A stretch of 62,206 nt of DNA, counting the filler, from Nemertoderma westbladi (Eukaryota > Animalia > Xenacoelomorpha), in the NCBI GenBank assembly GCA_032718475.1. It is 3 parts of 3 records of this genome, joined end to end, with 100 filler letters (N's around TTAATTAATTAA, not from the genome) between each part and the next. Parts side by side here need not be neighbours in the genome. Positions count along the whole stretch, not along the records: positions 52,970 to 62,206 come from JAUCBJ010002278.1; 2 more parts are not named here. One strand, given 5' to 3'. Position numbers and translations under genes: made by a program. Every line of letters starts with the position of its first letter. The stretch's first letter is position 1. Below are positions 1 to 62,206 of this stretch, piece by piece. A model generated the notes under the pieces. The model did no database searches, had not been told where the DNA came from, and worked only from the letters and a program-made list of their open reading frames with translations.

Positions 1-321
1 CAGGGCCGGATTAAGATTATCAGGGCTGTGGGCTGAGTAATAAAAAGGGCCATTTCCGACGGCTGAAAAATAACATGAAAACTATATACAGTAATATGTA
101 GGCCCTACTGTAATTTACTACACCGGTTAGCAAGTTAATGTTACTGACTAAAAATAAACTAAAAAAAACTAAAACAAAAATGAAACTAAAATATTTAGGG
201 CTTCCTTCCTTCCGTTTATGAGGCTTTGCACAGCAGTTAAATTAGTGGAACTACTGTAAATCATTCCTCTTAGCGGCTGACAGAGGAAATATAGATGTCT
301 GTCAGTGAGTAGACCCCTTGG

Positions 322-1363
322 CCCCCGGACACTTCCCCCCCAGTTAAAGTGTTAAAATTAATCTGGGTGCATCAAAGCAATAAACAAAAGTTAAAGATGG
401 TTACAGGACAAGTTGTATCTAGACAAGTTTTTTCAAAATTATGAAAGAAACGTTTTGTTTGTTTTTCTTTTAATTCCTTTAATTCTTTTAATTTCTTTTA
501 GTTGGGGGCTGCCGCCCCCAAACCCCCGCTTATTTTGTTGGGGGCTACCGCCCCCAAACCCCCGCTTCTTTTCTTGGGGGCTGCCGCCCCCAAACCCCCG
601 CTTCTTTTCTTGGGGGTTATCGCCCCCAGACCCCGGCATTTCCCTGAGTGCCCGTGGTGAAAGACTTAAGACCACTTTGAAATATTTGATTCATGTTTGT
701 ATTTTTAATATATAAATTACTACAATATTATATAATTCAACAAAATCCTATTAAAAATATTGCAAGTAACCAGGAAATTTAATATGTAGTGTGTATAATA
801 TCTATATAGTATGTATAGTAGTAATATATATATCAATATGTAATGCTGAACACAGAATACAGGTCGACGCATGTCGATTTTACCCTGGAGAGGTATAGTT
901 TTGATTGCAACAATAATATTCATCCCCATCTGCTACAATTTGAAGAAGACTATTACATAATAATACCTATAATTAAAACAATTAATTATTATAATTCTAT
1001 AGTTAATAAAAACAGTATATCATTCGGGGGATGGAATTTATAGGTCATATAATTAATTGTTTAAAGATTAGCAAACAATACGATGTAATTGCATTGATAA
1101 AACCCATAAATAAAACTTGGATATAAAAAAAATGTAAAATCGGGATGCAAAAGATCACTTTCTGAGCTACGAAAGGAAAATTGGATACAACTTATCTGGA
1201 TACAAACGGTCAGTTTACCTTACAAAATGAAAAATACGAATGTGCGAAGTTAAGAACAGTCGGGGGGGAAGTGTCTGGGGGGGAAGTGTCCGGGGGGGGA
1301 AGTGTCCTACTTGAGCGGGGGGGAACTGTCCGGGGGGGAAGTGTCCGGGGGGGAAGTGTCCGA
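322..1363. mobile_element. Nested MITE-like element with repeated GGGGGGGAAGTGTCC ends
   Basis: CCCCGGACACTTCCCCCCC at ~323-341 is inverted relative to several GGGGGGGAAGTGTCC(GG) copies at 1261-1361. Confidence 0.45.
503..635. repeat. ~36-bp GC-rich tandem repeat, ~4 copies
   Basis: Repeated TTGGGGGCTGCCGCCCCCAAACCCCCGCTTCTTTTC; each unit can form a GGGGG/CCCCC hairpin. Confidence 0.85.
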
Positions 1364-1738
1364 ACACCACTAATTATACCGCTACACAAAATGTTTATCT
1401 AGACTATATAGCTCGTTATATATTGTAAACGCGAGCGAAGCGTGCGGACATTTTTTATAAACCTGTTTATAACTTTGTGATTTCAAATGGAATTTAGGTA
1501 CCAAGTTGGGCTTTTCTTTTAAAGATTACCTTCAGATTGTATTACGCAGCCACTCATCAGTTATTTTCGAATTTGGGGCCCCTTTCAAGACAGGGCCCCT
1601 AGGCTACAGTAGTAAGTTTTTGAGGGGCCGGTACAGTCGCTTTGGCCGTGGGCTTCAGCCCACACAGCCTCCCCCTTAATCCAGGCCTGTAAGTAGGTGT
1701 AGATGTAGACCCTCGACCATAATAATATATTACAGGTA

Positions 1739-2076
1739 CATATTGTCTGTGGGGCGAGCCACGAAGTGAGCGAAGCCTTAGCATATGGGTGCCATTGGCG
1801 AGTTGTCTGTCGTCGTCGTCTGCCGTCGTAAATTTTTGATCGCTAATAACTCGGTTATTCCTTGAAGAAATTAAACGAAACTGGGTATGTATGTAGTCCG
1901 TCAAAAGTTTAGAAAGAATCTGAAGTTTCGTCAAAAACAAACGAACGCAACGAGGCACAAGATGAGGACGAGTATTGTGTTGAAGACTTCTGACTAACGG
2001 CAGACAACTCGTTAATGGTACCCATATGCTAAAGGCTTTGCTAACTTCGTGCTGCGCGAAGACCCCACAAACATAT
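1739..2076. mobile_element. MITE with ~70-bp terminal inverted repeats
   Basis: 1739-1809 (...CACGAAGTGAGCGAAGCCTTAGCATATGGGTGCCATTGGCGAGTTGTCTG) is the imperfect reverse complement of 2001-2076 (CAGACAACTCGTTAATGGTACCCATATGCTAAAGGCTTTGCTAACTTCGTG...). Confidence 0.7.
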
Positions 2077-3710
2077 TGGAGGCAGGGCCAGGGAGGGACT
2101 ATTGGAGGCAGGGCCAGGGAGGGACTATTGGAGGCAGGGCCAGGGTGGGACTATTGGAGGCAGGGCCAGGGGGGGGGGACTATTGGAGGCAGGGCCAGGG
2201 AGGGACTATTGGAGGCAGGGCCAGGGAGGGACTATTGGAGGCAGGGCCAGGGAGGGACTATTGGAGGCAGGGCCAGGGAGGGACTATTGGAGGCAGGGCC
2301 AGGGAGGGACTATTGGAGGCAGGGCCAGGGAGGGACTATTGGAGGCAGGGCCAGGGAGGGACTATTGGAGGCAGGGCCAGGGTGGGACTATTGGAGGCAG
2401 GGCCAGGGGGGACTATTGGAGGCAGGGCCAGGGAGGGACTATTGGAGGCAGGGCCAGGGAGGGACTATTGGAGGCAGGGCCAGGGAGGGACTATTGGAGG
2501 CAGGGCCAGGGAGGGACTATTGGAGGCAGGGCCAGGGAGGGACTATTGGAGGCAGGGCCAGGGAGGGACTATTGGAGGCAGGGCCAGGGAGGGACTATTG
2601 GAGGCAGGGCCAGGGAGGGACTATTGGAGGCAGGGCCAGGGAGGGACTATTGGAGGCAGGGCCAGGGAGGGACTATTGGAGGCAGGGCCAGGGAGGGACT
2701 ATTGGAGGCAGGGCCAGGGAGGGACTATTGGAGGCAGGGCCAGGGAGGGACTATTGGAGGCAGGGCCAGGGATGGACTATTGGAGGCAGGGCCAGGGAGG
2801 GACTATTGGAGGCAGGGCCAGGGAGGGACTATTGGAGGCAGGGCCAGGGAGGGACTATTGGAGGCAGGGCCAGGGAGGGACTATTGGAGGCCGGGCCAGG
2901 GAGGGACTATTGAAGGCAGGGCCAGGGAGGGACTATTGGAGGCAGGGCCAGGGAGGGACTATTGGAGGCAGGGCCAGGGAGGGACTATTGGAGGCAGGGC
3001 CAGGGAGGGACTATTGGAGGCAGGGCCAGGGAGGGACTATTGGAGGCAGGGCCAGGGAGGGACTATTGGAGGCAGGGCCAGGGAGGGACTATTGGAGGCA
3101 GGGCCAGGGAGGGACTATTGGAGGCAGGGCCAGGGAGGGACTATTGGAGGCAGGGCCAGTAAGGGACTATTGGAGGCAGGGCCAGGGAGGGACTATTGGA
3201 GGCAGGGCCAGGGAGGGACTATTGGAGGCAGGGCCAGTAAGGGACTATTGGAGGCAGGGCCAGGGAGGGACTATTGGAGGCAGGGCCAGGGAGGGACTAT
3301 TGGAGGCAGGGCCAGGGAGGGACTATTGGAGGCAGGGCCAGTAAGGGACTATTGGAGGCAGGGCCAGGGAGGGACTATTGGAGGCAGGGCCAGGGAGGGA
3401 CTATTGGAGGCAGGGCCAGGGAGGGACTAGTGGAGGCAGGGCCAGGGAGGGACTATTGGAGGCAGGGCCAGGGAGGGACTATTGGAGGCAGGGCCAGGGA
3501 GGGACTATTGGAGGCAGGGCCAGGGAGGGACTATTGGAGGCAGGGCCAGGGAGGGACTATTGGAGGCAGGGCCAGGGAGGGACTATTGGAGGCAGGGCCA
3601 GGGAGGGACTATTGGAGGCAGGGCCAGGGAGGGACTATTGGAGGCAGGGCCAGGGAGGGACTATTGGAGGCAGGGCCAGTAAGGGACTATTGGAGGAAGG
3701 GAGGGACTAT
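2074..3710 (+). repeat. 26-bp G-rich minisatellite, ~63 copies
   Basis: Unit TATTGGAGGCAGGGCCAGGGAGGGAC, highly homogeneous, no spacers. Confidence 0.98.
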
Positions 3711-4374
3711 TAATATCTCGTTTCGGAGAATTAAGAGTTTTATTTTATTATAAAATACCTTTTTGGTCCGCATAAGTGCATTTAACAAATACTTGTTATA
3801 CTTTATTAAATTGTAACTTTTTCTCACTAACATACACCAAACACCCAGATTCGGGAGAAAAAGAAGTACTTTTTCCTCAGGAAAAGTAACTCATACGATT
3901 GCATTGATTTCACTTTTTTTGGGGCGAAAATCAAAATAATGAAAAAATGTGAAAAATATATTTCTTAAATTTTTTTATGTGTTGAAAAGGTATCAAAGTG
4001 GAATAGGTTTGCACGAAATTTGAATCCACGCAAACACTCAAAACATTTTAGTGACATCCAGTTTTCACATCTTCTTTTTTTCAATATAATACTTTTTACG
4101 CCGGGGAATAAGTAAAATAAAACCATCGTAAGGGCTATTTTTCATATTTTTCCAAGAAATAGTTGTTAATTGTAAACTAAGGGGAAAGGGGCAGGTTAGG
4201 TTAGAGTGAAATGTTACTATGTTACTAGTCCAGCATGCATGTTACTAATCCCAAGGTGTTCATTGCTAGAGTTACAAATACACTTCGGGACCAGTAAATT
4301 CAAAGGTGGTGGGGGGAAATGGAAGCCTCTCAGCTCTACGTGAAATATAACTTCCTCTGGGAGGGGTATTTAGA

Positions 4375-4545
4375 AATACTTTTGCTAAGTTTCGGTGTTC
4401 ATCCCATCGGTTATATATTGAATATGGTATGTGTGTTAATATGAAGCGAGAGGAACGACTCTGCAAATTGTGTGGTCTGGGCAGACTAGAGGATGAGTTC
4501 CACTTCCTACTGGTATGCCCAGTCTATCACAATTTGCGTATGTGA
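4375..4545 (+). mobile_element. Non-LTR retrotransposon ORF2 C-terminal fragment (CCHC region)
   Basis: Manual translation gives FAKFRCSSHRLYIEYG...REERLCKLCGLGRLEDEFHFLLVCPVYHNLR, a typical LINE C-terminal motif. Confidence 0.75.
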
Positions 4546-5002
4546 TATTTACCACACAGGTAGGCCTACAATATGGGTGCTAGCCATGTGTCCGTAGTTA
4601 ATTGAAATTAATGTCCAGCTAAGCGAAGGTACGGCGTTTTATGTGCGCGACTATTATTCTAACTTGTATGATTACGTAGCTGTTTAGCTGTAGGGGGGCT
4701 GGTGTATGTTGTTACTTGTGAGGTGTATTGTTTCACTATATACGGCCTTTGAAGTGCAGTTTTCAGGTTCATAAATGTCAACATTGGCATTAATTTGCAT
4801 GTTGTGATTATATAATATAAAAATAATAATAATAATAATAATAACCAAAATAACAAACGGGAGATAATATTGCACTGCAGTTTCAATAAATAATTAACAG
4901 TAGCGTATTAATAATTTTTGCTATTGATAATCATTTCAATCATATTTTTGCTAACTTTTTGTCCATTGTATTATTTATTAAGATCACTGAATATTTCAAA
5001 TA

Positions 5003-5932
5003 ATGGCAGAAAAAACTATCAGTGTATTTGTAGAGAGTGTGAACGCCACCTTCGTCTGTCACGTGATTTACTCCGAGGCTGCCAAAGCGAGAGACTGTGT
5101 TCTTAGCCATGACGAAGCCGTGATGGTCACGGTTCACGACATAGGGAATAACCACTCCCATTTCCGGAAATTCTTCGAAGAGGAGGATATGAAAGCGATT
5201 GAGAAGCATCTGACCGTGATTCACGTGAACGTGCCGGGTCACGATAACCCAGTACACCTGCCGCCGGACAACACGTACCCGAGTATACATCAGTTGGGAG
5301 AAGCACTGGAAGACGTCCTCCGGGGGGTTGGAGTCCAAGGGCCGGTAGTCGGGTTTGGGCGGGGTGCCGGGGCCAACACCTTGTGTTGGTACGCCCTCAC
5401 AAACCCGTCTCGGGTTATCGGATTGATTCTACTGGAGTGCACCGCGATCAGCGCGGGGTTTATGGAGTGGGCCCAAGAGAAGATGGTGGTTCTACAACTC
5501 CATAAGAAGATGACCAATTCCGCGGAGAGATTCCTGCTGTGGCACTACTTTGGTAGTCATCGCGAAGGACACGAATCTGCGATTAAAGAATACCACGACC
5601 ACCTCCATAACCACGCCAATTCCGACAACATGGGTCACTATATAGAGGCCTACATGAACCGAGAATCGTTCCAGGATAGACTCGGTGAGTTCAACTTCAA
5701 CGTGCTCCTGGTAACCGGAGCGCACAGTCAGCACGCGGCGGAGGTGGAGTCGATGGCTCGGCATATGAAGATCGGGAAGACGAACTTGTTGAATCTATCC
5801 GATGTTGGTACTGATATCATGGGGGAGGCGGGTCCTCAGCTCGCAGAGAGTGTCATGTATTTCCTTCAAGGTCTGGGATTGGTAGCCGCGGAAAAGAGTA
5901 GAGGAAGGTCTCTGTCAACTATGTCGATGTAA
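5003..5932 (+). CDS. NDRG: NDRG-family (Ndr) alpha/beta-hydrolase-fold protein, intronless
   Basis: Motifs VTVHDIGNNH, HVNVPG, YPSIHQLGE, VVGFGRGAGANTL, AGFMEW, YFLQGLG. GC-richer than the flanks; AATAAA overlaps the stop codon. Confidence 0.93.
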   Translation: MAEKTISVFVESVNATFVCHVIYSEAAKARDCVLSHDEAVMVTVHDIGNNHSHFRKFFEEEDMKAIEKHLTVIHVNVPGHDNPVHLPPDNTYPSIHQLGEALEDVLRGVGVQGPVVGFGRGAGANTLCWYALTNPSRVIGLILLECTAISAGFMEWAQEKMVVLQLHKKMTNSAERFLLWHYFGSHREGHESAIKEYHDHLHNHANSDNMGHYIEAYMNRESFQDRLGEFNFNVLLVTGAHSQHAAEVESMARHMKIGKTNLLNLSDVGTDIMGEAGPQLAESVMYFLQGLGLVAAEKSRGRSLSTMSM

Positions 5933-7849
5933 TAAACAAACAGTTAAGAACACTGCGTCTTAGATTAGTTATTATATTACACCACAGTATAAAAAAAGTT
6001 GTTTACTTAAGTATATATAGTCTATATTTGTCTAAATAATGTGTTGGTGTACTGGAAATATTATTTGATTTAGATTATGTTAATTTGACACAAAGAAACG
6101 CGAAAAATGAATACATGATGGTATCATGGTAAAGCATAAGAGATTCAACCACCAATGCGGCATTATTGTGCCGCCTTAAGATAAAAACCTCTTATAGCTT
6201 TGTTATAAACTTAATATATGAACAATATATATATACTAATAATAAACTAATTATTGTCTACTATATCAGTAAGATACAGTAAAGTCATGGTTGTTTCACG
6301 TAAACTTCAGGGACAGAGTGACAGAAAATCTGTTCATATTCGTGTAAGGCGGGAAAAACTTACCAATAAAAGTTAATTGCTATTGCTTGATGAATTCTTA
6401 TATTGAAATGAAGAAGGCTTCGCGCTAAATTAAAAACCATGTGTCCAAGTAACAGTAACTCGACAGGATCCATTTTGCAATGGAATTCTACTGAATGGCT
6501 TTGCAGCAATTGTGATCAATGAGATTCCACGGAAAGAAAAATATAATAACTTCTTGTCACTACTGTAATTTAATTTAACCGAAATTCAGATGTTCTGCCC
6601 TCGTGTATTGAATTTTGCATTCAATGGCATTTTAGGTGCAATTCCTGCAAAACCTAAAACTCTCGGACAGCACAACTGATTTGGGGTAAATTAAAATTAG
6701 CGACAAAAAGTACTTATTTCCGAGACTTCTCTTATTGAAGAACATTACTTTCTCAGCAAGTCCAAATCTAGATCAGAAATATTATATCTTTGCACTAAGC
6801 CCACACTTACGGTGTGTTATATTTCTCAGCAAGTCCTGTAAAGATAAGTACCCTGCGTAACCTACAGCAAATAAATAACACATTCCCAAGATCCGATCAA
6901 AATTGCCAGCCAGGGGCCAGTCAGCCTTAAGGGGGCCAACTATAGCCCCACAGAAATGAAATTTTCGAAAATTTAGACAATTTTTTGTAGTTTGATAGAA
7001 GGGCTTTCATAAGGTGATGTCGGTTTTCAACAGTGAATTATTTTTTGACCTCAAAACTGCTCTTTTCAACAACATAATATTATATTGCTAAAATTTATGA
7101 TTCTCTATGCTATATAAAACAACCTTTTTATCAGTTTGTCGATATTGACTTTTTTCATCACTAAATTCCCTACTATATACTATTTTATTTTTTACTCAAT
7201 TGTCATCCAACATACAAAATGTTCAGCAGCTTTAGAACTACTATCGTTGGTTTTGTAAAACATGGCCATTTGGATCTTCTAGAACCGATTTAGTAACTGC
7301 TACACTTTGTCTGTCACAAAATATTTACTCTCAAAATATAGCCCGGAAATACTAAAATCCCCCTGAATTTTTCAAAAACAATAATTTTGTGCTAAAATTA
7401 TCATAGAAGATAGCCTACATTTTTAGGTCCATTTTACCAAAGTCTTGGACCAAGAACTTCAATGCAGGGTATTACAAATCCTTAAACATGAGCTAATGTA
7501 CATATAAATGCCACAAATTTATAGGATTTTTGAAAAAACCGACCTGCTCAAAAAGTGCCATATTTTTCGAACAAACGGTTTATGAAGCTATCTATACTCA
7601 GTTTTAATAGTATATATAAGATCACAGATAATTGTATTAAAGTTTCAGAATAGTAGCTTTATAAATAAAACAATTTTTTCACAATTTCAGTTGTTTTTTG
7701 CAGCATTTTCTTTTGAAAGAGTTTGCGGAAAAATATCAATTTTCGGGCCATTTTTGGAAAATACTAAAATGTGCCTTAGGGCCACCAGAGGCTTAATCCG
7801 GCACTGCTCATTCCTATTGCTCTGCTGTAGTATGAAGCTGGATTTCATA

Positions 7850-8065
7850 CTGGACTGTTGCAATAGAGAGGATCAGTCATGCCATGGCATGGCAGATTTC
7901 GTAATTCTGCTAGCGCGGAGACTACCTCTTCTCTTGGCCACAATAAGACGATGATCGATGGAGAATGGGTGAAGTTATGTACTGTAGTGTATTTAACACT
8001 ACAGTCTTGTACAGAGCTCCAGTATTGCTTTCGAAACATAATAATATTATGTTCTATCTGGGATA
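7850..8065 (-). mobile_element. Diverged fragment of the RTE-like LINE endonuclease region
   Basis: Similar to 9920-10110 (CTTGGCCACAATAAG, TACAGTCTTGTAnAGAGCTCC, TCTATCTGGGA). Confidence 0.7.
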
Positions 8066-8174
8066 ATGTCCTGAAAATGGTCGGAATTACGGAATTACTA
8101 TCGTTATAGATTTGCAGATTAGAAAATCCACTCAAAATCCGTAATTTTTTAACCAAATTGTTTGAAATTGTCAG

Positions 8175-10516
8175 TCAATGGTCTTGCATTCTTGTGAATG
8201 TGCCGTCCAGAGATTTGGTGTACTCAGCAGTTAGAGCCCAGCATGGACTCCCATAGAGGAGTACTGGAACTACTGCTGCTCTAAATAATCGGACCTTAAG
8301 TTTCCGATTAATTCTTGGTGACTTCCAAATCCTGGAAAGCCTATTCAAGGCTACCCATGCCTTTCCATTACGTATTCGAAGGTCCTCACCTGACTTCCGG
8401 ATCCATGATCCCAGGTAACAGAAGTCTTCCACTTGCTCAAGCATACCATCCTTTGAGCTTATGCTCATCCGGTCAGAGACTTGCTGAGGACTTTCAAAGT
8501 TAACTGTCAAAATTTTCTAATGAGCTGAGGAACTGTTCGGCTCCTTTAGTGATTATGAGAGTACTCCTAAGTCATCAGCAAAGTCTAGATCAGTTAGGTA
8601 CTGGCATGATTTCCTCGACTTCTGGTGCCAGTAGGTGGAGTTACCATCACCCCATCATCATTATGATGATCTAAGCACTTTCGTAGAACATAGTCAACCA
8701 CAATTATGAACAAGAATGGCGCAAGTGTGTCTCCTTGGAGGACTCCCCATAACATTTCGAATGGTTCTGTGTCACCGTCAACAGTAGACACAAATGTTGT
8801 CGAACCATCGTATACTGATCTGATTGCTGCAATAATTCCATCAGGAATCCCATATAATAAAAGTATGCTGAACATAATACGTGAGCGAGAGACTGAATCA
8901 AAGGCCTTGAAGAAGTCAACAAAGATAACAGCCAGATGCCTGCCTTTCTTTTTTGATAACTCTTCAATTATCCTTTAAGTGCCAAAATGGGCTCCATGGT
9001 CCCACGACCTTTACGGAACCCATTCTGATTTCCACGGAGCAGTCTCTCAATGGGATCCCTGATGCGATTTAATATAATTTTATTGTATAGCTTTGCAGCA
9101 ATCGAGATCAATGAGATTCCCCGAAAAGAACCATAGAGTGTTAGGTGGCCCTTCTTGGGAACTGGCACCAACTTATTTGTTTTCATTTCTTGTGGGACTC
9201 TTGTTGTACGGTACATGTCTACTATGATGGGATAGATGAGCTTTAAACACTCAGGTATTTTAAAGACCTCAGGGGGAACACCATCTACTTCACTGGCACG
9301 ATTGGTCTTAATGCTCTTTGCAGCAGCCTTCACTTCTGCAAAGGAGATATCACCAATGGGCATATCTGGGAGTACAGACTCAGACACTTTTACTTCTATA
9401 AGGTTATCAGGCAATACCCTGTCATTATTGAGGAGCTTTTCAAAGTGGGCCTTCCAACCATTGAGGCGATCGGCTGGTGATTCAGCCTTAACCTTGGTGG
9501 TTTGTTGGATTTTTCGACCAGCAAGCAAGTTGATCGATCTCCATGCCTGGGATGATTGCCTGCTGTCGTCAGCATCATTGATGGCATCAACCTGTTGGTT
9601 TATTAGCTCCTGTAAATTAACAGAGTACTGCCTGTTCAGGGACCTAGATGCAGCCTTAACTAGCATTCTTGGCCGCTGTAGTCTGTTTGAGTCGGGGCTC
9701 TTTCTGCGCCTTGTAGAGGTCATTTCGGCACTTCTGAACTTTGTTGTCAGTCCAGGGGGCCCGTTTCCTGTTTCGAGGGTATACTGGAACTGTTTCTGCA
9801 GCTGCTAACTTAACTGCCTCTGTGAACGCAGTATAGCCCTCACAGTGATCTGCCGCCTCAGAGGCAAGAACCTCATACCTGTTGCTCAGCTGTAGTGTGA
9901 AGCTGGATCTCACACTTGGCTGTTGTAACAGAGAGGACCAGTCATGTCGCGGCAAGGCATATTTCGTTGTTCTGCTAGCACGCAGACTAAGTCTTACCTT
10001 GGCCACAATAAGGCGGTGATCACTGCAGAAGGGTCGTAGTGTAAATGCATTACAGTCTTGTATAGAGCTCCTGTATTTCCTACGAAACAGAATATGGTCT
10101 ATCTGGGACTTGTGACCACTGGGTCCACTATGAGTCCATAGCTTTCCAGTTCGCTTCTTGAACTGGGTTCCAGCCGAAAACAATCCATTTCCAGAGATAA
10201 AATCCTGAAGATGGACGGAATTTCGGTTAACACTATTGCTATAGACCCAGGGCGATGTAGGTGATTGATGCAGACTTGCATTAAAGTCTCCCAGGAATGT
10301 TAAAAATGCATGCTGCTCCACTCCATCAGTAGCTGCTTTTAGATTGTGGAAGAAAATGTTCACCTCCTTATCTGGGGCGACAATAGTTAGAAAATAGCAC
10401 ACAATCTGAACCACCTTAGAAAACTTCTTAGCCAGTCTTCCAGAACACAAGAAGTAGCAACGGATGATGCAGTTAGAGACTTTGTCTATTTTGTTCCGGT
10501 GCTCTTGAAATTCCAC
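8175..10516 (-). mobile_element. Decayed RTE-like LINE (AP endonuclease + reverse transcriptase), frameshifted
   Basis: GDFNA, QIDHIL, SDHRL (APE); NQNGFRKGR, GVLQGDTLAPFLF, LTDLDFADD, FCYLGS (RT), split over several frames. Confidence 0.92.
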
Positions 10517-11042
10517 CGTACTAAAGCAAGGCTTGTCGCATTCGGGACCCGAGTGCTAGGGTGTTTACAGACTAGTCTAGTGACCTGGCTCAGGTTCACA
10601 AATGGCAGTGTTTGTCTGAGTGAAACATGATAGTAGCCTCCAACTCCAGAATCCATATCCCCCTACAACCTCCCTGGTGAGGATTTGTACCAGAAAGGTC
10701 ACAAGGAAAGGAACTGAAATAATTGTTTGCCAATCTCTCTCTCTCTCCAGTAGGGGGTAAGGTAAGATAGGCAGTTTGACAATTATTTGTGTTTAAATAA
10801 AGGCTACAAATTAAAGTCATACCAAAATTGATGAAAAGATCACTAAAAAAATACATTTCACCAATTTAAATAATGTCACCCCAAAAAAATTATTCAACAC
10901 CAAATAAAATAAAGTCACCCCCAAATAAAATTATTCAAACACCAAAATAAATTTATCAACAATAAAATATTCTGCCAAAATAAACAAACTCTTAGTTACA
11001 GACTCACAGTTGCAGACTATTGTTACGAGGATCGTCGGGTGA

Positions 11043-11131
11043 GTACAAAACAAAGAGCCAAGACTTTACTGCCCGTTCTGTACGAAACAAAGAGCCAAGA
11101 CTTTACTGCCCGATCTGTACAAAACAAAGAG
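11043..11131. repeat. ~38-bp direct repeat, ~2.5 copies
   Basis: GTACAAAACAAAGAGCCAAGACTTTACTGCCCG repeated. Confidence 0.75.
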
Positions 11132-11139
11132 GTAAAGTC

Positions 11140-11253
11140 GCATTAGGACCCAAAGAGCGTTAGGTTCCAAAGAGCGTTAGGTCCTAAAGAGCGTTAGGTC
11201 CCAAAGAGCGTTAGGTCCGAAAGAGCGTTAGGTCCCAAAGAGCGTTAGGTCCT
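11140..11253. repeat. 17-bp tandem repeat, ~6.5 copies
   Basis: TTAGGTCCCAAAGAGCG units. Confidence 0.9.
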
Positions 11254-11294
11254 ATTGATGCCATTTAAAGTATTATTGCTGCCGATTAAACCTA

Positions 11295-12400
11295 ATCTAT
11301 CCCATCATAGTAGACATGTACAGAACAACAAGAGTCCCACAAGAAATGAAAACAAATAGGCAACCTAACACTATATGGACATTTTCGTGGATGACTTTGA
11401 TGGTGTTCCCCTTGAGTGTTTAAAGCTCATCTATCCCATCATAGTAGACATGTACAGAACAACAAGAGTCCCACAAGAAATTAAAACAAATAAGTTGGTG
11501 CCAGTTCCAAAGAAGGGCAACCTAAGACTCTATGGTTTTTTTCGGCGAATCTCATTGATCTCGATTGCTGCAAAGCTATACAATAGAATTCTATTAAATC
11601 GCATCAGGGATCCCATTGAGGGACTGCACCGTGGAAATCAGAACGGGTTCCGTAAAGGTCGTGGGACCATGGAGCCCATTTTGGTACTTAGAAGGATAAT
11701 TGAAGAGTTATCAAAAAAGAAAGAATCTGGCTGTTATCTTGGTTGACTTCAAGGCCTTTGATACAGTCTCTCACTCACGTATGCTCAGCATACTTTCATT
11801 ATATGGGATTCCTGATAAAATTATTGCAGCAATCAGATCAGTATACGATGGTTCGACAACATTTGTGACTACTCTTGACGGTGACACAGAACCATTTGAA
11901 GTGTTATGGGGCGTCCTCCAAGGAGACACACTTGCACCATTCTTGTTCATTATTGTTGTTGACTATGTTCTACGCATGTCCTTAGATCATCATAATGATG
12001 ATGTGGTGATCGTAATTCCACCTACTGGCTAGCCATTCTAGGATTCAATAATTAAAGGTCGTAATAATTCTAGGATTTTGAAGTCACATAGAGTATAGGT
12101 AGTTCCAATACTCCTCTATGTGAGTCCATGCTGGGCTCTAACTGCTGAGGACACCACATATCTGGATGGCACATTCACAAGAAAGCTACGCCAGGTTCAT
12201 TGTGCCAAGTACAATGCACACATCTCCAACCAGACACTATATAACATTGGAGATGTCTCATTGGTTCCCCAAGCTGTTTTTTGATTGAGATTTTGTTTGA
12301 TTTTTGATCCCAGCGGAGGTATGGAAAACAGGAGTGCTAAACAGACCATTACTGAATGTTTGCAACCGGATGTTAAAAGAGGAAAAGCCACCACCAATTT
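11295..12400 (+). mobile_element. Decayed RTE-like LINE RT fragment, same family as 8175-10516, opposite strand
   Basis: Near-identical peptides (LKLIYPIIVDMYRTTRVPQE, GVLQGDTLAPFLFIIVVDY). 11295-11360 duplicates 11430-11492. Confidence 0.9.
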
Positions 12401-12419
12401 GGACTAAAGGTTAACTAAA

Positions 12420-13758
12420 GCCTCTCCTCGGGAAAGGAGAGCTAGGTATACCAACAAACTATCGTGGGATCTGTCTGCTTGTGGTAGCTGCCAAAATATA
12501 CAATAAAATGATAGATTCATATAGGATTAGGCCTCACATAGAGAAACTACTGCGTAAGAGCCAAAACGGATTTCGTCCAAGTAGATCAACAATAGCTCAG
12601 ATACTTGCACTACGGAGACTGATTGAAGAAATTAAGTCAAAGAATCTCCCCGCAGTCATGACTTGTGCGGACTTCAAGAAGGCATTCGACTCCATCCATA
12701 GAGGCATAATGCTTGAAATCCTAAGAGCTTATGGAATACCAGAAGTAATTGTTGCTGGCATTGGATTGTTATATTGTGACACAGAAGCGCAGGTACTCTC
12801 ACCAGATGGTGAAACTGAGTTTTTCTCAATCCTGGCTGGCGTACTGCAAGGCATGACACATTAGCACCATTACTATTTGTCATTGTGCTGGATTACGCAA
12901 TGAGGACGGCCACAAAGGGTGAAGATCTGGGATTCACACTTCAGGAACGCAGAAGTAGTAGATATCCGGCAACTACAGTCACAGACACCGACATTGCGGA
13001 TGACATCGCCCTGATCTCTAATACTCTAGCAGATGCACAGCTTCTACTAAATAAAGTGGAGAGGGCTGCTAAGGAGGTTGAATTGCATATAAATGCTACC
13101 AAGACCGAATTCAAGACCTTTAATGTTGATGGAATCTTGACAACCATTGATAATAATCAACTAAGGAAGGTCGACGACTTCCAGTACCTTGGATCATGGA
13201 TAGAGAGTAGCAAAAAGGACATAGAAGTTAGGAAAGCAAAGGCTTGGGTAGCTCTATCAAAAATGGATACCATCTGGAAATCAGATCTCTCCAGGCACCT
13301 GAAGACTAAGTTCTTTCGAGCTACAGTGGAAAGTTTATTTTTATACGGGAGTGAGACCTGGACACTGACTAAATCACGTGGACAACGAATTGATGGTTGC
13401 TACACAGGACTACTAAGGGCAGCCCTAAACATCAGCTGGAGACAACACATGACAAACGCCGAGCTTTATGCCACCTGTATATATATACCACCTGTATCAA
13501 CCACCCCCGGTGAACGCAGATTAAGATTCAGTGGGCACTGCTGGCGAAGTAAAGACGAGGTCATACCAGATCTACTTCTCTGGCAACCAACTCATGGAAA
13601 GCGTAGTCGTAACATAACATACCGTCCATAACATATATAGATCAACTTCAAATTCACTTTCGGGAGAAACGAAATTGCGACAACTATGGAGAATCGGGAA
13701 GCCTGGAAGGATCTCATTTCCACTGTCCGAGTTCGTTCGACCTAGTAGTAGTAGTAGT
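12420..13758 (+). mobile_element. 5'-truncated RTE-like LINE (second family) with (TAG)n tail
   Basis: SQNGFRPSRST, DFKKAFDS, GVLQG, DIADD, FQYLGS, RRLRFSGHC; ends CGACCTAGTAGTAGTAGTAG. Confidence 0.9.
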
Positions 13759-14218
13759 CGTTTGATTTATGGAAATAAATATTAATTTGTATAATTAAAT
13801 TTTCCATAAAATATTTAGTGCTGGAAGAATTGTTTTTGGCCTTGACAAGTAATTATTTTAGGGAGATTGAATAATTGTAACTGTTCACGTAGCAAATCTA
13901 CTAATATTATAATAGTCGTATGATATATATAAATGAAAGTATGATATTTATTGTTATTACCCACCAACAATGGCATAGAATAACCACATCAAATTGCAAT
14001 CGCCATGAATATTCATTTAGTATCAATATTCAAGAATTTAATACGAGTGATATTATTGATCGTTTTAAATGATTTTTGCCATGCTGAATTATTTCGATTG
14101 ATATAATTGGTCGTTTTAAATAATGTTTTTCAACTTAATTATTTCGCTTGATATTATTGATCGATTTAAATAATGTTTCAAAACTGCATTATTTTGTTTA
14201 ATATTATAGGTTGACTTA

Positions 14219-15271
14219 AGGGGGGTAGCTTCCCCAAACTGAACCTCATATTTTTGTGTCTCTGGATCCTAAAATTGGGTGAAAAATATTTTTTGTGCTA
14301 CTAAACATCGTCTGGACTGTGTAAGAATAACCAAACCAAATATTTATTAAATTGGCCCCGTAAAATGAAATAAAATGGCTCCGTAATGGGGAAAAGTGCC
14401 CTTTTGCGCCAAGGGCTTTTTCTCTACCTACTGTATATTTGTTCAAATTTGTCAAAATTTTGAATATAAGTTCAGAAGAACATCCAATTCTTCTCAACAA
14501 ATTTTGCCTCAAATGCTCTAGCGCCTTTTTAGAACAAAAAGGCCCCAAAAAAGGGCTTTTTTGCCTTTTTGATATAAAAAAGATCCAGGGCATTTCCAAC
14601 CAAATTTGTTCAGAAGAAGTATGGAGAAAGGTATTCTTAACAAGTGTACAAAATTTCAATTCATTTAAGTTGAAATTTGCGGAGAAATATCCTTTTTCAT
14701 GAAAAAACGTTATTTTGAGATATGGGTGTTTACAGTTCAAGGAACAATTCAAACCTTGCCGCTATTATAGATAATACCACTTTTCTATGTTTAACAGACG
14801 ATCAACTTGAAAGGGATACTGAACTTTGGAGAAACGAAATTGCGACAACTATGGAGAATCGGGAAGCCTGGAAGGATCTCATTTACACTGTCCGAGTTCG
14901 CCCGACCTAGTAGTAGTAGTAGTAGTATGTTTAACAATAATTTTAACTTTGTCAAAAATGAATGAAATTCCACGAAATTTTTCATGCTTGCTAAACAGAT
15001 ACCCAACTAGTAAAACAACGTTTTAGCAATTTTATTCATATTTGTATGTGGAAGCCTTTTTTATGAAAAGGGCCCCGCATAATTATAAAATATAGTGCTG
15101 CTCGAAGGCTTGTCAAAAACAGACTAGCTCTTACGTTTTGGCTATGAACTTTAGTTTAAGGAAAGATATGAGAAAACTGCTTGCAGATTTGAAATCTCCA
15201 GTAAATTCGGCACATGATAGAATAAAAAAAGATTTTTGTCAATTTCCAAAATAGGGGAATGCTACGCCCCT
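14219..15271. mobile_element. Non-autonomous Kolobok-like (TTAA-type) DNA element
   Basis: Left TTAAGGGGGGTAGCTTCCCC and right GGGGAATGCTACGCCCCTAA are imperfect inverted repeats. The superfamily is inferred from the TTAA-like flanks and purine termini. Confidence 0.6.
14797..14925 (+). mobile_element. ~130-bp LINE 3'-end insertion with (TAG)n tail and 11-bp TSD
   Basis: Matches 13640-13758; flanked by TATGTTTAACA at 14786-14796 and 14926-14936. Confidence 0.9.
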
Positions 15272-15360
15272 AACCAACTAAACCCTAACCAAAAAAAAAA
15301 CAAACAAAACAAATACGTAGGTGTATGCGAACGTAGTGAATATAAACGCAAAATAAATTT

Positions 15361-15432
15361 CTCCCCGACCGGGAATTGAACCCGGGTCTTGCATGTGACA
15401 GACGCAGATACTAACCACTATACTATCGAGGA
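15361..15432 (-). tRNA. tRNA-Asp(GTC)
   Basis: Reverse complement TCCTCGATAGTATAGTGGTTAGTATCTGCGTCTGTCACATGCAAGACCCGGGTTCAATTCCCGGTCGGGGAG folds into a cloverleaf with anticodon GTC, intact A/B boxes and a TTTT terminator just downstream. Confidence 0.95.
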
Positions 15433-15784
15433 GCTCGAAGGCATGAGAGCTGTATAGTAAGTTGTAAGTTAATAAGATGAGTATAGAATGTAAGACGACT
15501 AGATTTCGTAGGTGGGAACGTCATTGAAGTGAAGCATTTTTTGACACATGAATCTTGATTCATTGTTTATTTAGGCCTACCCACTCCATAAAATACAATT
15601 TTTCTTCAGTTTATCAGTTTCAATAATAAATACAATTTCCCAACATTTTACATTATAAATCGTAATTCCCAATTAATCGTTTTCTAGAATATTAAATTAC
15701 AGTTAAGAGTTATTACACATCATGACCACTGGTCAGTGTGTCAGTTACAAATGGTAAAAATAGTGAACAAACAAAATAAGTTAC

Positions 15785-15968
15785 ATATTATACATGTCCA
15801 TATATGCATTTGCATCACGGCATATTATATGCGTGCATGTAAGCATTTGCATATTGTCATATATGCATGCAGGCATATATTCGTGCATATATGCTATTGC
15901 ATACGTGCATTTATGCATTTGCATACGTACGTGCATATATGCATGCACCAATGCCTGGTTTGGCATGC
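15785..15968. repeat. Low-complexity TGCATA/ATGC-rich tract
   Basis: Dense irregular TGCAT/GCATA motifs. Confidence 0.65.
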
Positions 15969-17417
15969 CCAGTTTACGCCCCTCCAGTTTGTACGTTGTG
16001 TTGATGGTTGCCAGACCTTGACATGCAAACCTTACTGAGCACTGAGGTGGGGGGAGGGGGGGGGGCTTTCAGGATTTCCCGCCTGGCGCCATAGATACCC
16101 AAGGCTAGATCCGCCAAAGTTTGTATATCGTCATTATGAAAGGCCTTGTTTCAGGTTCTAAAACAAAACGCGAATGGGTTTATTTAAATTAAATGTATTT
16201 TGTATATAAAATGAAAATGGATATAAAAAAAACATCAAATAAATAAGACAGCACCAATAAATTTACTTGAGGCCTACTAAACAGTGATTGTATCACAAGA
16301 CAATAATTGTGGATAATTTTTTAGATTTCCCGCAAACATTTATTGATAAATAATTAATTATACGTTGCACGGCATCCATTCCTGCATGATCTTCAGATAC
16401 ATGGAATGTTTTATATTGAAACCCGGCTGTTGAAAACGCCATCTTGGTTGGGGCTACACATACCGATCAACTATCAACTGCTAACCGAATGAATGAATGC
16501 ATGTCTGGGTCTCCAGTAGTTCAGTTTATTTCATTTGTTAAATAATTTTTGTAAAGTTTATATTAGCTGTACACTGTACAGCTGTACAGCCTTTGAAGGT
16601 TTTGCTATTAGCAGTTTCGAATCAAATTATTGTTTCCAAATCTTTAATCAAATTATTCAATTAATGTTTCCAATATAGTTCACTTTTATACCTGAGTTTC
16701 TACATATAAATATATTATTGTAAACATTTTAAAATATTTTAAAATGATCCCCAGCAATTAAAAGATAAAATAAAAGTCAACTCAGTCCTACCAACTGGAG
16801 CAGTATTCTCTAGAGCACTGTATTTAACTACATGTAAATGACATTTCTGAGACGGTGAATTATTATGGAAATCATAACTTCATAATAAGTTATAATAATT
16901 ATAGTCCGGCAGATATTGCATTACAAATCTTATTGAGTGTGTATGTAAATAGCTGGACTGGACATCGTGGGGCGAGTAAATACTGCGAGCCATCAGCGAA
17001 CTGTTATAGCCAATATATCCAGCCATATAGTATAATTATAATTGTTCGCTGAGATGGGTTACCTACCGAAATCACATTGACTATAGTATCCCCCGGACCT
17101 CCGATATATACGACATACGTGATTTAGTGTAAAAACGGCTGATATTTGGTGGACTATAAATCATCAACCATTCCTTCTATCTATTTTGAATCATTAATTA
17201 GTTTATTTTTGTTTAATTAATTAAATAATAAATTTGTGTAATTTATTTTCAATAAGTTTTTAAACAATTTTAACAAATATAAAATATATGATCGCTATTT
17301 ACATATAAAATATTATTTGCATCTCAACAAATAATTAATATAATAAAAAAATAAGCAAAAATAAATATATATTGAAAAGCGAAGAGTAGATTAAGTAGAT
17401 TGTAATGCGGAGAGGGA

Positions 17418-20293
17418 GAAGAATGGTACCCCACCAGAGAATGGTACTTCACCGGAGAATGGTACCTCACCAGAGAATGGTACTTCACGGGAGAATGGTA
17501 CCTCACCAAAGAATGGTAACTCACCAGAGAATGGTACCTCACCAGAGAATGGTACCTCACCGGAGAATGGTACCACACCAGAGAATGGTACCTCACCGGA
17601 GAATGGTACCTCACCAGAGAATGGTACCTCACCAGAGAATGGTACCTCACCGGAGAATGGTACCTCACCGAAGAATGGTACTTCACCGGAGAATGGTACC
17701 TCACCAGAGAATGGTACTTCACGGGAGAATGGTACCTCACCAAAGAATGGTAACTCACCAGAGAATGGTACCTCACCAGAGAATGGTACCTCACCGGAGA
17801 ATGGTACCACACCAGAGAATGGTACCTCACCGGAGAATGGTACCTCACCAGAGAATGGTACCTCACCGGAGAATGGTACCTCATCTGAGAATGGTACCTC
17901 ATCTGAGAATGGTACCTCACCGGAGAATGGTACCTCACCAGAGAATGGTACCTCATCGGAGAATGGTACCTCACCGAAGAATGGTACCACACCAGAGAAT
18001 GGTACCTCACCGGAGAATTGTACCTCACCGAAGAATGGTACCACACCAGAGAATGGTACCTCACCGGAGAATGGTACCTCACCAGAGAATGGTACCTCAC
18101 CGGAGAATGGTACCTCACCAGAGAATGGTACCTCACCAGAGAATGGTACCTCACCAGAGAATGGTACCTCACCGGAGAATGGTACTTCACCGGAGAATGG
18201 TACCACACCAGAGAATGGTACCTCACCAAAGAATGGTAACTCACCGGAGAAAGGTACCTCACTAGAGAATGGTACCCCACCGGAGAATGGTACCTCATCT
18301 GAGAATGGTACCTAATCTGAGAATGGTACCTCACCGAAGAATGGTACCACACCAGAGAATGGTACCTCACCGGAGAATGGTACCTCACCAGAGAATGGTA
18401 CCTCACCAGAGAATGGTACCTCACCGGAGAATGGTACCTCATCTGAGAATGGTACCTCATCTGAGAATGGTACCTCACCGGAGAATGGTACCTCACCAGA
18501 GAATGGTACCTCACCGGAGAATGGTACCTCACCGAAGAATGGTACCACACCAGAGAATGGTACCTCACCGGAGAATGGTACCTCACCGAAGAAAGGTACC
18601 ACACCAGAGAATGGTACCTCACCGGAGAATGGTACCTCACCGGAGAATGGTACCACACCAGAGAATGGTACCTCACCGGAGAATGGTACCTCACCAGAGA
18701 ATGGTACCTCACCGGAGAATGGTACCTCATCTGAGAATGGTACCTCATCTGAGAATGGTACCTCACCAGAGAATGGTACCTCACCGGAGAATGGTACCTC
18801 ACCAGAGAATGGTACCTCACCAGAGAATGGTACCTCACCAGAGAATGGTACCTCACCGGAGAATGGTACTTCACCGGAGAATGGTACCACACCAGAGAAT
18901 GGTACCTCACCAAAGAATGGTAACTCACCGGAGAAAGGTACCTCACCGGAGAATGGTACCTCACTAGAGAATGGTACCCCACCGGAGAATGGTACCTCAT
19001 CTGAGAATGGTACCTAATCTGAGAATGGTACCTCACCGAAGAATGGTACCACACCAGAGAATGGTACCTCACCGGAGAATGGTACCTCACCAGAGAATGG
19101 TACCTCACCAGAGAATGGTACCTCACCGGAGAATGGTACCTCATCTGAGAATGGTACCTCATCTGAGAATGGTACCTCACCGGAGAATGGTACCTCACCA
19201 GAGAATGGTACCTCACCGGAGAATGGTACCTCACCGAAGAATGGTACCACACCAGAGAATGGTACCTCACCGGAGAATGGTACCTCACCGAAGAAAGGTA
19301 CCACACCAGAGAATGGTACCTCACCGGAGAATGGTACCTCACCGGAGAATGGTACCTCACCAGAGAACGGTACCTCACTGGAGAATGGTACTTCACCAGA
19401 GAATGGTACCTCACCGGAGAATGGCACTTCATCTGAGAATGGTACCTCACCAGAGAATGGTACCTTACCAGAGAATGGTACCTCACCAGAGAATGGTACC
19501 TCACCAGAGAATGGTACCTCACCGGAGAATGGTACCTCACCAGAGAATGGTACCTCACTGGAGAATGGTACCTCACCGGAGAATGGTACCTCACCGGAGA
19601 ATGGTACCTCACCAAAGAATGGTAACTCACCGGAGAAAGGTACCTCACCAGAGAATGGTACCTCACCGGAGAATGGTACCTCACCAGAGAATGGTACTTC
19701 ACCGGAGAATGGTACTTCACCGGAGAATGGTACCTCACCAAAGAATGGTACTTCACCGGAGAATGGTACCTCACCAGAGAATGGTACCTCACCGGAGAAT
19801 GGTACCTCACCGGAAAATGGTACCTCACCGGAGAATGGTACCTCACCAGAAAATGGTACCTCACCAGAGAATGATACCTCACCGGAGAATGGTACCTCAC
19901 CGGAGAATGGACCTCACCGGAGAATGGTACCTCACCGGAGAATGGTACCTCAACGGAGAATGGTACCTCACCGGAGAATGGTACCTCACCGGAGAATGGT
20001 ACCTCACCAGAAAATGGAACCTCACCAGAGAATGGTACCTCACCGGAGAATGGTACCTCACCGGAGAATGGTAACTCACCGGAGAATGGTACCTCACCAG
20101 AGAATGGTACTTCACCGGAGAATGGTACCTCACCAGAGAATGGTACTTCACGGGAGAATGGTACCTCACCAAAGAATGGTAACTCACCGGAGAAAGGTAC
20201 CTCACCAGAGAATGGTACCTCACCGGAGAATGGTACCTCACCAGAGAATGGTACTTCACCGGAGAATGGTACCTCACTGGAGAATGGTACCTA
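17418..20293. repeat. 18-bp minisatellite, ~160 copies
   Basis: Unit GAGAATGGTACCTCACC(A/G), containing the GGTACC palindrome; blocks of variant units recur. Confidence 0.98.
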
Positions 20294-20619
20294 CACAGTG
20301 CCACGGTAAATTATAGGTATGTCATGGGAGTAGAAATTAGAAACTTGACTGGTGAACGTGTGAAACACGAAACACTGGAGGCAACCCGAATGCTCCTCTC
20401 TCTTGGCTGTTACCAATAAGGCAGGAAGGGGCCACACTAACTCCACCAGCTATCTGGTGGCTTGGGAATAGCACAGCTGCATTTAGTGCCACAGGAGATG
20501 TATCGTGATGGCCAGTGTCTGAATTTTAATGATGGAGTTATTATTATTTAGCTTTGGTTACTTTCAGTGACACGTTTGACACTGTAGTACATCATTCCTA
20601 CTACTTACTACCTACCTAC

Positions 20620-23162
20620 CTACCTAGGTGCCCATACACTATCATCTCTCTGCTTTAGTTCGCACCTATAAACAATCAACAGAGGCCCAAGGCATGTATC
20701 GAAATCATCGAGAAGGATCTTCCTGAGTTCATCTTCCATCTCTTTCTCCTGGAACTGGCTGATAATTCGGAGGGCCTCGGCGACCCGTACAACTCCGATA
20801 TCGGACTCGCACCGGATCCGGACACGGAGAGCCCAGTCCCGTTCCGGGTCCGGACGGCCGCGTGCGACGATGGACCCGGGGATAGTAGAGCGAGTGGTGG
20901 TTTCCCTGAGGGTTCGCAGCGCCGAGCCTACGGGGATCTCGTCGTACTCAACCTCGGACTCCTCCTCCACCTCACTGAGCTCCTCCGCTTCGTCGTAGAC
21001 CTCGGCTTCCGGCGGTGTCACATTCAGAGTCGAATCCAAAAGCGTCCGGAAACACTCCAGTTCGTCGTCGTCAGCCTCCAACCGACCGGTGGAAGCGTCT
21101 CCTCCACCGGCCTCGTTGCTAGACTCCTTTTCGCTTCGCTCCCGACTTAGTAACTCCAACTCGGCCTCCAACGGGTAATCCGTATCCATCGGGTCCACGA
21201 ACGCTTCCTCGACCTCATCGCAGATCGCCATCCTCTCCGCTCGCTTAATCAACGACGCCTTCAGCCGCGCAATCTGGGGATCCTTGGCTGGCAGCTCAAA
21301 GTCCGGTTGGTCCATGGCGACGGCAGTGACGTCACGTATCCCGATGACGTCACCATCAGGAACAGAAAGACGTCGAGGTGGAACCACGGCGACCGGTCGG
21401 CTCGATGGAACAGCGCTAAGGGCCACGGCTAAGTCTAAGGGAGCAATGACCGAGCGGACGTGACCTCGGGGGTCAACGACCGCACGTACAGGAGTTCCCA
21501 CGTCCGACACCCGCCCCGGTTCCTCCAACCGTTTGCGTTCCCTACGTCGCGCTCTCGCGGATAGATTGCAGGACCGAGTCACGTCGGTTGAGCTGTCCGC
21601 ATCGGCAGACCGACTGTCGGCCTGTCCCACCTGTCCGTCAATCTGCCCCACCTGCCCGTCAATCTGTCTCACATTTCCGTCAATCTGTCCCACTTGTCCG
21701 TCAATCTGTCCCACCTGTCCGTCAGTCTGTCCCACCCGACCGTCAGACTGTCCCGTCCCGGCCGTCGTTCTCTTAGTGACGGACGGCGGGTTGGCAGACC
21801 TCGGTAGCTGTGGCAACGGCCGCGCCTCATTGCCTAGCAACCTTTGTATAGGAGATGCCGGAATAAAGACCCCGCTGCGGTCCATTGTGTCCCGTATGTT
21901 GAGTCCCGACACTATGTCGTCCACTCTGTTCGCCATAAGGGTGTGTTCGCCAGGGGTCTTCGGAGCTCCAGAGATCGGTCTATCCAACAGGTTGCCATGG
22001 GGCGAAGGCTCCTGGGCAGCAGAGAGGTTACTAATTTCCGGAAACCCAGGTGAGATTTCCACTTCCGGTAGTCGAGATGGTATATCATGTAAGTAAGGCG
22101 TTACTTCCGGTATTCTGTGTGGCACTTCCGGTATGATGGGCGTCACTTCCGGTATGATGGGCGTCACTTCCGGTATGATGGGCGTTACTTCCGCTATGAT
22201 GGGCGTTACTTCCGGAACACGAGGTGATACTTCCGGCTCTCTAAGTGCCACATCCGGCGCTGATAAGGCGACGCCAGATTTTGAGTCCATTCTCAGTGCC
22301 ACATCGTGTGGTCTTTGCGTTCTTCCCTCTGACTCCGACAACGAGTCATCCTTGTGTGATGGTGGTCGCAACCACGGAATAATATTGTTAGACGGTACCT
22401 TGGGGTTGGGAGGAGGGGGTTGAGGAAGCTCCCTAGCAGCGGGTTCCGGTAGCTCCCTAGCAACGGGTTGAGGTAACTCCCTAGCAGCAGGTTTCATTAG
22501 CTCCTTAGCAACGGGTTCCGGTAGCTCCCTAGCAACATGCTTCCGTATCGGAGAATGGTGACCCTTTATCGGGGCAGATGGTACGTTGGGTCTCGGGGCA
22601 GATGGTACGTTGGGTCTCGGGGCAGATGGTACGTTGGGTCTCAGTGGAATCGGAACTTCCACCGGTAGACCTATCCTGCTCACCCGACTTGGTCGAGGCG
22701 GCGGTGTCGGTGTAACCTCAGGTACTATCTCGCCTACAGATAACCCCTTGGGATCAGTCGGTCCAACTAGTTCACTAGAAGTTATCGGTTTGGACCGAAC
22801 GTGTCTGTTTGGTTTGGACATTTTCTTTGGATCTTTTACGATTTTCGCAGTTTCTTTAAGGAAATACGCCATGTGGGATCTAACGTAGGGAGACTTGAGT
22901 ATCTTCGATACGGTTGGCCGTCTGGCCGGTGATTTGTCCAGCATTCCTTTGAGTAAATTGATAAGTTCATTGCTGTACTCTGTCGGCATGCGCGGTAGAC
23001 CCCCTGCGAGGACTTTGGAGATGAGCGAGTTGATGTCCTTCGCGTTGAAGGCGTGTTTCAACGTACACATCTCGTAAACACAGCAGCCCAGCGCCCAGAC
23101 ATCGGATTTGTGGTTGTAGGGCAGATTGGAGAAGAGCTCCGGTGACATATAGTAAGGGGTTC
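20620..23162 (-). CDS. NEK4: NEK4-like kinase, terminal exon (kinase C-lobe + long low-complexity tail)
   Basis: Begins after acceptor TTTTAAG with (G)TPYYMSPELFSNLPYNHKSDVWALGCCVYEMCTLKHAFNAKD; open frame to the stop at 20620. Confidence 0.92.
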
Positions 23163-26100
23163 CTTAAAATAAATATAAATTATTAATTAATTAAAATTTA
23201 ATAATTTAATAAATAATTTTTAAAATTAATATTAAATGAATCACCGGTGCGATTGTGGTAAAATTATTAAACTCAATTAAAGTAATAAAATAAATAAAAT
23301 TGCACATGCAAGTAGAATATGAAATTTATTAAAACTAATTTTAATTAAGAATGGGACATTCATGATTTAAAACGGGGTAACCGCATTTGATATCCCAACT
23401 GGAATAGAACATCTCTAATAAATACGGAGTAACCGTATTCGATTTCCCAACCACCAACACACAAATTAAAATTGGAAAAAAATGCGATAAAAAGGCCGAG
23501 TTCATTATTGAGCGAGATGTGACTTAAGCGCCTAAATATGGTAAGCGGATACTGAGGTAATCTCAGTTGGACAGATTAATGTATTCCTTCGGCCATCACC
23601 AGGATTAAATATAAAATATACCAAACAAAAATACTACCAAGCTGTCAGTTCACCTCCCTCCACTACCCTCGGCTACCAAGCTGTCAGTTCACCTCCCTCC
23701 ACTACTCTCGGCTACCAAGCTGTCAGTTCACCTCCCTCCACTACCCTCGGCTACCAAGCTGTCAGTTCACCTCCCTCCACTACTCTCGGCTACCAAGCTG
23801 TCAGTTCACCTCCCTCCACTACTCTCGGCTACCAAGCTGTCAGTTCACCTCCCTCCACTACTCTCGGCTACCAAGCTGTCAGTTCACCTCCCTCCACTAC
23901 CCTCGGCTACCAAGTTGTCAGTTCACCTCCCTCCACTACTCTCGGCTACCAAGCTGTCAGTTCACCTCCCTCCACTACTCTCGGCTACCAAGCTGTCAGT
24001 TCACCTCCCTCCACTACCCTCGGCTACCAAGCTGTCAGTTCACCTCCCTCCACTACTCTCGGCTACCAAGCTGTCAGTTCACCTCCCTCCACTACTCTCG
24101 GCTACCAAGCTGTCAGTTCACCTCCCTCCACTACTCTCGGCTACCAAGCTGTCAGTTCGCCTCCCTCCACTACTCTCGGCTACCAAGCTGTCAGTTCGCC
24201 TCCCTCCACTACTCTCGGCTACCAAGCTGTCAGTTCACCTCCCTCCACTACTCTCGGCTACCAAGCTGTCAGTTCGCCTCCCTCCACTACTCTCGGCTAC
24301 CAAGCTGTCAGTTCACCTCCCTCCACTACCCTCGGCTACCAAGCTGTCAGTTCACCTCCCTCCACTACCCTCGGCTAACACGCTGTCAGTTCACCTCCCT
24401 CCACTACCCTCGGCTACCAAGCTGTCAGTTCACCTCCCTCCACTACCCTCGGCTACCAAGCTGTCAGTTCACCTCCCTCCACTACCCTCGGCTACCAAGC
24501 TGTCAGTTCACCTGGCGATTATTGAAATAGGGTCACACTTAGCATCAACAAATTAACATCAATATCACCAAAAACGGTTTCCATATCCTAAAAGTACAGT
24601 ATCCATCCAAAGTGTAGAAAATGGGTGTGGATAAATAAATATTTGACGGCTTAGAAAAAATACTGGGATATAAAGTCTCGTGAAAATTAATCAGATATTT
24701 GTGCTAATAATTTGCCTTTTTCATGTTAATTTAAAATGAATATGATGGGCACTGTCATGCAAATGGAAGTATAATTTAGAAGCACCCCCAAGCACCACTT
24801 CAGTAGAATATTTCACAAAAAAAAATATTGCATTTCAATAAGCCTTCCTGCCAAAAAAAAAATGTTTTGCAAACTACTGCGCTGGAAATTCCGTCAGTCA
24901 CAGAAAATAATAGTAAAGTTTAGTTATACTGAAAAAGAAAGGCTTTCTGGAAAACTTTCCTATCCACAAATTCAGATAATATCATGACGAAAATACATGA
25001 GCAATATTAATGCTATCCGATAAAAGGAATACCTAAATTGGAAGCGAACTAAAAAAATCCGTCAGTCACATGTGACTGACGGAATTTCACATTAAGGTGG
25101 TGAAATAAGGCATTGCCTTTATCTGATGTCGGCTAATGTTTGAAAGCTAATAATTCAGCCAATCTCTGAAGAAATGATACCAAATTTCAAACTTGGTACT
25201 TATGAGTCTGTCGAAAGTCTGAAATAGAATTTGCGTGGAGGATTCAACAGTTCTCCAGACGCCCGCTAGAGGGCGATCAGGCAACGGTTAAATAATGGTA
25301 CCCGTATAATAAGCTTGATTACTATAGATTGTCAGACGGCCTCTGGCAATCATTGATCTGTTATTGTTGTTTCTTTCGATCCCTCTTGTTTGTTATCATA
25401 AAATTATAATTGATATCTTTAGGGGGCCTCGACTACCATAAAAAAATTTTTGTAAAATTTTGCAAATTTATTTTTATTCGATAATGAAGTGAAATTTAAC
25501 GGAGATTATCTTAAAACGGCTTAGCAGTAGCTCTTTTAGTTTTCGAGTTTGACACTTTTCATAAACTGAAAACAATTGAAAATAATTTTGGTGCAAAATG
25601 TTTAACTGCAAATCTCAGAATATTTTTTCCCGACTTTAGCAACGTAAAACCCTACTCCATCTACAATTATTTATGTCCAAATTATCTGAAATTTTCACAG
25701 ATTGTCTAGGTTGTGACTGCACAAAACTATCCAATTACTTTTTGAAATAATAAGTTATTATAATTTAATACAAATTTATAACTGTCTTAAAAACAGCACA
25801 TTTTTGCAGCGCTCCCTAGCGGCACCAACTTATTTTCATTGAAATTCGCCTGATAGATATGTTGCCCCACCTTTGCTCTATCACATAAAAAACTTTCATG
25901 TTACCAGAATTAAATCTGTAGAAGCCTTAGGGTTTGTTTAAGCGCAAACACCTTTTTATTTATTTTATCCTTTATATACTTTTTTATATCCTTTTTATAC
26001 TTTTTTATTTTAACTAATATTAAATAAGTGAAAATTTAAAATGTTCAGTCACACTTGTAGAATAATATCTTGGAAACCTACAAGCTCAATCCAAGCACTT

Positions 26101-26565
26101 TTGACGAACAGGGAGTGAAACTGAAAAAACCTAAAGTTGTCCGAAACTGGTGACCCCCCCCCCCCCCCCCCCTCCCCACCCCCTAAGTGGCTGAATACTG
26201 AAATTTTGGTTTTGGATTTTGTATGTTGGTTACTCGAATAATCGAATAATATCTATCTAATAATAATGATCCATATTACATAATTATGTACGCATATTAT
26301 TTTTATAACCCTGCAATAAAGAATACGAATAATATTATTGTCAAATCGATACTATTTGCCGAAATGAGACTTTTTGCTTTTTGCAGAATGTTTTGCAAAG
26401 AAGAAACATTTTTATGCGGATCCAAATAGAAAGAAATGCTGATAGAGTAAAAAGTAGCAGCTAAAAGTGCCATAGCGGCAATCCGAATTGATGATAAAAG
26501 CTGGCTTGTATAGCTAAAGCCAAACAGCTGAGCTATTTATAAATGCAAAATAAATAAATACTAAC
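23163..26565 (-). other. NEK4: NEK4 intron (3.4 kb, GT-AG, phase 1)
   Basis: Donor G|GTTAGT at 26566/26565 and acceptor AG|GA at 23163/23162 join ...TTFI-G-TPYY in frame. Confidence 0.9.
23634..24512. repeat. 39-bp intronic minisatellite, ~22 copies
   Basis: Unit CTACCAAGCTGTCAGTTCACCTCCCTCCACTAC(T/C)CTCGG. Confidence 0.97.
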
Positions 26566-26755
26566 CAATAAACGTAGTGGCCATGTCCTGGGCTCCGCGT
26601 AAAACCCTTGCGATTCCGAGGTCACCGACTTTAATAAGAACACCTTTCGTAAGAAATACGTTCTGAGTTTTGAGATCTCGATGCAGAATGTGACGTTCGT
26701 GAAGGTATTGTAAGGCGATGGCTATCTGAACAAACCACTCCGCTATCTGTTTCTC
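26566..26755 (-). CDS. NEK4: NEK4-like kinase internal exon (catalytic loop), truncated by contig end
   Basis: Manual translation EKQIAEWFVQIAIALQYLHERHILHRDLKTQNVFLTKGVLIKVGDLGIARVLRGAQDMATTFIG. HRDLKTQN and DLGIARVL are NEK4-type. Absent from the ORF track. Confidence 0.93.
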
Positions 26756-26855
26756 NNNNNNNNNNNNNNNNNNNNNNNNNNNNNNNNNNNNNNNNNNNNT
26801 TAATTAATTAANNNNNNNNNNNNNNNNNNNNNNNNNNNNNNNNNNNNNNNNNNNN
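26756..26855. other. Artificial contig linker
   Basis: 44 N + TTAATTAATTAA (stops in all six frames) + 44 N. Confidence 0.97.
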
Positions 26856-29800
26856 CCAACTCGCATGAGACCATTATGCATCACAGCATGGAACTTGTCA
26901 GGGATAAATGTCTGCTGTAAAGTCTGTAACTTATGATATTTCTCCGGAACAGAGCGGAGTTGGATGAAACGCAATAGCTGACGTCTTGTGCTGGCTAAAG
27001 CAAGAGGTTCAGGGTGAGGTATTCCCTTAAATGAAACCATTTTCTTGAGGTTAGGTCTTATGGTTGTGACATTTGTAATATTTTCCTCAGGTAACATGAC
27101 AACCTTCTTATTCTGCTCAGTAATCTTACGAGGGTTTCTACTAAAGTGCCAATGAGCCAGACGCTTCAGCCAGGTGATAGCACGAACTAATTTACCAAAT
27201 GATCTATAATGGTCGATGAAACGAGAGAGAACTGATGAAACTCCATTAGAGATATCTGGAAAAGCCTCATTAGTGGATGAGGGGAAAACTATCTGAAGTA
27301 AATTATCCAGACTGGATATCTTGACCTGCAAAATATTGTCATTACCAGCTCGACTCAACTTTGGCAACTTCTCCTTCAATTCCGCTCCCTTGCCAAGAGT
27401 GACATCTGAAAGTGCAGCGGGCCAACAATTAGAAGACTGTCGAAGAAATTCTGGACCTTGAAACCAAAGATTACTGGATAGGAGTTTATCACCATATAGT
27501 CCACGAGATGCAGCATCAGCAGGATTTATTTCCCCTGGTACGTGTCTCCACTGGTCGACAGAAGAGAATGAAAGGATTGTCTGTACACGATTTGTAACAA
27601 ATATTACAAACTCCACAGTCTCATTATTCAAATACTGAAGAACAAGTGAGGCATCAGTCCAAAAGGTAACCTTGGCCTCTGGCCATGGGAGTTCCTGGTG
27701 TAATGTTTTTGCGAGCTCAATGCCATATACGGCTGCTTGCAGTTCTGCACGAGGAATGGTCAACCTTTTGGATGGCATGATATGTGTCTTGCATCCGAGT
27801 AATGCAGTACGGATTTCCGGTTCATCATTTGCTTCCCAACGAAGGTAGGAAACTGCTCCCATGCCCTCGGAACTGGCATCACTAAAGACATGAAGTTCAA
27901 TTGAAGAAGAAGACTGTAAATTTGGAAGATAATGTCGTGGTAATCGCAGGGTATTCAACTGTTGAAGAGATCCTTCCCACTTATTCCAACGTGTTAGTAA
28001 GTCAAATGGGAGTTTGTCATCCCAATCTAATCCATGGGTCCAAATATCCTTAAGAAGGATTTTACCAGACATGATGACTGGAGCAACCAATCCAAGAGGA
28101 TCAAAGGTGGTGGCTAAGATCGACAGGCAGAGTCGCTTGGTCCTTTCAGAGCCTTCAAATGATTTAACCTTGAAGAAAAGAATATCCTCTGCAGGATCCC
28201 ATCGAATTCCGAGGGCCTTTGTAGTAGGTAATGGATCTACACCAAGTTCAATAGATGCATCCTTTCGCAGTTTATGATCAAAGGATCGCAAGAAATGTTC
28301 ACTGTTACTCGCAAACTTGATCAAATTAAAACCTCCCAAGGCGAGTGTTTGACGAACTTCATGAGCCACAGTAATGGCTTGTTCAATGGTTGGTTGGGAA
28401 TTCATCACGTCATCCATATATATGTCATGAAGCAAGACGCTAGCAGCTTCTGGAGAGTAGAATGGTCTTCCAAACTCATCCTTGCGGTCTTGATTGTCCT
28501 CAACAGTACCAACTACTGCACAACCTGCATTTGAAGGTGAAGATGTAATGCCAAAGGCTTGAGAACACATCTGAAATTCCACTGGTTCTCTAGACATATC
28601 ATTATTCTCCCACCACAAATATCGGAGTGAATCTCTATCCATTGGCTTAACTCGTACTTGCATAAACATTGCCTCTATGTCGGCGATATATGCAATGGCT
28701 GAAATGCGAAAACGGAGAAGAATACCTATGATGTTGCGAAGATAATTTGGTCCAGTCATGAGCTCACTATTAAGTGACATACCACGAAAGACAGCAGCGC
28801 AATCATTAACAACACGTACTTTCCCAGGTTTTTCTGGATTGACCACAAAATGATGAGGGAGGTAGTAGGTCCGCGGAGTAGGTTCAAGTAAAGAATCTGG
28901 GATACGCACAGCCCACCCATTATCTATTAGTTTATCCATTTCAATGTGATACATCTTATTGACCTCAGGACGCGCAAGAAGACGTGATCTCAAAGAATTG
29001 AGCCTACGTAGGGCCAATGGTTTATTATTGATAAGATGAGGTTCAGGTTTTCTCCATAGAAGACCAATCTCATAATGCCCATCAGGCAAAAGTCGACGGG
29101 TAGTTCGCTGAATGTCGGCAGCTCGTCGCTCCTCCACAGAGCTACTCTTCTCTAGGTCTCGTGGCTGAAGTTTCTGGCTATCAAGCCAGCAGGTGACACG
29201 GTAGTCCAATGCCTGTAAGATAAATTTATCATCATCATGCTGCAGGTCTAGCCCAGTATTGACAAGTTGTAGGGTTTCTTCCATCAAAGTGTGGAAACAA
29301 GTATCTGGAAATGCTTCCAAAGAATCATCTTCCTGACTATAATCCTCTAAATGGAGCAACATCTCAGAAGTATCTTCTGGTAATATTTCCTCATCCCAAA
29401 GATTGGCTGAAGATTCTGTATTATCTGATAAAACGTATGATTCTGAAGGTAAGGATGGCCATTGACGCTCTATACAAGTCCTTTTGGATGGTCCTGTAAA
29501 GTACCATCCAAGAAGACATTTTGTAGCTAGGGAATCATACACTTGAGGATTTGATGGCCGCTGCTCAAGCACTATCCGTAACTCTGGGCAGTTACCCCCG
29601 ATAATCATTACTACAGAGGGATCAGGAAGAGAGACTACAGGTATACCAACTTTGGCAGGAAATGGATCTATAGACCAATCATAAACTCTTCCGCAAGTCT
29701 GGCCAAACTTAAGACGAACCATTCGTACCTGATTCAGAGAGGCAGAACAGGAGTCATCAGCCGAACAAATTGTTCCAAAGGCCTTACGAGTCCCAACAAA

Positions 29801-32791
29801 TGATTCTCCAGAAATACCCTTCAAGGTTAGCTGTAAAGCATCAGATTCAGGGAATATACGATCAAAGATAGATTCATCCACAAAGGTGGCAGTGCTCCCA
29901 GTATCAAGAAGAGCATAACATTTATGCTCAACACCATTTCCGACAACTTTAACTGGTAGGATTGGATATTCACGAATACTTCGCTGCTTCTTCAGAAAAG
30001 ATTTGGCAAGAGACGAATCAACCTCCCCAGCTACATATACATCAGCTTCAGTGTCCTTTTCATACATATCCTTGGGTGAATATGAAGCTGACTCATCAAC
30101 GAGTTCTGCAAGAAGAACTGCTACAGCAGTAGATGAACTTGGGTCTCGGCATAATGAAGTATGATGGTGGTGCTTACAAACTTTGCAACTAACAGGAGAG
30201 GTACAGTCACCTACTGTATGTCCAGAGCGAAGACAATTAAAACACAAACTTTGTTTCAAAACGAATTCACGTCGTTGGGTTATATCATCTTTGAGGAAGG
30301 GTTCACATCGAGCTAAATAGTGTGATCCAGTCTTACACCGTGGACACTTGGAAAGACCAGAATAATCTTTGAAGGTCGATGATTTTAATTTTGGGACAGA
30401 GGAACCCAGTTTAGAAGGCATCTGTTGTTTATGATCAAAAACAGCACATGCACTCTCCTCTGCATTACAATCTGCAGATTCATCAGATACAATAATTGTA
30501 GAAGCAGGTAGCGCTGCCTCAACTGCAGGTTTTGGTTTCCAACGGAAAGAAGGCCGTGACTCGATTCTAGGCTGTTGACAGTGTACATTCTTTGTTGTCC
30601 AATAAGAAGTAGATGGTGCACCACTACACTCAGCCAAATCCACTTCAGATTCTAGGAATTTCATGAAATCTGCAAGTTTCTCAGAACGAGGGCTAACTCG
30701 ACAGGAATCAGGGTAGACCAGCCTTTTGACTACCTTGTACCAACGTCCTTCACTAGGTCCATGCAACTTCTGAACTAAAATAGATAAGACAGCAGCATTA
30801 TCGAGCTCATTAACTTGGCCAATTGTAGTGAGCTGAGTTACTATCCTTTCTAATGTATCAAAGTAGGGAATCACATCATGGCTACCTTTAAGGGTAGGGT
30901 AGTTGATTGCTTGCCGGTAAAGAGTTTGTGCAAGCCACCTAGGATTACCGTAACGCTTCTTGAGTTTCTCCCAAGCCCCTTCAAAGCCATTTGGAATCCC
31001 AATATGCTGCTCTACCATAAGGTGCGGCGGACCGGATGTAGCAGATAATAAATAATTAAGATTTTCTAAGGAAGATAACTCTCGACTAAGAACAGTTGAA
31101 GTAAAATATTGAAAAAAGGTAGGCCAGTTCTCTGGCTCTCCTTTAAAGGTAACAAATTTTGGTTGTGGAAGGAACCGACTAATCTCAGCTTGTGAAAGGA
31201 TTCGCATACTTGTTTGTTCTAAAGTTGTATTAAGGTTGGATGGCCGAGTCGTCCATAGTTCTTGGCCAGGATAGGAGGAATGTGCAGGGGGTGCAAATTG
31301 TACCGGCTGTGAAGATTCAGTTACATGATAGGATGGATAGGAATGTCCGTAATCACGTTCTGATCTGTCATACTGGTGCACAGATTCCTCTGGGTGTGTA
31401 AAATGTCTTGATTGGTGGGGTTGGGAGTCAAATGAACCTCTAGATAAAGAAACAGGTGCTGACTGAAATGGTGGATGTCGTGGAGGAGAACTACGAGGTG
31501 GGTGATGATGCAAATTCGAATTAAAGAACTCTTTCCGTGGATAAACTTCACCTTTTTGTGAGGGGGATAATCGTACATCCTGGGAAGGCATCCGAGGCCT
31601 AGTTGGCTGATTTTGAATAATATTTGACTTCGTAGGAACATTATATGGAGGTTTGACCAGACCACTGGCAGGAGGAATCCTCCCCTGTGGGTTAACACCG
31701 GAGATATGGTGATCATCTGGTGCTGAAGTATATAATCGCCGTGTTGGATTAGGGTTAGGTTCCTGAACCCGATAATTACCTCGTTGTTGGAGCTTCAATG
31801 GTGGGAAGGGGTTCACATTGGGATTTAATGGCACACGTGGTGTATGATTTGGTGGTTGAACTGACATTGGCTGTACTGATGGATCCATATTTGCCTTCAT
31901 GGGATTTTGCACCTGTGTAGAGGACAGTAATGGATTGAATTCCAAAGGTTGTGAGACTGGAGATTGACACCTTTGTTCTGATGTGTGGTTGGAATGAGAT
32001 GATGGTGAACTGAGCTCAGTGATTCGCACAGTCTCCCGTTGGGCAATTTCATCCAATGTAGCATTTATCTCCTCTTGCGCTTTTATCTGGGTAGCAGCCT
32101 GCTTTAATTTTAGGTTTGCTAACTTCTTCACTCGTTCCAATTTCTCTGCATCTAATTTGCGCTCAGCCTCGATTCGGGCACGCACTGTAGAACTAGCCTG
32201 ACTCCTCTGGGAATTTGATGAAGTCTGAGAAATACTGTCATCTGGGCAAAGTGTTAAGTCTGCAACCTTATTGACTGAAATATCAACCTGTGGACAATAA
32301 ACTGGTGCTACCAAAGTTTGAAAATGTTCGACTAACTCATTAAACAAAGTATCTGACTGTTCTAGATATAGCCGAAGCGGTTCACGTGCTGATAAAATGG
32401 CAAACCTACGCAATGTATAACTTAGATGCTTCCGTTTGTCTATTATTATTTGAATTTCATCTGGAAACCCCTTAACAGATTCAGGATCCACTTGAGCAGT
32501 TTGATCTTCTAAAATTTTCAGGATCTCATTTACACGACGTGTGAAACGACTAAAAAGACCACCAACCACTCTACGCCAACCTTCCCCTTCTAAAGAAGTG
32601 GTGGAAATACCTAATGCATTCAAACTAGTCAAAATTTCCTTCGAATCTTGGGAAGTACCGGTAGCTCCTCCAAGATAAGAATCTGATTGTGCCTGTGAAA
32701 GGTTACCACTGAGTGTACTATCTTGGTCTACATTCTCCTTGCTTTGTGTAGATTTCATACCTTTCTTACTGTGTGTGGATTGGGTACTCAT
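26856..32791 (-). mobile_element. BEL/Pao LTR retrotransposon gag-pol ORF, uninterrupted, cut by contig end before integrase
   Basis: Gag FKGEPENWPTFF; triple CCHC (CPRC..H..C, CFNC..GH..C, CKVC..HH..C); protease ALLDTGS; RT VRVVNDCA/ADIEAMF/YMDD; RNase H LHVFSDAS/TIPRAEL/NPADAASRG. Confidence 0.96.
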
Positions 32792-34294
32792 TTTATATTA
32801 AATAGGAACAGAATGATATGGTATTATGCTGAGGGAACTGCAGGCTGACAGGTATAAATTTATTTACCAGTAGGCCTATACTGATATAGGCCTATATACA
32901 TTTGTTGTAGGCCTACTGCTGTAACCTGTAGCTGTTACACTTTCAGTAGTACTATCAGACTATTAGACTATCAGACTATGGTAGAAATTTTGGAATTAAA
33001 TTACCGGTACAAATTTATTATAAACTGGGACCGGTATATATATTTATATAATAAATATTGAATTTTCGGAATTTGTAATGAATTAAATTCATAAATTCAC
33101 AGACCAGCAGACAGACACACACCGACTTGGGTGCACTACCACTACAGAACTGCTCCTGTGATCTGCTAGAAGTGAGGAAGATCCCACAACTAACGAACCA
33201 TGGAGACTGCAAAGCTCAACTCTGAACTCTGTCTGTATGCTTGTATGTCAAATACTGTACCGGTATGCCTATATAAAGTATATAGGCCAGATAATTACAG
33301 TAATTACCGGTATATACGGTAGGCCTACTTGATTACAGGTAGGCAGTCTGGCAGTTAGTTTTGTTAGCACCGGTATAACAGTATAACTCTAGTAAGCTAC
33401 CGGTATATACAGATATCAGGATATAACCAGGCCTACGTCATACAAGCTGACAAGTAGTGAAGTAGGGTATATCAGTATATATTGAGATAGATACCATGTA
33501 GCCTACCACCATTTAACAACATATGGCAGTATAGTAACGGTAGGTCTACAAAATATGGAGAAAATTAATTCCAATGCAAATTTTGGGTATAAAAATTATT
33601 AGTAGGCCTAGGCCTAGTGATGCATAGATCTATAGGCCACTATACCGATATAGAACTATACGAATGACAAGCAAAGACTGTGAAAAATTGAAATTCTGAA
33701 ATGTCAAAGTCGATTTTAACAATGTGATTTCTCAGAAGGATGGAACGACTTTGCATGGCTGCGATTACGCAATAAAGGGGGTCATGCTGTCATGGGCGTC
33801 TGGGCGTTGTAACTTGAATTCGAGAAAACTATCTCGCTCACAAACGGATAAATGGTGTCTATAATTGAGGTCAATGAACTTGCTACCTAGGCCTATCTAA
33901 CGTGGGAGGTTATTATGATATCAAGCTTTAATTAGGTTATACCCAAGAGGTTTATAAATAACTCCAAAAACTCACCGGTTTGATAATAATCGGCCCCCAA
34001 CCTAGGAGCTGTCTCCAGTAATAATTATTGTGGTTCAATAATATCGGCAATAGGTCTATAGCAATAAGCACCAACATCAACAACCAAACTGTAGGTCAAC
34101 ATTACAGCATTCAGGCATTAGAAATCTTGGAACTGTGGAATATTGAAATATATCCGAAAGTAGGGCGAGATAACAGTTTGTAGGGGTTTGGACCCTACAA
34201 ACGCTGTGTTTCAGAATTTCAAATGCCCCAATAATCCATCCTTGAGCTGTACACGGTACAGACGGTACACGGTACCGCTATCACAAGTAAAGGT

Positions 34295-34500
34295 TGACTG
34301 ACACGGTCAGACGGGCAATTGAAAGTGATGACTGCAGACTGACACGGTCAGACTGTACAAAGTATGTATATAGTTAATGAATGCAGACTGACACGGTCAG
34401 ACTGTACAAAGTATGTATAAAGTTAATGAATGCAGACTGACACGGTCAGAAGTATGTATAAAGTAATGAATGCAGACTGACACGGTCAGACTGTACAAAG
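34295..34500. repeat. ~49-bp repeats with CTGAC-ACG-GTCAG mini-hairpin
   Basis: TGCAGACTGACACGGTCAGACTGTACAAAGTATGTATA repeated about 4 times. Confidence 0.8.
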
Positions 34501-34689
34501 AAAGTATACATATACAGTATAACTATACTCAAAGTTATAACTGGAGGAAAATACAGTATAAAATGTAGACATTTCATCTCATGTGGTAGGGCAATCTATC
34601 TATAAACAAATTATCTTGGTTTTTTACATCAATGATACTAAAAACACAGCGCCAATTTGCCTGTGGACCAACATCGGCAAACCGCCGTT

Positions 34690-34922
34690 GGTCTACACCA
34701 ACACTAACGTCTCGCAAGTGTACCAGTCTACACCAACAATAACGTCTCGCAGTGTACCAGTCCTACACCAACACTAACGTCTCTCAGTGTACCAGTCCAA
34801 ACCAACACTAACGTCTCTCAGTGTACCAGTCTACATCAACACTAACGTCTCGAAATGTACCAGTCTACACCAACAATAACGTCTCGCTGTGTACCACTCT
34901 ACAGTCTACACCAAGACTAACG
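34690..34922. repeat. ~34-bp tandem repeat, ~6 copies
   Basis: GTCTACACCAACACTAACGTCTCGCAGTGTACCA units. Confidence 0.88.
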
Positions 34923-35659
34923 TCATGCATTGTTGGAAAATTGTAATTCCGTAACGTAATTCCGTAACGTGAAATTGTAATTCCGTAACGCAAATATCTC
35001 GACTTATATATCACATTGCCACAAAAGGATAACAATTGCGTATTGCCCAGCGGTTAGAGGAAGAGAATTTAAAATTTGAATGTCACATATTGAGTAGCTT
35101 AAAAGCTATTTTAAAAAATGTCATGTTTTCGTTACGGAATTACGAAATTCGCAATAGCGTTTTGTTATTTTTTCAAACGAAGTTGATTTCTTTCTAGGAA
35201 ACCAAAATTAATTTATTTCTTATCTACAACCGAGGTTGAACCATCACTCACACAGGCAAACAAACAGACTAGGATTAATGTTATTTATAATGACTGTATT
35301 ATGCCCTTAATTGTAGGTAAAATTCGCACAGAGATTTTGGAAAATGTTAAAAAATGTTCAGTCAATTTCAACTTGCAAGTAGGAGCCCACACATACCGGA
35401 ATTTGCTTCCAATTTCTCATTTCAGATAATTTAGGATATTAGGCATGATATCCAATCATTAAAAAGATTATCCGCGAAGGTTTTTTTATGACCCTCTATG
35501 TCCGTTTATTCATGAACACTACCAAATCTTAAAAAGTTAAAATTTCATAAGCAGGGTCTCATAATTTTGATGAAAAATAAAAGTAGTCCCAGGACAAAAT
35601 TACAAAATTTTTCGTTTTCTAAAAACTAATAGTGTGGCAGTGTTGGCTAGATTTAGTAG

Positions 35660-36460
35660 GTTTTTCAAGACGCTGAATCGAATGTGATTATATTCCACTT
35701 CCAAAAATTGAAGTGGATGCTATTTTTCGTGCACCTAAGAAGTGGGCGTGGCACTTCAAATTTTGAAAAATTAGATATTCAGAAAATGCCCCTAATTTTT
35801 TTATTTCAACGCATCTTTATGGGTTTTCTGGGCCGCTGAATCGATTGAAAGTAATATAGAAGCCTGAAGACTGAGTGGTTCGCCATTTTTGGTGCACCAA
35901 AATTAGGGCGTGGCACTTCAAATTTTGAAAAATACGAGATTCGGAAAATAAACCAAAATTGAAATTTTAACGAATTTATATAGGTTTTCCAGACCGCTGA
36001 ATCGATTGAAAGTAATATAGAAGCCTGAAGACTTAGATGTTAGCCATTTTTTGAAATCAAAACTTTAGTGTTTTTTCCGAATAAAGAAATTTTGAAAATT
36101 TGAAGTGCCACGCCCTAATTTTGGTGCACCGAAAATTACGTACACAAAGGATTTGAGGCTTCTATATTACTTTCAATCGATTCAGCGCTCCAGAAAACCT
36201 ATAAAATTAATTTGAAATCAAAACTTTAGTGAATTTTCCGAATCTCGTATTTTTCAAAATTTGAAGTGCCACGCCCTAATTTTGGTGCACCAAAAATGGC
36301 GAACCACTAAGTCTTCAGGCTTCTATATTACTTTCAATCGATTCAGCGCTCCAGAAAACCTATAGAAATGCTTTGCAAATCAAAACTTTAGTGTATTTTC
36401 CGAATCTCGTATTTTTCAAAATTTGAAGTGCCACGCCCTAATTTTGGTGCTCCAAAAATG
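35660..36460. repeat. Foldback-like palindrome built from ~165-bp units
   Basis: GGGCGTGGCACTTCAAATTTTGAAAA and CGCTGAATCGATTGAAAGTAATATAGAAGCC occur forward in 35670-36030 and reverse-complemented in 36090-36460. Confidence 0.8.
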
Positions 36461-36689
36461 ACGTACCACTACACTTACATACTTGTATAGAGCATTAGAG
36501 TGATCCAAACCAATAAAAATAAATAAAAATAGCCCAAACATAAATAATTACTAAATCGCGAATGACTTTGTCAAATTCGAAAATTTCAAAAAATTTGGTG
36601 CTGGAGACCAAATTTTGAGGTGGCACCCACATCGAAAAGTAGAAATCCAATTGCAACGGCGTTTTTTGTCCCTCCTGGATCCCGTCACA

Positions 36690-37659
36690 TGCTAGGACTA
36701 TAGTCAAGAGATGGTGTGTAATCTTTGTTTGTATGACTTGTAGAGCCATCCATCTCGATATGGTGAACGATTTATCTACCAACAGCTTTCTATTAAGCTT
36801 ACGACGACAGATCGCTCGCTTTGGCACTAGTAACACGATGAGATCTGATAAGGGAACAAACTTCATTGGTGCTAACAATGAAATCAAAGCTTACGTCAAA
36901 GATTGGAACCAAAGACAGGTGGACGACCAACTACGAGTAACAGCGTCTAGTTGGACCTTCAACGCCGCCGACGCCCCTTGGTGGGGAGGAAGTTGGGAGA
37001 GATTAATAAGAAGTGTGAAGACGGCATTTCATTTTATAGTGCCTTGCCGCGCTTATCTCACCGACGAACTTTTGCGGACGTTAATGGAAGAAATCACCGC
37101 CTATCTCAACGAGAGACCGCTTATGCCAGTCTCATCGAGTCCCGATTCCCTGGAGGCGCTAACACCCGCGCACTTCCTACTGAAGAAACCTGTAGCCATG
37201 CTCCCACAATCGGAAATCACAGACGGAGACGAATACTGCCGACAAACTTGGCAACTCATGCAGTTGTTATCCCGTCGTTTCGCTGACCATTTCGAAAAAC
37301 ATTATCTGCCCATGCTACAACTTCGAACTAAGTGGTTTGCGCAGCAAGAAAACGTCAGCGCTGGAGACATGGTTCTTATTGTGGATGTAGATCTTCCACG
37401 TAAGCGGTGGCAGACAGGTCGTATAATCGAGACTCACATCTCGGATGACGGTTTGGTGCGATCGGTAGAACTCGTCGTCATGCGACGTAACTTCAAGAAA
37501 CCGGGAATTGTCTTCGAGACGCAGCAGCTCAATCGCCCAGTTGGTCGCTTATGTTTACTGGAAAGAGACAGAGAACTCTCCGGAAACTATGGGAGACAAG
37601 ATACTCTTCCCATGACCACCTCCCTAATCCAACAAACATCTAGGGACTCCCCAACTTAA
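36690..37659 (+). CDS. BEL/Pao integrase core and C-terminal (DUF5641-like) region, 5'-truncated
   Basis: KRWCVIFVCMTCRAIHLD, RSDKGTNFIG, APWWGGSWERLIRSVK, LNERPL, ALTPAHFL, DGLVRSV. Confidence 0.95.
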
Positions 37660-39303
37660 CAACGGCTGGAGTGGGTGTGTGACCATATTATTTTATATTT
37701 GTATTTGTTTTATTCTTTTATATTTATGTATGTATTATTATGTAATTTTATTTTAATCGTTTTATTTAATTTTATTTAGTAACATGTTATTTTAGCGAAC
37801 ATTTAGTAGATTAGTGCAATATATCCGCATTTATTACGTAATTACTTGTATTATATATTTAGTGCGACGGCGAAAAAAATAATTATTTTTCTCCTTCCTT
37901 ACTGTCCGTATTACATTATAAATACATGACTACAGTAAGATGAAATGTACGTACTTATTAAAGTACAATAAAGCCACTACTATATTCAAGTATTATTGGT
38001 AGGCAGAGTATTAGGAATGCAAAGTTCAGATCCTCGTGTCTCGGCTAAACCAAGCTCTGGGTAGACCTTGGAAACGACTTGCCTCTTCATACTGACATTG
38101 CTTCGTGCTATATTGCTCTCATACCGTATATTAAATAATACATATAGTAGCGTGATGTCCCTTTAACAGTAGCGTATAACGCAAAATAAATCTGTTAAAC
38201 CCTTTGACCATCTGTGATTCTAGTCGATTAAGATATTGCGGCACCCACCGATATACTTGAAAGACAAAATTCTAGAATCAGTGGTTAACGTCCCCAGACA
38301 AGTTCTGGAATAAACTGGTGCCCATCCTAAATATTAATTATTAATATTTACAAAAATCTGTCAAATATCAGATCCTTTAAAATTCTAGTCGATTAAGATA
38401 TCGTAGCACTTACCGATACTCTTAAAAGGACCAAATTCCTCGAACCAAGGATCCCAGTCCCCAGACACGTTCTGGAATAAAATTGTGTCTATTTAACATT
38501 AAATAATAAAATTTACGGGAATAAATTTAAATTCAGATATTTCAATGAATTTAATAAATTGTCATTTTATACAATTTATAACATTCCCAAAATTCCATTA
38601 ATTAATAGATCATGGGAGCGGAGATTCACTCTATTAAGTGTATTTGTGTACGAGAATCTCCAATGTATAGTCAATAGCCGATAAAATTCATAGAATCATG
38701 TATAAAGGGGATATTGACCATTAAAGAATTACTATTAAATAGCATCCCAGATCTGTATGCATGAGAGTTACCCTAATTCTACCGCTAGCTTTCCATAATG
38801 TCACCATGGCAACAACCACGCTAGAATTAGAAGTGAGTTAAAAGAACAATAGAAGGCATGCCCCATTGAATAGCATAGGGAATAAATAGCACACTGCTAG
38901 TATCCAAGGATACATAATAAATACAGTGACATTCTGGAAGGTACTGACTAATGGACAAATGGCCCGAATGTATGCAGTTTGTTGCAGTTGTGTTGAATTT
39001 GTGCGTTTGTAGGTGAATGTTACTACTAAGGTGTGTTTACAGTAGCGAGTCGCAATTGTGAAAGTAACCCTAACTCTCCAAGAAGAACCTGCAGTACATC
39101 TAAGCCTTTGGGACGGACAGTGAAGTGACTTGTGCAGGTTATCGTTGTCGTTGTGTAGCTACATCGTTGGCGAAAGCACAGCGACGACGGTACATCGGCG
39201 CTGAGGATCTTACACTGTCCGAGGGCAAAAGAGGGGTAGGCAGCGACGCCCACTAGCCTAATATATATAAACTCATTATAATATTGATAAACTCATAGCA
39301 GAT

Positions 39304-40515
39304 ATGACTGAGTTGATAGAAGATGATCTTGGTATCAGGGAGCGATATACTCTACCTTTACAAGCGTTTGTCGATAGCTTGATACGCGGCGACGCTGGTC
39401 CAACTACTACGGAGGATGATGGTCGTTATATCGAACCGCCAATGTCCCCGGAGCAACTTACGCGTGAATTGGATTATAGAAAGTTCACCGCTCGTTATAC
39501 GCATCGTAATGGTACGTATATGGACTTCCTAACTACTGGCCACCCTATCGATTTACACGATACAGACGATGTGGATACCGAAAGGGAAATGGTTTTATTT
39601 AAATATCATACCCAGCGGAATCGGAACGATAAGCCAAGAATAGAACACGAGAACTCTATTCGAAACAGACTCGAAAGAGAAGACGTTGAAGAGCCGGATA
39701 AACGCAACGACTTCAACGATTATCTGGAATTCTTGAGAGAAACATACCTCAATATTGCCAGTCAACAAAATCTCGAAACTCGATATCCTCAAGGTATACA
39801 TCATGATCCTATGATAGAACTCAAACGACTCTATTTCACTATGATGTATCTTACCGCCGATCGACCGCTACCTGATGTCCCAGATAGCTTCGAACAGATG
39901 GAGGAATATTGTAAAACTGGAGAACGATCACCCGCGTTTCCTCTGCAGGACATGCGTCTTTGGTATTACTGCGACGAATGCCCTAGACCCAATCAGCAAA
40001 CGGAAAGACATAAACATCCGCGGAGACGTTGCGCTAAACACAGTTTTACACGATATACTTATGGGAGTTTCGAGCGAAACCTGTTCGACGTGTCCCCTGC
40101 GGTCGCTCGACTCAAGCGATCCTTGAACAAACCGATGATCAGAGTTCCGGAATACTCGGTCAGACCTCCGCATTCCTTAGTTAGACCTCAAACTCTTGAC
40201 CCTAATAGTATCACGGATCCTCACGAACTGTACTCACTGTTCAAAGATCTAGTGTTACCCGAACAGTTGATCGGTGGCACTCCAGTAGTAGGCTCACGGG
40301 ACATTCGCCAGCCCTACCTAGCTGGATTGGGACGTGGTCATCTAATATCGCCGTTTAACCCATACAACCGTCCCGGCTTCACCTCTATCCAACCCGTTAC
40401 GGAAGTCGAAGAGAGCGTCGTACGAAACGCATTAGAAGCTATTCGGCAGAAAATCGGAAAGGGAACGTACGATTGTTTGGAGAAGCGTAAATTGCAGCAA
40501 CAAGTCCAACGGTGA
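39304..40515 (+). CDS. Retrotransposon cargo ORF-A, unknown function
   Basis: 403-aa open frame with ATG after CATAGCAG. No family recognised; contains CDEC...H.H...C..H. Confidence 0.7.
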   Translation: MTELIEDDLGIRERYTLPLQAFVDSLIRGDAGPTTTEDDGRYIEPPMSPEQLTRELDYRKFTARYTHRNGTYMDFLTTGHPIDLHDTDDVDTEREMVLFKYHTQRNRNDKPRIEHENSIRNRLEREDVEEPDKRNDFNDYLEFLRETYLNIASQQNLETRYPQGIHHDPMIELKRLYFTMMYLTADRPLPDVPDSFEQMEEYCKTGERSPAFPLQDMRLWYYCDECPRPNQQTERHKHPRRRCAKHSFTRYTYGSFERNLFDVSPAVARLKRSLNKPMIRVPEYSVRPPHSLVRPQTLDPNSITDPHELYSLFKDLVLPEQLIGGTPVVGSRDIRQPYLAGLGRGHLISPFNPYNRPGFTSIQPVTEVEESVVRNALEAIRQKIGKGTYDCLEKRKLQQQVQR

Positions 40516-41972
40516 AGGAATTAGCTTTACCCCAGTTCGATAGAGAAATACAAAATCTCGAGGAGGACATCGAACGTGGACGAACCTACTCTTTACAAGA
40601 GTTTCTAGATGAGCGTCTACAACAACAAGCGGAGGAGAATCAGCTCAAGGAGAGACATATAGAACTGGATGAGAGAGAAGAAGCGGCTTTAGCTCAACCC
40701 GAAGCGCAAATCCTTATGACGGATCTCTACTCTAAAACCATTCTTCATCCCTCGATGGTTCCCCATTTCGGAGACAAACTTTTTGCGACGGCACAACCCC
40801 AACCGGTTGATATCAACCTAAGATCTCGAGATCTTATCGCCGACGCTCCTATGTTGCAGCGTCCGCCCATCGAATCCGCTCGTGTCGATGGTATACTCGT
40901 TGAACCTCCGGACAATAGAGCAGATCTTGTCCGTCGCATGGTACACGATGTAAACATACGCGCTAGACCTTCACGGGACTCGTTTTACGGGATCAAAGAT
41001 CACCCTTATTACGTCAATCTAAAACAATATTACATGGTAAAACCGGAAGATCCTACACATAGTCTGAAGTTTCTACCGCTAATAAATCCTCTCGATCTTG
41101 TCGAACTCGAACAACTGCAGAAACATCTGGATCAGTTAGTTAAAGTAAACTCATTTCGAAAACCATATAATGTTTCCAGAATAGAGAAGGAAACCATACC
41201 TCCGTATAATCTTGATGGATTCATCAAAACTCGATTAGTACACTGGAATCTTGACGTGTTATTCGAGGAGGAAAGAATACAACGATATGGAGATGTGGAA
41301 ACATATACTACACAATACTTAAAGTACAGAGATCTACCTAATGCTAGCGAATGCGCTACCTTGTGGCATCCTGTGGGAATGACACTCGAAAACGCCACAA
41401 AGGAGTGGATCGAAACTCTTAACGTTATCGAGATGTATGGAGTTGTCACTTACGATAACGAAGGTAGCGTTCCGGTTGGAGAACTTGGAACTACGCGGAT
41501 GATACATATACGAGGACTCGCTGGTTCTACCCACGTATTTACTCGAGCGTGTTCCGACGTTATTGATTATTCTTTTGAAACTCTTACTGAGACACAAAAG
41601 AAACTCCGACATGGACAATTTGAACTTGCGCAGCGTTACGTCACCGACACCGAGCGCAAACCGGCCATGGGTATCGATGGATCGATGTTACCCCAACCCG
41701 TGCTCGAGATGTTGTTTAACGAAAGAATCCTTAAAATCGGCTCAGCTGTTTATGGAGACCTACAGAACGACTTTCGGAATATGGAGAACATTCCATACCC
41801 CTTCGTTGATACTCAGCTGATTGCTCCTTGGGCAGAAGGCCGAGGTTTCTTCCGCACTATGTATGCCAATACACCCAGCGGAATTACTAAAGTACAACGA
41901 ACCTCCATCGGACATCTTGCCTTTCAAGAATACGGATGGAATTTCAAGGCGCTTTCTGACTCCGTTCCGTAA
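40512..41972 (+). CDS. Cargo ORF-B: putative DnaQ-like/DEDD 3'-5' exonuclease (WRN/EXD/RNase D-like)
   Basis: ExoI-like VVTYDNEG (41454-41462), RMIHIRG..G..HVF, LPQPVLEMLFNERILKIGSAVYGD (ExoII-like), FVDTQLIA, TSIGHLA..YG..FK. An ExoIII YxxxD is not clearly found. Confidence 0.65.
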   Translation: MKELALPQFDREIQNLEEDIERGRTYSLQEFLDERLQQQAEENQLKERHIELDEREEAALAQPEAQILMTDLYSKTILHPSMVPHFGDKLFATAQPQPVDINLRSRDLIADAPMLQRPPIESARVDGILVEPPDNRADLVRRMVHDVNIRARPSRDSFYGIKDHPYYVNLKQYYMVKPEDPTHSLKFLPLINPLDLVELEQLQKHLDQLVKVNSFRKPYNVSRIEKETIPPYNLDGFIKTRLVHWNLDVLFEEERIQRYGDVETYTTQYLKYRDLPNASECATLWHPVGMTLENATKEWIETLNVIEMYGVVTYDNEGSVPVGELGTTRMIHIRGLAGSTHVFTRACSDVIDYSFETLTETQKKLRHGQFELAQRYVTDTERKPAMGIDGSMLPQPVLEMLFNERILKIGSAVYGDLQNDFRNMENIPYPFVDTQLIAPWAEGRGFFRTMYANTPSGITKVQRTSIGHLAFQEYGWNFKALSDSVP

Positions 41973-43308
41973 CGTTGATAGTCAGTTCAAGGACCGCGCT
42001 CTGACCAAACTCAGCCTGAGAGACTCAGCGGCGGAGAAGCTAAACAGCGCGGGATTTGCCCTTTTTCAGGACATTTGTATACAGAACTTACATTCATCTG
42101 TTATACAAAGACCCCGAATACCCACGGGTTATTCTGTCGTCGAAGTTCAGACAGTGGGTCCGCTTGCGGAGACAGCCGCACCTACCTCAGCTATGCAATT
42201 GGAAGACGAACCAATATGCTTAGAAGCTGAAGCGATTCAGCCTACAGCGCCCCGGAGCAGCGATAACGACTACGTCTTAGAGTGGTATCAAGGTCCACAA
42301 TGTCTCACCGCATACGATTATCGACACGCTAACTATGTTTCTCGAAAACGCTGTCGATTATGCGCATCGAGAGACCATTTCACCCCTATGGACTCAGACG
42401 TACCCTGCTCCTATTTCCACGAACAACCGATGATGGAGATATATTGTGCGTATTGCAGACTTAATAACTCTCATATTTTTGCAGTCTGCCCCCAATTTAT
42501 GACTCAATGCCACCACTGTCAACTTAAAGGACATGCCAGTTATAATTGCCCCTTTAATCACGATTTAGAGAGCGTAGATGAAATGATTACCCTGCGCTAC
42601 ATCCGAGCTTGGGAAGCTAACGCGGATTTACATTGTGAGTCCCGTCATCGATACTACCCTGGACGCTCTTACGAGGGAGTTTACGCGTTCCATCCTTATT
42701 TATTAGCGTCTGTGAAACAAAAAACACGCATACCGAGTTACGAGCTAATGAAGCGTGTTGGTGAGTGTATTTCCACTAAATTTGTTCGAAGATACCTTAG
42801 GAACGTCAATCCTAACGATATTACTTCATACCATTTGATCAATTATATCCGTCAAGACCCTGAGTATGGCGATTTATTTATCAACTCGCACCCTGAGTTA
42901 CAGGAAGTATCTCGACGGCCCTACGAATATCGAGCCCGAGAGCACGAGCTGGAAAGAACTATTAAACCAAGGAAGTTTTTCACCACTCACGGTCCGCCTA
43001 CCGCCGTTGTCCAGACGACCCGTAAAGGACCAGTAGGAGCTGCTGTCCTAAGACGCGCCCTAAAGGCCGTTAGACCTCGCTCCGCTGATACACCGGCGGA
43101 TACACCGATCGCAATCCGAAACCTTCTGATGCAATTGTATTGCACCCTTCACCCAGGAGTTACAGCCCTCCTAGTAAAGTGGCTCGCCCCAAAGAGAAAA
43201 GGACTCTTGCTAGCCTCAAAAAACTGCGTAAACGCCGTCCGCGTAAGAAAGACTAACTGTTTAGAGTATTTTTATATTTTAGAAACTGTGATTTGTTATA
43301 TTTTATAG
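41821..43308 (+). CDS. Cargo ORF-C: CCHC zinc-knuckle protein, probably the frameshifted continuation of ORF-B
   Basis: CRLCASRDH...C, CAYCRLNNSHIFAVC and CHHCQLKGHASYNC at ~42350-42550. Confidence 0.7.
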   Translation: MLLGQKAEVSSALCMPIHPAELLKYNEPPSDILPFKNTDGISRRFLTPFRNVDSQFKDRALTKLSLRDSAAEKLNSAGFALFQDICIQNLHSSVIQRPRIPTGYSVVEVQTVGPLAETAAPTSAMQLEDEPICLEAEAIQPTAPRSSDNDYVLEWYQGPQCLTAYDYRHANYVSRKRCRLCASRDHFTPMDSDVPCSYFHEQPMMEIYCAYCRLNNSHIFAVCPQFMTQCHHCQLKGHASYNCPFNHDLESVDEMITLRYIRAWEANADLHCESRHRYYPGRSYEGVYAFHPYLLASVKQKTRIPSYELMKRVGECISTKFVRRYLRNVNPNDITSYHLINYIRQDPEYGDLFINSHPELQEVSRRPYEYRAREHELERTIKPRKFFTTHGPPTAVVQTTRKGPVGAAVLRRALKAVRPRSADTPADTPIAIRNLLMQLYCTLHPGVTALLVKWLAPKRKGLLLASKNCVNAVRVRKTNCLEYFYILETVICYIL

Positions 43309-43334
43309 ACTTAAATCCCATTTTCTGGGAGCGG

Positions 43335-43949
43335 TGTAAAAGCTTTTGCGTAATTAACCGGTTATTTTCCCTTAAAGGTACTCTGTAGTTGGCTTACCAG
43401 GCATAAAAAGGCCGTGTCCTTACTGTACTGGTGTTTTAGAGGACATAAAAGTCATTTCTTCTGTATTTGTACTTTAGAGGACATAATCCGCAATCTCGTG
43501 ACGCAATAAGCTAGATCCTCTTGAAAACAGTGTCGCTACCATGATGACGGCTAACAGCTGATATTGCCACGTCGAACCTTTCTTTGTTCTTTGTTCTCTC
43601 TTTGCTCGGTCGACTAATCAGAGCGTTTTTTGACTCTGTGTTGGAGTTGGATACAGAAACTCAGTAGTTCAGTGTTATGTTTTTGCCCAGAGCCTAAGAA
43701 CACCGGCTTTTGGCACCTCCGTGTTTCAGTCTTTAGTTTAACATTAGTAGGCTTAATTATAGAACGTATATCTGTTATCGAGTTACTTAACTCAACAAAC
43801 CGAGTTATCTTACCATATCTTACTAATATTACTGCTTTTACTGTCGGTTATTCATTATATTTGTTGATGAAATATTATATCGGAATACTGATCAATAGTC
43901 AGACACCCCAATCTTCTTGATATACTAAAGGTTAGAGAGACCGGTTACA
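43335..43949 (+). mobile_element. Putative 3' LTR (615 bp)
   Basis: Starts TGTAA, ends TTACA, preceded by the purine-rich tract GGGAGCGG. No second copy in the window. Confidence 0.7.
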
Positions 43950-44686
43950 TATAAACGATTGCGACCTATGTTAAGTGGTTTGAAGTGAATTTAATGCTAT
44001 TTCATAGGCCCGACATAAATTGTATGTTGCTCTCTTTATACGTGACTAAATTTAGTGAAGGTCGGCAGATTAGTGTGCAGTATTGTGCAGCATTGTGTAT
44101 GATTGTAACTGATAACAAAGCATCTCCTAAAGAATGCGCCATATACGTGAATCTATAGCCTTTTCGTTGTGTCTAGTTTAAGTCGTAACTCTGTTTACAT
44201 ATTTAGAGCGCCACGTCCTAAAGGAACTGTTAATATTTCCCGAAAGTGAATAATATTTGTCAGAGATTATATATTACGATCAGTCGAATAATACAGTAGG
44301 CTTACACCATCAATCATTAAGCTTCCGAATTCAGTCTCCCAGGTATATCCAGCGGGTGAATGATTGCGCATAGACTGGCTTCGGCTAATGTAGTGTATCA
44401 AATACTCGTCATAGGCTAAAGACTATATATCATCTAAAAGACATCCTAATTTGGCAGGTTAAACTGTCAAAGGTCTTAAAAGCGCAAACAGAGTTAGTTA
44501 TGATTATTTGAAATTTATCAATGAATTGGAGTTGAGCTGTTAATGCAACTGTAATTAAAGGTGTCGCGCTTTCTCATTTTTCCATTTCTGAACAAAACCA
44601 TAATATTACACATTTGAAATTTGAATTGAATATACAATCGTATATACAAAAGTGTAAAAAGTGCCGGGGACATATGATATGTTGTC

Positions 44687-44766
44687 CCCCCCCCCCCCCC
44701 CCCCCCCCCCTACCTGAAAAGTGGGAGGGACGTGTCCCCCCCATCCCCCCTATGGCTGCGCCACTG
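44687..44766. mobile_element. hAT-like terminal remnant
   Basis: GGGACGTGTCCCCCCATCCCCCCTATGGCTGCGCCACTG resembles a CAGTGGCG-type terminus; the partner end was not found. Confidence 0.4.
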
Positions 44767-45244
44767 TACGCCAAGTTAGTCCACACCCATGTACCGTACT
44801 GCCGTAACCGTACTGATGTATCATCGATGTCATAAACTCATACAGGGTGCCGCGTGCCGGTGCGGAGTGGAGGTGTAATCAGGTAGGAAATAACTCATTC
44901 TGTACTTTTCGCCTGGCCTGTGTCGCTGTGTCTGTATGTGCTTAACCTACATCGATACATGTGCTTATCCAATGAGCGCTGGGGCGCGGTATGTCTGTAA
45001 TCTGTATGTACTCTGGTACTGACTGACTGACAAGGTATCAGGAGAGGAGAGGCCCAGTACTCATCAGTCATCACTGGTCATCACTTCAGCACTTACTCTC
45101 TATATTACAGTATTACTTCTGTACTTACAGTATTTCTGTATTTATCAGGCCTATATAAACAGATATATAAAGTTCAACGTTGTGTTTGTGTAGGCTAAGT
45201 TAAATACTGAATTATTACAATGCGATTGGTATTTTATTATTATT

Positions 45245-45673
45245 ATGGCCGTTTGCGTTGCCGTTATTGCTAAAGAGAACTACCCGCTGTACATCCGTAC
45301 TGTTCCGGTAAGCAACTCCGACCCTCTGAAACTCCGATATATGGTGCACACATCCCTGGACGTGGTGGAGGAAAAAATATCCGCCTCCGGAAAAAATCCT
45401 ACTGAATTCCGAGAGCTGTACCTAGGTTTACTTTATCCCACTGAGGATTATAAAGTCTACGGTTACGTGACTAACAGTAAAGTAAAGTTTGTAATCGTGG
45501 TGGATTCTTCGAACACTTTATTACGGGATAATGATATAAAGTCTATGTTTAAAAAGCTCCACGTTGCGTATATTGATATGGTCTGTAACCCTTTTTATAC
45601 TCCTGGAGAAACTATTAGCTCTAATCCTTTCGATTCTACAGTTGAAAGTATGATGGCTCAAGGAATGTTTTAA
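45245..45673 (+). CDS. TRAPPC2L: Trafficking protein particle complex subunit 2-like, intronless CDS
   Basis: [63 protein letters not shown]. Confidence 0.97.
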
Positions 45674-45775
45674 TTTACATTATTCGTGAAATAATTAATA
45701 TAATTTTTGTATTTGACTTCAGGGCCATAGGCCTATGCTAATAAGTTGAAAGGAGTCTACTGATTAATATCTTAT

Positions 45776-46651
45776 ATGAGTGACATTGCCGTGGAATATG
45801 TTGCCGGAGCTGTAGCTGGTACGGTCTCTGGTTTGGTTTCCTTCCCGCTAGACACCCTCAAGGTGCGACTACAGACGCAGCCCAGCAAACAATACCGCAA
45901 TATATTCCATGCGGTAGTAAAGATAGCCAGACAGGAAGGCCCTTCGGCTTACTGGAAGGGTCTCCCTTTACCTTTACTAGCGGCCTGTCTGCTAGACGGG
46001 ATTACCATCCTGACTTACGAGCGATCTCTAGCAATTATCTTCGCCTCCAAAGAGACCCCGTTATCCAGCGCTGTTTGTGGCGCAGTCGCTGCACTGGTGG
46101 ACAGCACTTACTCAGTACCGGTGGAGCTTCTCAAAATACAAGGACAGACAGCAGGAGTGGGCCGTCCCACTATTGGTTTCCTAGCGACCACAGTCTCACA
46201 ACTACGAGCTGACCTTCTTTCTTCCTCGACAATCAACTCTTTCTACTTCGGGTGGAGAATTTCCTTGATTCGCGATATCCCGCTCTACAGTTTAACCTTC
46301 CTTTCCTACTACGCGATTCGCAATCGCTTCCCGGCGGAGCTTCGCAACAACACCGGGGTTCTTCTAGCGGCCAGCAGCTCGGCTACGCTGCTAGCCGGCA
46401 CGATCTGTTACCCGTTGGACGTCGCTAAAACCCGCTACCAATCGCGGTGGAGAGGGCCTTACAGTCGCGGTTTGGTGCGTGAGTGTCTCCTAGAGGCGTT
46501 ACTGGACAGCCGCCACCGGTACCGCGGTCTAACAACCGCCCTGCTAGCAGACACCCCTTATATGGCCTTGTATCTGGTGTTACAAACCAAAGTGCTGCAC
46601 TGGTTCGGACACAGATGCGCCCCGGAAAAAGTTAATAATTCCATTAATTAA
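45776..46651 (+). CDS. Mitochondrial carrier (SLC25 family, resembling SLC25A29/45/48), intronless
   Basis: Three carrier signatures PLDTLKVRLQ, PVELLKIQGQ, PLDVAKTRYQ; 291 aa. Confidence 0.92.
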   Translation: MSDIAVEYVAGAVAGTVSGLVSFPLDTLKVRLQTQPSKQYRNIFHAVVKIARQEGPSAYWKGLPLPLLAACLLDGITILTYERSLAIIFASKETPLSSAVCGAVAALVDSTYSVPVELLKIQGQTAGVGRPTIGFLATTVSQLRADLLSSSTINSFYFGWRISLIRDIPLYSLTFLSYYAIRNRFPAELRNNTGVLLAASSSATLLAGTICYPLDVAKTRYQSRWRGPYSRGLVRECLLEALLDSRHRYRGLTTALLADTPYMALYLVLQTKVLHWFGHRCAPEKVNNSIN

Positions 46652-46757
46652 TTGCAATAAATAGATATTTATTTAACTAATATTATAAATTATAATAAAT
46701 AAATAAATATAATAAATATATATTATTGTCTGGACAATAATAACTCTATTGTTTCCA

Positions 46758-47531
46758 ATGGATTCGCTTAGCGAATCATTTCCATGGGAATTTTCCGTTA
46801 TTTTCCGCGTTTTATTTCCCGACGGCACAGAATGCGATCGGTTGATTGTATCCGCAGCCGTTCCTACCGGTTACTCTAGCGACGATAGCCACAATCTCGT
46901 TGTCGCTAGGACACCGACCTCGTTTCGCTACCGCGCTCGGGTGCACCCCCAAGCGGCGGCTGCCGTTATCACCCTGGCCTCGAACTCGCCGCTTTTCGCG
47001 TCGCGTTTACTCCGGAATCGACCCGGGTCGGATAAACCGGTTAGACTTTCGTTACATATTGACGCCGCCTTCCGATTGGCTACTCATTGCGATATCCGAT
47101 GGGGTGCGAAGATTCTCCCGCTAACCAACTGTCGGATGGAGTTAGAGAACTCGCTAGCCTGGTTGTCTACGCTAGGGGGCGCTCACTCGAGTCTGGGGGA
47201 GTCTGACGCCGGACATTCCGTACAAGCGGGTCGCCTCGCGCGGCAGCAGTTCCAACTAGCGGCCAGACTCGGGGACCTTATCCTACAGGCTTACTGTCGC
47301 GTCTACCTCGCCATCAGTCTAGCGCAGCGCGGCCATCTAACGAGGGCATTGCGAATCGCACACAGAGAGTTCCGGTTCGCGGATACGCCGCAAGGGGGCT
47401 GCGACACGAGACTCAAGGCTATGTGTCTGCACGTTGTACACCGGTGTAAGGTGAACCAGAGCAGTGTCGCAGTAATTAATAATAATCCTTTAATTAATAT
47501 TAATGATATAAACATTGAACAGTTTAGATAG
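46758..47531 (+). CDS. Conserved uncharacterised protein, DUF4807 / F58A4.6-like, intronless
   Basis: ELENSLAWLSTLGGAHSSLG...AGRLARQQ..LA.RLGD....AYCRVYLAISLAQRG; first ATG at 46758. Confidence 0.82.
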   Translation: MDSLSESFPWEFSVIFRVLFPDGTECDRLIVSAAVPTGYSSDDSHNLVVARTPTSFRYRARVHPQAAAAVITLASNSPLFASRLLRNRPGSDKPVRLSLHIDAAFRLATHCDIRWGAKILPLTNCRMELENSLAWLSTLGGAHSSLGESDAGHSVQAGRLARQQFQLAARLGDLILQAYCRVYLAISLAQRGHLTRALRIAHREFRFADTPQGGCDTRLKAMCLHVVHRCKVNQSSVAVINNNPLININDINIEQFR

Positions 47532-47990
47532 TATTATAGTTATATCTGCTGCTACTTTGTGAATCCTCATTAAATTAAAACAAACCAATTATAATGTCAT
47601 GTTTATTTTGTTATGAAGAAATACTTTATCTGAAAATCTGCATTTTCCCAATTAAAATGGTTCGAAACAGGGGGGGGGGGGGGGGGGGGTGGGGTGTCTA
47701 AATTGACGTAAATGAAAAAGGCCTATCATTTAATACAATTTGTGTTTCGCGAAGCGGCGTTTATTTAAATTTATTTACACTCCACTTAGCTGTCATTTCG
47801 AAGGATTTCGCGAAAGCACAATTTAAGATTTTCAGTCCATTAATTTAAAATACATTTAAGGGGTTCCGTTTAACTTTATCTCGTGTCATTTAGCAAATAC
47901 TTTCTGTACGTATGTTAGAAAAACATATATTGTTCTGTTTCCATGGTAGTACACGTTTTCAAGAAATAAGTTTTGATCAAGTTAAAGTTA

Positions 47991-49008
47991 GGGTATAACT
48001 TTTCGCCGTATCCGTATTCGTATGCATTTGCCGTATCCGTATGTACATACGCGTATGTGCCGTATGTAATGGATTCCTATGGAGAATAATCAGTATGTGA
48101 TTTTAGAGATTAGGCATTGCGGACCAGTAAGAAGTGCACATCACACTTGCAGACTGAAGACAGGTAGGCCTACTTAAAGCTATGATTTAAAGAGTGTGGC
48201 TGCCGCTACCTTTTGTCAAATAAACAATGCAGGACAGGTCCAGGATGAGTGACAGCCGGTGTCCGCCAGCCCCGGGATGCGCCAGCAGTGCAGTACCTAT
48301 TAACCAGTTAACTCTTCTTGACGCCGCTTGGAAAACTAACCAACCGTGATTTATTTTTGAACTGTTTTTCCACCAACCTGGCTATAGAATGTTGTTGCTT
48401 GCTACAGTATATGGCACTAACATAGTATAGACTGATAGAAGCGGCAATGAGAATGCTAAGGGAATAAACATTCGCACAGATATTGAAAACCGTCGTGTCA
48501 GTCTGTCCTTCTTTGTGAATTTATTAACATATAATATACCTTTACTTTCGCTGTTTCGGGGCCAGTATTTAGTTAACCATAGCAGGCCCTAGCAGCCAAG
48601 TGCCAACAAGACCAACCTACCGGTGTGCCAGTTAGTCAAACCACGTGTCAGCGAGTGCAACCGGGTGCCAGTAATTAATCTAAGTCCAACCGGGCGTCTA
48701 GTGTCAGTTAGTACAATAAAACAAGCGCTGTGGCGCATCCCGGGACTGAAGGACATCATCTGTCACTCATCCTGGACCTACAATGATTTATTTGCCATTA
48801 GGTAGCGGCAGCCGCACTCTTTAAATCATATCGCTTTTAAGTAGGCCTACCTGTCTTCAGTCTGCATGTGTGTTGTGCACTTCTTACTGGTCCGCAATGC
48901 CTAATCTTTAAAATCACATACGGATTATTCTCCATAGGAATCCATTACATACGCGTATGTGCATACGGATACGGCAAATGCATACGGATACGGCGAAAAG
49001 TTATACCC
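47991..49008. mobile_element. Non-autonomous Mutator-like element with ~300-bp TIRs
   Basis: GGGTATAACTTTTCGCCGTATCCG...CGGATACGGCGAAAAGTTATACCC; 9-bp TSD TTAAAGTTA at 47982-47990 and 49009-49017. Confidence 0.88.
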
Positions 49009-49324
49009 TTAAAGTTATGGCTGGCGGTTCTTATAGAAACATTATCATATTATTTAATGAGAAGGCCATAACATAACTTATCGTCGAACAGTTGCTAAGG
49101 AATGATGAATGAATGCCCACATGCCGAATAATTATTGTGTTAATGAGATTAAATTGCTAAACAATTATAATAAATTATAAAAAAACAATATTTACAAATT
49201 ACGTCATTATTTATAACATAATTTGAATTCATTGTTTGAACAATAATAATAACTACTGTATTTATTTTACTTTATACTTTATTTCACGTTGTACTTATTA
49301 TGACTTATGTACCAATGCTCTTCC

Positions 49325-49695
49325 GGCTCTTTCACACTACAGGCGCCCCTTTTTAGTTGGAAAAAACATACAGCGTTATTTTACTTTGCTGTCTTGGGTT
49401 ACTTAATTATTGGTTTGTTTTTTAGACTACGGTTTGATGGTTAGGCACAAACCATAATTAAAGCAGTAATTTAAATCATGAGTCTCTAATCTAAGAAATT
49501 TTGTAGAATATTTGACTTTTTGCTTCTGGTCAGAAGAGACAGAATGTCCGAAATTAAACAAAATTTATTAGATTAGAGCCTCATGATTTAGGGTAAGGTT
49601 CAATTACTGCTTTAATTAGGGTTTGGGCCGCCACTATTGTAACCTGCGAGGACCACGAGAGCCGTGAAAGAGTGGCGCCTCTAGTGTGATATCTC
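49325..49695. mobile_element. Short Mutator-like MITE
   Basis: TCACACTACAGGCGCC and GGCGCCTCTAGTGTGA are inverted, with further internal inverted blocks; 9-bp TSD TGCTCTTCC at 49316-49324 and 49696-49704. Confidence 0.8.
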
Positions 49696-50259
49696 TGCTC
49701 TTCCAAATACAAACAATGCTAGACAAATTTATTGTTGTGTACAGCACAGTGCTACACCAAGCCACACAAATAAAACACACTGGGAGTCGAGTGGGTAGAA
49801 AAATATAATTGATAAACGGATGTTATTAAGGCGGTGTGGCGGCTATTGGGATATGATGGATAGGGCCTAATGGATTGCTGCTCTAGAATATCGTGTTAAT
49901 ATGTGGCGCGCTTTGCGATACTGCCCAGCAGTTTAAGCCAGATAATGACTGATGATAACCTTGTGGTGGGGGGTGCCAAAATACACTTTTTTGATGCGGT
50001 AATACACTTTGAATGACCCCTATATACCATCCAGGATTCTGGTGAGAGCATAGCAAAGGCGGCTATTAGTTCCAGTGCTAGACAGAGACGTCGCACCTTT
50101 AAGGTGGTGGTACCCTGGGTTTATTTCCAGATCATGGATGCTGCTTGATGAGAGATAATGTGTTCGTTCCTTTTACGGAGCTCCTTATCCACGACCTATA
50201 AAGTGAGATCCATAATCTACTGTATATATGCAATAGGTCCTTGCTGGAACCTATTAATT

Positions 50260-50490
50260 ATAATGTGGTGACATTCCTGGGCTTCCAATTCCTGGTTCGA
50301 TCCCTAGATGGGGCAGCACTGTTTGGGTTCAGTGCTTTAAATGCTGCAGCTTAGCTCAACCCGGCTTTCATCCTTCAGTGGTCGATAAATGGTAACCAAG
50401 GCAACTTGGCGAAACAGAGTGGAAGGGTTTACTGTGGAAGATCACCCATGGTGGTGAACAGGCATTCCTTGGCTTAACGAGCCTAAAAGA
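50260..50490 (+). mobile_element. Degenerate tRNA-derived SINE
   Basis: B-box GGTTCGATCCC at ~50294 followed by the core-like CTTTCATCCTTCAGTGGTCGATAAATG. Confidence 0.5.
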
Positions 50491-50991
50491 TTCGCCCATT
50501 AATTATAATGTATTACTTTTCATAATTAATAAGTAATTATTATATTCGAAAATGGAAATAATACTGTTAATTCCTTAGGTAGAACATCAGATTACTGCAT
50601 CTGATACTCAGATACTGCAGCTAAAAATCTACTACAAGAATCACTATAATAAATAGGATTTTAAAACATCTCAAGTTGTAATCTTATAAAGTGAAAGATT
50701 ATAAGACTGCAGCCTACAGGTAGTAATAGTGTGTAAATAATAGTAATTTATCATTCCACGATCCAGCGACTACTTACTAGCAGTATTGGCAGTTCCCGTC
50801 CCTTAGATTAAAGAGAATAAGGAAAAGAAAGAAAATAAAATAAAGATAACAGACGGGACGAGAATATTACTAACTGTATTATGCTTAGCAGTTCGGGTCT
50901 CACCACCACTGACCACTGCTGCACTGTACCGTATCCCCTTTATCCTGTAGCTTACTAAATTCAGAAATTAGGTATTCAGGCCTATCCTATC

Positions 50992-52620
50992 ATGGATGAT
51001 TCTGGCAACGGGATGAGCTGCAGGGAGCCGCCAATCAGCACAGAGATTGAAACCTGTCCGGGTCAGCAACCATCCAGCAGCAATGACGACTCACTTTCCC
51101 ACGTCTCCCACCCTCCCGGTATCCCTCCCCCCGCCTGTGCCGACGACACCTCGTCACAAGAACGTAGGTTTATCGCCCAGTCCATCCTCTACTACTCCAA
51201 GGGTTCCCCCTGCCACTCGGTGGCTTCCAACCCGCCCATCGTCTCGGAAACCGACGTAGACATCTCGTTGGTGGACTCCGTTAGCGAGTACGGTTGCAAC
51301 CTGGACGCGTGCAGTCGGCCGAACAACACGCGGGGCGGCTCGGTGGACCATCCGAGCGGCCAGTTGGAACTAACGGTAAACGCGATCACAGGTAGTCGGG
51401 TGAACACAAACCCGCTGGGGTACACCGGGGTGGTTGAGGATACCGAGGAAGACAGGGATGACTGCTGTGGGATAAACACCAAGGTAGGCCTGCATAATGA
51501 TTGTATGAGAACCGACGACGCCGGTGATACAGACGATGATACCGAATTCGATGAGGCATTCGAATCGAGTCGACGGGCGGAAACTGTCCGGTCTTCGGAG
51601 TTTCCGCGAGAGGGTAACCATGGTGATGGGGTCCCTGGGGACGACCGGGGTCGCTTTGCGAAGGAGCCGTCGTCGCCAGATTCCGTTACGCCGTCGCCTG
51701 GCAACCCGCTATCCATAGACGCGTTGCTAAGCGATCCCGACGAGTTTCCTAGCGACCGGGACGCGTTGCTTAGCGACGCGGACCCCATACCTCGCGACCC
51801 CGCCCCGTTGCTAACCTTCGCTGCGCTCGTTCTGTCGTGGCGCTCGCTGAATCTCCGCGAGTTCCGCCCGCTGATCCGCGCTAAGCGACGCAGTAACGTC
51901 CGGGGCGTCCGTCGGTTGTTCCGTCTCTACACGCCACTAAACCCGTCGCTACGCAACGACCGCGGCTACCTCTACGCGATGTCGCTCTGTCAATTCGAGA
52001 ACTCCAATAAAACGCACTGCGCCACACTGCAGACAATATACAGACACATCGTAGGGGCCGCTCGCACCGGTACCGACACAGACTGCCCCCGGTTCGGCGC
52101 TCATTGGGAGCTCATCGGGTTCCAAGGCAACGACCCGGCCACGGACCTCCGCGGAACCGGTATGCTGGGCCTCGTCCACCTCCACTATCTCGTGTCGACC
52201 CCGCGACTCGCCGCGCTCGGCCGCGATGTCCACGCGCTCTCCCGCCATCCCGTCAACGGATTCCCCTTCGCGGCCCTCGGTATCAACCTGACCAAACTCG
52301 TTCTCGACGTGACGCGAGAGAAGCGACTCAACGCTGCGTTCAACCGTAGTCGTGACGTTATCGCCGCGAGCTGCGAGTTCTACGTCGCTCTCTACCTCCG
52401 ACTCTACCGGGTGTGGCGCGGCGGTAAGTCCATTCTCGATACTCCCTTCGTCCTCAGGGAAATTGAGAACGCGGCTCGAGCCAAACCCGCTCGGTTGCTC
52501 ACTGAACTCGAGGAGTTTCTCGGCGACGACCAACAATTCCGTGACGGACCGAGACGAGCGGATAAAAGTGAGATCGTCTTTAGTAATATTGATGCATTCC
52601 CGTCTAATGTAGAAATATAA
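50992..52620 (+). CDS. ELMOD3: ELMO domain-containing protein 3, intronless, with long acidic disordered N-terminus
   Basis: LQTIYRHI, CPRFGAHWELIGFQGNDPATDLRGTGMLGL, FPFAALGINLT. Confidence 0.9.
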   Translation: MDDSGNGMSCREPPISTEIETCPGQQPSSSNDDSLSHVSHPPGIPPPACADDTSSQERRFIAQSILYYSKGSPCHSVASNPPIVSETDVDISLVDSVSEYGCNLDACSRPNNTRGGSVDHPSGQLELTVNAITGSRVNTNPLGYTGVVEDTEEDRDDCCGINTKVGLHNDCMRTDDAGDTDDDTEFDEAFESSRRAETVRSSEFPREGNHGDGVPGDDRGRFAKEPSSPDSVTPSPGNPLSIDALLSDPDEFPSDRDALLSDADPIPRDPAPLLTFAALVLSWRSLNLREFRPLIRAKRRSNVRGVRRLFRLYTPLNPSLRNDRGYLYAMSLCQFENSNKTHCATLQTIYRHIVGAARTGTDTDCPRFGAHWELIGFQGNDPATDLRGTGMLGLVHLHYLVSTPRLAALGRDVHALSRHPVNGFPFAALGINLTKLVLDVTREKRLNAAFNRSRDVIAASCEFYVALYLRLYRVWRGGKSILDTPFVLREIENAARAKPARLLTELEEFLGDDQQFRDGPRRADKSEIVFSNIDAFPSNVEI

Positions 52621-52696
52621 TTCGTGAGTTTTTGTAAATATCCTGGTTTATTTTTAGTAACGTGTTTATAATACAATACTTAGTTACGTTCATCCC

Positions 52697-52869
52697 GGTC
52701 TCTCTTTGGCGTAGCGGTTGAATCCGTTGCACTGAATTCACGTATCTGTGGAGGTCGTGGGTTCGATCCCCGCATAGGGGCCAAGCGAGTTTTCGTTTCG
52801 GCACGAATGCTTTAAAGGAAATAGTTAGGGCGCATCTCTATCTGCCTTGCATCCTGAAATGAGTACCAA
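52697..52869 (+). mobile_element. tRNA-derived SINE, truncated at contig end
   Basis: A-box TGGCGTAGCGG, B-box GGTTCGATCCC and AAATGAGTACCA core motif; does not form a complete cloverleaf. Confidence 0.7.
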
Positions 52870-52969
52870 NNNNNNNNNNNNNNNNNNNNNNNNNNNNNNN
52901 NNNNNNNNNNNNNTTAATTAATTAANNNNNNNNNNNNNNNNNNNNNNNNNNNNNNNNNNNNNNNNNNNN
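52870..52969. other. Artificial contig linker
   Basis: 44 N + TTAATTAATTAA + 44 N. Confidence 0.97.
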
Positions 52970-53167
52970 CATAGTAGGTATTGCTGCTGTAACCGTATAC
53001 TGTAAGTAAGGGTAGGCCCTATTCTGCCATTGCATTGGTACAGTACTGTTCAGGTTACAGTTCTGTTTAAACATTATTTTATTATTTGCTTCTCGAACCA
53101 GGACGTGGGACGACCTGAACTCTGACTGAAGTGATAACTGGATAACTGATAACAATCAGACAAGACA

Positions 53168-54133
53168 ATGCAACGGTTTACTTGTGAGTCGGAGAACGCT
53201 TTGGTAATTACCAAATCTATGTTCGTGAACATCTGTTCAGAAAATGACACGTTTGTGCGGAGATTTCTCGAAGAATACTTGGAAGTAAACTCGTGTTTTC
53301 TGGACGATTATGTTGTTAAGAATTGTACGGCTGGTCACATTACTGAGTGGCTGCAGCGTTCACTCTCCTATCCCTCTAACAACGCCGCCACCACCTCGGC
53401 TTTGCCCCAATACATAACTCAATCACCGACCACTGTCCCGACTACCGGGTACCGTAAGACCAGTCTGCCACTGCTGCAGAATCCATTGAGGACATCAGTG
53501 ACGACAAATGGCGGTACTAGGTTCTGCCACAATGACAATCCTGCGACCGAAATTGGTTTCCAACCGAAATCTCGAAACTCGAATCAACACATCCCACCTA
53601 CCGAACCCTCATCCATGCACCCTGTGGTCAGGTTACAACATCTCAACCAGGCAGACCTCCCGGGAGGGAGATCAAATACAAATGAACCCCAAACTGAGTC
53701 TGATAGGCACCAAACCAAACCCCATTGTATCTGAATCGTCTACATAATACAGCCAGTTTAACTTTATTATCTGATAACAACATATCGTATACCCCCGCAG
53801 TAACCACAACCGACTCAAACCATTATTATACACAACCTCTATCAGACCCATCAGATGCTCCGGAAATCATATTCATTAAGACGGAAGACGAACTGGAATA
53901 TAAACCCAACGTAGGTGAGGTTGGCGATGGCTTAAATGAATTGTTCTTCGATATAAATAGACCATATTATGGAACCCATACAGAGACATCGACCCCCCAC
54001 ACCACCCATGGTCCCTCCACACTGACCAACTACTCGACCCCAATATCTACTCAACCTCTCGGCGATTTTGACTTAAACCTTCCAAACACATACAACCTCC
54101 CGTTAAGACCCAAATCAACACTTTCCGGTATCG
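53168..54133 (+). CDS. C2H2 zinc-finger gene, putative exon 1, with a frame break near 53725
   Basis: Two successive ORFs, the second with the IKTEDE motif typical of zinc-finger transcription factors. Donor G|GTGAGT at 54133 is phase 1 and compatible with exon 2. Confidence 0.6.
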
Positions 54134-54149
54134 GTGAGTTACTATGTAT

Positions 54150-54930
54150 GTGTTAGATTAAATTTCTTACTGTTCTAAACAAAATTCCTGCCAAGAAAAG
54201 TAGGACACCAGACAACTTGGAGAGTATTATATTTTCTCGTTTATCTATCTGTATCACTGCTCCTTTATCTGTGCTTCTTAATGTTTCTTTACTAACACAC
54301 ACACTTCCATCTATTTGGCTCACTGCTGTTGTAGTTCCGTTATTTACAAAAGGTGACCCCTATGATCCATAAAAATGGATCCTGTGATCCATCCATCATG
54401 CAAAATTATGGAAATGTTTGTGAAAGACACCCTAGTTTCATACTTGCATGCCCATAAATTAATTTGCAAAGAACCACATGGATTCCTAGAATGTAAATTG
54501 ACTTGCACACTGCTCCTCGAATGTGTCGGCCTCCGGTGCACTACACTCGATAACGACTATACGACTCGACTACACTTGATATGTTGTGCATTCTAAACTT
54601 ATGCGCAAGGTTCCAGCATACGGCATCGCAGGAGATTTGCTAGCGTGGCTTAGTGCTTTTTTCTCAGACAGATCCCAACGCATTTTAGTTGGTAACAAAT
54701 TGCTACCTATTTATTGTTAAATCTGGTACGTTCCAGGGCAGTGTCCTCGGACTGGAAACTTTTATTCTCTCCATTAATGACCTTCCTGAGTTGCTTATTA
54801 CACTAGGTAAAATTAAAGTTAAGGTCTTTGCCGATGACATAAATTATACTCTGATTCCACTAACTGCGAAACACTTTTATCCGCGCTTCACGCTTCAATC
54901 CTTGGAGCGCTGGGCTGGTGAGTCGTGAGT
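54150..54930 (+). mobile_element. Decayed CR1/Jockey-group LINE RT fragment inside the intron
   Basis: AVVVPLFTKGD, YGIAGDLLAWL, QGSVLG...INDLP...VFADD. Confidence 0.8.
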
Positions 54931-55277
54931 GGCAACATTCGAAGTTGAACCAAGGTTTACTGTGTTCCAGCTCTTATCTACTATTGCAGTGGCGTAACCA
55001 GACCATGGCGAGTCGCGGGTGCCGGCCCCTGCAGGCGCCCCCACAAGCAGTCAAGGGGTGCCGAAGGCGCCCCTTGAGCGGCCTTTGAGTGGACGCCCAG
55101 TGCCCACTCGAAGTGCTAAAGGCGCCCCTGTGGGATGAAACACGAAACGAAACACATGAATCCCATCCACAAGATAATTATATTTACATTATATTTACAT
55201 AGTTATGTTATAATTATTATTTTATTATGATTTGAATCAATATTCTCCATTATTTATCACTCCGTTACTTTCTCTAG

Positions 55278-55855
55278 GCGGCCAATCACAACCATCCCCT
55301 GATGATTCAGACATGCTCACTTCCCACGATGATGTAACACCCAGAAGTATAAGTAATTCCTTCGACCAACCTGGTCCCTCTGGGATTCAACCCCAGGACA
55401 TTGTGAAAATAAGTCGCTCCAATGAGAAGTCATTCCGCTGTGATACTTGTGATAGAGCGTTCCTAAGTAACGGCAACCTAAATAGACACCAACGGATCCA
55501 CACTGTTGAGCGACCTTACCAATGCGACATCTGCTACAAACGTTTCTCTCAACTAAGTACCCTAAAGGCACACAAACGTACGCATAGTGGAGAGAAACCG
55601 TATAACTGCAACCTGTGTGAGAAAAGGTATTCTCGACTAAGTTCCCTAAAGATACACAAACGTACGCACAGTGGAGAGCGACCGTTCTTGTGCGACACAT
55701 GCGGGAAAGGATTTACAGTGAGTGGCAATCTAACGCGCCATAATATATTACATACAGGTGAACGACCGTTTAGTTGCGATGCATGCGGGAAATGTTTCTC
55801 ACACCGACATCAAGTAAAGCACCACAAATGTATCCGCAGTGGGGAGACTCGGTAA
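55278..55855 (+). CDS. C2H2 zinc-finger gene, exon 2 (4 C2H2 fingers + 1 C2HC-like finger)
   Basis: Acceptor TTTCTCTAG at 55277; Kruppel-type linkers TVERP/SGEKP/SGERP/TGERP. Confidence 0.9.
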
Positions 55856-56048
55856 CTGTAATGTTTGTAAGAAACGTTTATCTACTTCCGGTGATATTGT
55901 TGGACACAGATAAACTAAAATTCTGTATGTAGTTAGTTCTAGATTATGTTGAATAAACTTTAAAAACAGTTGAATTATCAGAAGAAATTTAAAGAACCAA
56001 ATATTTACATTTTAACTTTTTGTTATGTGCAAATGATTTATCGCGAAG

Positions 56049-56675
56049 TGTGACGGGATCCCCGAGTTGGCGAGGGAATCCCGACCGGTGTGTTTTTCTT
56101 TCAGCCATCGTACGCGTCGCCGCATCCGCTGGCTGCTGAATGGCTTGTGGTATCTGAAACGCCGGAGGCTGATAGAATAACTGAGTTTTAGTGGCGGTTG
56201 TTTGTAATGTCAGAATACAATATTAGCACAGTCAGAATACAATAATAGCACGGTTAATGACGACGGTCTAAACTGTCTTGCTTCTACACTCTACACAAAC
56301 CAACTGAACAACAGGTAATAAAGGCATCGGTTATATTACTAACACATATGGAATATTCCTACTCACTACTTTGCCTGGCCAATGGATGCACCTCAATCAG
56401 ATGGTAACCGGCCCTACCATTGGCTAATCTATAATCTATCGTTCCCTCTCTTGGCATTGGCACTCCCTGTTCTCTGATGCCCCCGTGCTAGCCTCCTTAG
56501 TCCCCCTGAGATGGCTTATGGCCTCTTATCTCTCCTTGTGGGTGGCAATGTATATGTAATATGTGTGTAATATGTGTAAATGTATATTGCTAATGTCACC
56601 TAGCCAACTATAATTGGTAAAAAGCCACTTTCCCCATTTTCTGCTGGGTAGTGCAGTGAATTGGATCCGCTTACA
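56049..56675 (-). mobile_element. Putative 3' LTR of the minus-strand BEL/Pao element
   Basis: On minus, a G-run + AG polypurine tract (56676-56688) is directly followed by TGTAAGCGG...; candidate end ...CCCGTCACA at 56049 (less certain). Confidence 0.6.
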
Positions 56676-57189
56676 CTCCCCCCCCCCCATGCTCTCTTCC
56701 TGGTGAGAAGATAGCATCAACCTTAAGTGCGCTCCAATTCTGCTGGAATCCAATCTAGTACTGGATTTGGGGTGGAATTCTCTTCTCAGGGCCAGCTTTC
56801 CAGGCTGGCCCCCCTGGTTCTGCTACCCATCCTTGGTACATCTGCGAGCTAAGCTGTACCACGGCATCTGGCGTCTCTATTTTAAACTCTCTCCTCACAC
56901 AATTTATTTCGGACTCTGTCGTCCGTTCTCCTCACTCACTAGTCCCATAGGACTCATCCTCCTCTCTGCTCGCCCCCCACACTTGGATCTCGCACTCTTC
57001 ACTTTTCCCCCTTAACTCTCGTACCTCCCCTTCCATACTTCCCCAATACTCAACCCCCTTTGCTCTCACTCTCCATATGCTCCTGTCAGGCTCCCACATT
57101 CTCAATCGTGCGGCCGCACTTCAGAAATGGGATCCGTCTAATGTCTCGCCAGTTAGTCCCCAATCCCAGTAGCTAATTGAAAAAGGTTA

Positions 57190-57805
57190 TACCTGACTAT
57201 AGTACGTATATTATATATTTTTCTATACGACATATCTTAATTCACCCCCTTTCAGAAGTGATATAAACCGTCTCTCCCACATCTCGCCCCCCACTTGAGT
57301 GAATTCGCAAGTCCCGCCTGGTATTCCTCTCAAAACTTGTTCCACTCCATCGGCTTGTGGCACACGAGTCCCATCAACTGACCCATCGCCACGGCTCCGT
57401 ATTGTCCTGTGTCATCCACCAATCCTAATCCATCCGGTTTCGTCACAGCCATGTAGACTACCTGCATGTCCAGAAGATTCGGGGTGCCCGGTCCAATAAT
57501 CCTCTCCTTGTTGCCGCGTATCGCCGATCCAATCTCGATCGTAGTCTTTGACCTTCCTTACTAGCTTCTGCATCGCATCCTGTGGGCGGTTCAACTTTGG
57601 CCCGCTCTTCTTACCATAGGTCGCTAGGTCAAACAGAAAAATATCTCCATACAGCGCCACTAAATGCAGCAATATAGTTCTGCTCGACCCTCCTTACCCC
57701 TTTCTTGTCCCACCGTCATCCTCTACTGTCCCCACGTCATCCAGGACCATATATCCGCCCCTCTCTGCGGAATACAACAAACTTCTTCACTAGCTTCTCC
57801 GCCAT
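57190..57805 (-). pseudogene. Decayed DEDD-exonuclease-like cargo ORF homologous to ORF-B
   Basis: Manual translation across stops and frameshifts: GYMVLDDVGTV...RTILLHLVALYGDIFLFD...TIEIGSAIRGN...LLDMQVVY...MGLVCHKPM, collinear with the ORF-B motifs. Confidence 0.6.
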
Positions 57806-58649
57806 CACGATTCTCCTCTCTCACCAGACTGGTGGTGCCTTAGAAAAGCTCAGTAGGGTAAGGGATAACTAAGTATGGTCTTAATTAGTTTAAATCAGTG
57901 ATGGCCTACCTCCTATCTGCGTTCTGCCAATGTTTCGTACAAATATTCCCCTTTATGTGCCAATTTACCCCTGATTTTTCAGTGCTGTGTTCCTCAACTA
58001 ACATGCTATTACTATACCTACTAGTCAATTACTACGTAAGTAATTCATCACTACTTATCTACAGAGAAGACTAGCTACAATTTTCTTAGTCTTGTACTAG
58101 CTTCCTACCATACAACTCGGGCTCTGTAACAATGCTCTAACTCTGCACTACGGGCTATGCGCTACAGTAGTCTAGTTCGTGCGGCCTACACGGTCTATTC
58201 CACTATGGCTACATACCCCCTTCAACTCCTCATGTGGCGCCCTCAGTGCCCACTATAGTACGTACTACGTACTATTATTGGTTCCATTGACCCGGCATTT
58301 GGTATTTATTACGTACATTGGCACATTGTGCCCATCAGACGTATGCAGCATATACCCTTCTAATCCTCACTATGATACCATGTACCCTTCTACTGATATT
58401 GGTCCTATTGACCCGGCATTTGGTGCGTATGTAAACTAGGTACGTTGGTACATTCGTACCCATCCGACATACGTAATTATAACCACCTACACCTAAATAT
58501 TATGTACATTGGTACGTCCGTACCCGTCAGACGTACATAATGTCTACCTAAAACTAATTATTAATGTACCTTGGTACTATATTTATATTTTTTATTTTAT
58601 TATTTTTATTTTGTGTGTGGGAAGGGCGTCTCGCCCTCATTCCCACCCC

Positions 58650-61600
58650 CTCAGTCCAATATATTGGACGACTCAAATAATTGTGGCGCTCCCTCCAATA
58701 GGCAACACTTTCCTACCGCCCTGCTCCTGTAGGTCTTCCTATCTTTGGCCCCTATCTCTCCTCTGATTCTCACTTCCACGGATCTGATCTTTCCGTCCTT
58801 GCCGGGGTAGCATTAAACTACTCTCGCGAGCCTCCAGTGATTGTTGATAATCGTGTCATCTGTGATGATTATCAAGTCACCCTTCCTAAGCTCCCTCTGA
58901 TTGTTCCTCCATTTGCTCCTTTTGTGCAGTGTTGGAAGGTACTCTTGGATCCACCTTTTCCAATACTCTGCACCTATCGCCTTAGCCACCTTCCAGCTCT
59001 GACGCGAATTTATTGTCTGGGTCGATGTTTCGCATGTCGATCGTCGTCTGGTCTCTCCATTAACTAGGTGTGCCTGTGTTAGGACGTCCAGCGATTCTGG
59101 ATCGTCGTTCTCGGGATACAGCGGGCAGCTGTTGATAATCCCCTCGCACTTCGCCAGCACTGTCCTGAATACATCCTCGGTCACCATGTGATTATTCATG
59201 AGTTTGGTCATCAGCTGCTTAGAGCTTCGACGAGGCACTCTACGCAGCCCAGCGTATGTGGGGGGTATGGTGTCCTCCTTTCCCATCTAATCAGGTGCTT
59301 CCTCATCGCTGCCTTAACATCTTCATCCTCCAAGATGTCAAGGGCCTCTGCTAACTCGTTTTCTGCACCAACAAAGTTAGTCCCATTGTCTGAGTATAGT
59401 ACTTCGACCATCCCTCCTCTGCGGGTCACGAACCTCTCCAATGCATTAATAAATGCCGAAGCCGTAGCGTCCTGAGCCAGTTCTATCCCCACGGCCCTCG
59501 TATTATTGCAGACGAAGATAATGCCGTAACGCTTCTCCGTATGCTGCATCACCTTGATCTTGATTAGCCCAAACATGTCCATGCCGCAGTGTGTGAACGG
59601 TGGGTCGAGATGGCGCCATTGCGACTAACAGGGTGAGCCTGTTAGTCTGCAATGGCGCCATCTCCTGCATGGCCCTCTCCTTCTTCGTCCGTCGGCATGT
59701 CTGGCATTGCCCCACTACCGCCTTCACCATCTTCCTAAGCTGGATTACCCAGAATCTCTTCCGAATCTCGGATAGGGTCTGGTTGGTACCCCCGTGTAAT
59801 ATGGACTTATGGGCGTCCCATATGATCTGGTGGATTATCGGTGACTATGTTAGGGATTATTATTGGCTTCGGTGGAATTGGGCACTGATGTTGTTGACCA
59901 CCCTGGATTTCATGACCACGATTCCATCCTTATCCAGTTGCGGTGACAGCGTGTTGATTTTGCTGTCCTGACGAAGGTGCTGCTGTTTCCTAATGCGGTC
60001 TACTTCATCTCCGTATCCCTTCCTTTGTTCGTATCGTATCACGGCTTTAGCCACCCCTTCCAGATCGATGGTGGGTTTTATTTTTCTGCCTGTACCAGCT
60101 CCCCTAAGGAATCCTCCGTAGGCCCTCAGATATGCCTCTAGCTTCTTTGTCTTATACCAGCTGGAGTTTTAACTGAGCAACCTATCAGTTGTATTATTGC
60201 ACGAGTCAATTGTCTTAGATCGTGGTGGTGCCTCCTTAATCTCCCTCATTAGCTGTCTAAATATTTCTTCCCCCTCCGTTTTGTTTCCCTCATCCTCTAC
60301 TATCACTTCCTCTGCACTTGGATCTACCTTACTCCTCGGTGGCCGCTTTGACCTGTCGTTGAGGAAGTGCGGGCCTTGCTGCCACCACTCCTGCTTTCTC
60401 GAGAAAGTGTGGCGTAGTACGCCCCTCGATAGCAAGTCCGCCGGATTGTCATCAGTTGGGCAGAAGTTCCACTTGTCAAAGTCCGTTGTTGCTCTTATCT
60501 CATCCACTCAGTTCGCTATTAATATGGGATAACGCGTTTTTTCGTTATGCAACCATCCCAATACTGCCATGGAATCTGTCTAGTAGTAGTGTCTGTACTA
60601 TACTTGGTATCGTATCCACCAAGTACGCTGTTGCTCTCACCCTAGTCTCACAGTCGTTAGCTCTTGTTTTGGCACCGATGCTTAATCCAGTGGCATCGAC
60701 CTCGCTTTACTGAACGCAAGCCTGGGCTTATGAGTCCCCTTCCACTGAACCTGCTTACTTATGTCTGTCGGGACCTCCACATTCCAGTTGTCTTTGATCT
60801 TATAGACCTTCTTAAGTATCTGCAATGCAATGTACTAACAATGGGGATGCTAGTCCTAGCGGATCGTAAATCCTCGCTATGTATGACACATAGCCTCGCT
60901 TGGTATGGATCCCGGCACCCTCCTGACTCAGTTGATATTCCAACTCATCCGTCTCCCGGTTCCATACGATCCCTAGTGCCTTCTGTTGTGATTCTACCCT
61001 CTTGTCCGCCATGATTTGTTCCTTCACCATCATAGGTTTATCTAGTTTTACTCCGGTTGTTTATCCTCTATGGCCTCCATGAATTCTTTGGAGTTCGACT
61101 GGAACTTCGTCAAGTTGAATCCTGACTTCTTCAGGATGTCGCGAACTTCGCGCCATGTGTCGAGGATTTCCTTAACTGAGTTTCCTGAACCCATTCCATC
61201 ATCCATGTAGAACCCGCGTCGAATCATATCGATCGCCTTCTCGCTATACTCCCCCTCTTTCCCCTCCACTGTGTCTCTTACGGCTGTGGTCGTGGTGAAT
61301 GAGGACGACTTGGCCCCCATATTCTGCACTACCATCTTCTACATCGGTATCTCCGACAGGTTCTTCGTCGCCGTTGTACACAGGAAGTGGCAAATAATAA
61401 GTCCTGTCGGTGTCCGGCTCGTCTACTGTTAGCTCCATGGCCCATCCCCGATCCACATACTTCTTGATGGTTCTATGTATATACTCGTTCTTCTCCACGC
61501 TCCGCCTAAGCGTTTGCTTTAATTTTCGGAGTCTCGTCATGACCATCCTTTTGTTGTTTGGTAGGGGCACCTTCAGCTCCTTCCATACCATCCCTATGGT

Positions 61601-62206
61601 ATATTGCCCCCCTTCATACTTCATTGATCTCCTGACGCTCTCCTGCGCCTGCTTGTCCTCTACCGAGGTTCCTACCCCGGTAGCTACGTTCCGACGGGAA
61701 GTTTATCTTCGATCCCTTCTTCTACCTTCCTCCTCGTTCCAGTACACTCTGTACACCTCACCCGGTGTGTGATATATTTCGCCAGGCTGTGTTTCTCCGG
61801 GGCGACAGCAATCTCCCGAAGTACAACCCCATCGGCCCTCCCTCTCTACCTTAACTATCGACGGTTCACTGTCCATCCTATCTCACGTCTCTGGTTGCCC
61901 GTAACAACATTTCCTCCGTTCCTCCTCGCGTCCTCCAGTTTTGGCGCTATATCCACGTTCATGAGTCTCGTATCGACCTCCCAGATGAACTCTACTGTTC
62001 TCCTTCCGTCTTCTGAGTAGGCTCGACATTTTCTCTTTTGGCTGCTTACGGCACCAACGTTCCTCCCTCTACCTGGTTGTATGGCCTCGGGGATATTCAT
62101 TGCCTTTCTACTCTCCTCTGTCGTTGGGAGCCCCGGTTTACTTAACTCACCACGCGCGTTTCCCGCCGACGCCTGCGGGGAATTTATTGCCCCCCTCATA
62201 CACTCA
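58650..62206 (-). mobile_element. Degenerate BEL/Pao pol (RT, RNase H, integrase) with many frameshifts and stops
   Basis: FYMDD, IYDPLG, DNPADLLSRG, CQTC, KRYGIIFVC, SDNGTNFVG, YWKRWIQEYLP in separate frames. Confidence 0.92.

Follow-up and report, generated by a model that had tools for sequence, protein, structure and literature searches.

DEDDy exonucleases encoded by a third gene of LTR elements are known from bdelloid rotifers, where they were described for the ORF3s of Juno, Vesta and Athena/Terminon (Rodriguez et al. 2017, PMC5408684); this is the precedent to which an earlier note on the present DNA had pointed, and it is indeed published. Outside LTR elements, the Dada DNA transposons are likewise described as mobile elements with a DEDDy 3'-5' exonuclease domain, which in contrast to the case presented here lies within a DDE transposase and has its four acids intact (PMC3706591). 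Belpaoviridae with an env-like ORF3 (Tas, roo, Cer7 and the mosquito BELs with a chuvirus glycoprotein) carry it between pol and the PPT/3' LTR (PMC8742986, PMC13524379, PMC554778). A text search for the word "exonuclease" gave 0 occurrences in PMC3118150, PMC2774666, PMC13524379 and PMC554778. No published DEDDy ORF3 in BEL/Pao or with zinc knuckles was found in the literature covered, with one older paper, supplements, Repbase and subscription papers lying outside this scope. An RNase D-like domain may already have been described for a C. elegans Cer element, which would give its carriage by BEL/Pao a precedent.

The window analysed here comprises 62,206 nucleotides of Nemertoderma westbladi DNA, filler included. 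The element in question consists of the following parts:

~36690..37659, + strand: 5'-truncated BEL/Pao integrase, core remainder and DUF5641 C-terminal part (Pfam, database matches, tblastn, depth step)
37660..39303, + strand: AT-rich spacer (35% GC) with a duplication at 38217/38382, spaced 165 nt, bridged by multi-copy contigs
37667..37680, + strand: G-rich purine tract, then TGT, directly past the integrase stop (from its G-content rank; function putative)
43324..43334, + strand: polypurine-tract candidate (rank 7 of 422 TG sites by preceding G content)
43335..44443, + strand: 3' LTR candidate with a TGTAA start (depth, tblastn comparison, TTACA scan)

Judged by its integrase, the carrier is a BEL/Pao element, as had been proposed. 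The integrase frame stops at 37659 and matches Pfam DUF5641 (E 2.8e-20), DUF5641 is present in 75 of 76 database matches (top identity 41%), and tblastn with protein P0003 aligns to 36664-37503. The 5' part of the integrase is lost, with the cut near 36690, where a depth step lies in the 36684 bin and, in run X3, a loose end before 36690. BEL/Pao elements are characterised by a Gag with a triple Cys-His box and by the order PR-RT-RH-IN; gag, protease and RT were not found upstream of the integrase on the + strand of the window. The minus-strand BEL gag-pol at 26804-32797 was rejected as part of the same element, since it lies on the opposite strand and has much lower GC3 and CpG, which marks a separate element. 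An Rfam search of 35500-45000 gave 0 matches.

Other copies were compared through the contigs of four public runs (X1, X3, X4 and X5, the last perhaps from RNA). Depth per bin between 36684 and 44387 was 70,499-1,279,965 in X1 and 56,027-744,137 in X3, and in the flank at 44709-45000 it was 47 and 39, respectively, figures that do not equal copy number. In X4 the flank depth of 604 gave no contrast to the element. Multi-copy contigs bridge 37684, 38942 and 39027-39438, the last from the spacer into the first cargo frame, and joints seen in other copies connect 37569 to 38802 (X1) and 39672 to 42201 (X4, X5). The whole stretch from integrase to LTR start appears to be one multi-copy family, repeated together in other copies. 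Continuous repeat depth and the bridging contigs support one repeated unit of cargo and integrase; no single contig of the four runs spans it.

Could the BEL element end earlier, at its own PPT/LTR right past the integrase (37667 on), the cargo being either a repeat of its own or part of an exceptionally long LTR? The most G-rich tract followed by TGT past the integrase core is the one at 37667-37680, which ranks 2-4 of 422 TG sites when these are ordered by G content over the 11 bases before them and is possibly a relic PPT/LTR start; an LTR of 1.2 kb could be completed by an AATAAA at 38882 and a CACA that ends at 38893. With respect to the PPT of about 10 nt in BEL/Pao, 43324-43334 is one candidate and the more G-rich 37667-37677 a second. 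Depth is ambiguous: cargo depth is about threefold below integrase depth in X1, X3 and X5, as a separate repeat would allow, but a cargo borne by an LTR should be deeper than the integrase, not shallower. Moreover, multi-copy contigs cross 38893 (from 38942, rows extend a further 122 letters in X4 and 105 in X5 before the contig ends), contigs run from 39027 into ORF-A, the last cargo frame stops 27 nt before the second PPT and TGTAA at 43335, and no TCACA end occurs within 2.5 kb of 37678. We consider an early end improbable. The spacer of about 1.6 kb likely serves the cargo gene as leader or promoter; a scan of the spacer for bacterial promoters was discarded, as it returned 8 promoters with 7.2 expected by chance and is not applicable to this DNA.

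For the 3' end, a PPT and an LTR spanning 43335-43949 had been proposed. The purine tract and the TGTAA start are present at 43324-43339. The end at 43949 is unsupported, because TTACA also terminates at 44199, 44306 and 44610 and repeat depth remains high up to ~44,430; an end near 44,430-44,445 is more likely. Of the two identical LTRs of 0.2-1.2 kb which, together with a tRNA PBS, are expected of BEL/Pao, a second copy was not found within the window.

Between spacer and LTR, in the env position, lies the cargo:

39304..40515, + strand: ORF-A, 402 codons from the ATG at 39304 to the frame change (frame 39271-40515; frame analysis)
40491..41972, + strand: ORF-B, holding the family frame up to 41947; its last 190 codons hold the putative RNase D-like domain (profiles, alignment)
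41947..41948, + strand: site without a stretch that other copies hold (loose contig ends on both sides)
41821..43308, + strand: ORF-C, holding the family frame from 41948, with an ExoIII-like block, linker, three knuckles and a further C-terminal part (frames, contigs)
42352..42549, + strand: three Cys/His zinc knuckles (pattern; Pfam zf-CCHC_3 at E 0.0012, below the cut-off)

The nearly continuous coding sequence of about 4 kb claimed for 39304-43308 thus consists of three long + strand frames with 1,333 codons in total, and its continuity does not hold, as there are two breaks. At the first, near 40510, the frame changes between ORF-A and ORF-B; a programmed frameshift was rejected here since no slippery heptamer was found in 40471-40530. 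At the second, 41947/41948, about 150 nt or more are missing inside the nuclease domain. Loose ends were found behind this site in 4/4 runs and before it in 3/4, with median lengths of up to 145-152 letters (figures from 22 of 116 rows), there was no indel row, and none of the 32 contig pieces listed crossed it. We infer that ORF-B and ORF-C are joined through the missing stretch in intact copies, and probably ORF-A joins ORF-B in one ORF there as well. ORF-A, which gave 0 family matches in Pfam, NCBIfam, PHROGs and PDB, is likely the N-terminal part of ORF3. The intact third gene would then likely encode one large non-envelope protein of ~1,380 residues or more.

By its sequence this protein is not an env, in agreement with the earlier note. 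The highest hydropathy of any 19-residue segment is 0.82 in ORF-A, 0.71 in ORF-B and 1.18 in ORF-C, and none of the signal peptide, fusion peptide and transmembrane anchor of an env or fusogen was found in the three frames in this way. The N-terminus of the cargo is acidic. The three knuckles read CX2CX4HX9C, CX2CX5HX4C and CX2CX4HX4C, so that of three proposed CCHC knuckles only the last is canonical. These spacings differ from those described for BEL/Pao Gag nucleocapsids (CX2CX3-4HX4C, CX2CX2-4HX4-5C, CX2-4CX3HX4H; PMC554778), with 1/77 proteins compared matching weakly (E 0.009), and the knuckle region matched Air2 weakly (E 0.97).

The nuclease motifs are distributed as follows:

41439..41465, + strand: ExoI-like strand with Asp 41454 and Glu 41460 (both aligned to columns that do not vary among 31 bacterial DEDDy proteins)
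41697..41837, + strand: ExoII block with Asp 41757, a gap-free 47-residue RNase D match (TIGR01388, shuffles, hhalign)
41980..42048, + strand: non-canonical ExoIII-like block (the Tyr column holds Asp 42022, the last acid column Glu 42034)

VVTYDNE, the ExoII block and FVDTQ (41802) lie where they had been placed, and the DnaQ-like, RNase D/WRN-type domain is supported by several methods. Among 18,950 NCBIfam models only two match, both for RNase D (E 5e-4 to 0.012), of which TIGR01388 covers the ExoII region (E 5e-4/0.0019). Our own profile of 12 RNase D sequences scored 17.2 bits; 0/1000 shuffles reached the domain score and 0/6 control frames outside ORF-B rose above 0 bits. In a MAFFT alignment with the 31 bacterial DEDDy proteins the ExoI Asp and Glu and the ExoII Asp fall on invariant columns. 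ExoI alone is insignificant (239/2000 shuffles), and ExoII was equalled in 0/200 shuffled three-frame scans. The first match in the ESM Atlas scored 0.90, with PF01612 clusters and 10/10 best named matches in one family or clan, although the recognition of 2079 lies in the weak band and only 137/256 features are shared. Of fold comparisons of the kind that had been suggested, hhalign against a 38-sequence profile gave 61% probability (controls <=0.6%, 0/100 shuffles), and the single-sequence model (pLDDT 32) found no fold match in Foldseek. An alignment-guided model built with DEDDy rows (pLDDT 66), which matches RNase D, WRN, EXD2 and Rrp6, is circular and was given zero weight.

It could be argued that the likeness to RNase D is due to chance and that the cargo is some other, orphan protein with knuckles. 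Significance is confined to the one 47-residue ExoII block, Pfam PF01612 gave no match at E up to 10, the PDB sequence search found no DEDD nuclease (phmmer only noise at the level of glutamine synthetase), and the NrnC and PolA profiles had no signal on the cargo. However, three differently built tests converge on the same family, and three motifs stand in the right order with their acids in place; chance seems very improbable. A DnaQ/RNase D fold is highly probable, and the domain is likely RNase D-like, likely of the RNA-trimming type.

Homologues of the cargo were not found in any database searched. There were 0/338 candidates for ORF-B residues 250-493 among proteins of 864-2465 residues, 0 for ORF-B among 1.84 billion representatives, 0/3125 for ORF-C among proteins of 248-791 residues, and no usable ESM Atlas match for ORF-C. 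Metagenome, viral and prokaryote contigs held 0 homologues among 96, 2 and 111 pattern matches, and exact look-ups gave 0/5. Plasmid tblastn returned 3 matches with E 5-7, one of them on an RNase D gene, and the best PHROGs match had E 0.063 (exonuclease family E 0.38).

The third motif is less regular. YxxxD is invariant in the 37/37 reference rows with a residue there, and is absent from the window copy, as the earlier note had suspected. Yet ExoIII is not simply missing, as the block at 41980-42048 reads DxxxE (42022-42036). It has the top ExoIII score over all three cargo frames (26/200 shuffles; 23/2000 within 100 codons past the break), and bridging the break with X gained no ExoIII domain in the HMM match. 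ExoIII may be non-canonical or sit in the stretch missing from the window copy. Because of the DxxxE reading, with YxxxD possibly in the missing stretch, the domain is not classed with the canonical DEDDy members.

This raises the possibility that the RNase D fold and the knuckles bind RNA without cutting it, for packaging or transport of element RNA or as a decoy for silencing factors. Egalitarian and EXD1 are RNase D-fold RNA binders of this non-cutting kind. In the best ExoIII block the Tyr is absent and the last Asp replaced by Glu, an insertion of about 40 residues separates strand 3 from the ExoII helix, and inactive DEDD derivatives are described in piRNA biogenesis (PMC5408684). On the other hand, three catalytic acids are still in place, with a silent change (41759) as the sole listed inter-copy difference affecting them, the fourth position remains acidic, and a canonical ExoIII could sit in the missing stretch. 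We regard a non-cutting protein as rather doubtful. That intact copies encode a competent catalyst is slightly more likely than not; its acids would be a D-E-D-E set, or the stretch lost here would supply a canonical ExoIII.

The cargo appears to be kept by selection, since 35/40 listed inter-copy differences in the nuclease region (41380-42120) are synonymous (26/30 in frame B, 9/10 in frame C) with 23-31% expected (binomial p 1.7e-13); the differences are non-independent events, from tables limited to the 40 best-supported of 118 rows and the 40 best-supported of 1563, and their silent share is not a dN/dS. The bias is weaker outside the nuclease region (7/11 listed differences synonymous in ORF-A, 3/6 in ORF-C).

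The best explanation, to which we give an even chance, is that the window holds a dead copy, truncated at its 5' side and with an internal deletion, of a multi-copy BEL/Pao family in which the third-gene product combines an RNase D-like domain with knuckles and acts on RNA. The knuckles would hold single-stranded RNA while its 3' end is trimmed or degraded at the RNase D-like site; by analogy with trypanosome RNase D, with its CCHC knuckles on the RNA body, the substrate would be RNA rather than DNA. As target we tentatively favour short host RNAs (piRNA/siRNA or tRNA fragments) by which the element is restricted, since an accessory gene that sits in the env slot and is dispensable yet selected would suit counter-defence. 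An active nuclease could instead serve replication of the element, trimming the tRNA primer, the 3' end of the genomic RNA or cDNA ends. Such roles were proposed for the rotifer DEDDy ORF3s (PMC5408684, PMC6431247) and the Dada DEDDy domains (PMC3706591), and the cargo knuckles resemble RNA binders of the nucleocapsid type. Most BEL/Pao elements, however, replicate without such a gene (PMC8742986), and the two other BEL pieces of the window show no cargo match; this alternative seems unlikely. Slightly less likely still is the far-reaching form of the counter-defence reading, in which the env slot was turned into a 1,400-residue anti-silencing protein, an RNase D-like nuclease with knuckles and a rewired D-E-D-E active site. 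Convergent with the guide-RNA trimmer of trypanosomes, it would destroy piRNAs or tRNA fragments, and its promoter would be a former LTR of the element, retained internally. If true, it would be the transposon counterpart of viral immune-suppressing exonucleases and would explain the high copy number. Should the cargo act on piRNAs, it would be a silencing suppressor of a kind rarely encoded by animal transposons, open to a direct biochemical test.

Compared with known systems, the element shares integrase family and third-gene position with the Belpaoviridae, whose described third genes are fusogen-like glycoproteins (PMC8742986, PMC13524379, PMC554778), whereas the cargo has no transmembrane segment; a nuclease cargo would thereby be extended to BEL/Pao. 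The full element would measure ~13 kb as opposed to the 4.2-10 kb stated for Belpaoviridae. The exonuclease-plus-knuckle layout was previously described for a trypanosome small-RNA trimmer, TbRND of Trypanosoma brucei (PDB 7c42-7c4c), which also has an RNase D-type domain, a linker and several CCHC knuckles that bind the RNA body. Unlike the cargo, TbRND is a host mitochondrial enzyme of 375 residues with four knuckles and the full DEDD set (PMC7797062), and a sequence relation beyond the fold was not found in the PDB search. Like the ORF3 of Juno, Vesta and Athena, the cargo is a non-env gene past pol, RNase D-like and without transmembrane segment, its acids are altered (DEED in rotifers), and the exonuclease activity of both is putative (PMC5408684). 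It differs in its BEL/Pao carrier, a likely length of ~1,380 residues, an N-terminal part of 690 residues and three C-terminal knuckles. The text of the rotifer paper contains neither "zinc" nor "CCHC" and mentions only a Cys-His-Cys motif, in two ORFs (PMC5408684); the two are set apart by published description. The rotifer ORF3s were described as showing neither a departure from neutrality nor any clear relation to copy number (PMC5408684). With its strong silent-site bias in an apparently abundant family, the element presented here is therefore a better system in which to learn what such a cargo does.

The large gene lying 3' of the BEL/Pao integrase (the cargo, or ORF3) is a real and selected orphan carried by a BEL/Pao family; it combines an RNase D-like domain with zinc knuckles. 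The element and its 5' flank comprise the following features:

35712-36471, fold-back repeat upstream of the integrase
36643-37659, + strand, integrase frame (DUF5641, E 2.8e-20)
37667-39303, PPT-like tract and TGT followed by an AT-rich spacer, which holds AATAAA at 38882 and a duplication whose copies are 165 nt apart
39271-40515, + strand, ORF-A, long open frame
40491-41972, + strand, ORF-B, long open frame
41821-43308, + strand, ORF-C, long open frame
42352-42549, + strand, three knuckles (Cys/His motifs)

The exonuclease motifs and knuckles read in the cargo by the earlier note are present where it had placed them, and its statement that the cargo is not env holds as well, since no 19-residue window exceeds a hydropathy of 1.18. 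At 39970-40050 ORF-A has a CxxC followed by His/Cys residues, a possible extra zinc site.

DUF5641 occurs in 75 of the 76 database matches of the integrase and the highest identity is 41%, which makes it a divergent BEL/Pao lineage. A depth step and a loose end in sequencing run X3 indicate that this copy starts within the integrase, near 36690. No gag, protease or RT was found upstream of the integrase on the + strand of the window, which consists of three contigs separated by N-spacers at 26756-26855 and 52870-52969. The fold-back repeat, built of ~160-nt units in both orientations, lies shortly before the truncation point and is repeated elsewhere in the genome.

To the right, TGTAA stands at 43335 directly after a purine tract, 27 nt downstream of the ORF-C stop. 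The LTR end proposed earlier, 43949, is not supported: TTACA ends there but also at 44199, 44306 and 44610, TATAAA begins at 43950, high depth continues to ~44,430, and in one X3 contig 43954 is followed directly by 44031. An LTR of about 1.1 kb is likely.

Seven public runs were listed, five of which contain the stretch or part of it; contigs of four, X1, X3 and X4 (organism A) and X5 (organism B), were aligned to 35400-45000. The source sample may itself be among these runs. Summed depth, which is not a copy number, was 70,499-1,279,965 in X1 and 56,027-744,137 in X3 in every bin of 36684-44387, against 47 and 39 at 44709-45000; in X5 it was 3-109 against 0 in this flank, and X4 gave no contrast (180-28,990 against 604). 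The element is thus a multi-copy family. Single X3 contigs with a depth of ~5,000, compared with 8 for a 2.2-kb flank contig, suggest hundreds of copies.

A second G-rich tract with TGT follows the integrase stop immediately and ranks 2-4 of 422 TG sites, compared with 7 for 43335. It could be the true 3' LTR, which would leave the cargo outside. This is the less likely reading because contigs bridge the region: one crosses 37684 in X5 (104 letters to its end), others cross 38942 in X4 and X5 (122 and 105 letters to the end), and X4 contigs run across 39027-39438. The tract and spacer may rather be a relic LTR that was internalised and retained as leader or promoter of the cargo. Among the 33 listed of ~75,000 pieces none was seen to span the whole element, and in X1, X3 and X5 the integrase is about three times as deep as the cargo. 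Deletion derivatives join 37569 to 38802 in X1, and 39672 to 42201 in X4 (depth 2918) and X5. With the latter joint and the very high X4 depth at 39252-39572 and 43104-43424, internally deleted derivatives that dropped the nuclease are abundant. Taken together, the cargo very probably belongs to this BEL unit.

Two breaks interrupt the cargo. The first is a frame change near 40510, where the sequence has no slippery heptamer; one X4 contig alignment ends at 40509 with 9 letters remaining, and the 12 of 130 rows listed include no indel there. ORF-A and ORF-B would form one ORF. At the second, 41947/41948, loose ends lie behind the position in 4/4 runs and before it in 3/4, their median lengths reaching 145-152 letters; no indel row is listed there and none of the 32 contig pieces listed crosses it. 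Other copies thus carry an extra stretch, which this copy lacks within the nuclease domain. With 402, 479 and 452 codons in A, B and C, an intact ORF3 would encode ~1,380 or more residues.

Selection is apparent on both sides of this break. Of the best-supported 40 of 118 differences in 41380-42120, 35 are synonymous, 26/30 in frame B to its left and 9/10 in frame C to its right, where codons predict 23-31% (binomial p 1.7e-13 for 35/40, the rows not being independent events). The same counts identify frame B as coding up to the break and frame C beyond it. Outside this interval the bias is weaker: in 24 further coding rows, from the best 40 of 1563 over 35400-45000, 5/5 are synonymous in the integrase, 7/11 in A, 1/2 in B and 3/6 in C.

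Protein, metagenome, viral and prokaryote collections and exact look-ups gave no homologue of the cargo, and Pfam and PDB no DEDD match. The sole NCBIfam models matched were two for RNase D, TIGR01388 (E 0.0019 with the longer query, 5e-4 with the shorter) and NF008089 (0.012 and 0.0036). Among our own profiles, built from 40 of the 99 PF01612 matches in 41 bacterial genomes, those for RNase D (12 sequences, 17.2 bits), WRN-like proteins (11 sequences, 4.3 bits) and the pool (38 sequences, 11.5 bits) each scored above 1000/1000 shuffles; the NrnC profile gave no signal (345/1000 shuffles as high) and PolA no match. hhalign gave 61% probability over 47 gap-free columns, and at most 0.6% for six control frames outside ORF-B. 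In the MAFFT alignment, Asp 41454, Glu 41460 and Asp 41757 fall on columns that are invariant among 31 reference rows; ~40 residues are inserted after strand 3, and the C-terminal part of the alignment is unreliable. In the ESM Atlas PF01612 clusters ranked top (0.90, 0.88, 0.88; weak recognition band), and the best named matches fell 10/10 in one family or clan. A single-sequence fold model reached pLDDT 32, with no usable fold; a model built on DEDDy rows reached 66 and matches RNase D/WRN/EXD2/Rrp6, which is circular.

Of the motifs that hold the catalytic acids in DEDDy exonucleases, ExoI alone was not significant (160/200 and 239/2000 shuffles). Across the three frames, the top ExoIII-like block begins at 41980, just 3' of the break (26/200 shuffles; 23/2000 with a positional prior). 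Asp occupies the Tyr column and Glu that of the last acid; neither column varies in the 37/37 reference rows that have a residue there. This leaves a rewired site in the family or a true ExoIII within the missing stretch. That ORF3 binds RNA without cutting it is the less likely reading; on present evidence, its sequence suggests that the cargo works like a DEDDy nuclease. It is not classed as a canonical member because this copy has no YxxxD ExoIII.

Other features surround the element. At 26804-32797 (- strand) lies another BEL/Pao gag-pol, which is a separate element; its 1,997-codon frame reaches the contig end, with GC3 0.33 and CpG o/e 0.54 against 0.41-0.50 and 1.1-1.4 in the cargo-bearing element. 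A third, frameshifted BEL/Pao piece (58600-61700, - strand) has the ordinary layout, with a purine tract and TG directly 3' of the integrase. Three genes of host type, Sedlin/TRAPPC2L-like, mitochondrial carrier and DUF4807, share 2.4 kb at 45194-47531 (+ strand) as single frames without evident intron; frames with an NDR family match (4991-5932) and an ELMO domain (50959-52620) appear similar. At 17294-23163 (- strand) an 847-codon frame contains the C-terminal part of a protein kinase (Pfam Pkinase, E 3.7e-17), followed by an 18-nt tandem repeat that extends for ~3 kb and is open in several frames. Inverted LINE-like pieces with RT and endonuclease matches form long inverted repeats at 8179-13631.

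In the literature searched, mostly outside subscription papers, we found no exonuclease cargo in BEL/Pao. An older paper on Cer elements reportedly may mention such a domain. The bdelloid rotifer precedent named in the earlier note is published: LTR elements there carry DEDDy ORF3s (accessible text of PMC5408684, restated in that of PMC6431247, PMC5718144 and PMC6338049), and DEDDy domains are described for Dada transposons (available part of PMC3706591). In trypanosome RNase D, CCHC knuckles grip the RNA body and the Exo domain shortens the RNA from its 3' end (accessible text of PMC7797062); by this analogy ORF3 would be an RNA-binding 3'-5' exonuclease-like accessory protein. The favoured candidate target would be host small RNAs that restrict the element, ahead of its own primer or the ends of its RNA. 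Arenavirus exonucleases suppress host defence (available text of PMC7968707), a resemblance by analogy only. According to the accessible part of PMC2774666, BEL/Pao is described from metazoans only; the BEL/Pao elements and the host-type genes near them accordingly indicate an animal source. In the ICTV profile of Belpaoviridae third genes are env-like only and genomes span 4.2-10 kb (PMC8742986), whereas the full element described here would reach about 13 kb.

What the first reader, a model, noticed from the sequence alone, without database searches (positions are those of the whole stretch)
57190..57805. A second, separate BEL/Pao element hides a decayed homologue of the same exonuclease cargo
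Seen: on minus, between integrase (~58650) and PPT/LTR (56688/56675), cross-frame translation aligns with ORF-B in order. GYMVLDDVGTV matches GVVTYDNEGSV (GTG is one base from GAG=E). RTILLHLVALYGDIFLF matches TTRMIHIRGLAGSTHVF. IEIGSAIRGN matches LKIGSAVYGD (AAC is one base from GAC=D). LLDMQVV matches FVDTQLI. The two elements lie on different contigs and have dissimilar LTRs and integrases. Inference: the cargo is an old, inherited module of a BEL/Pao lineage rather than a one-off capture.
Basis: partly seen in the sequence, partly recalled or inferred. Interest (0 to 1): 0.82.

Follow-up and report, generated by a model that had tools for sequence, protein, structure and literature searches.

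The report
Dead exonuclease-like cargo in BEL retrotransposon
A broken copy of a many-copy BEL/Pao jumping gene in an animal genome carries, after its integrase, the remains of an extra gene whose breaks are mostly not shared by its sister copies; that gene likely has an RNA-trimming exonuclease fold and is only faintly like the exonuclease cargo of a second element nearby, so separate pick-ups are at least as likely as one old inherited module.

Summary
The motifs are present, in order, at the stated places. tblastn finds nothing and local frameshift-aware alignment scores at shuffle level. Independent evidence makes the region a real accessory ORF of a multicopy BEL/Pao family: at both internal stops most other copies differ from this one, at the frameshift about half do, and variation among copies leans to third codon positions. 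ORF-B is RNase D-like. The element-2 ORF is not significant by itself against any exonuclease profile (best 4 of 200 shuffles), so I give its fold about 65%. 'Old inherited BEL module' is not shown: the integrases are 27% identical and the cargo layouts differ. DEDDy cargo is published for rotifer LTR elements (PMC5408684), and this scan noted it in Gypsy elements of other genomes. I found no BEL/Pao case in print. New variant of a known kind.

The parts
60322..61702 (-). Element 2: decayed BEL/Pao pol, RT and RNase H region in several frames, with stops and frameshifts; 5' part of the element not located in the window
   Evidence: tblastn with the gag-pol of the third BEL element of the window, 28-38% identity, E 2e-16 to 8e-11
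58651..59624 (-). Element 2: decayed integrase core and C-terminal DUF5641 domain
   Evidence: Pfam rve E 2.7e-7 (31.2 bits, just under the 32.6 cut-off), DUF5641 E 6e-17; 27-29% identical to the integrase of element 1
57830..58650 (-). Non-coding spacer between integrase and cargo; opens with a purine run plus TG and holds a ~75-nt imperfect tandem duplication
   Evidence: sequence; self-blastn 58270-58343 vs 58391-58471, 77%; no long ORF
57255..57805 (-). The finding: decayed accessory ORF of about 185 codons, likely DEDDy (RNase D/WRN-like) exonuclease fold. Breaks in this copy: probable frame change near 57790, stop at 57694-57696, frameshift near 57552, stop at 57330-57332. 3' end uncertain.
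   Evidence: motif order; end-to-end alignment to ORF-B; other copies differ at the breaks
56690..57240 (-). 3' region between cargo and purine tract; two open stretches of 62 and 58 codons without family match; short parts are far more repeated than the rest of the element
   Evidence: depth peaks at 57157-57210 and 56620-56843
56676..56688 (-). Polypurine tract
   Evidence: sequence
56000..56675 (-). Putative 3' LTR beginning TG at 56675; end not determined
   Evidence: position after the purine tract; no second copy in the window; no polyadenylation word found
41436..41972 (+). Comparison partner: RNase D-like 3'-5' exonuclease domain at the C-terminus of ORF-B (40491-41972) of element 1; the ExoIII motif is not found inside ORF-B
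   Evidence: Atlas PF01612 clusters at 0.93; NCBIfam rnd E 0.0022; own mixed profile E 3e-5, best of 2464 six-frame segments; alignments
36643..37659 (+). Integrase of element 1 (5' truncated), upstream of spacer and ORFs A, B, C
   Evidence: DUF5641 E 2.8e-20

Best explanation
This is one dead copy of a third gene carried after the integrase by a many-copy BEL/Pao retrotransposon family; the gene likely encodes a small DEDDy (RNase D/WRN-like) exonuclease-fold protein and was likely acquired separately from the larger ORF-B cargo, from a pool of exonuclease genes that retroelements share. Shown: position between integrase and purine tract; many related copies; this copy's stops and frameshift are not shared by most or about half of the other copies. 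Inferred: the fold (about 65%). Inferred mechanism: the ORF would be read from a subgenomic or spliced RNA, since an 0.8-kb non-coding spacer precedes it, and the protein would bind or trim RNA 3' ends, most likely small silencing RNAs or the element's own RNA, and so help the element persist. No step of that mechanism was tested. This copy lacks the second ExoI acid and the ExoII acid and could not be active.
For: Multicopy and linked: 691, 557 and 524 contig pieces at 80-99% identity lie on 57130-57930 in 3 of 3 runs (2 samples). All 30 bins of 55500-62206 are covered in three runs, and one contig joins 58807 (integrase end) to 57302 (cargo). Coding: at the two internal stops 98% and 89% of laid depth differs from the window. 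The only length differences listed between 57280 and 57789 are two adjacent rows at 57552-57553 (about half of the depth; 13, 5 and 9 contigs in the main row), exactly where the ORF-B alignment changes frame. A 267-nt piece with 48-49 substitutions and no gap occurs in all three runs. Of 11 places variable among copies, 7 are third, 4 first and 0 second codon positions (p 0.039); the 19 near-fixed places split 6/8/5. Fold: motif order and spacing fit ExoI, the two following strands, ExoII and the following 'D' strand. Only 3 of 200 shuffled ORF-B queries gave the same single shift in the right frames. One polymerase-exonuclease subfamily aligns in the same register over the first half (profile 4 of 200 shuffles). 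Separate gain: 27% integrase identity, different cargo layout, precedent of repeated gain (PMC5408684).
Against: No profile of cellular exonucleases detects the element-2 ORF convincingly: 26-44 of 100 shuffles reach the local scores, 10 and 49 of 200 the end-to-end scores, with wrong registers, 51 of 200 for RNase D. Over 112 exonuclease cores, forward beat reversed queries in only 56. No exonuclease hit in Pfam, PHROGs, NCBIfam or PDB for the open pieces; Atlas hits under 0.9 with no exonuclease family. ExoIII cannot be placed. The codon test uses 30 of the 40 rows shown, out of 183 places, and drops to p 0.058 at another threshold. Many other copies are also gapped or deleted (tables 5 and 8). 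That ORF-B ranks near the top of the queries fits common descent equally well.
Confidence: 0.42

Rival explanations
1. One reading: both cargos descend from one ancient capture by a BEL/Pao ancestor and have diverged in step with the elements, element 2 keeping only the nuclease domain.
For: Same position and orientation after the integrase behind a non-coding spacer with a tandem duplication in both elements. ORF-B gives z 2.75, above 58 of 60 cellular cores, and is the query that recovers the frame path confirmed by other copies. A shared IGSA-x-x-G word at ExoII. With integrases at 27% identity, a faster-evolving cargo would be expected to fall to this level.
Against: Similarity is marginal. 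Spacing between the third strand and ExoII differs by about 30 residues, and cargo size by about sevenfold. Nothing shows the two pol genes to be sisters; element 2 is 28-38% identical to a third BEL element as well. Repeated gain is the published pattern (PMC5408684).
Confidence: 0.25
2. The stretch is a real accessory ORF of the family but not an exonuclease; the motif matches are chance, guided by the reader's expectation.
For: Local alignment at shuffle level; no exonuclease profile signal; two of the expected acidic residues absent and ExoIII not placeable; five unrelated window stretches outscore it.
Against: Four to five motifs in order with workable spacing; the alignment's single frame change coincides with the family's length difference, which chance queries reproduce in 3 of 200 trials.
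Confidence: 0.27
3. The stretch is non-coding repeat DNA with no ORF history.
For: Broken in this copy; longest open pieces 93 and 75 codons; many deleted copies.
Against: Both stops and the frameshift fall where other copies differ; scarce length differences at 18% divergence; third-position lean.
Confidence: 0.06

Closest known systems
DEDDy-exonuclease ORF3 of bdelloid rotifer LTR retrotransposons Juno and Vesta, shared with Athena/Terminon retroelements (Rodriguez et al. 2017, PMC5408684; first fifth of the text and passages read; PMC6431247 passages)
   Same: Extra sense ORF after pol with an RNase D-like DEDDy domain; family-specific; function untested; a Cys/His zinc motif accompanies some of them, as a weak knuckle match in ORF-C does for element 1.
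   Different: The hosts there are the rotifer Juno and Vesta clades (Gypsy-like, recalled) and Penelope-like elements, not BEL/Pao. Their catalytic residues are intact; this copy is broken and lacks two expected acids. The rotifer proteins were not available for alignment here.
Belpaoviridae / BEL-Pao LTR retrotransposons (ICTV profile PMC8742986, whole text read; de la Chaux and Wagner 2011, PMC3118150, passages)
   Same: RT-RNase H-integrase order, DUF5641 integrase tail, purine tract before a TG, animal host.
   Different: [quoted passage not shown]
DEDDy domain in Dada DNA transposons (PMC3706591, passages)
   Same: Transposon-borne DEDDy 3'-5' exonuclease.
   Different: Inserted inside a DDE transposase of a DNA transposon, with all four catalytic residues.
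Cellular RNase D / WRN / EXD2 / PolA proofreading domains (PF01612)
   Same: ORF-B matches them around ExoII; the element-2 ORF resembles them by motif order.
   Different: The element-2 ORF does not reach significance against the profiles built here; both cargos lack a recognisable in-frame ExoIII.

Membership tests
BEL/Pao (Belpaoviridae), element 2 | pol with RT, RNase H, integrase in that order, similar to BEL/Pao proteins | tested here: met
   28-38% identity to a Peptidase_A17/DUF1759-bearing gag-pol, then rve and DUF5641
BEL/Pao (Belpaoviridae), element 2 | polypurine tract upstream of the 3' LTR | tested here: met
   purine run 56688-56676, then TG
BEL/Pao (Belpaoviridae), element 2 | two LTRs of 0.2-1.2 kb flanking the genes | tested here: inconclusive
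   no second copy in the window, which ends 0.5 kb beyond the last mapped pol match; no genome held
BEL/Pao (Belpaoviridae), element 2 | gag, protease and a tRNA-Arg/Gly primer-binding site | not testable with these tools
   5' part not located in the window
BEL/Pao (Belpaoviridae), element 2 | placement in a BEL/Pao superfamily by RT tree | not tested
   no reference elements were available as stored sequences
DEDDy exonuclease (PF01612), element-2 ORF | significant profile match | tested here: not met
   the copy is broken, which lowers sensitivity
DEDDy exonuclease (PF01612), element-2 ORF | ExoI D-x-E | tested here: not met
   first acid present, second position is Val in this copy; state in other copies not shown
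DEDDy exonuclease (PF01612), element-2 ORF | ExoII Asp | tested here: not met
   Asn at the aligned position in this copy; state in other copies not shown
DEDDy exonuclease (PF01612), element-2 ORF | ExoIII Y-x3-D | tested here: inconclusive
   not placeable; 3' end of the ORF poorly covered and variable
DEDDy exonuclease (PF01612), element-2 ORF | RNase H-like DEDD fold | not testable with these tools
   no homologues for an alignment; even ORF-B folded alone gave pLDDT 31
DEDDy exonuclease (PF01612), ORF-B domain | profile or feature match; ExoI D-x-E and ExoII D | tested here: met
   Atlas 0.93, 25 of 30 hits PF01612 but only 148-157 shared features; rnd E 0.0022, far below the equivalog cut-off; E 3e-5; Pfam itself no hit
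Rotifer-type retroelement DEDDy ORF3 clade | groups with Juno/Vesta/Athena DEDDy ORFs in a tree | not testable with these tools
   those sequences were not retrieved by any search

The most novel reading that the evidence does not exclude
BEL/Pao retrotransposons of this animal carry their own ancient lineage of DEDDy-fold cargo, kept under selection in at least two families whose integrases are 27% identical. In the element-2 family it may be a catalytically dead, RNA-binding decoy (like host Maelstrom/EXD1) that counters small-RNA silencing. The hint: the two missing acidic positions are not among the 40 best-supported differences from other copies, while neighbouring places are.
Probability: 0.15. 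Interest if true: 0.72.

Novelty: new variant of a known kind. Interest (0 to 1): 0.42.

Why it matters
If the fold is right, DEDDy cargo extends from rotifer LTR and Penelope-like elements to the BEL/Pao superfamily, twice in one genome. That supports the published idea of a pool of exonuclease genes shared among retroelements, and gives a multicopy family in which selection on the cargo can be measured. It does not by itself say what the enzyme does, and this copy is dead.

Tried and rejected
No whole genome is held, so the genome-wide count could not be run. Homologue searches were blank: ORF-B residues 290-493 among 271-863-aa proteins (374 candidates, 0 at E 0.01), against 1.84 billion representatives (0 at E 0.001), in metagenome and viral contigs (0 of 145 and 0 of 1 stretches), phages (2 chance hits), PDB sequences (3 glutamine synthetases at E 0.6, rejected); element-1 integrase in metagenomes (0 of 67); a 51-aa open piece of the element-2 ORF (8 candidates, 0 at E 0.1; PDB 0). 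Single-sequence fold of the ORF-B domain failed (pLDDT 31), so no fold search was run. A profile from 40 short bacterial exonucleases turned out to be an RNase D-like side family, and a 12-sequence WRN-like profile was too narrow; neither found ORF-B. A profile-profile run timed out. Atlas on a 93-codon open piece, half of it out of the family frame: hits under 0.9, uninformative. No RNA holder listed. Run X5 covers the cargo barely. Rejected: that the cargo lies inside a long LTR starting at the purine run behind the integrase, since depth over spacer and cargo resembles depth over pol (a weak measure). tblastx between the two cargo regions and blastn between spacers or LTR-like stretches gave only chance hits. 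Literature: searches found no paper describing an exonuclease in a BEL/Pao element; only open-access texts are covered, and Repbase, GyDB and the supplements of PMC3118150 were not seen.

Full report
Setting. The window is three contigs joined by N spacers. The middle contig holds the 3' half of a BEL/Pao element (element 1): integrase 36643-37659 with DUF5641, a 1.6-kb spacer, and three overlapping ORFs A, B and C. The third contig holds element 2 on the minus strand: a decayed pol 28-38% identical to the gag-pol of a further BEL element in the window, an integrase with rve and DUF5641 matches, an 0.8-kb spacer, the stretch in question, 0.55 kb of 3' sequence, a purine run at 56688-56676 and TG at 56675. 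Neither element shows a second LTR in the window, so the LTR calls rest on position only. No genome is held.

Is ORF-B an exonuclease? Its last 200 residues have no Pfam hit and no homologue in any sequence search. Three weaker lines agree on an RNase D-like DEDDy domain. Atlas: 25 of 30 hits are PF01612 clusters at up to 0.93, with shared-feature counts of 148-157, below the level typical of the same family. NCBIfam: ribonuclease D, E 0.0022. A mixed profile built from fetched exonucleases ranks ORF-B first of 2464 six-frame segments at E 3e-5. The signal comes from the ExoII region. No ExoIII lies inside ORF-B, which stops about where it should begin, overlapping ORF-C.

The observation. That is acceptable only because the position was fixed in advance; five unrelated stretches of the window score higher.

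Independent evidence from other copies. Public runs of the same organism hold many relatives: 691, 557 and 524 contig pieces lie on 57130-57930 (three runs, two samples, one of which may be the window's source). The whole element is covered, and one contig joins the integrase end to the cargo across a deletion. At the two internal stops, 98% and 89% of the laid depth differs from the window. Of 11 listed length differences, the only ones between 57280 and 57789 are two adjacent rows at 57552-57553, in about half of the depth. This is where the ORF-B alignment changes frame; 3 of 200 shuffled queries reproduce that path. Places that vary among the copies fall 4/0/7 on codon positions 1/2/3 in this reading (p 0.039; 6/0/8 and p 0.058 at a looser threshold), while near-fixed differences fall 6/8/5 (30 rows inside the ORF, of 40 shown, of 183). 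Many copies are themselves gapped. I take the stretch to be a real accessory ORF of about 185 codons, broken in this copy (about 90%).

Is it an exonuclease? Against: five profiles of cellular enzymes give shuffle-level or borderline scores; forward and reversed queries tie, 56 of 112; open pieces match no exonuclease in Pfam, PHROGs, NCBIfam, PDB or the Atlas; two expected acids are missing and ExoIII is not placeable. For: the order and spacing of motifs, the ORF-B result, and the same register over the first half for one polymerase-exonuclease subfamily (best of 112 queries; 4 of 200 shuffles, post hoc). I put the fold at about 65%. The table is cut, so this only hints that the family may lack those acids.

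One module or two pick-ups? ORF-B is near the top of 60 control queries but two exceed it. The integrases are 27% identical; spacers and LTR-like stretches are unrelated; the cargo is 4 kb with a weak zinc-knuckle match in element 1 and a single small domain in element 2. Rodriguez et al. report DEDDy ORF3s gained at least twice by rotifer LTR clades and closer to those of Penelope-like elements than to cellular enzymes (PMC5408684, passages). Unchecked notes of this scan describe Rrp6-like cargo, once with a zinc knuckle, in Gypsy elements of other genomes; these are leads only. Separate gain from a shared pool is therefore somewhat more likely than single inheritance; neither is shown.

Mechanism (inferred, untested). 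A sense ORF behind a non-coding spacer would need a subgenomic or spliced RNA. A DEDDy fold acts on 3' ends of RNA or single-stranded DNA. I favour binding or trimming of small silencing RNAs or of the element's RNA over a role in integration, because ORF-B matches RNase D best and the rotifer paper lists 3'-end processing and silencing as candidate roles. No RNA holder was listed, which says nothing on expression.

Novelty. Exonuclease cargo in LTR elements is in print (PMC5408684; mentioned in PMC6338049 and PMC6431247, passages). The ICTV profile of Belpaoviridae (whole text) and the main text of the 2011 BEL/Pao survey (term search) name none, and nine library searches found no BEL/Pao case; subscription papers, Repbase and GyDB were not covered. 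Verdict: new variant of a known kind, interest 0.42.

Noticed in passing
window 58652-58638 (minus) and 37668-37680 (plus): Both elements have a purine-rich run followed by TG right behind the integrase stop, like a second or relict polypurine tract ahead of the cargo block; in element 2 this spot has far higher summed depth than its surroundings. It may mark where the cargo was appended.
   Followed up: partly
window 57157-57210 and 56620-56843: Short stretches behind the cargo and ahead of the purine tract are 10-20 times more deeply covered than the rest of the element, with many loose ends; possibly cis-signals shared with other or non-autonomous families.
   Followed up: no
window 56758-57120 (minus): Two in-frame open stretches of 62 and 58 codons, separated by one stop, between cargo and purine tract; no family match; may be a further decayed ORF.
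   Followed up: partly
window 41821-43308 and 39271-40515 (plus): ORF-C has several Cys/His clusters with a weak zinc-knuckle match (E 0.036); ORF-A has no match; A, B and C overlap in different frames and may be one broken or frameshifted gene.
   Followed up: partly
window 59607-59664: A 58-nt near-perfect palindrome inside the integrase of element 2.
   Followed up: no
window 35721-36489: A cluster of inverted and direct repeats directly upstream of the truncated integrase of element 1.
   Followed up: no
window 26856-32797 (minus): A third BEL/Pao element with an open gag-pol of about 1980 codons, cut by the contig end before its integrase, so any cargo is unseen.
   Followed up: partly
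window 45194-47531 and 50959-52620 (plus): Four closely spaced, apparently intronless host-like ORFs; by recalled resemblance a TRAPP subunit, a mitochondrial carrier and an ELMO-domain protein among them (not searched).
   Followed up: no
window 47990-49009: A 1-kb element with long terminal inverted repeats, MITE-like.
   Followed up: no
window 17294-20316: An 18-bp tandem array of at least 158 copies with long open frames on both strands.
   Followed up: no
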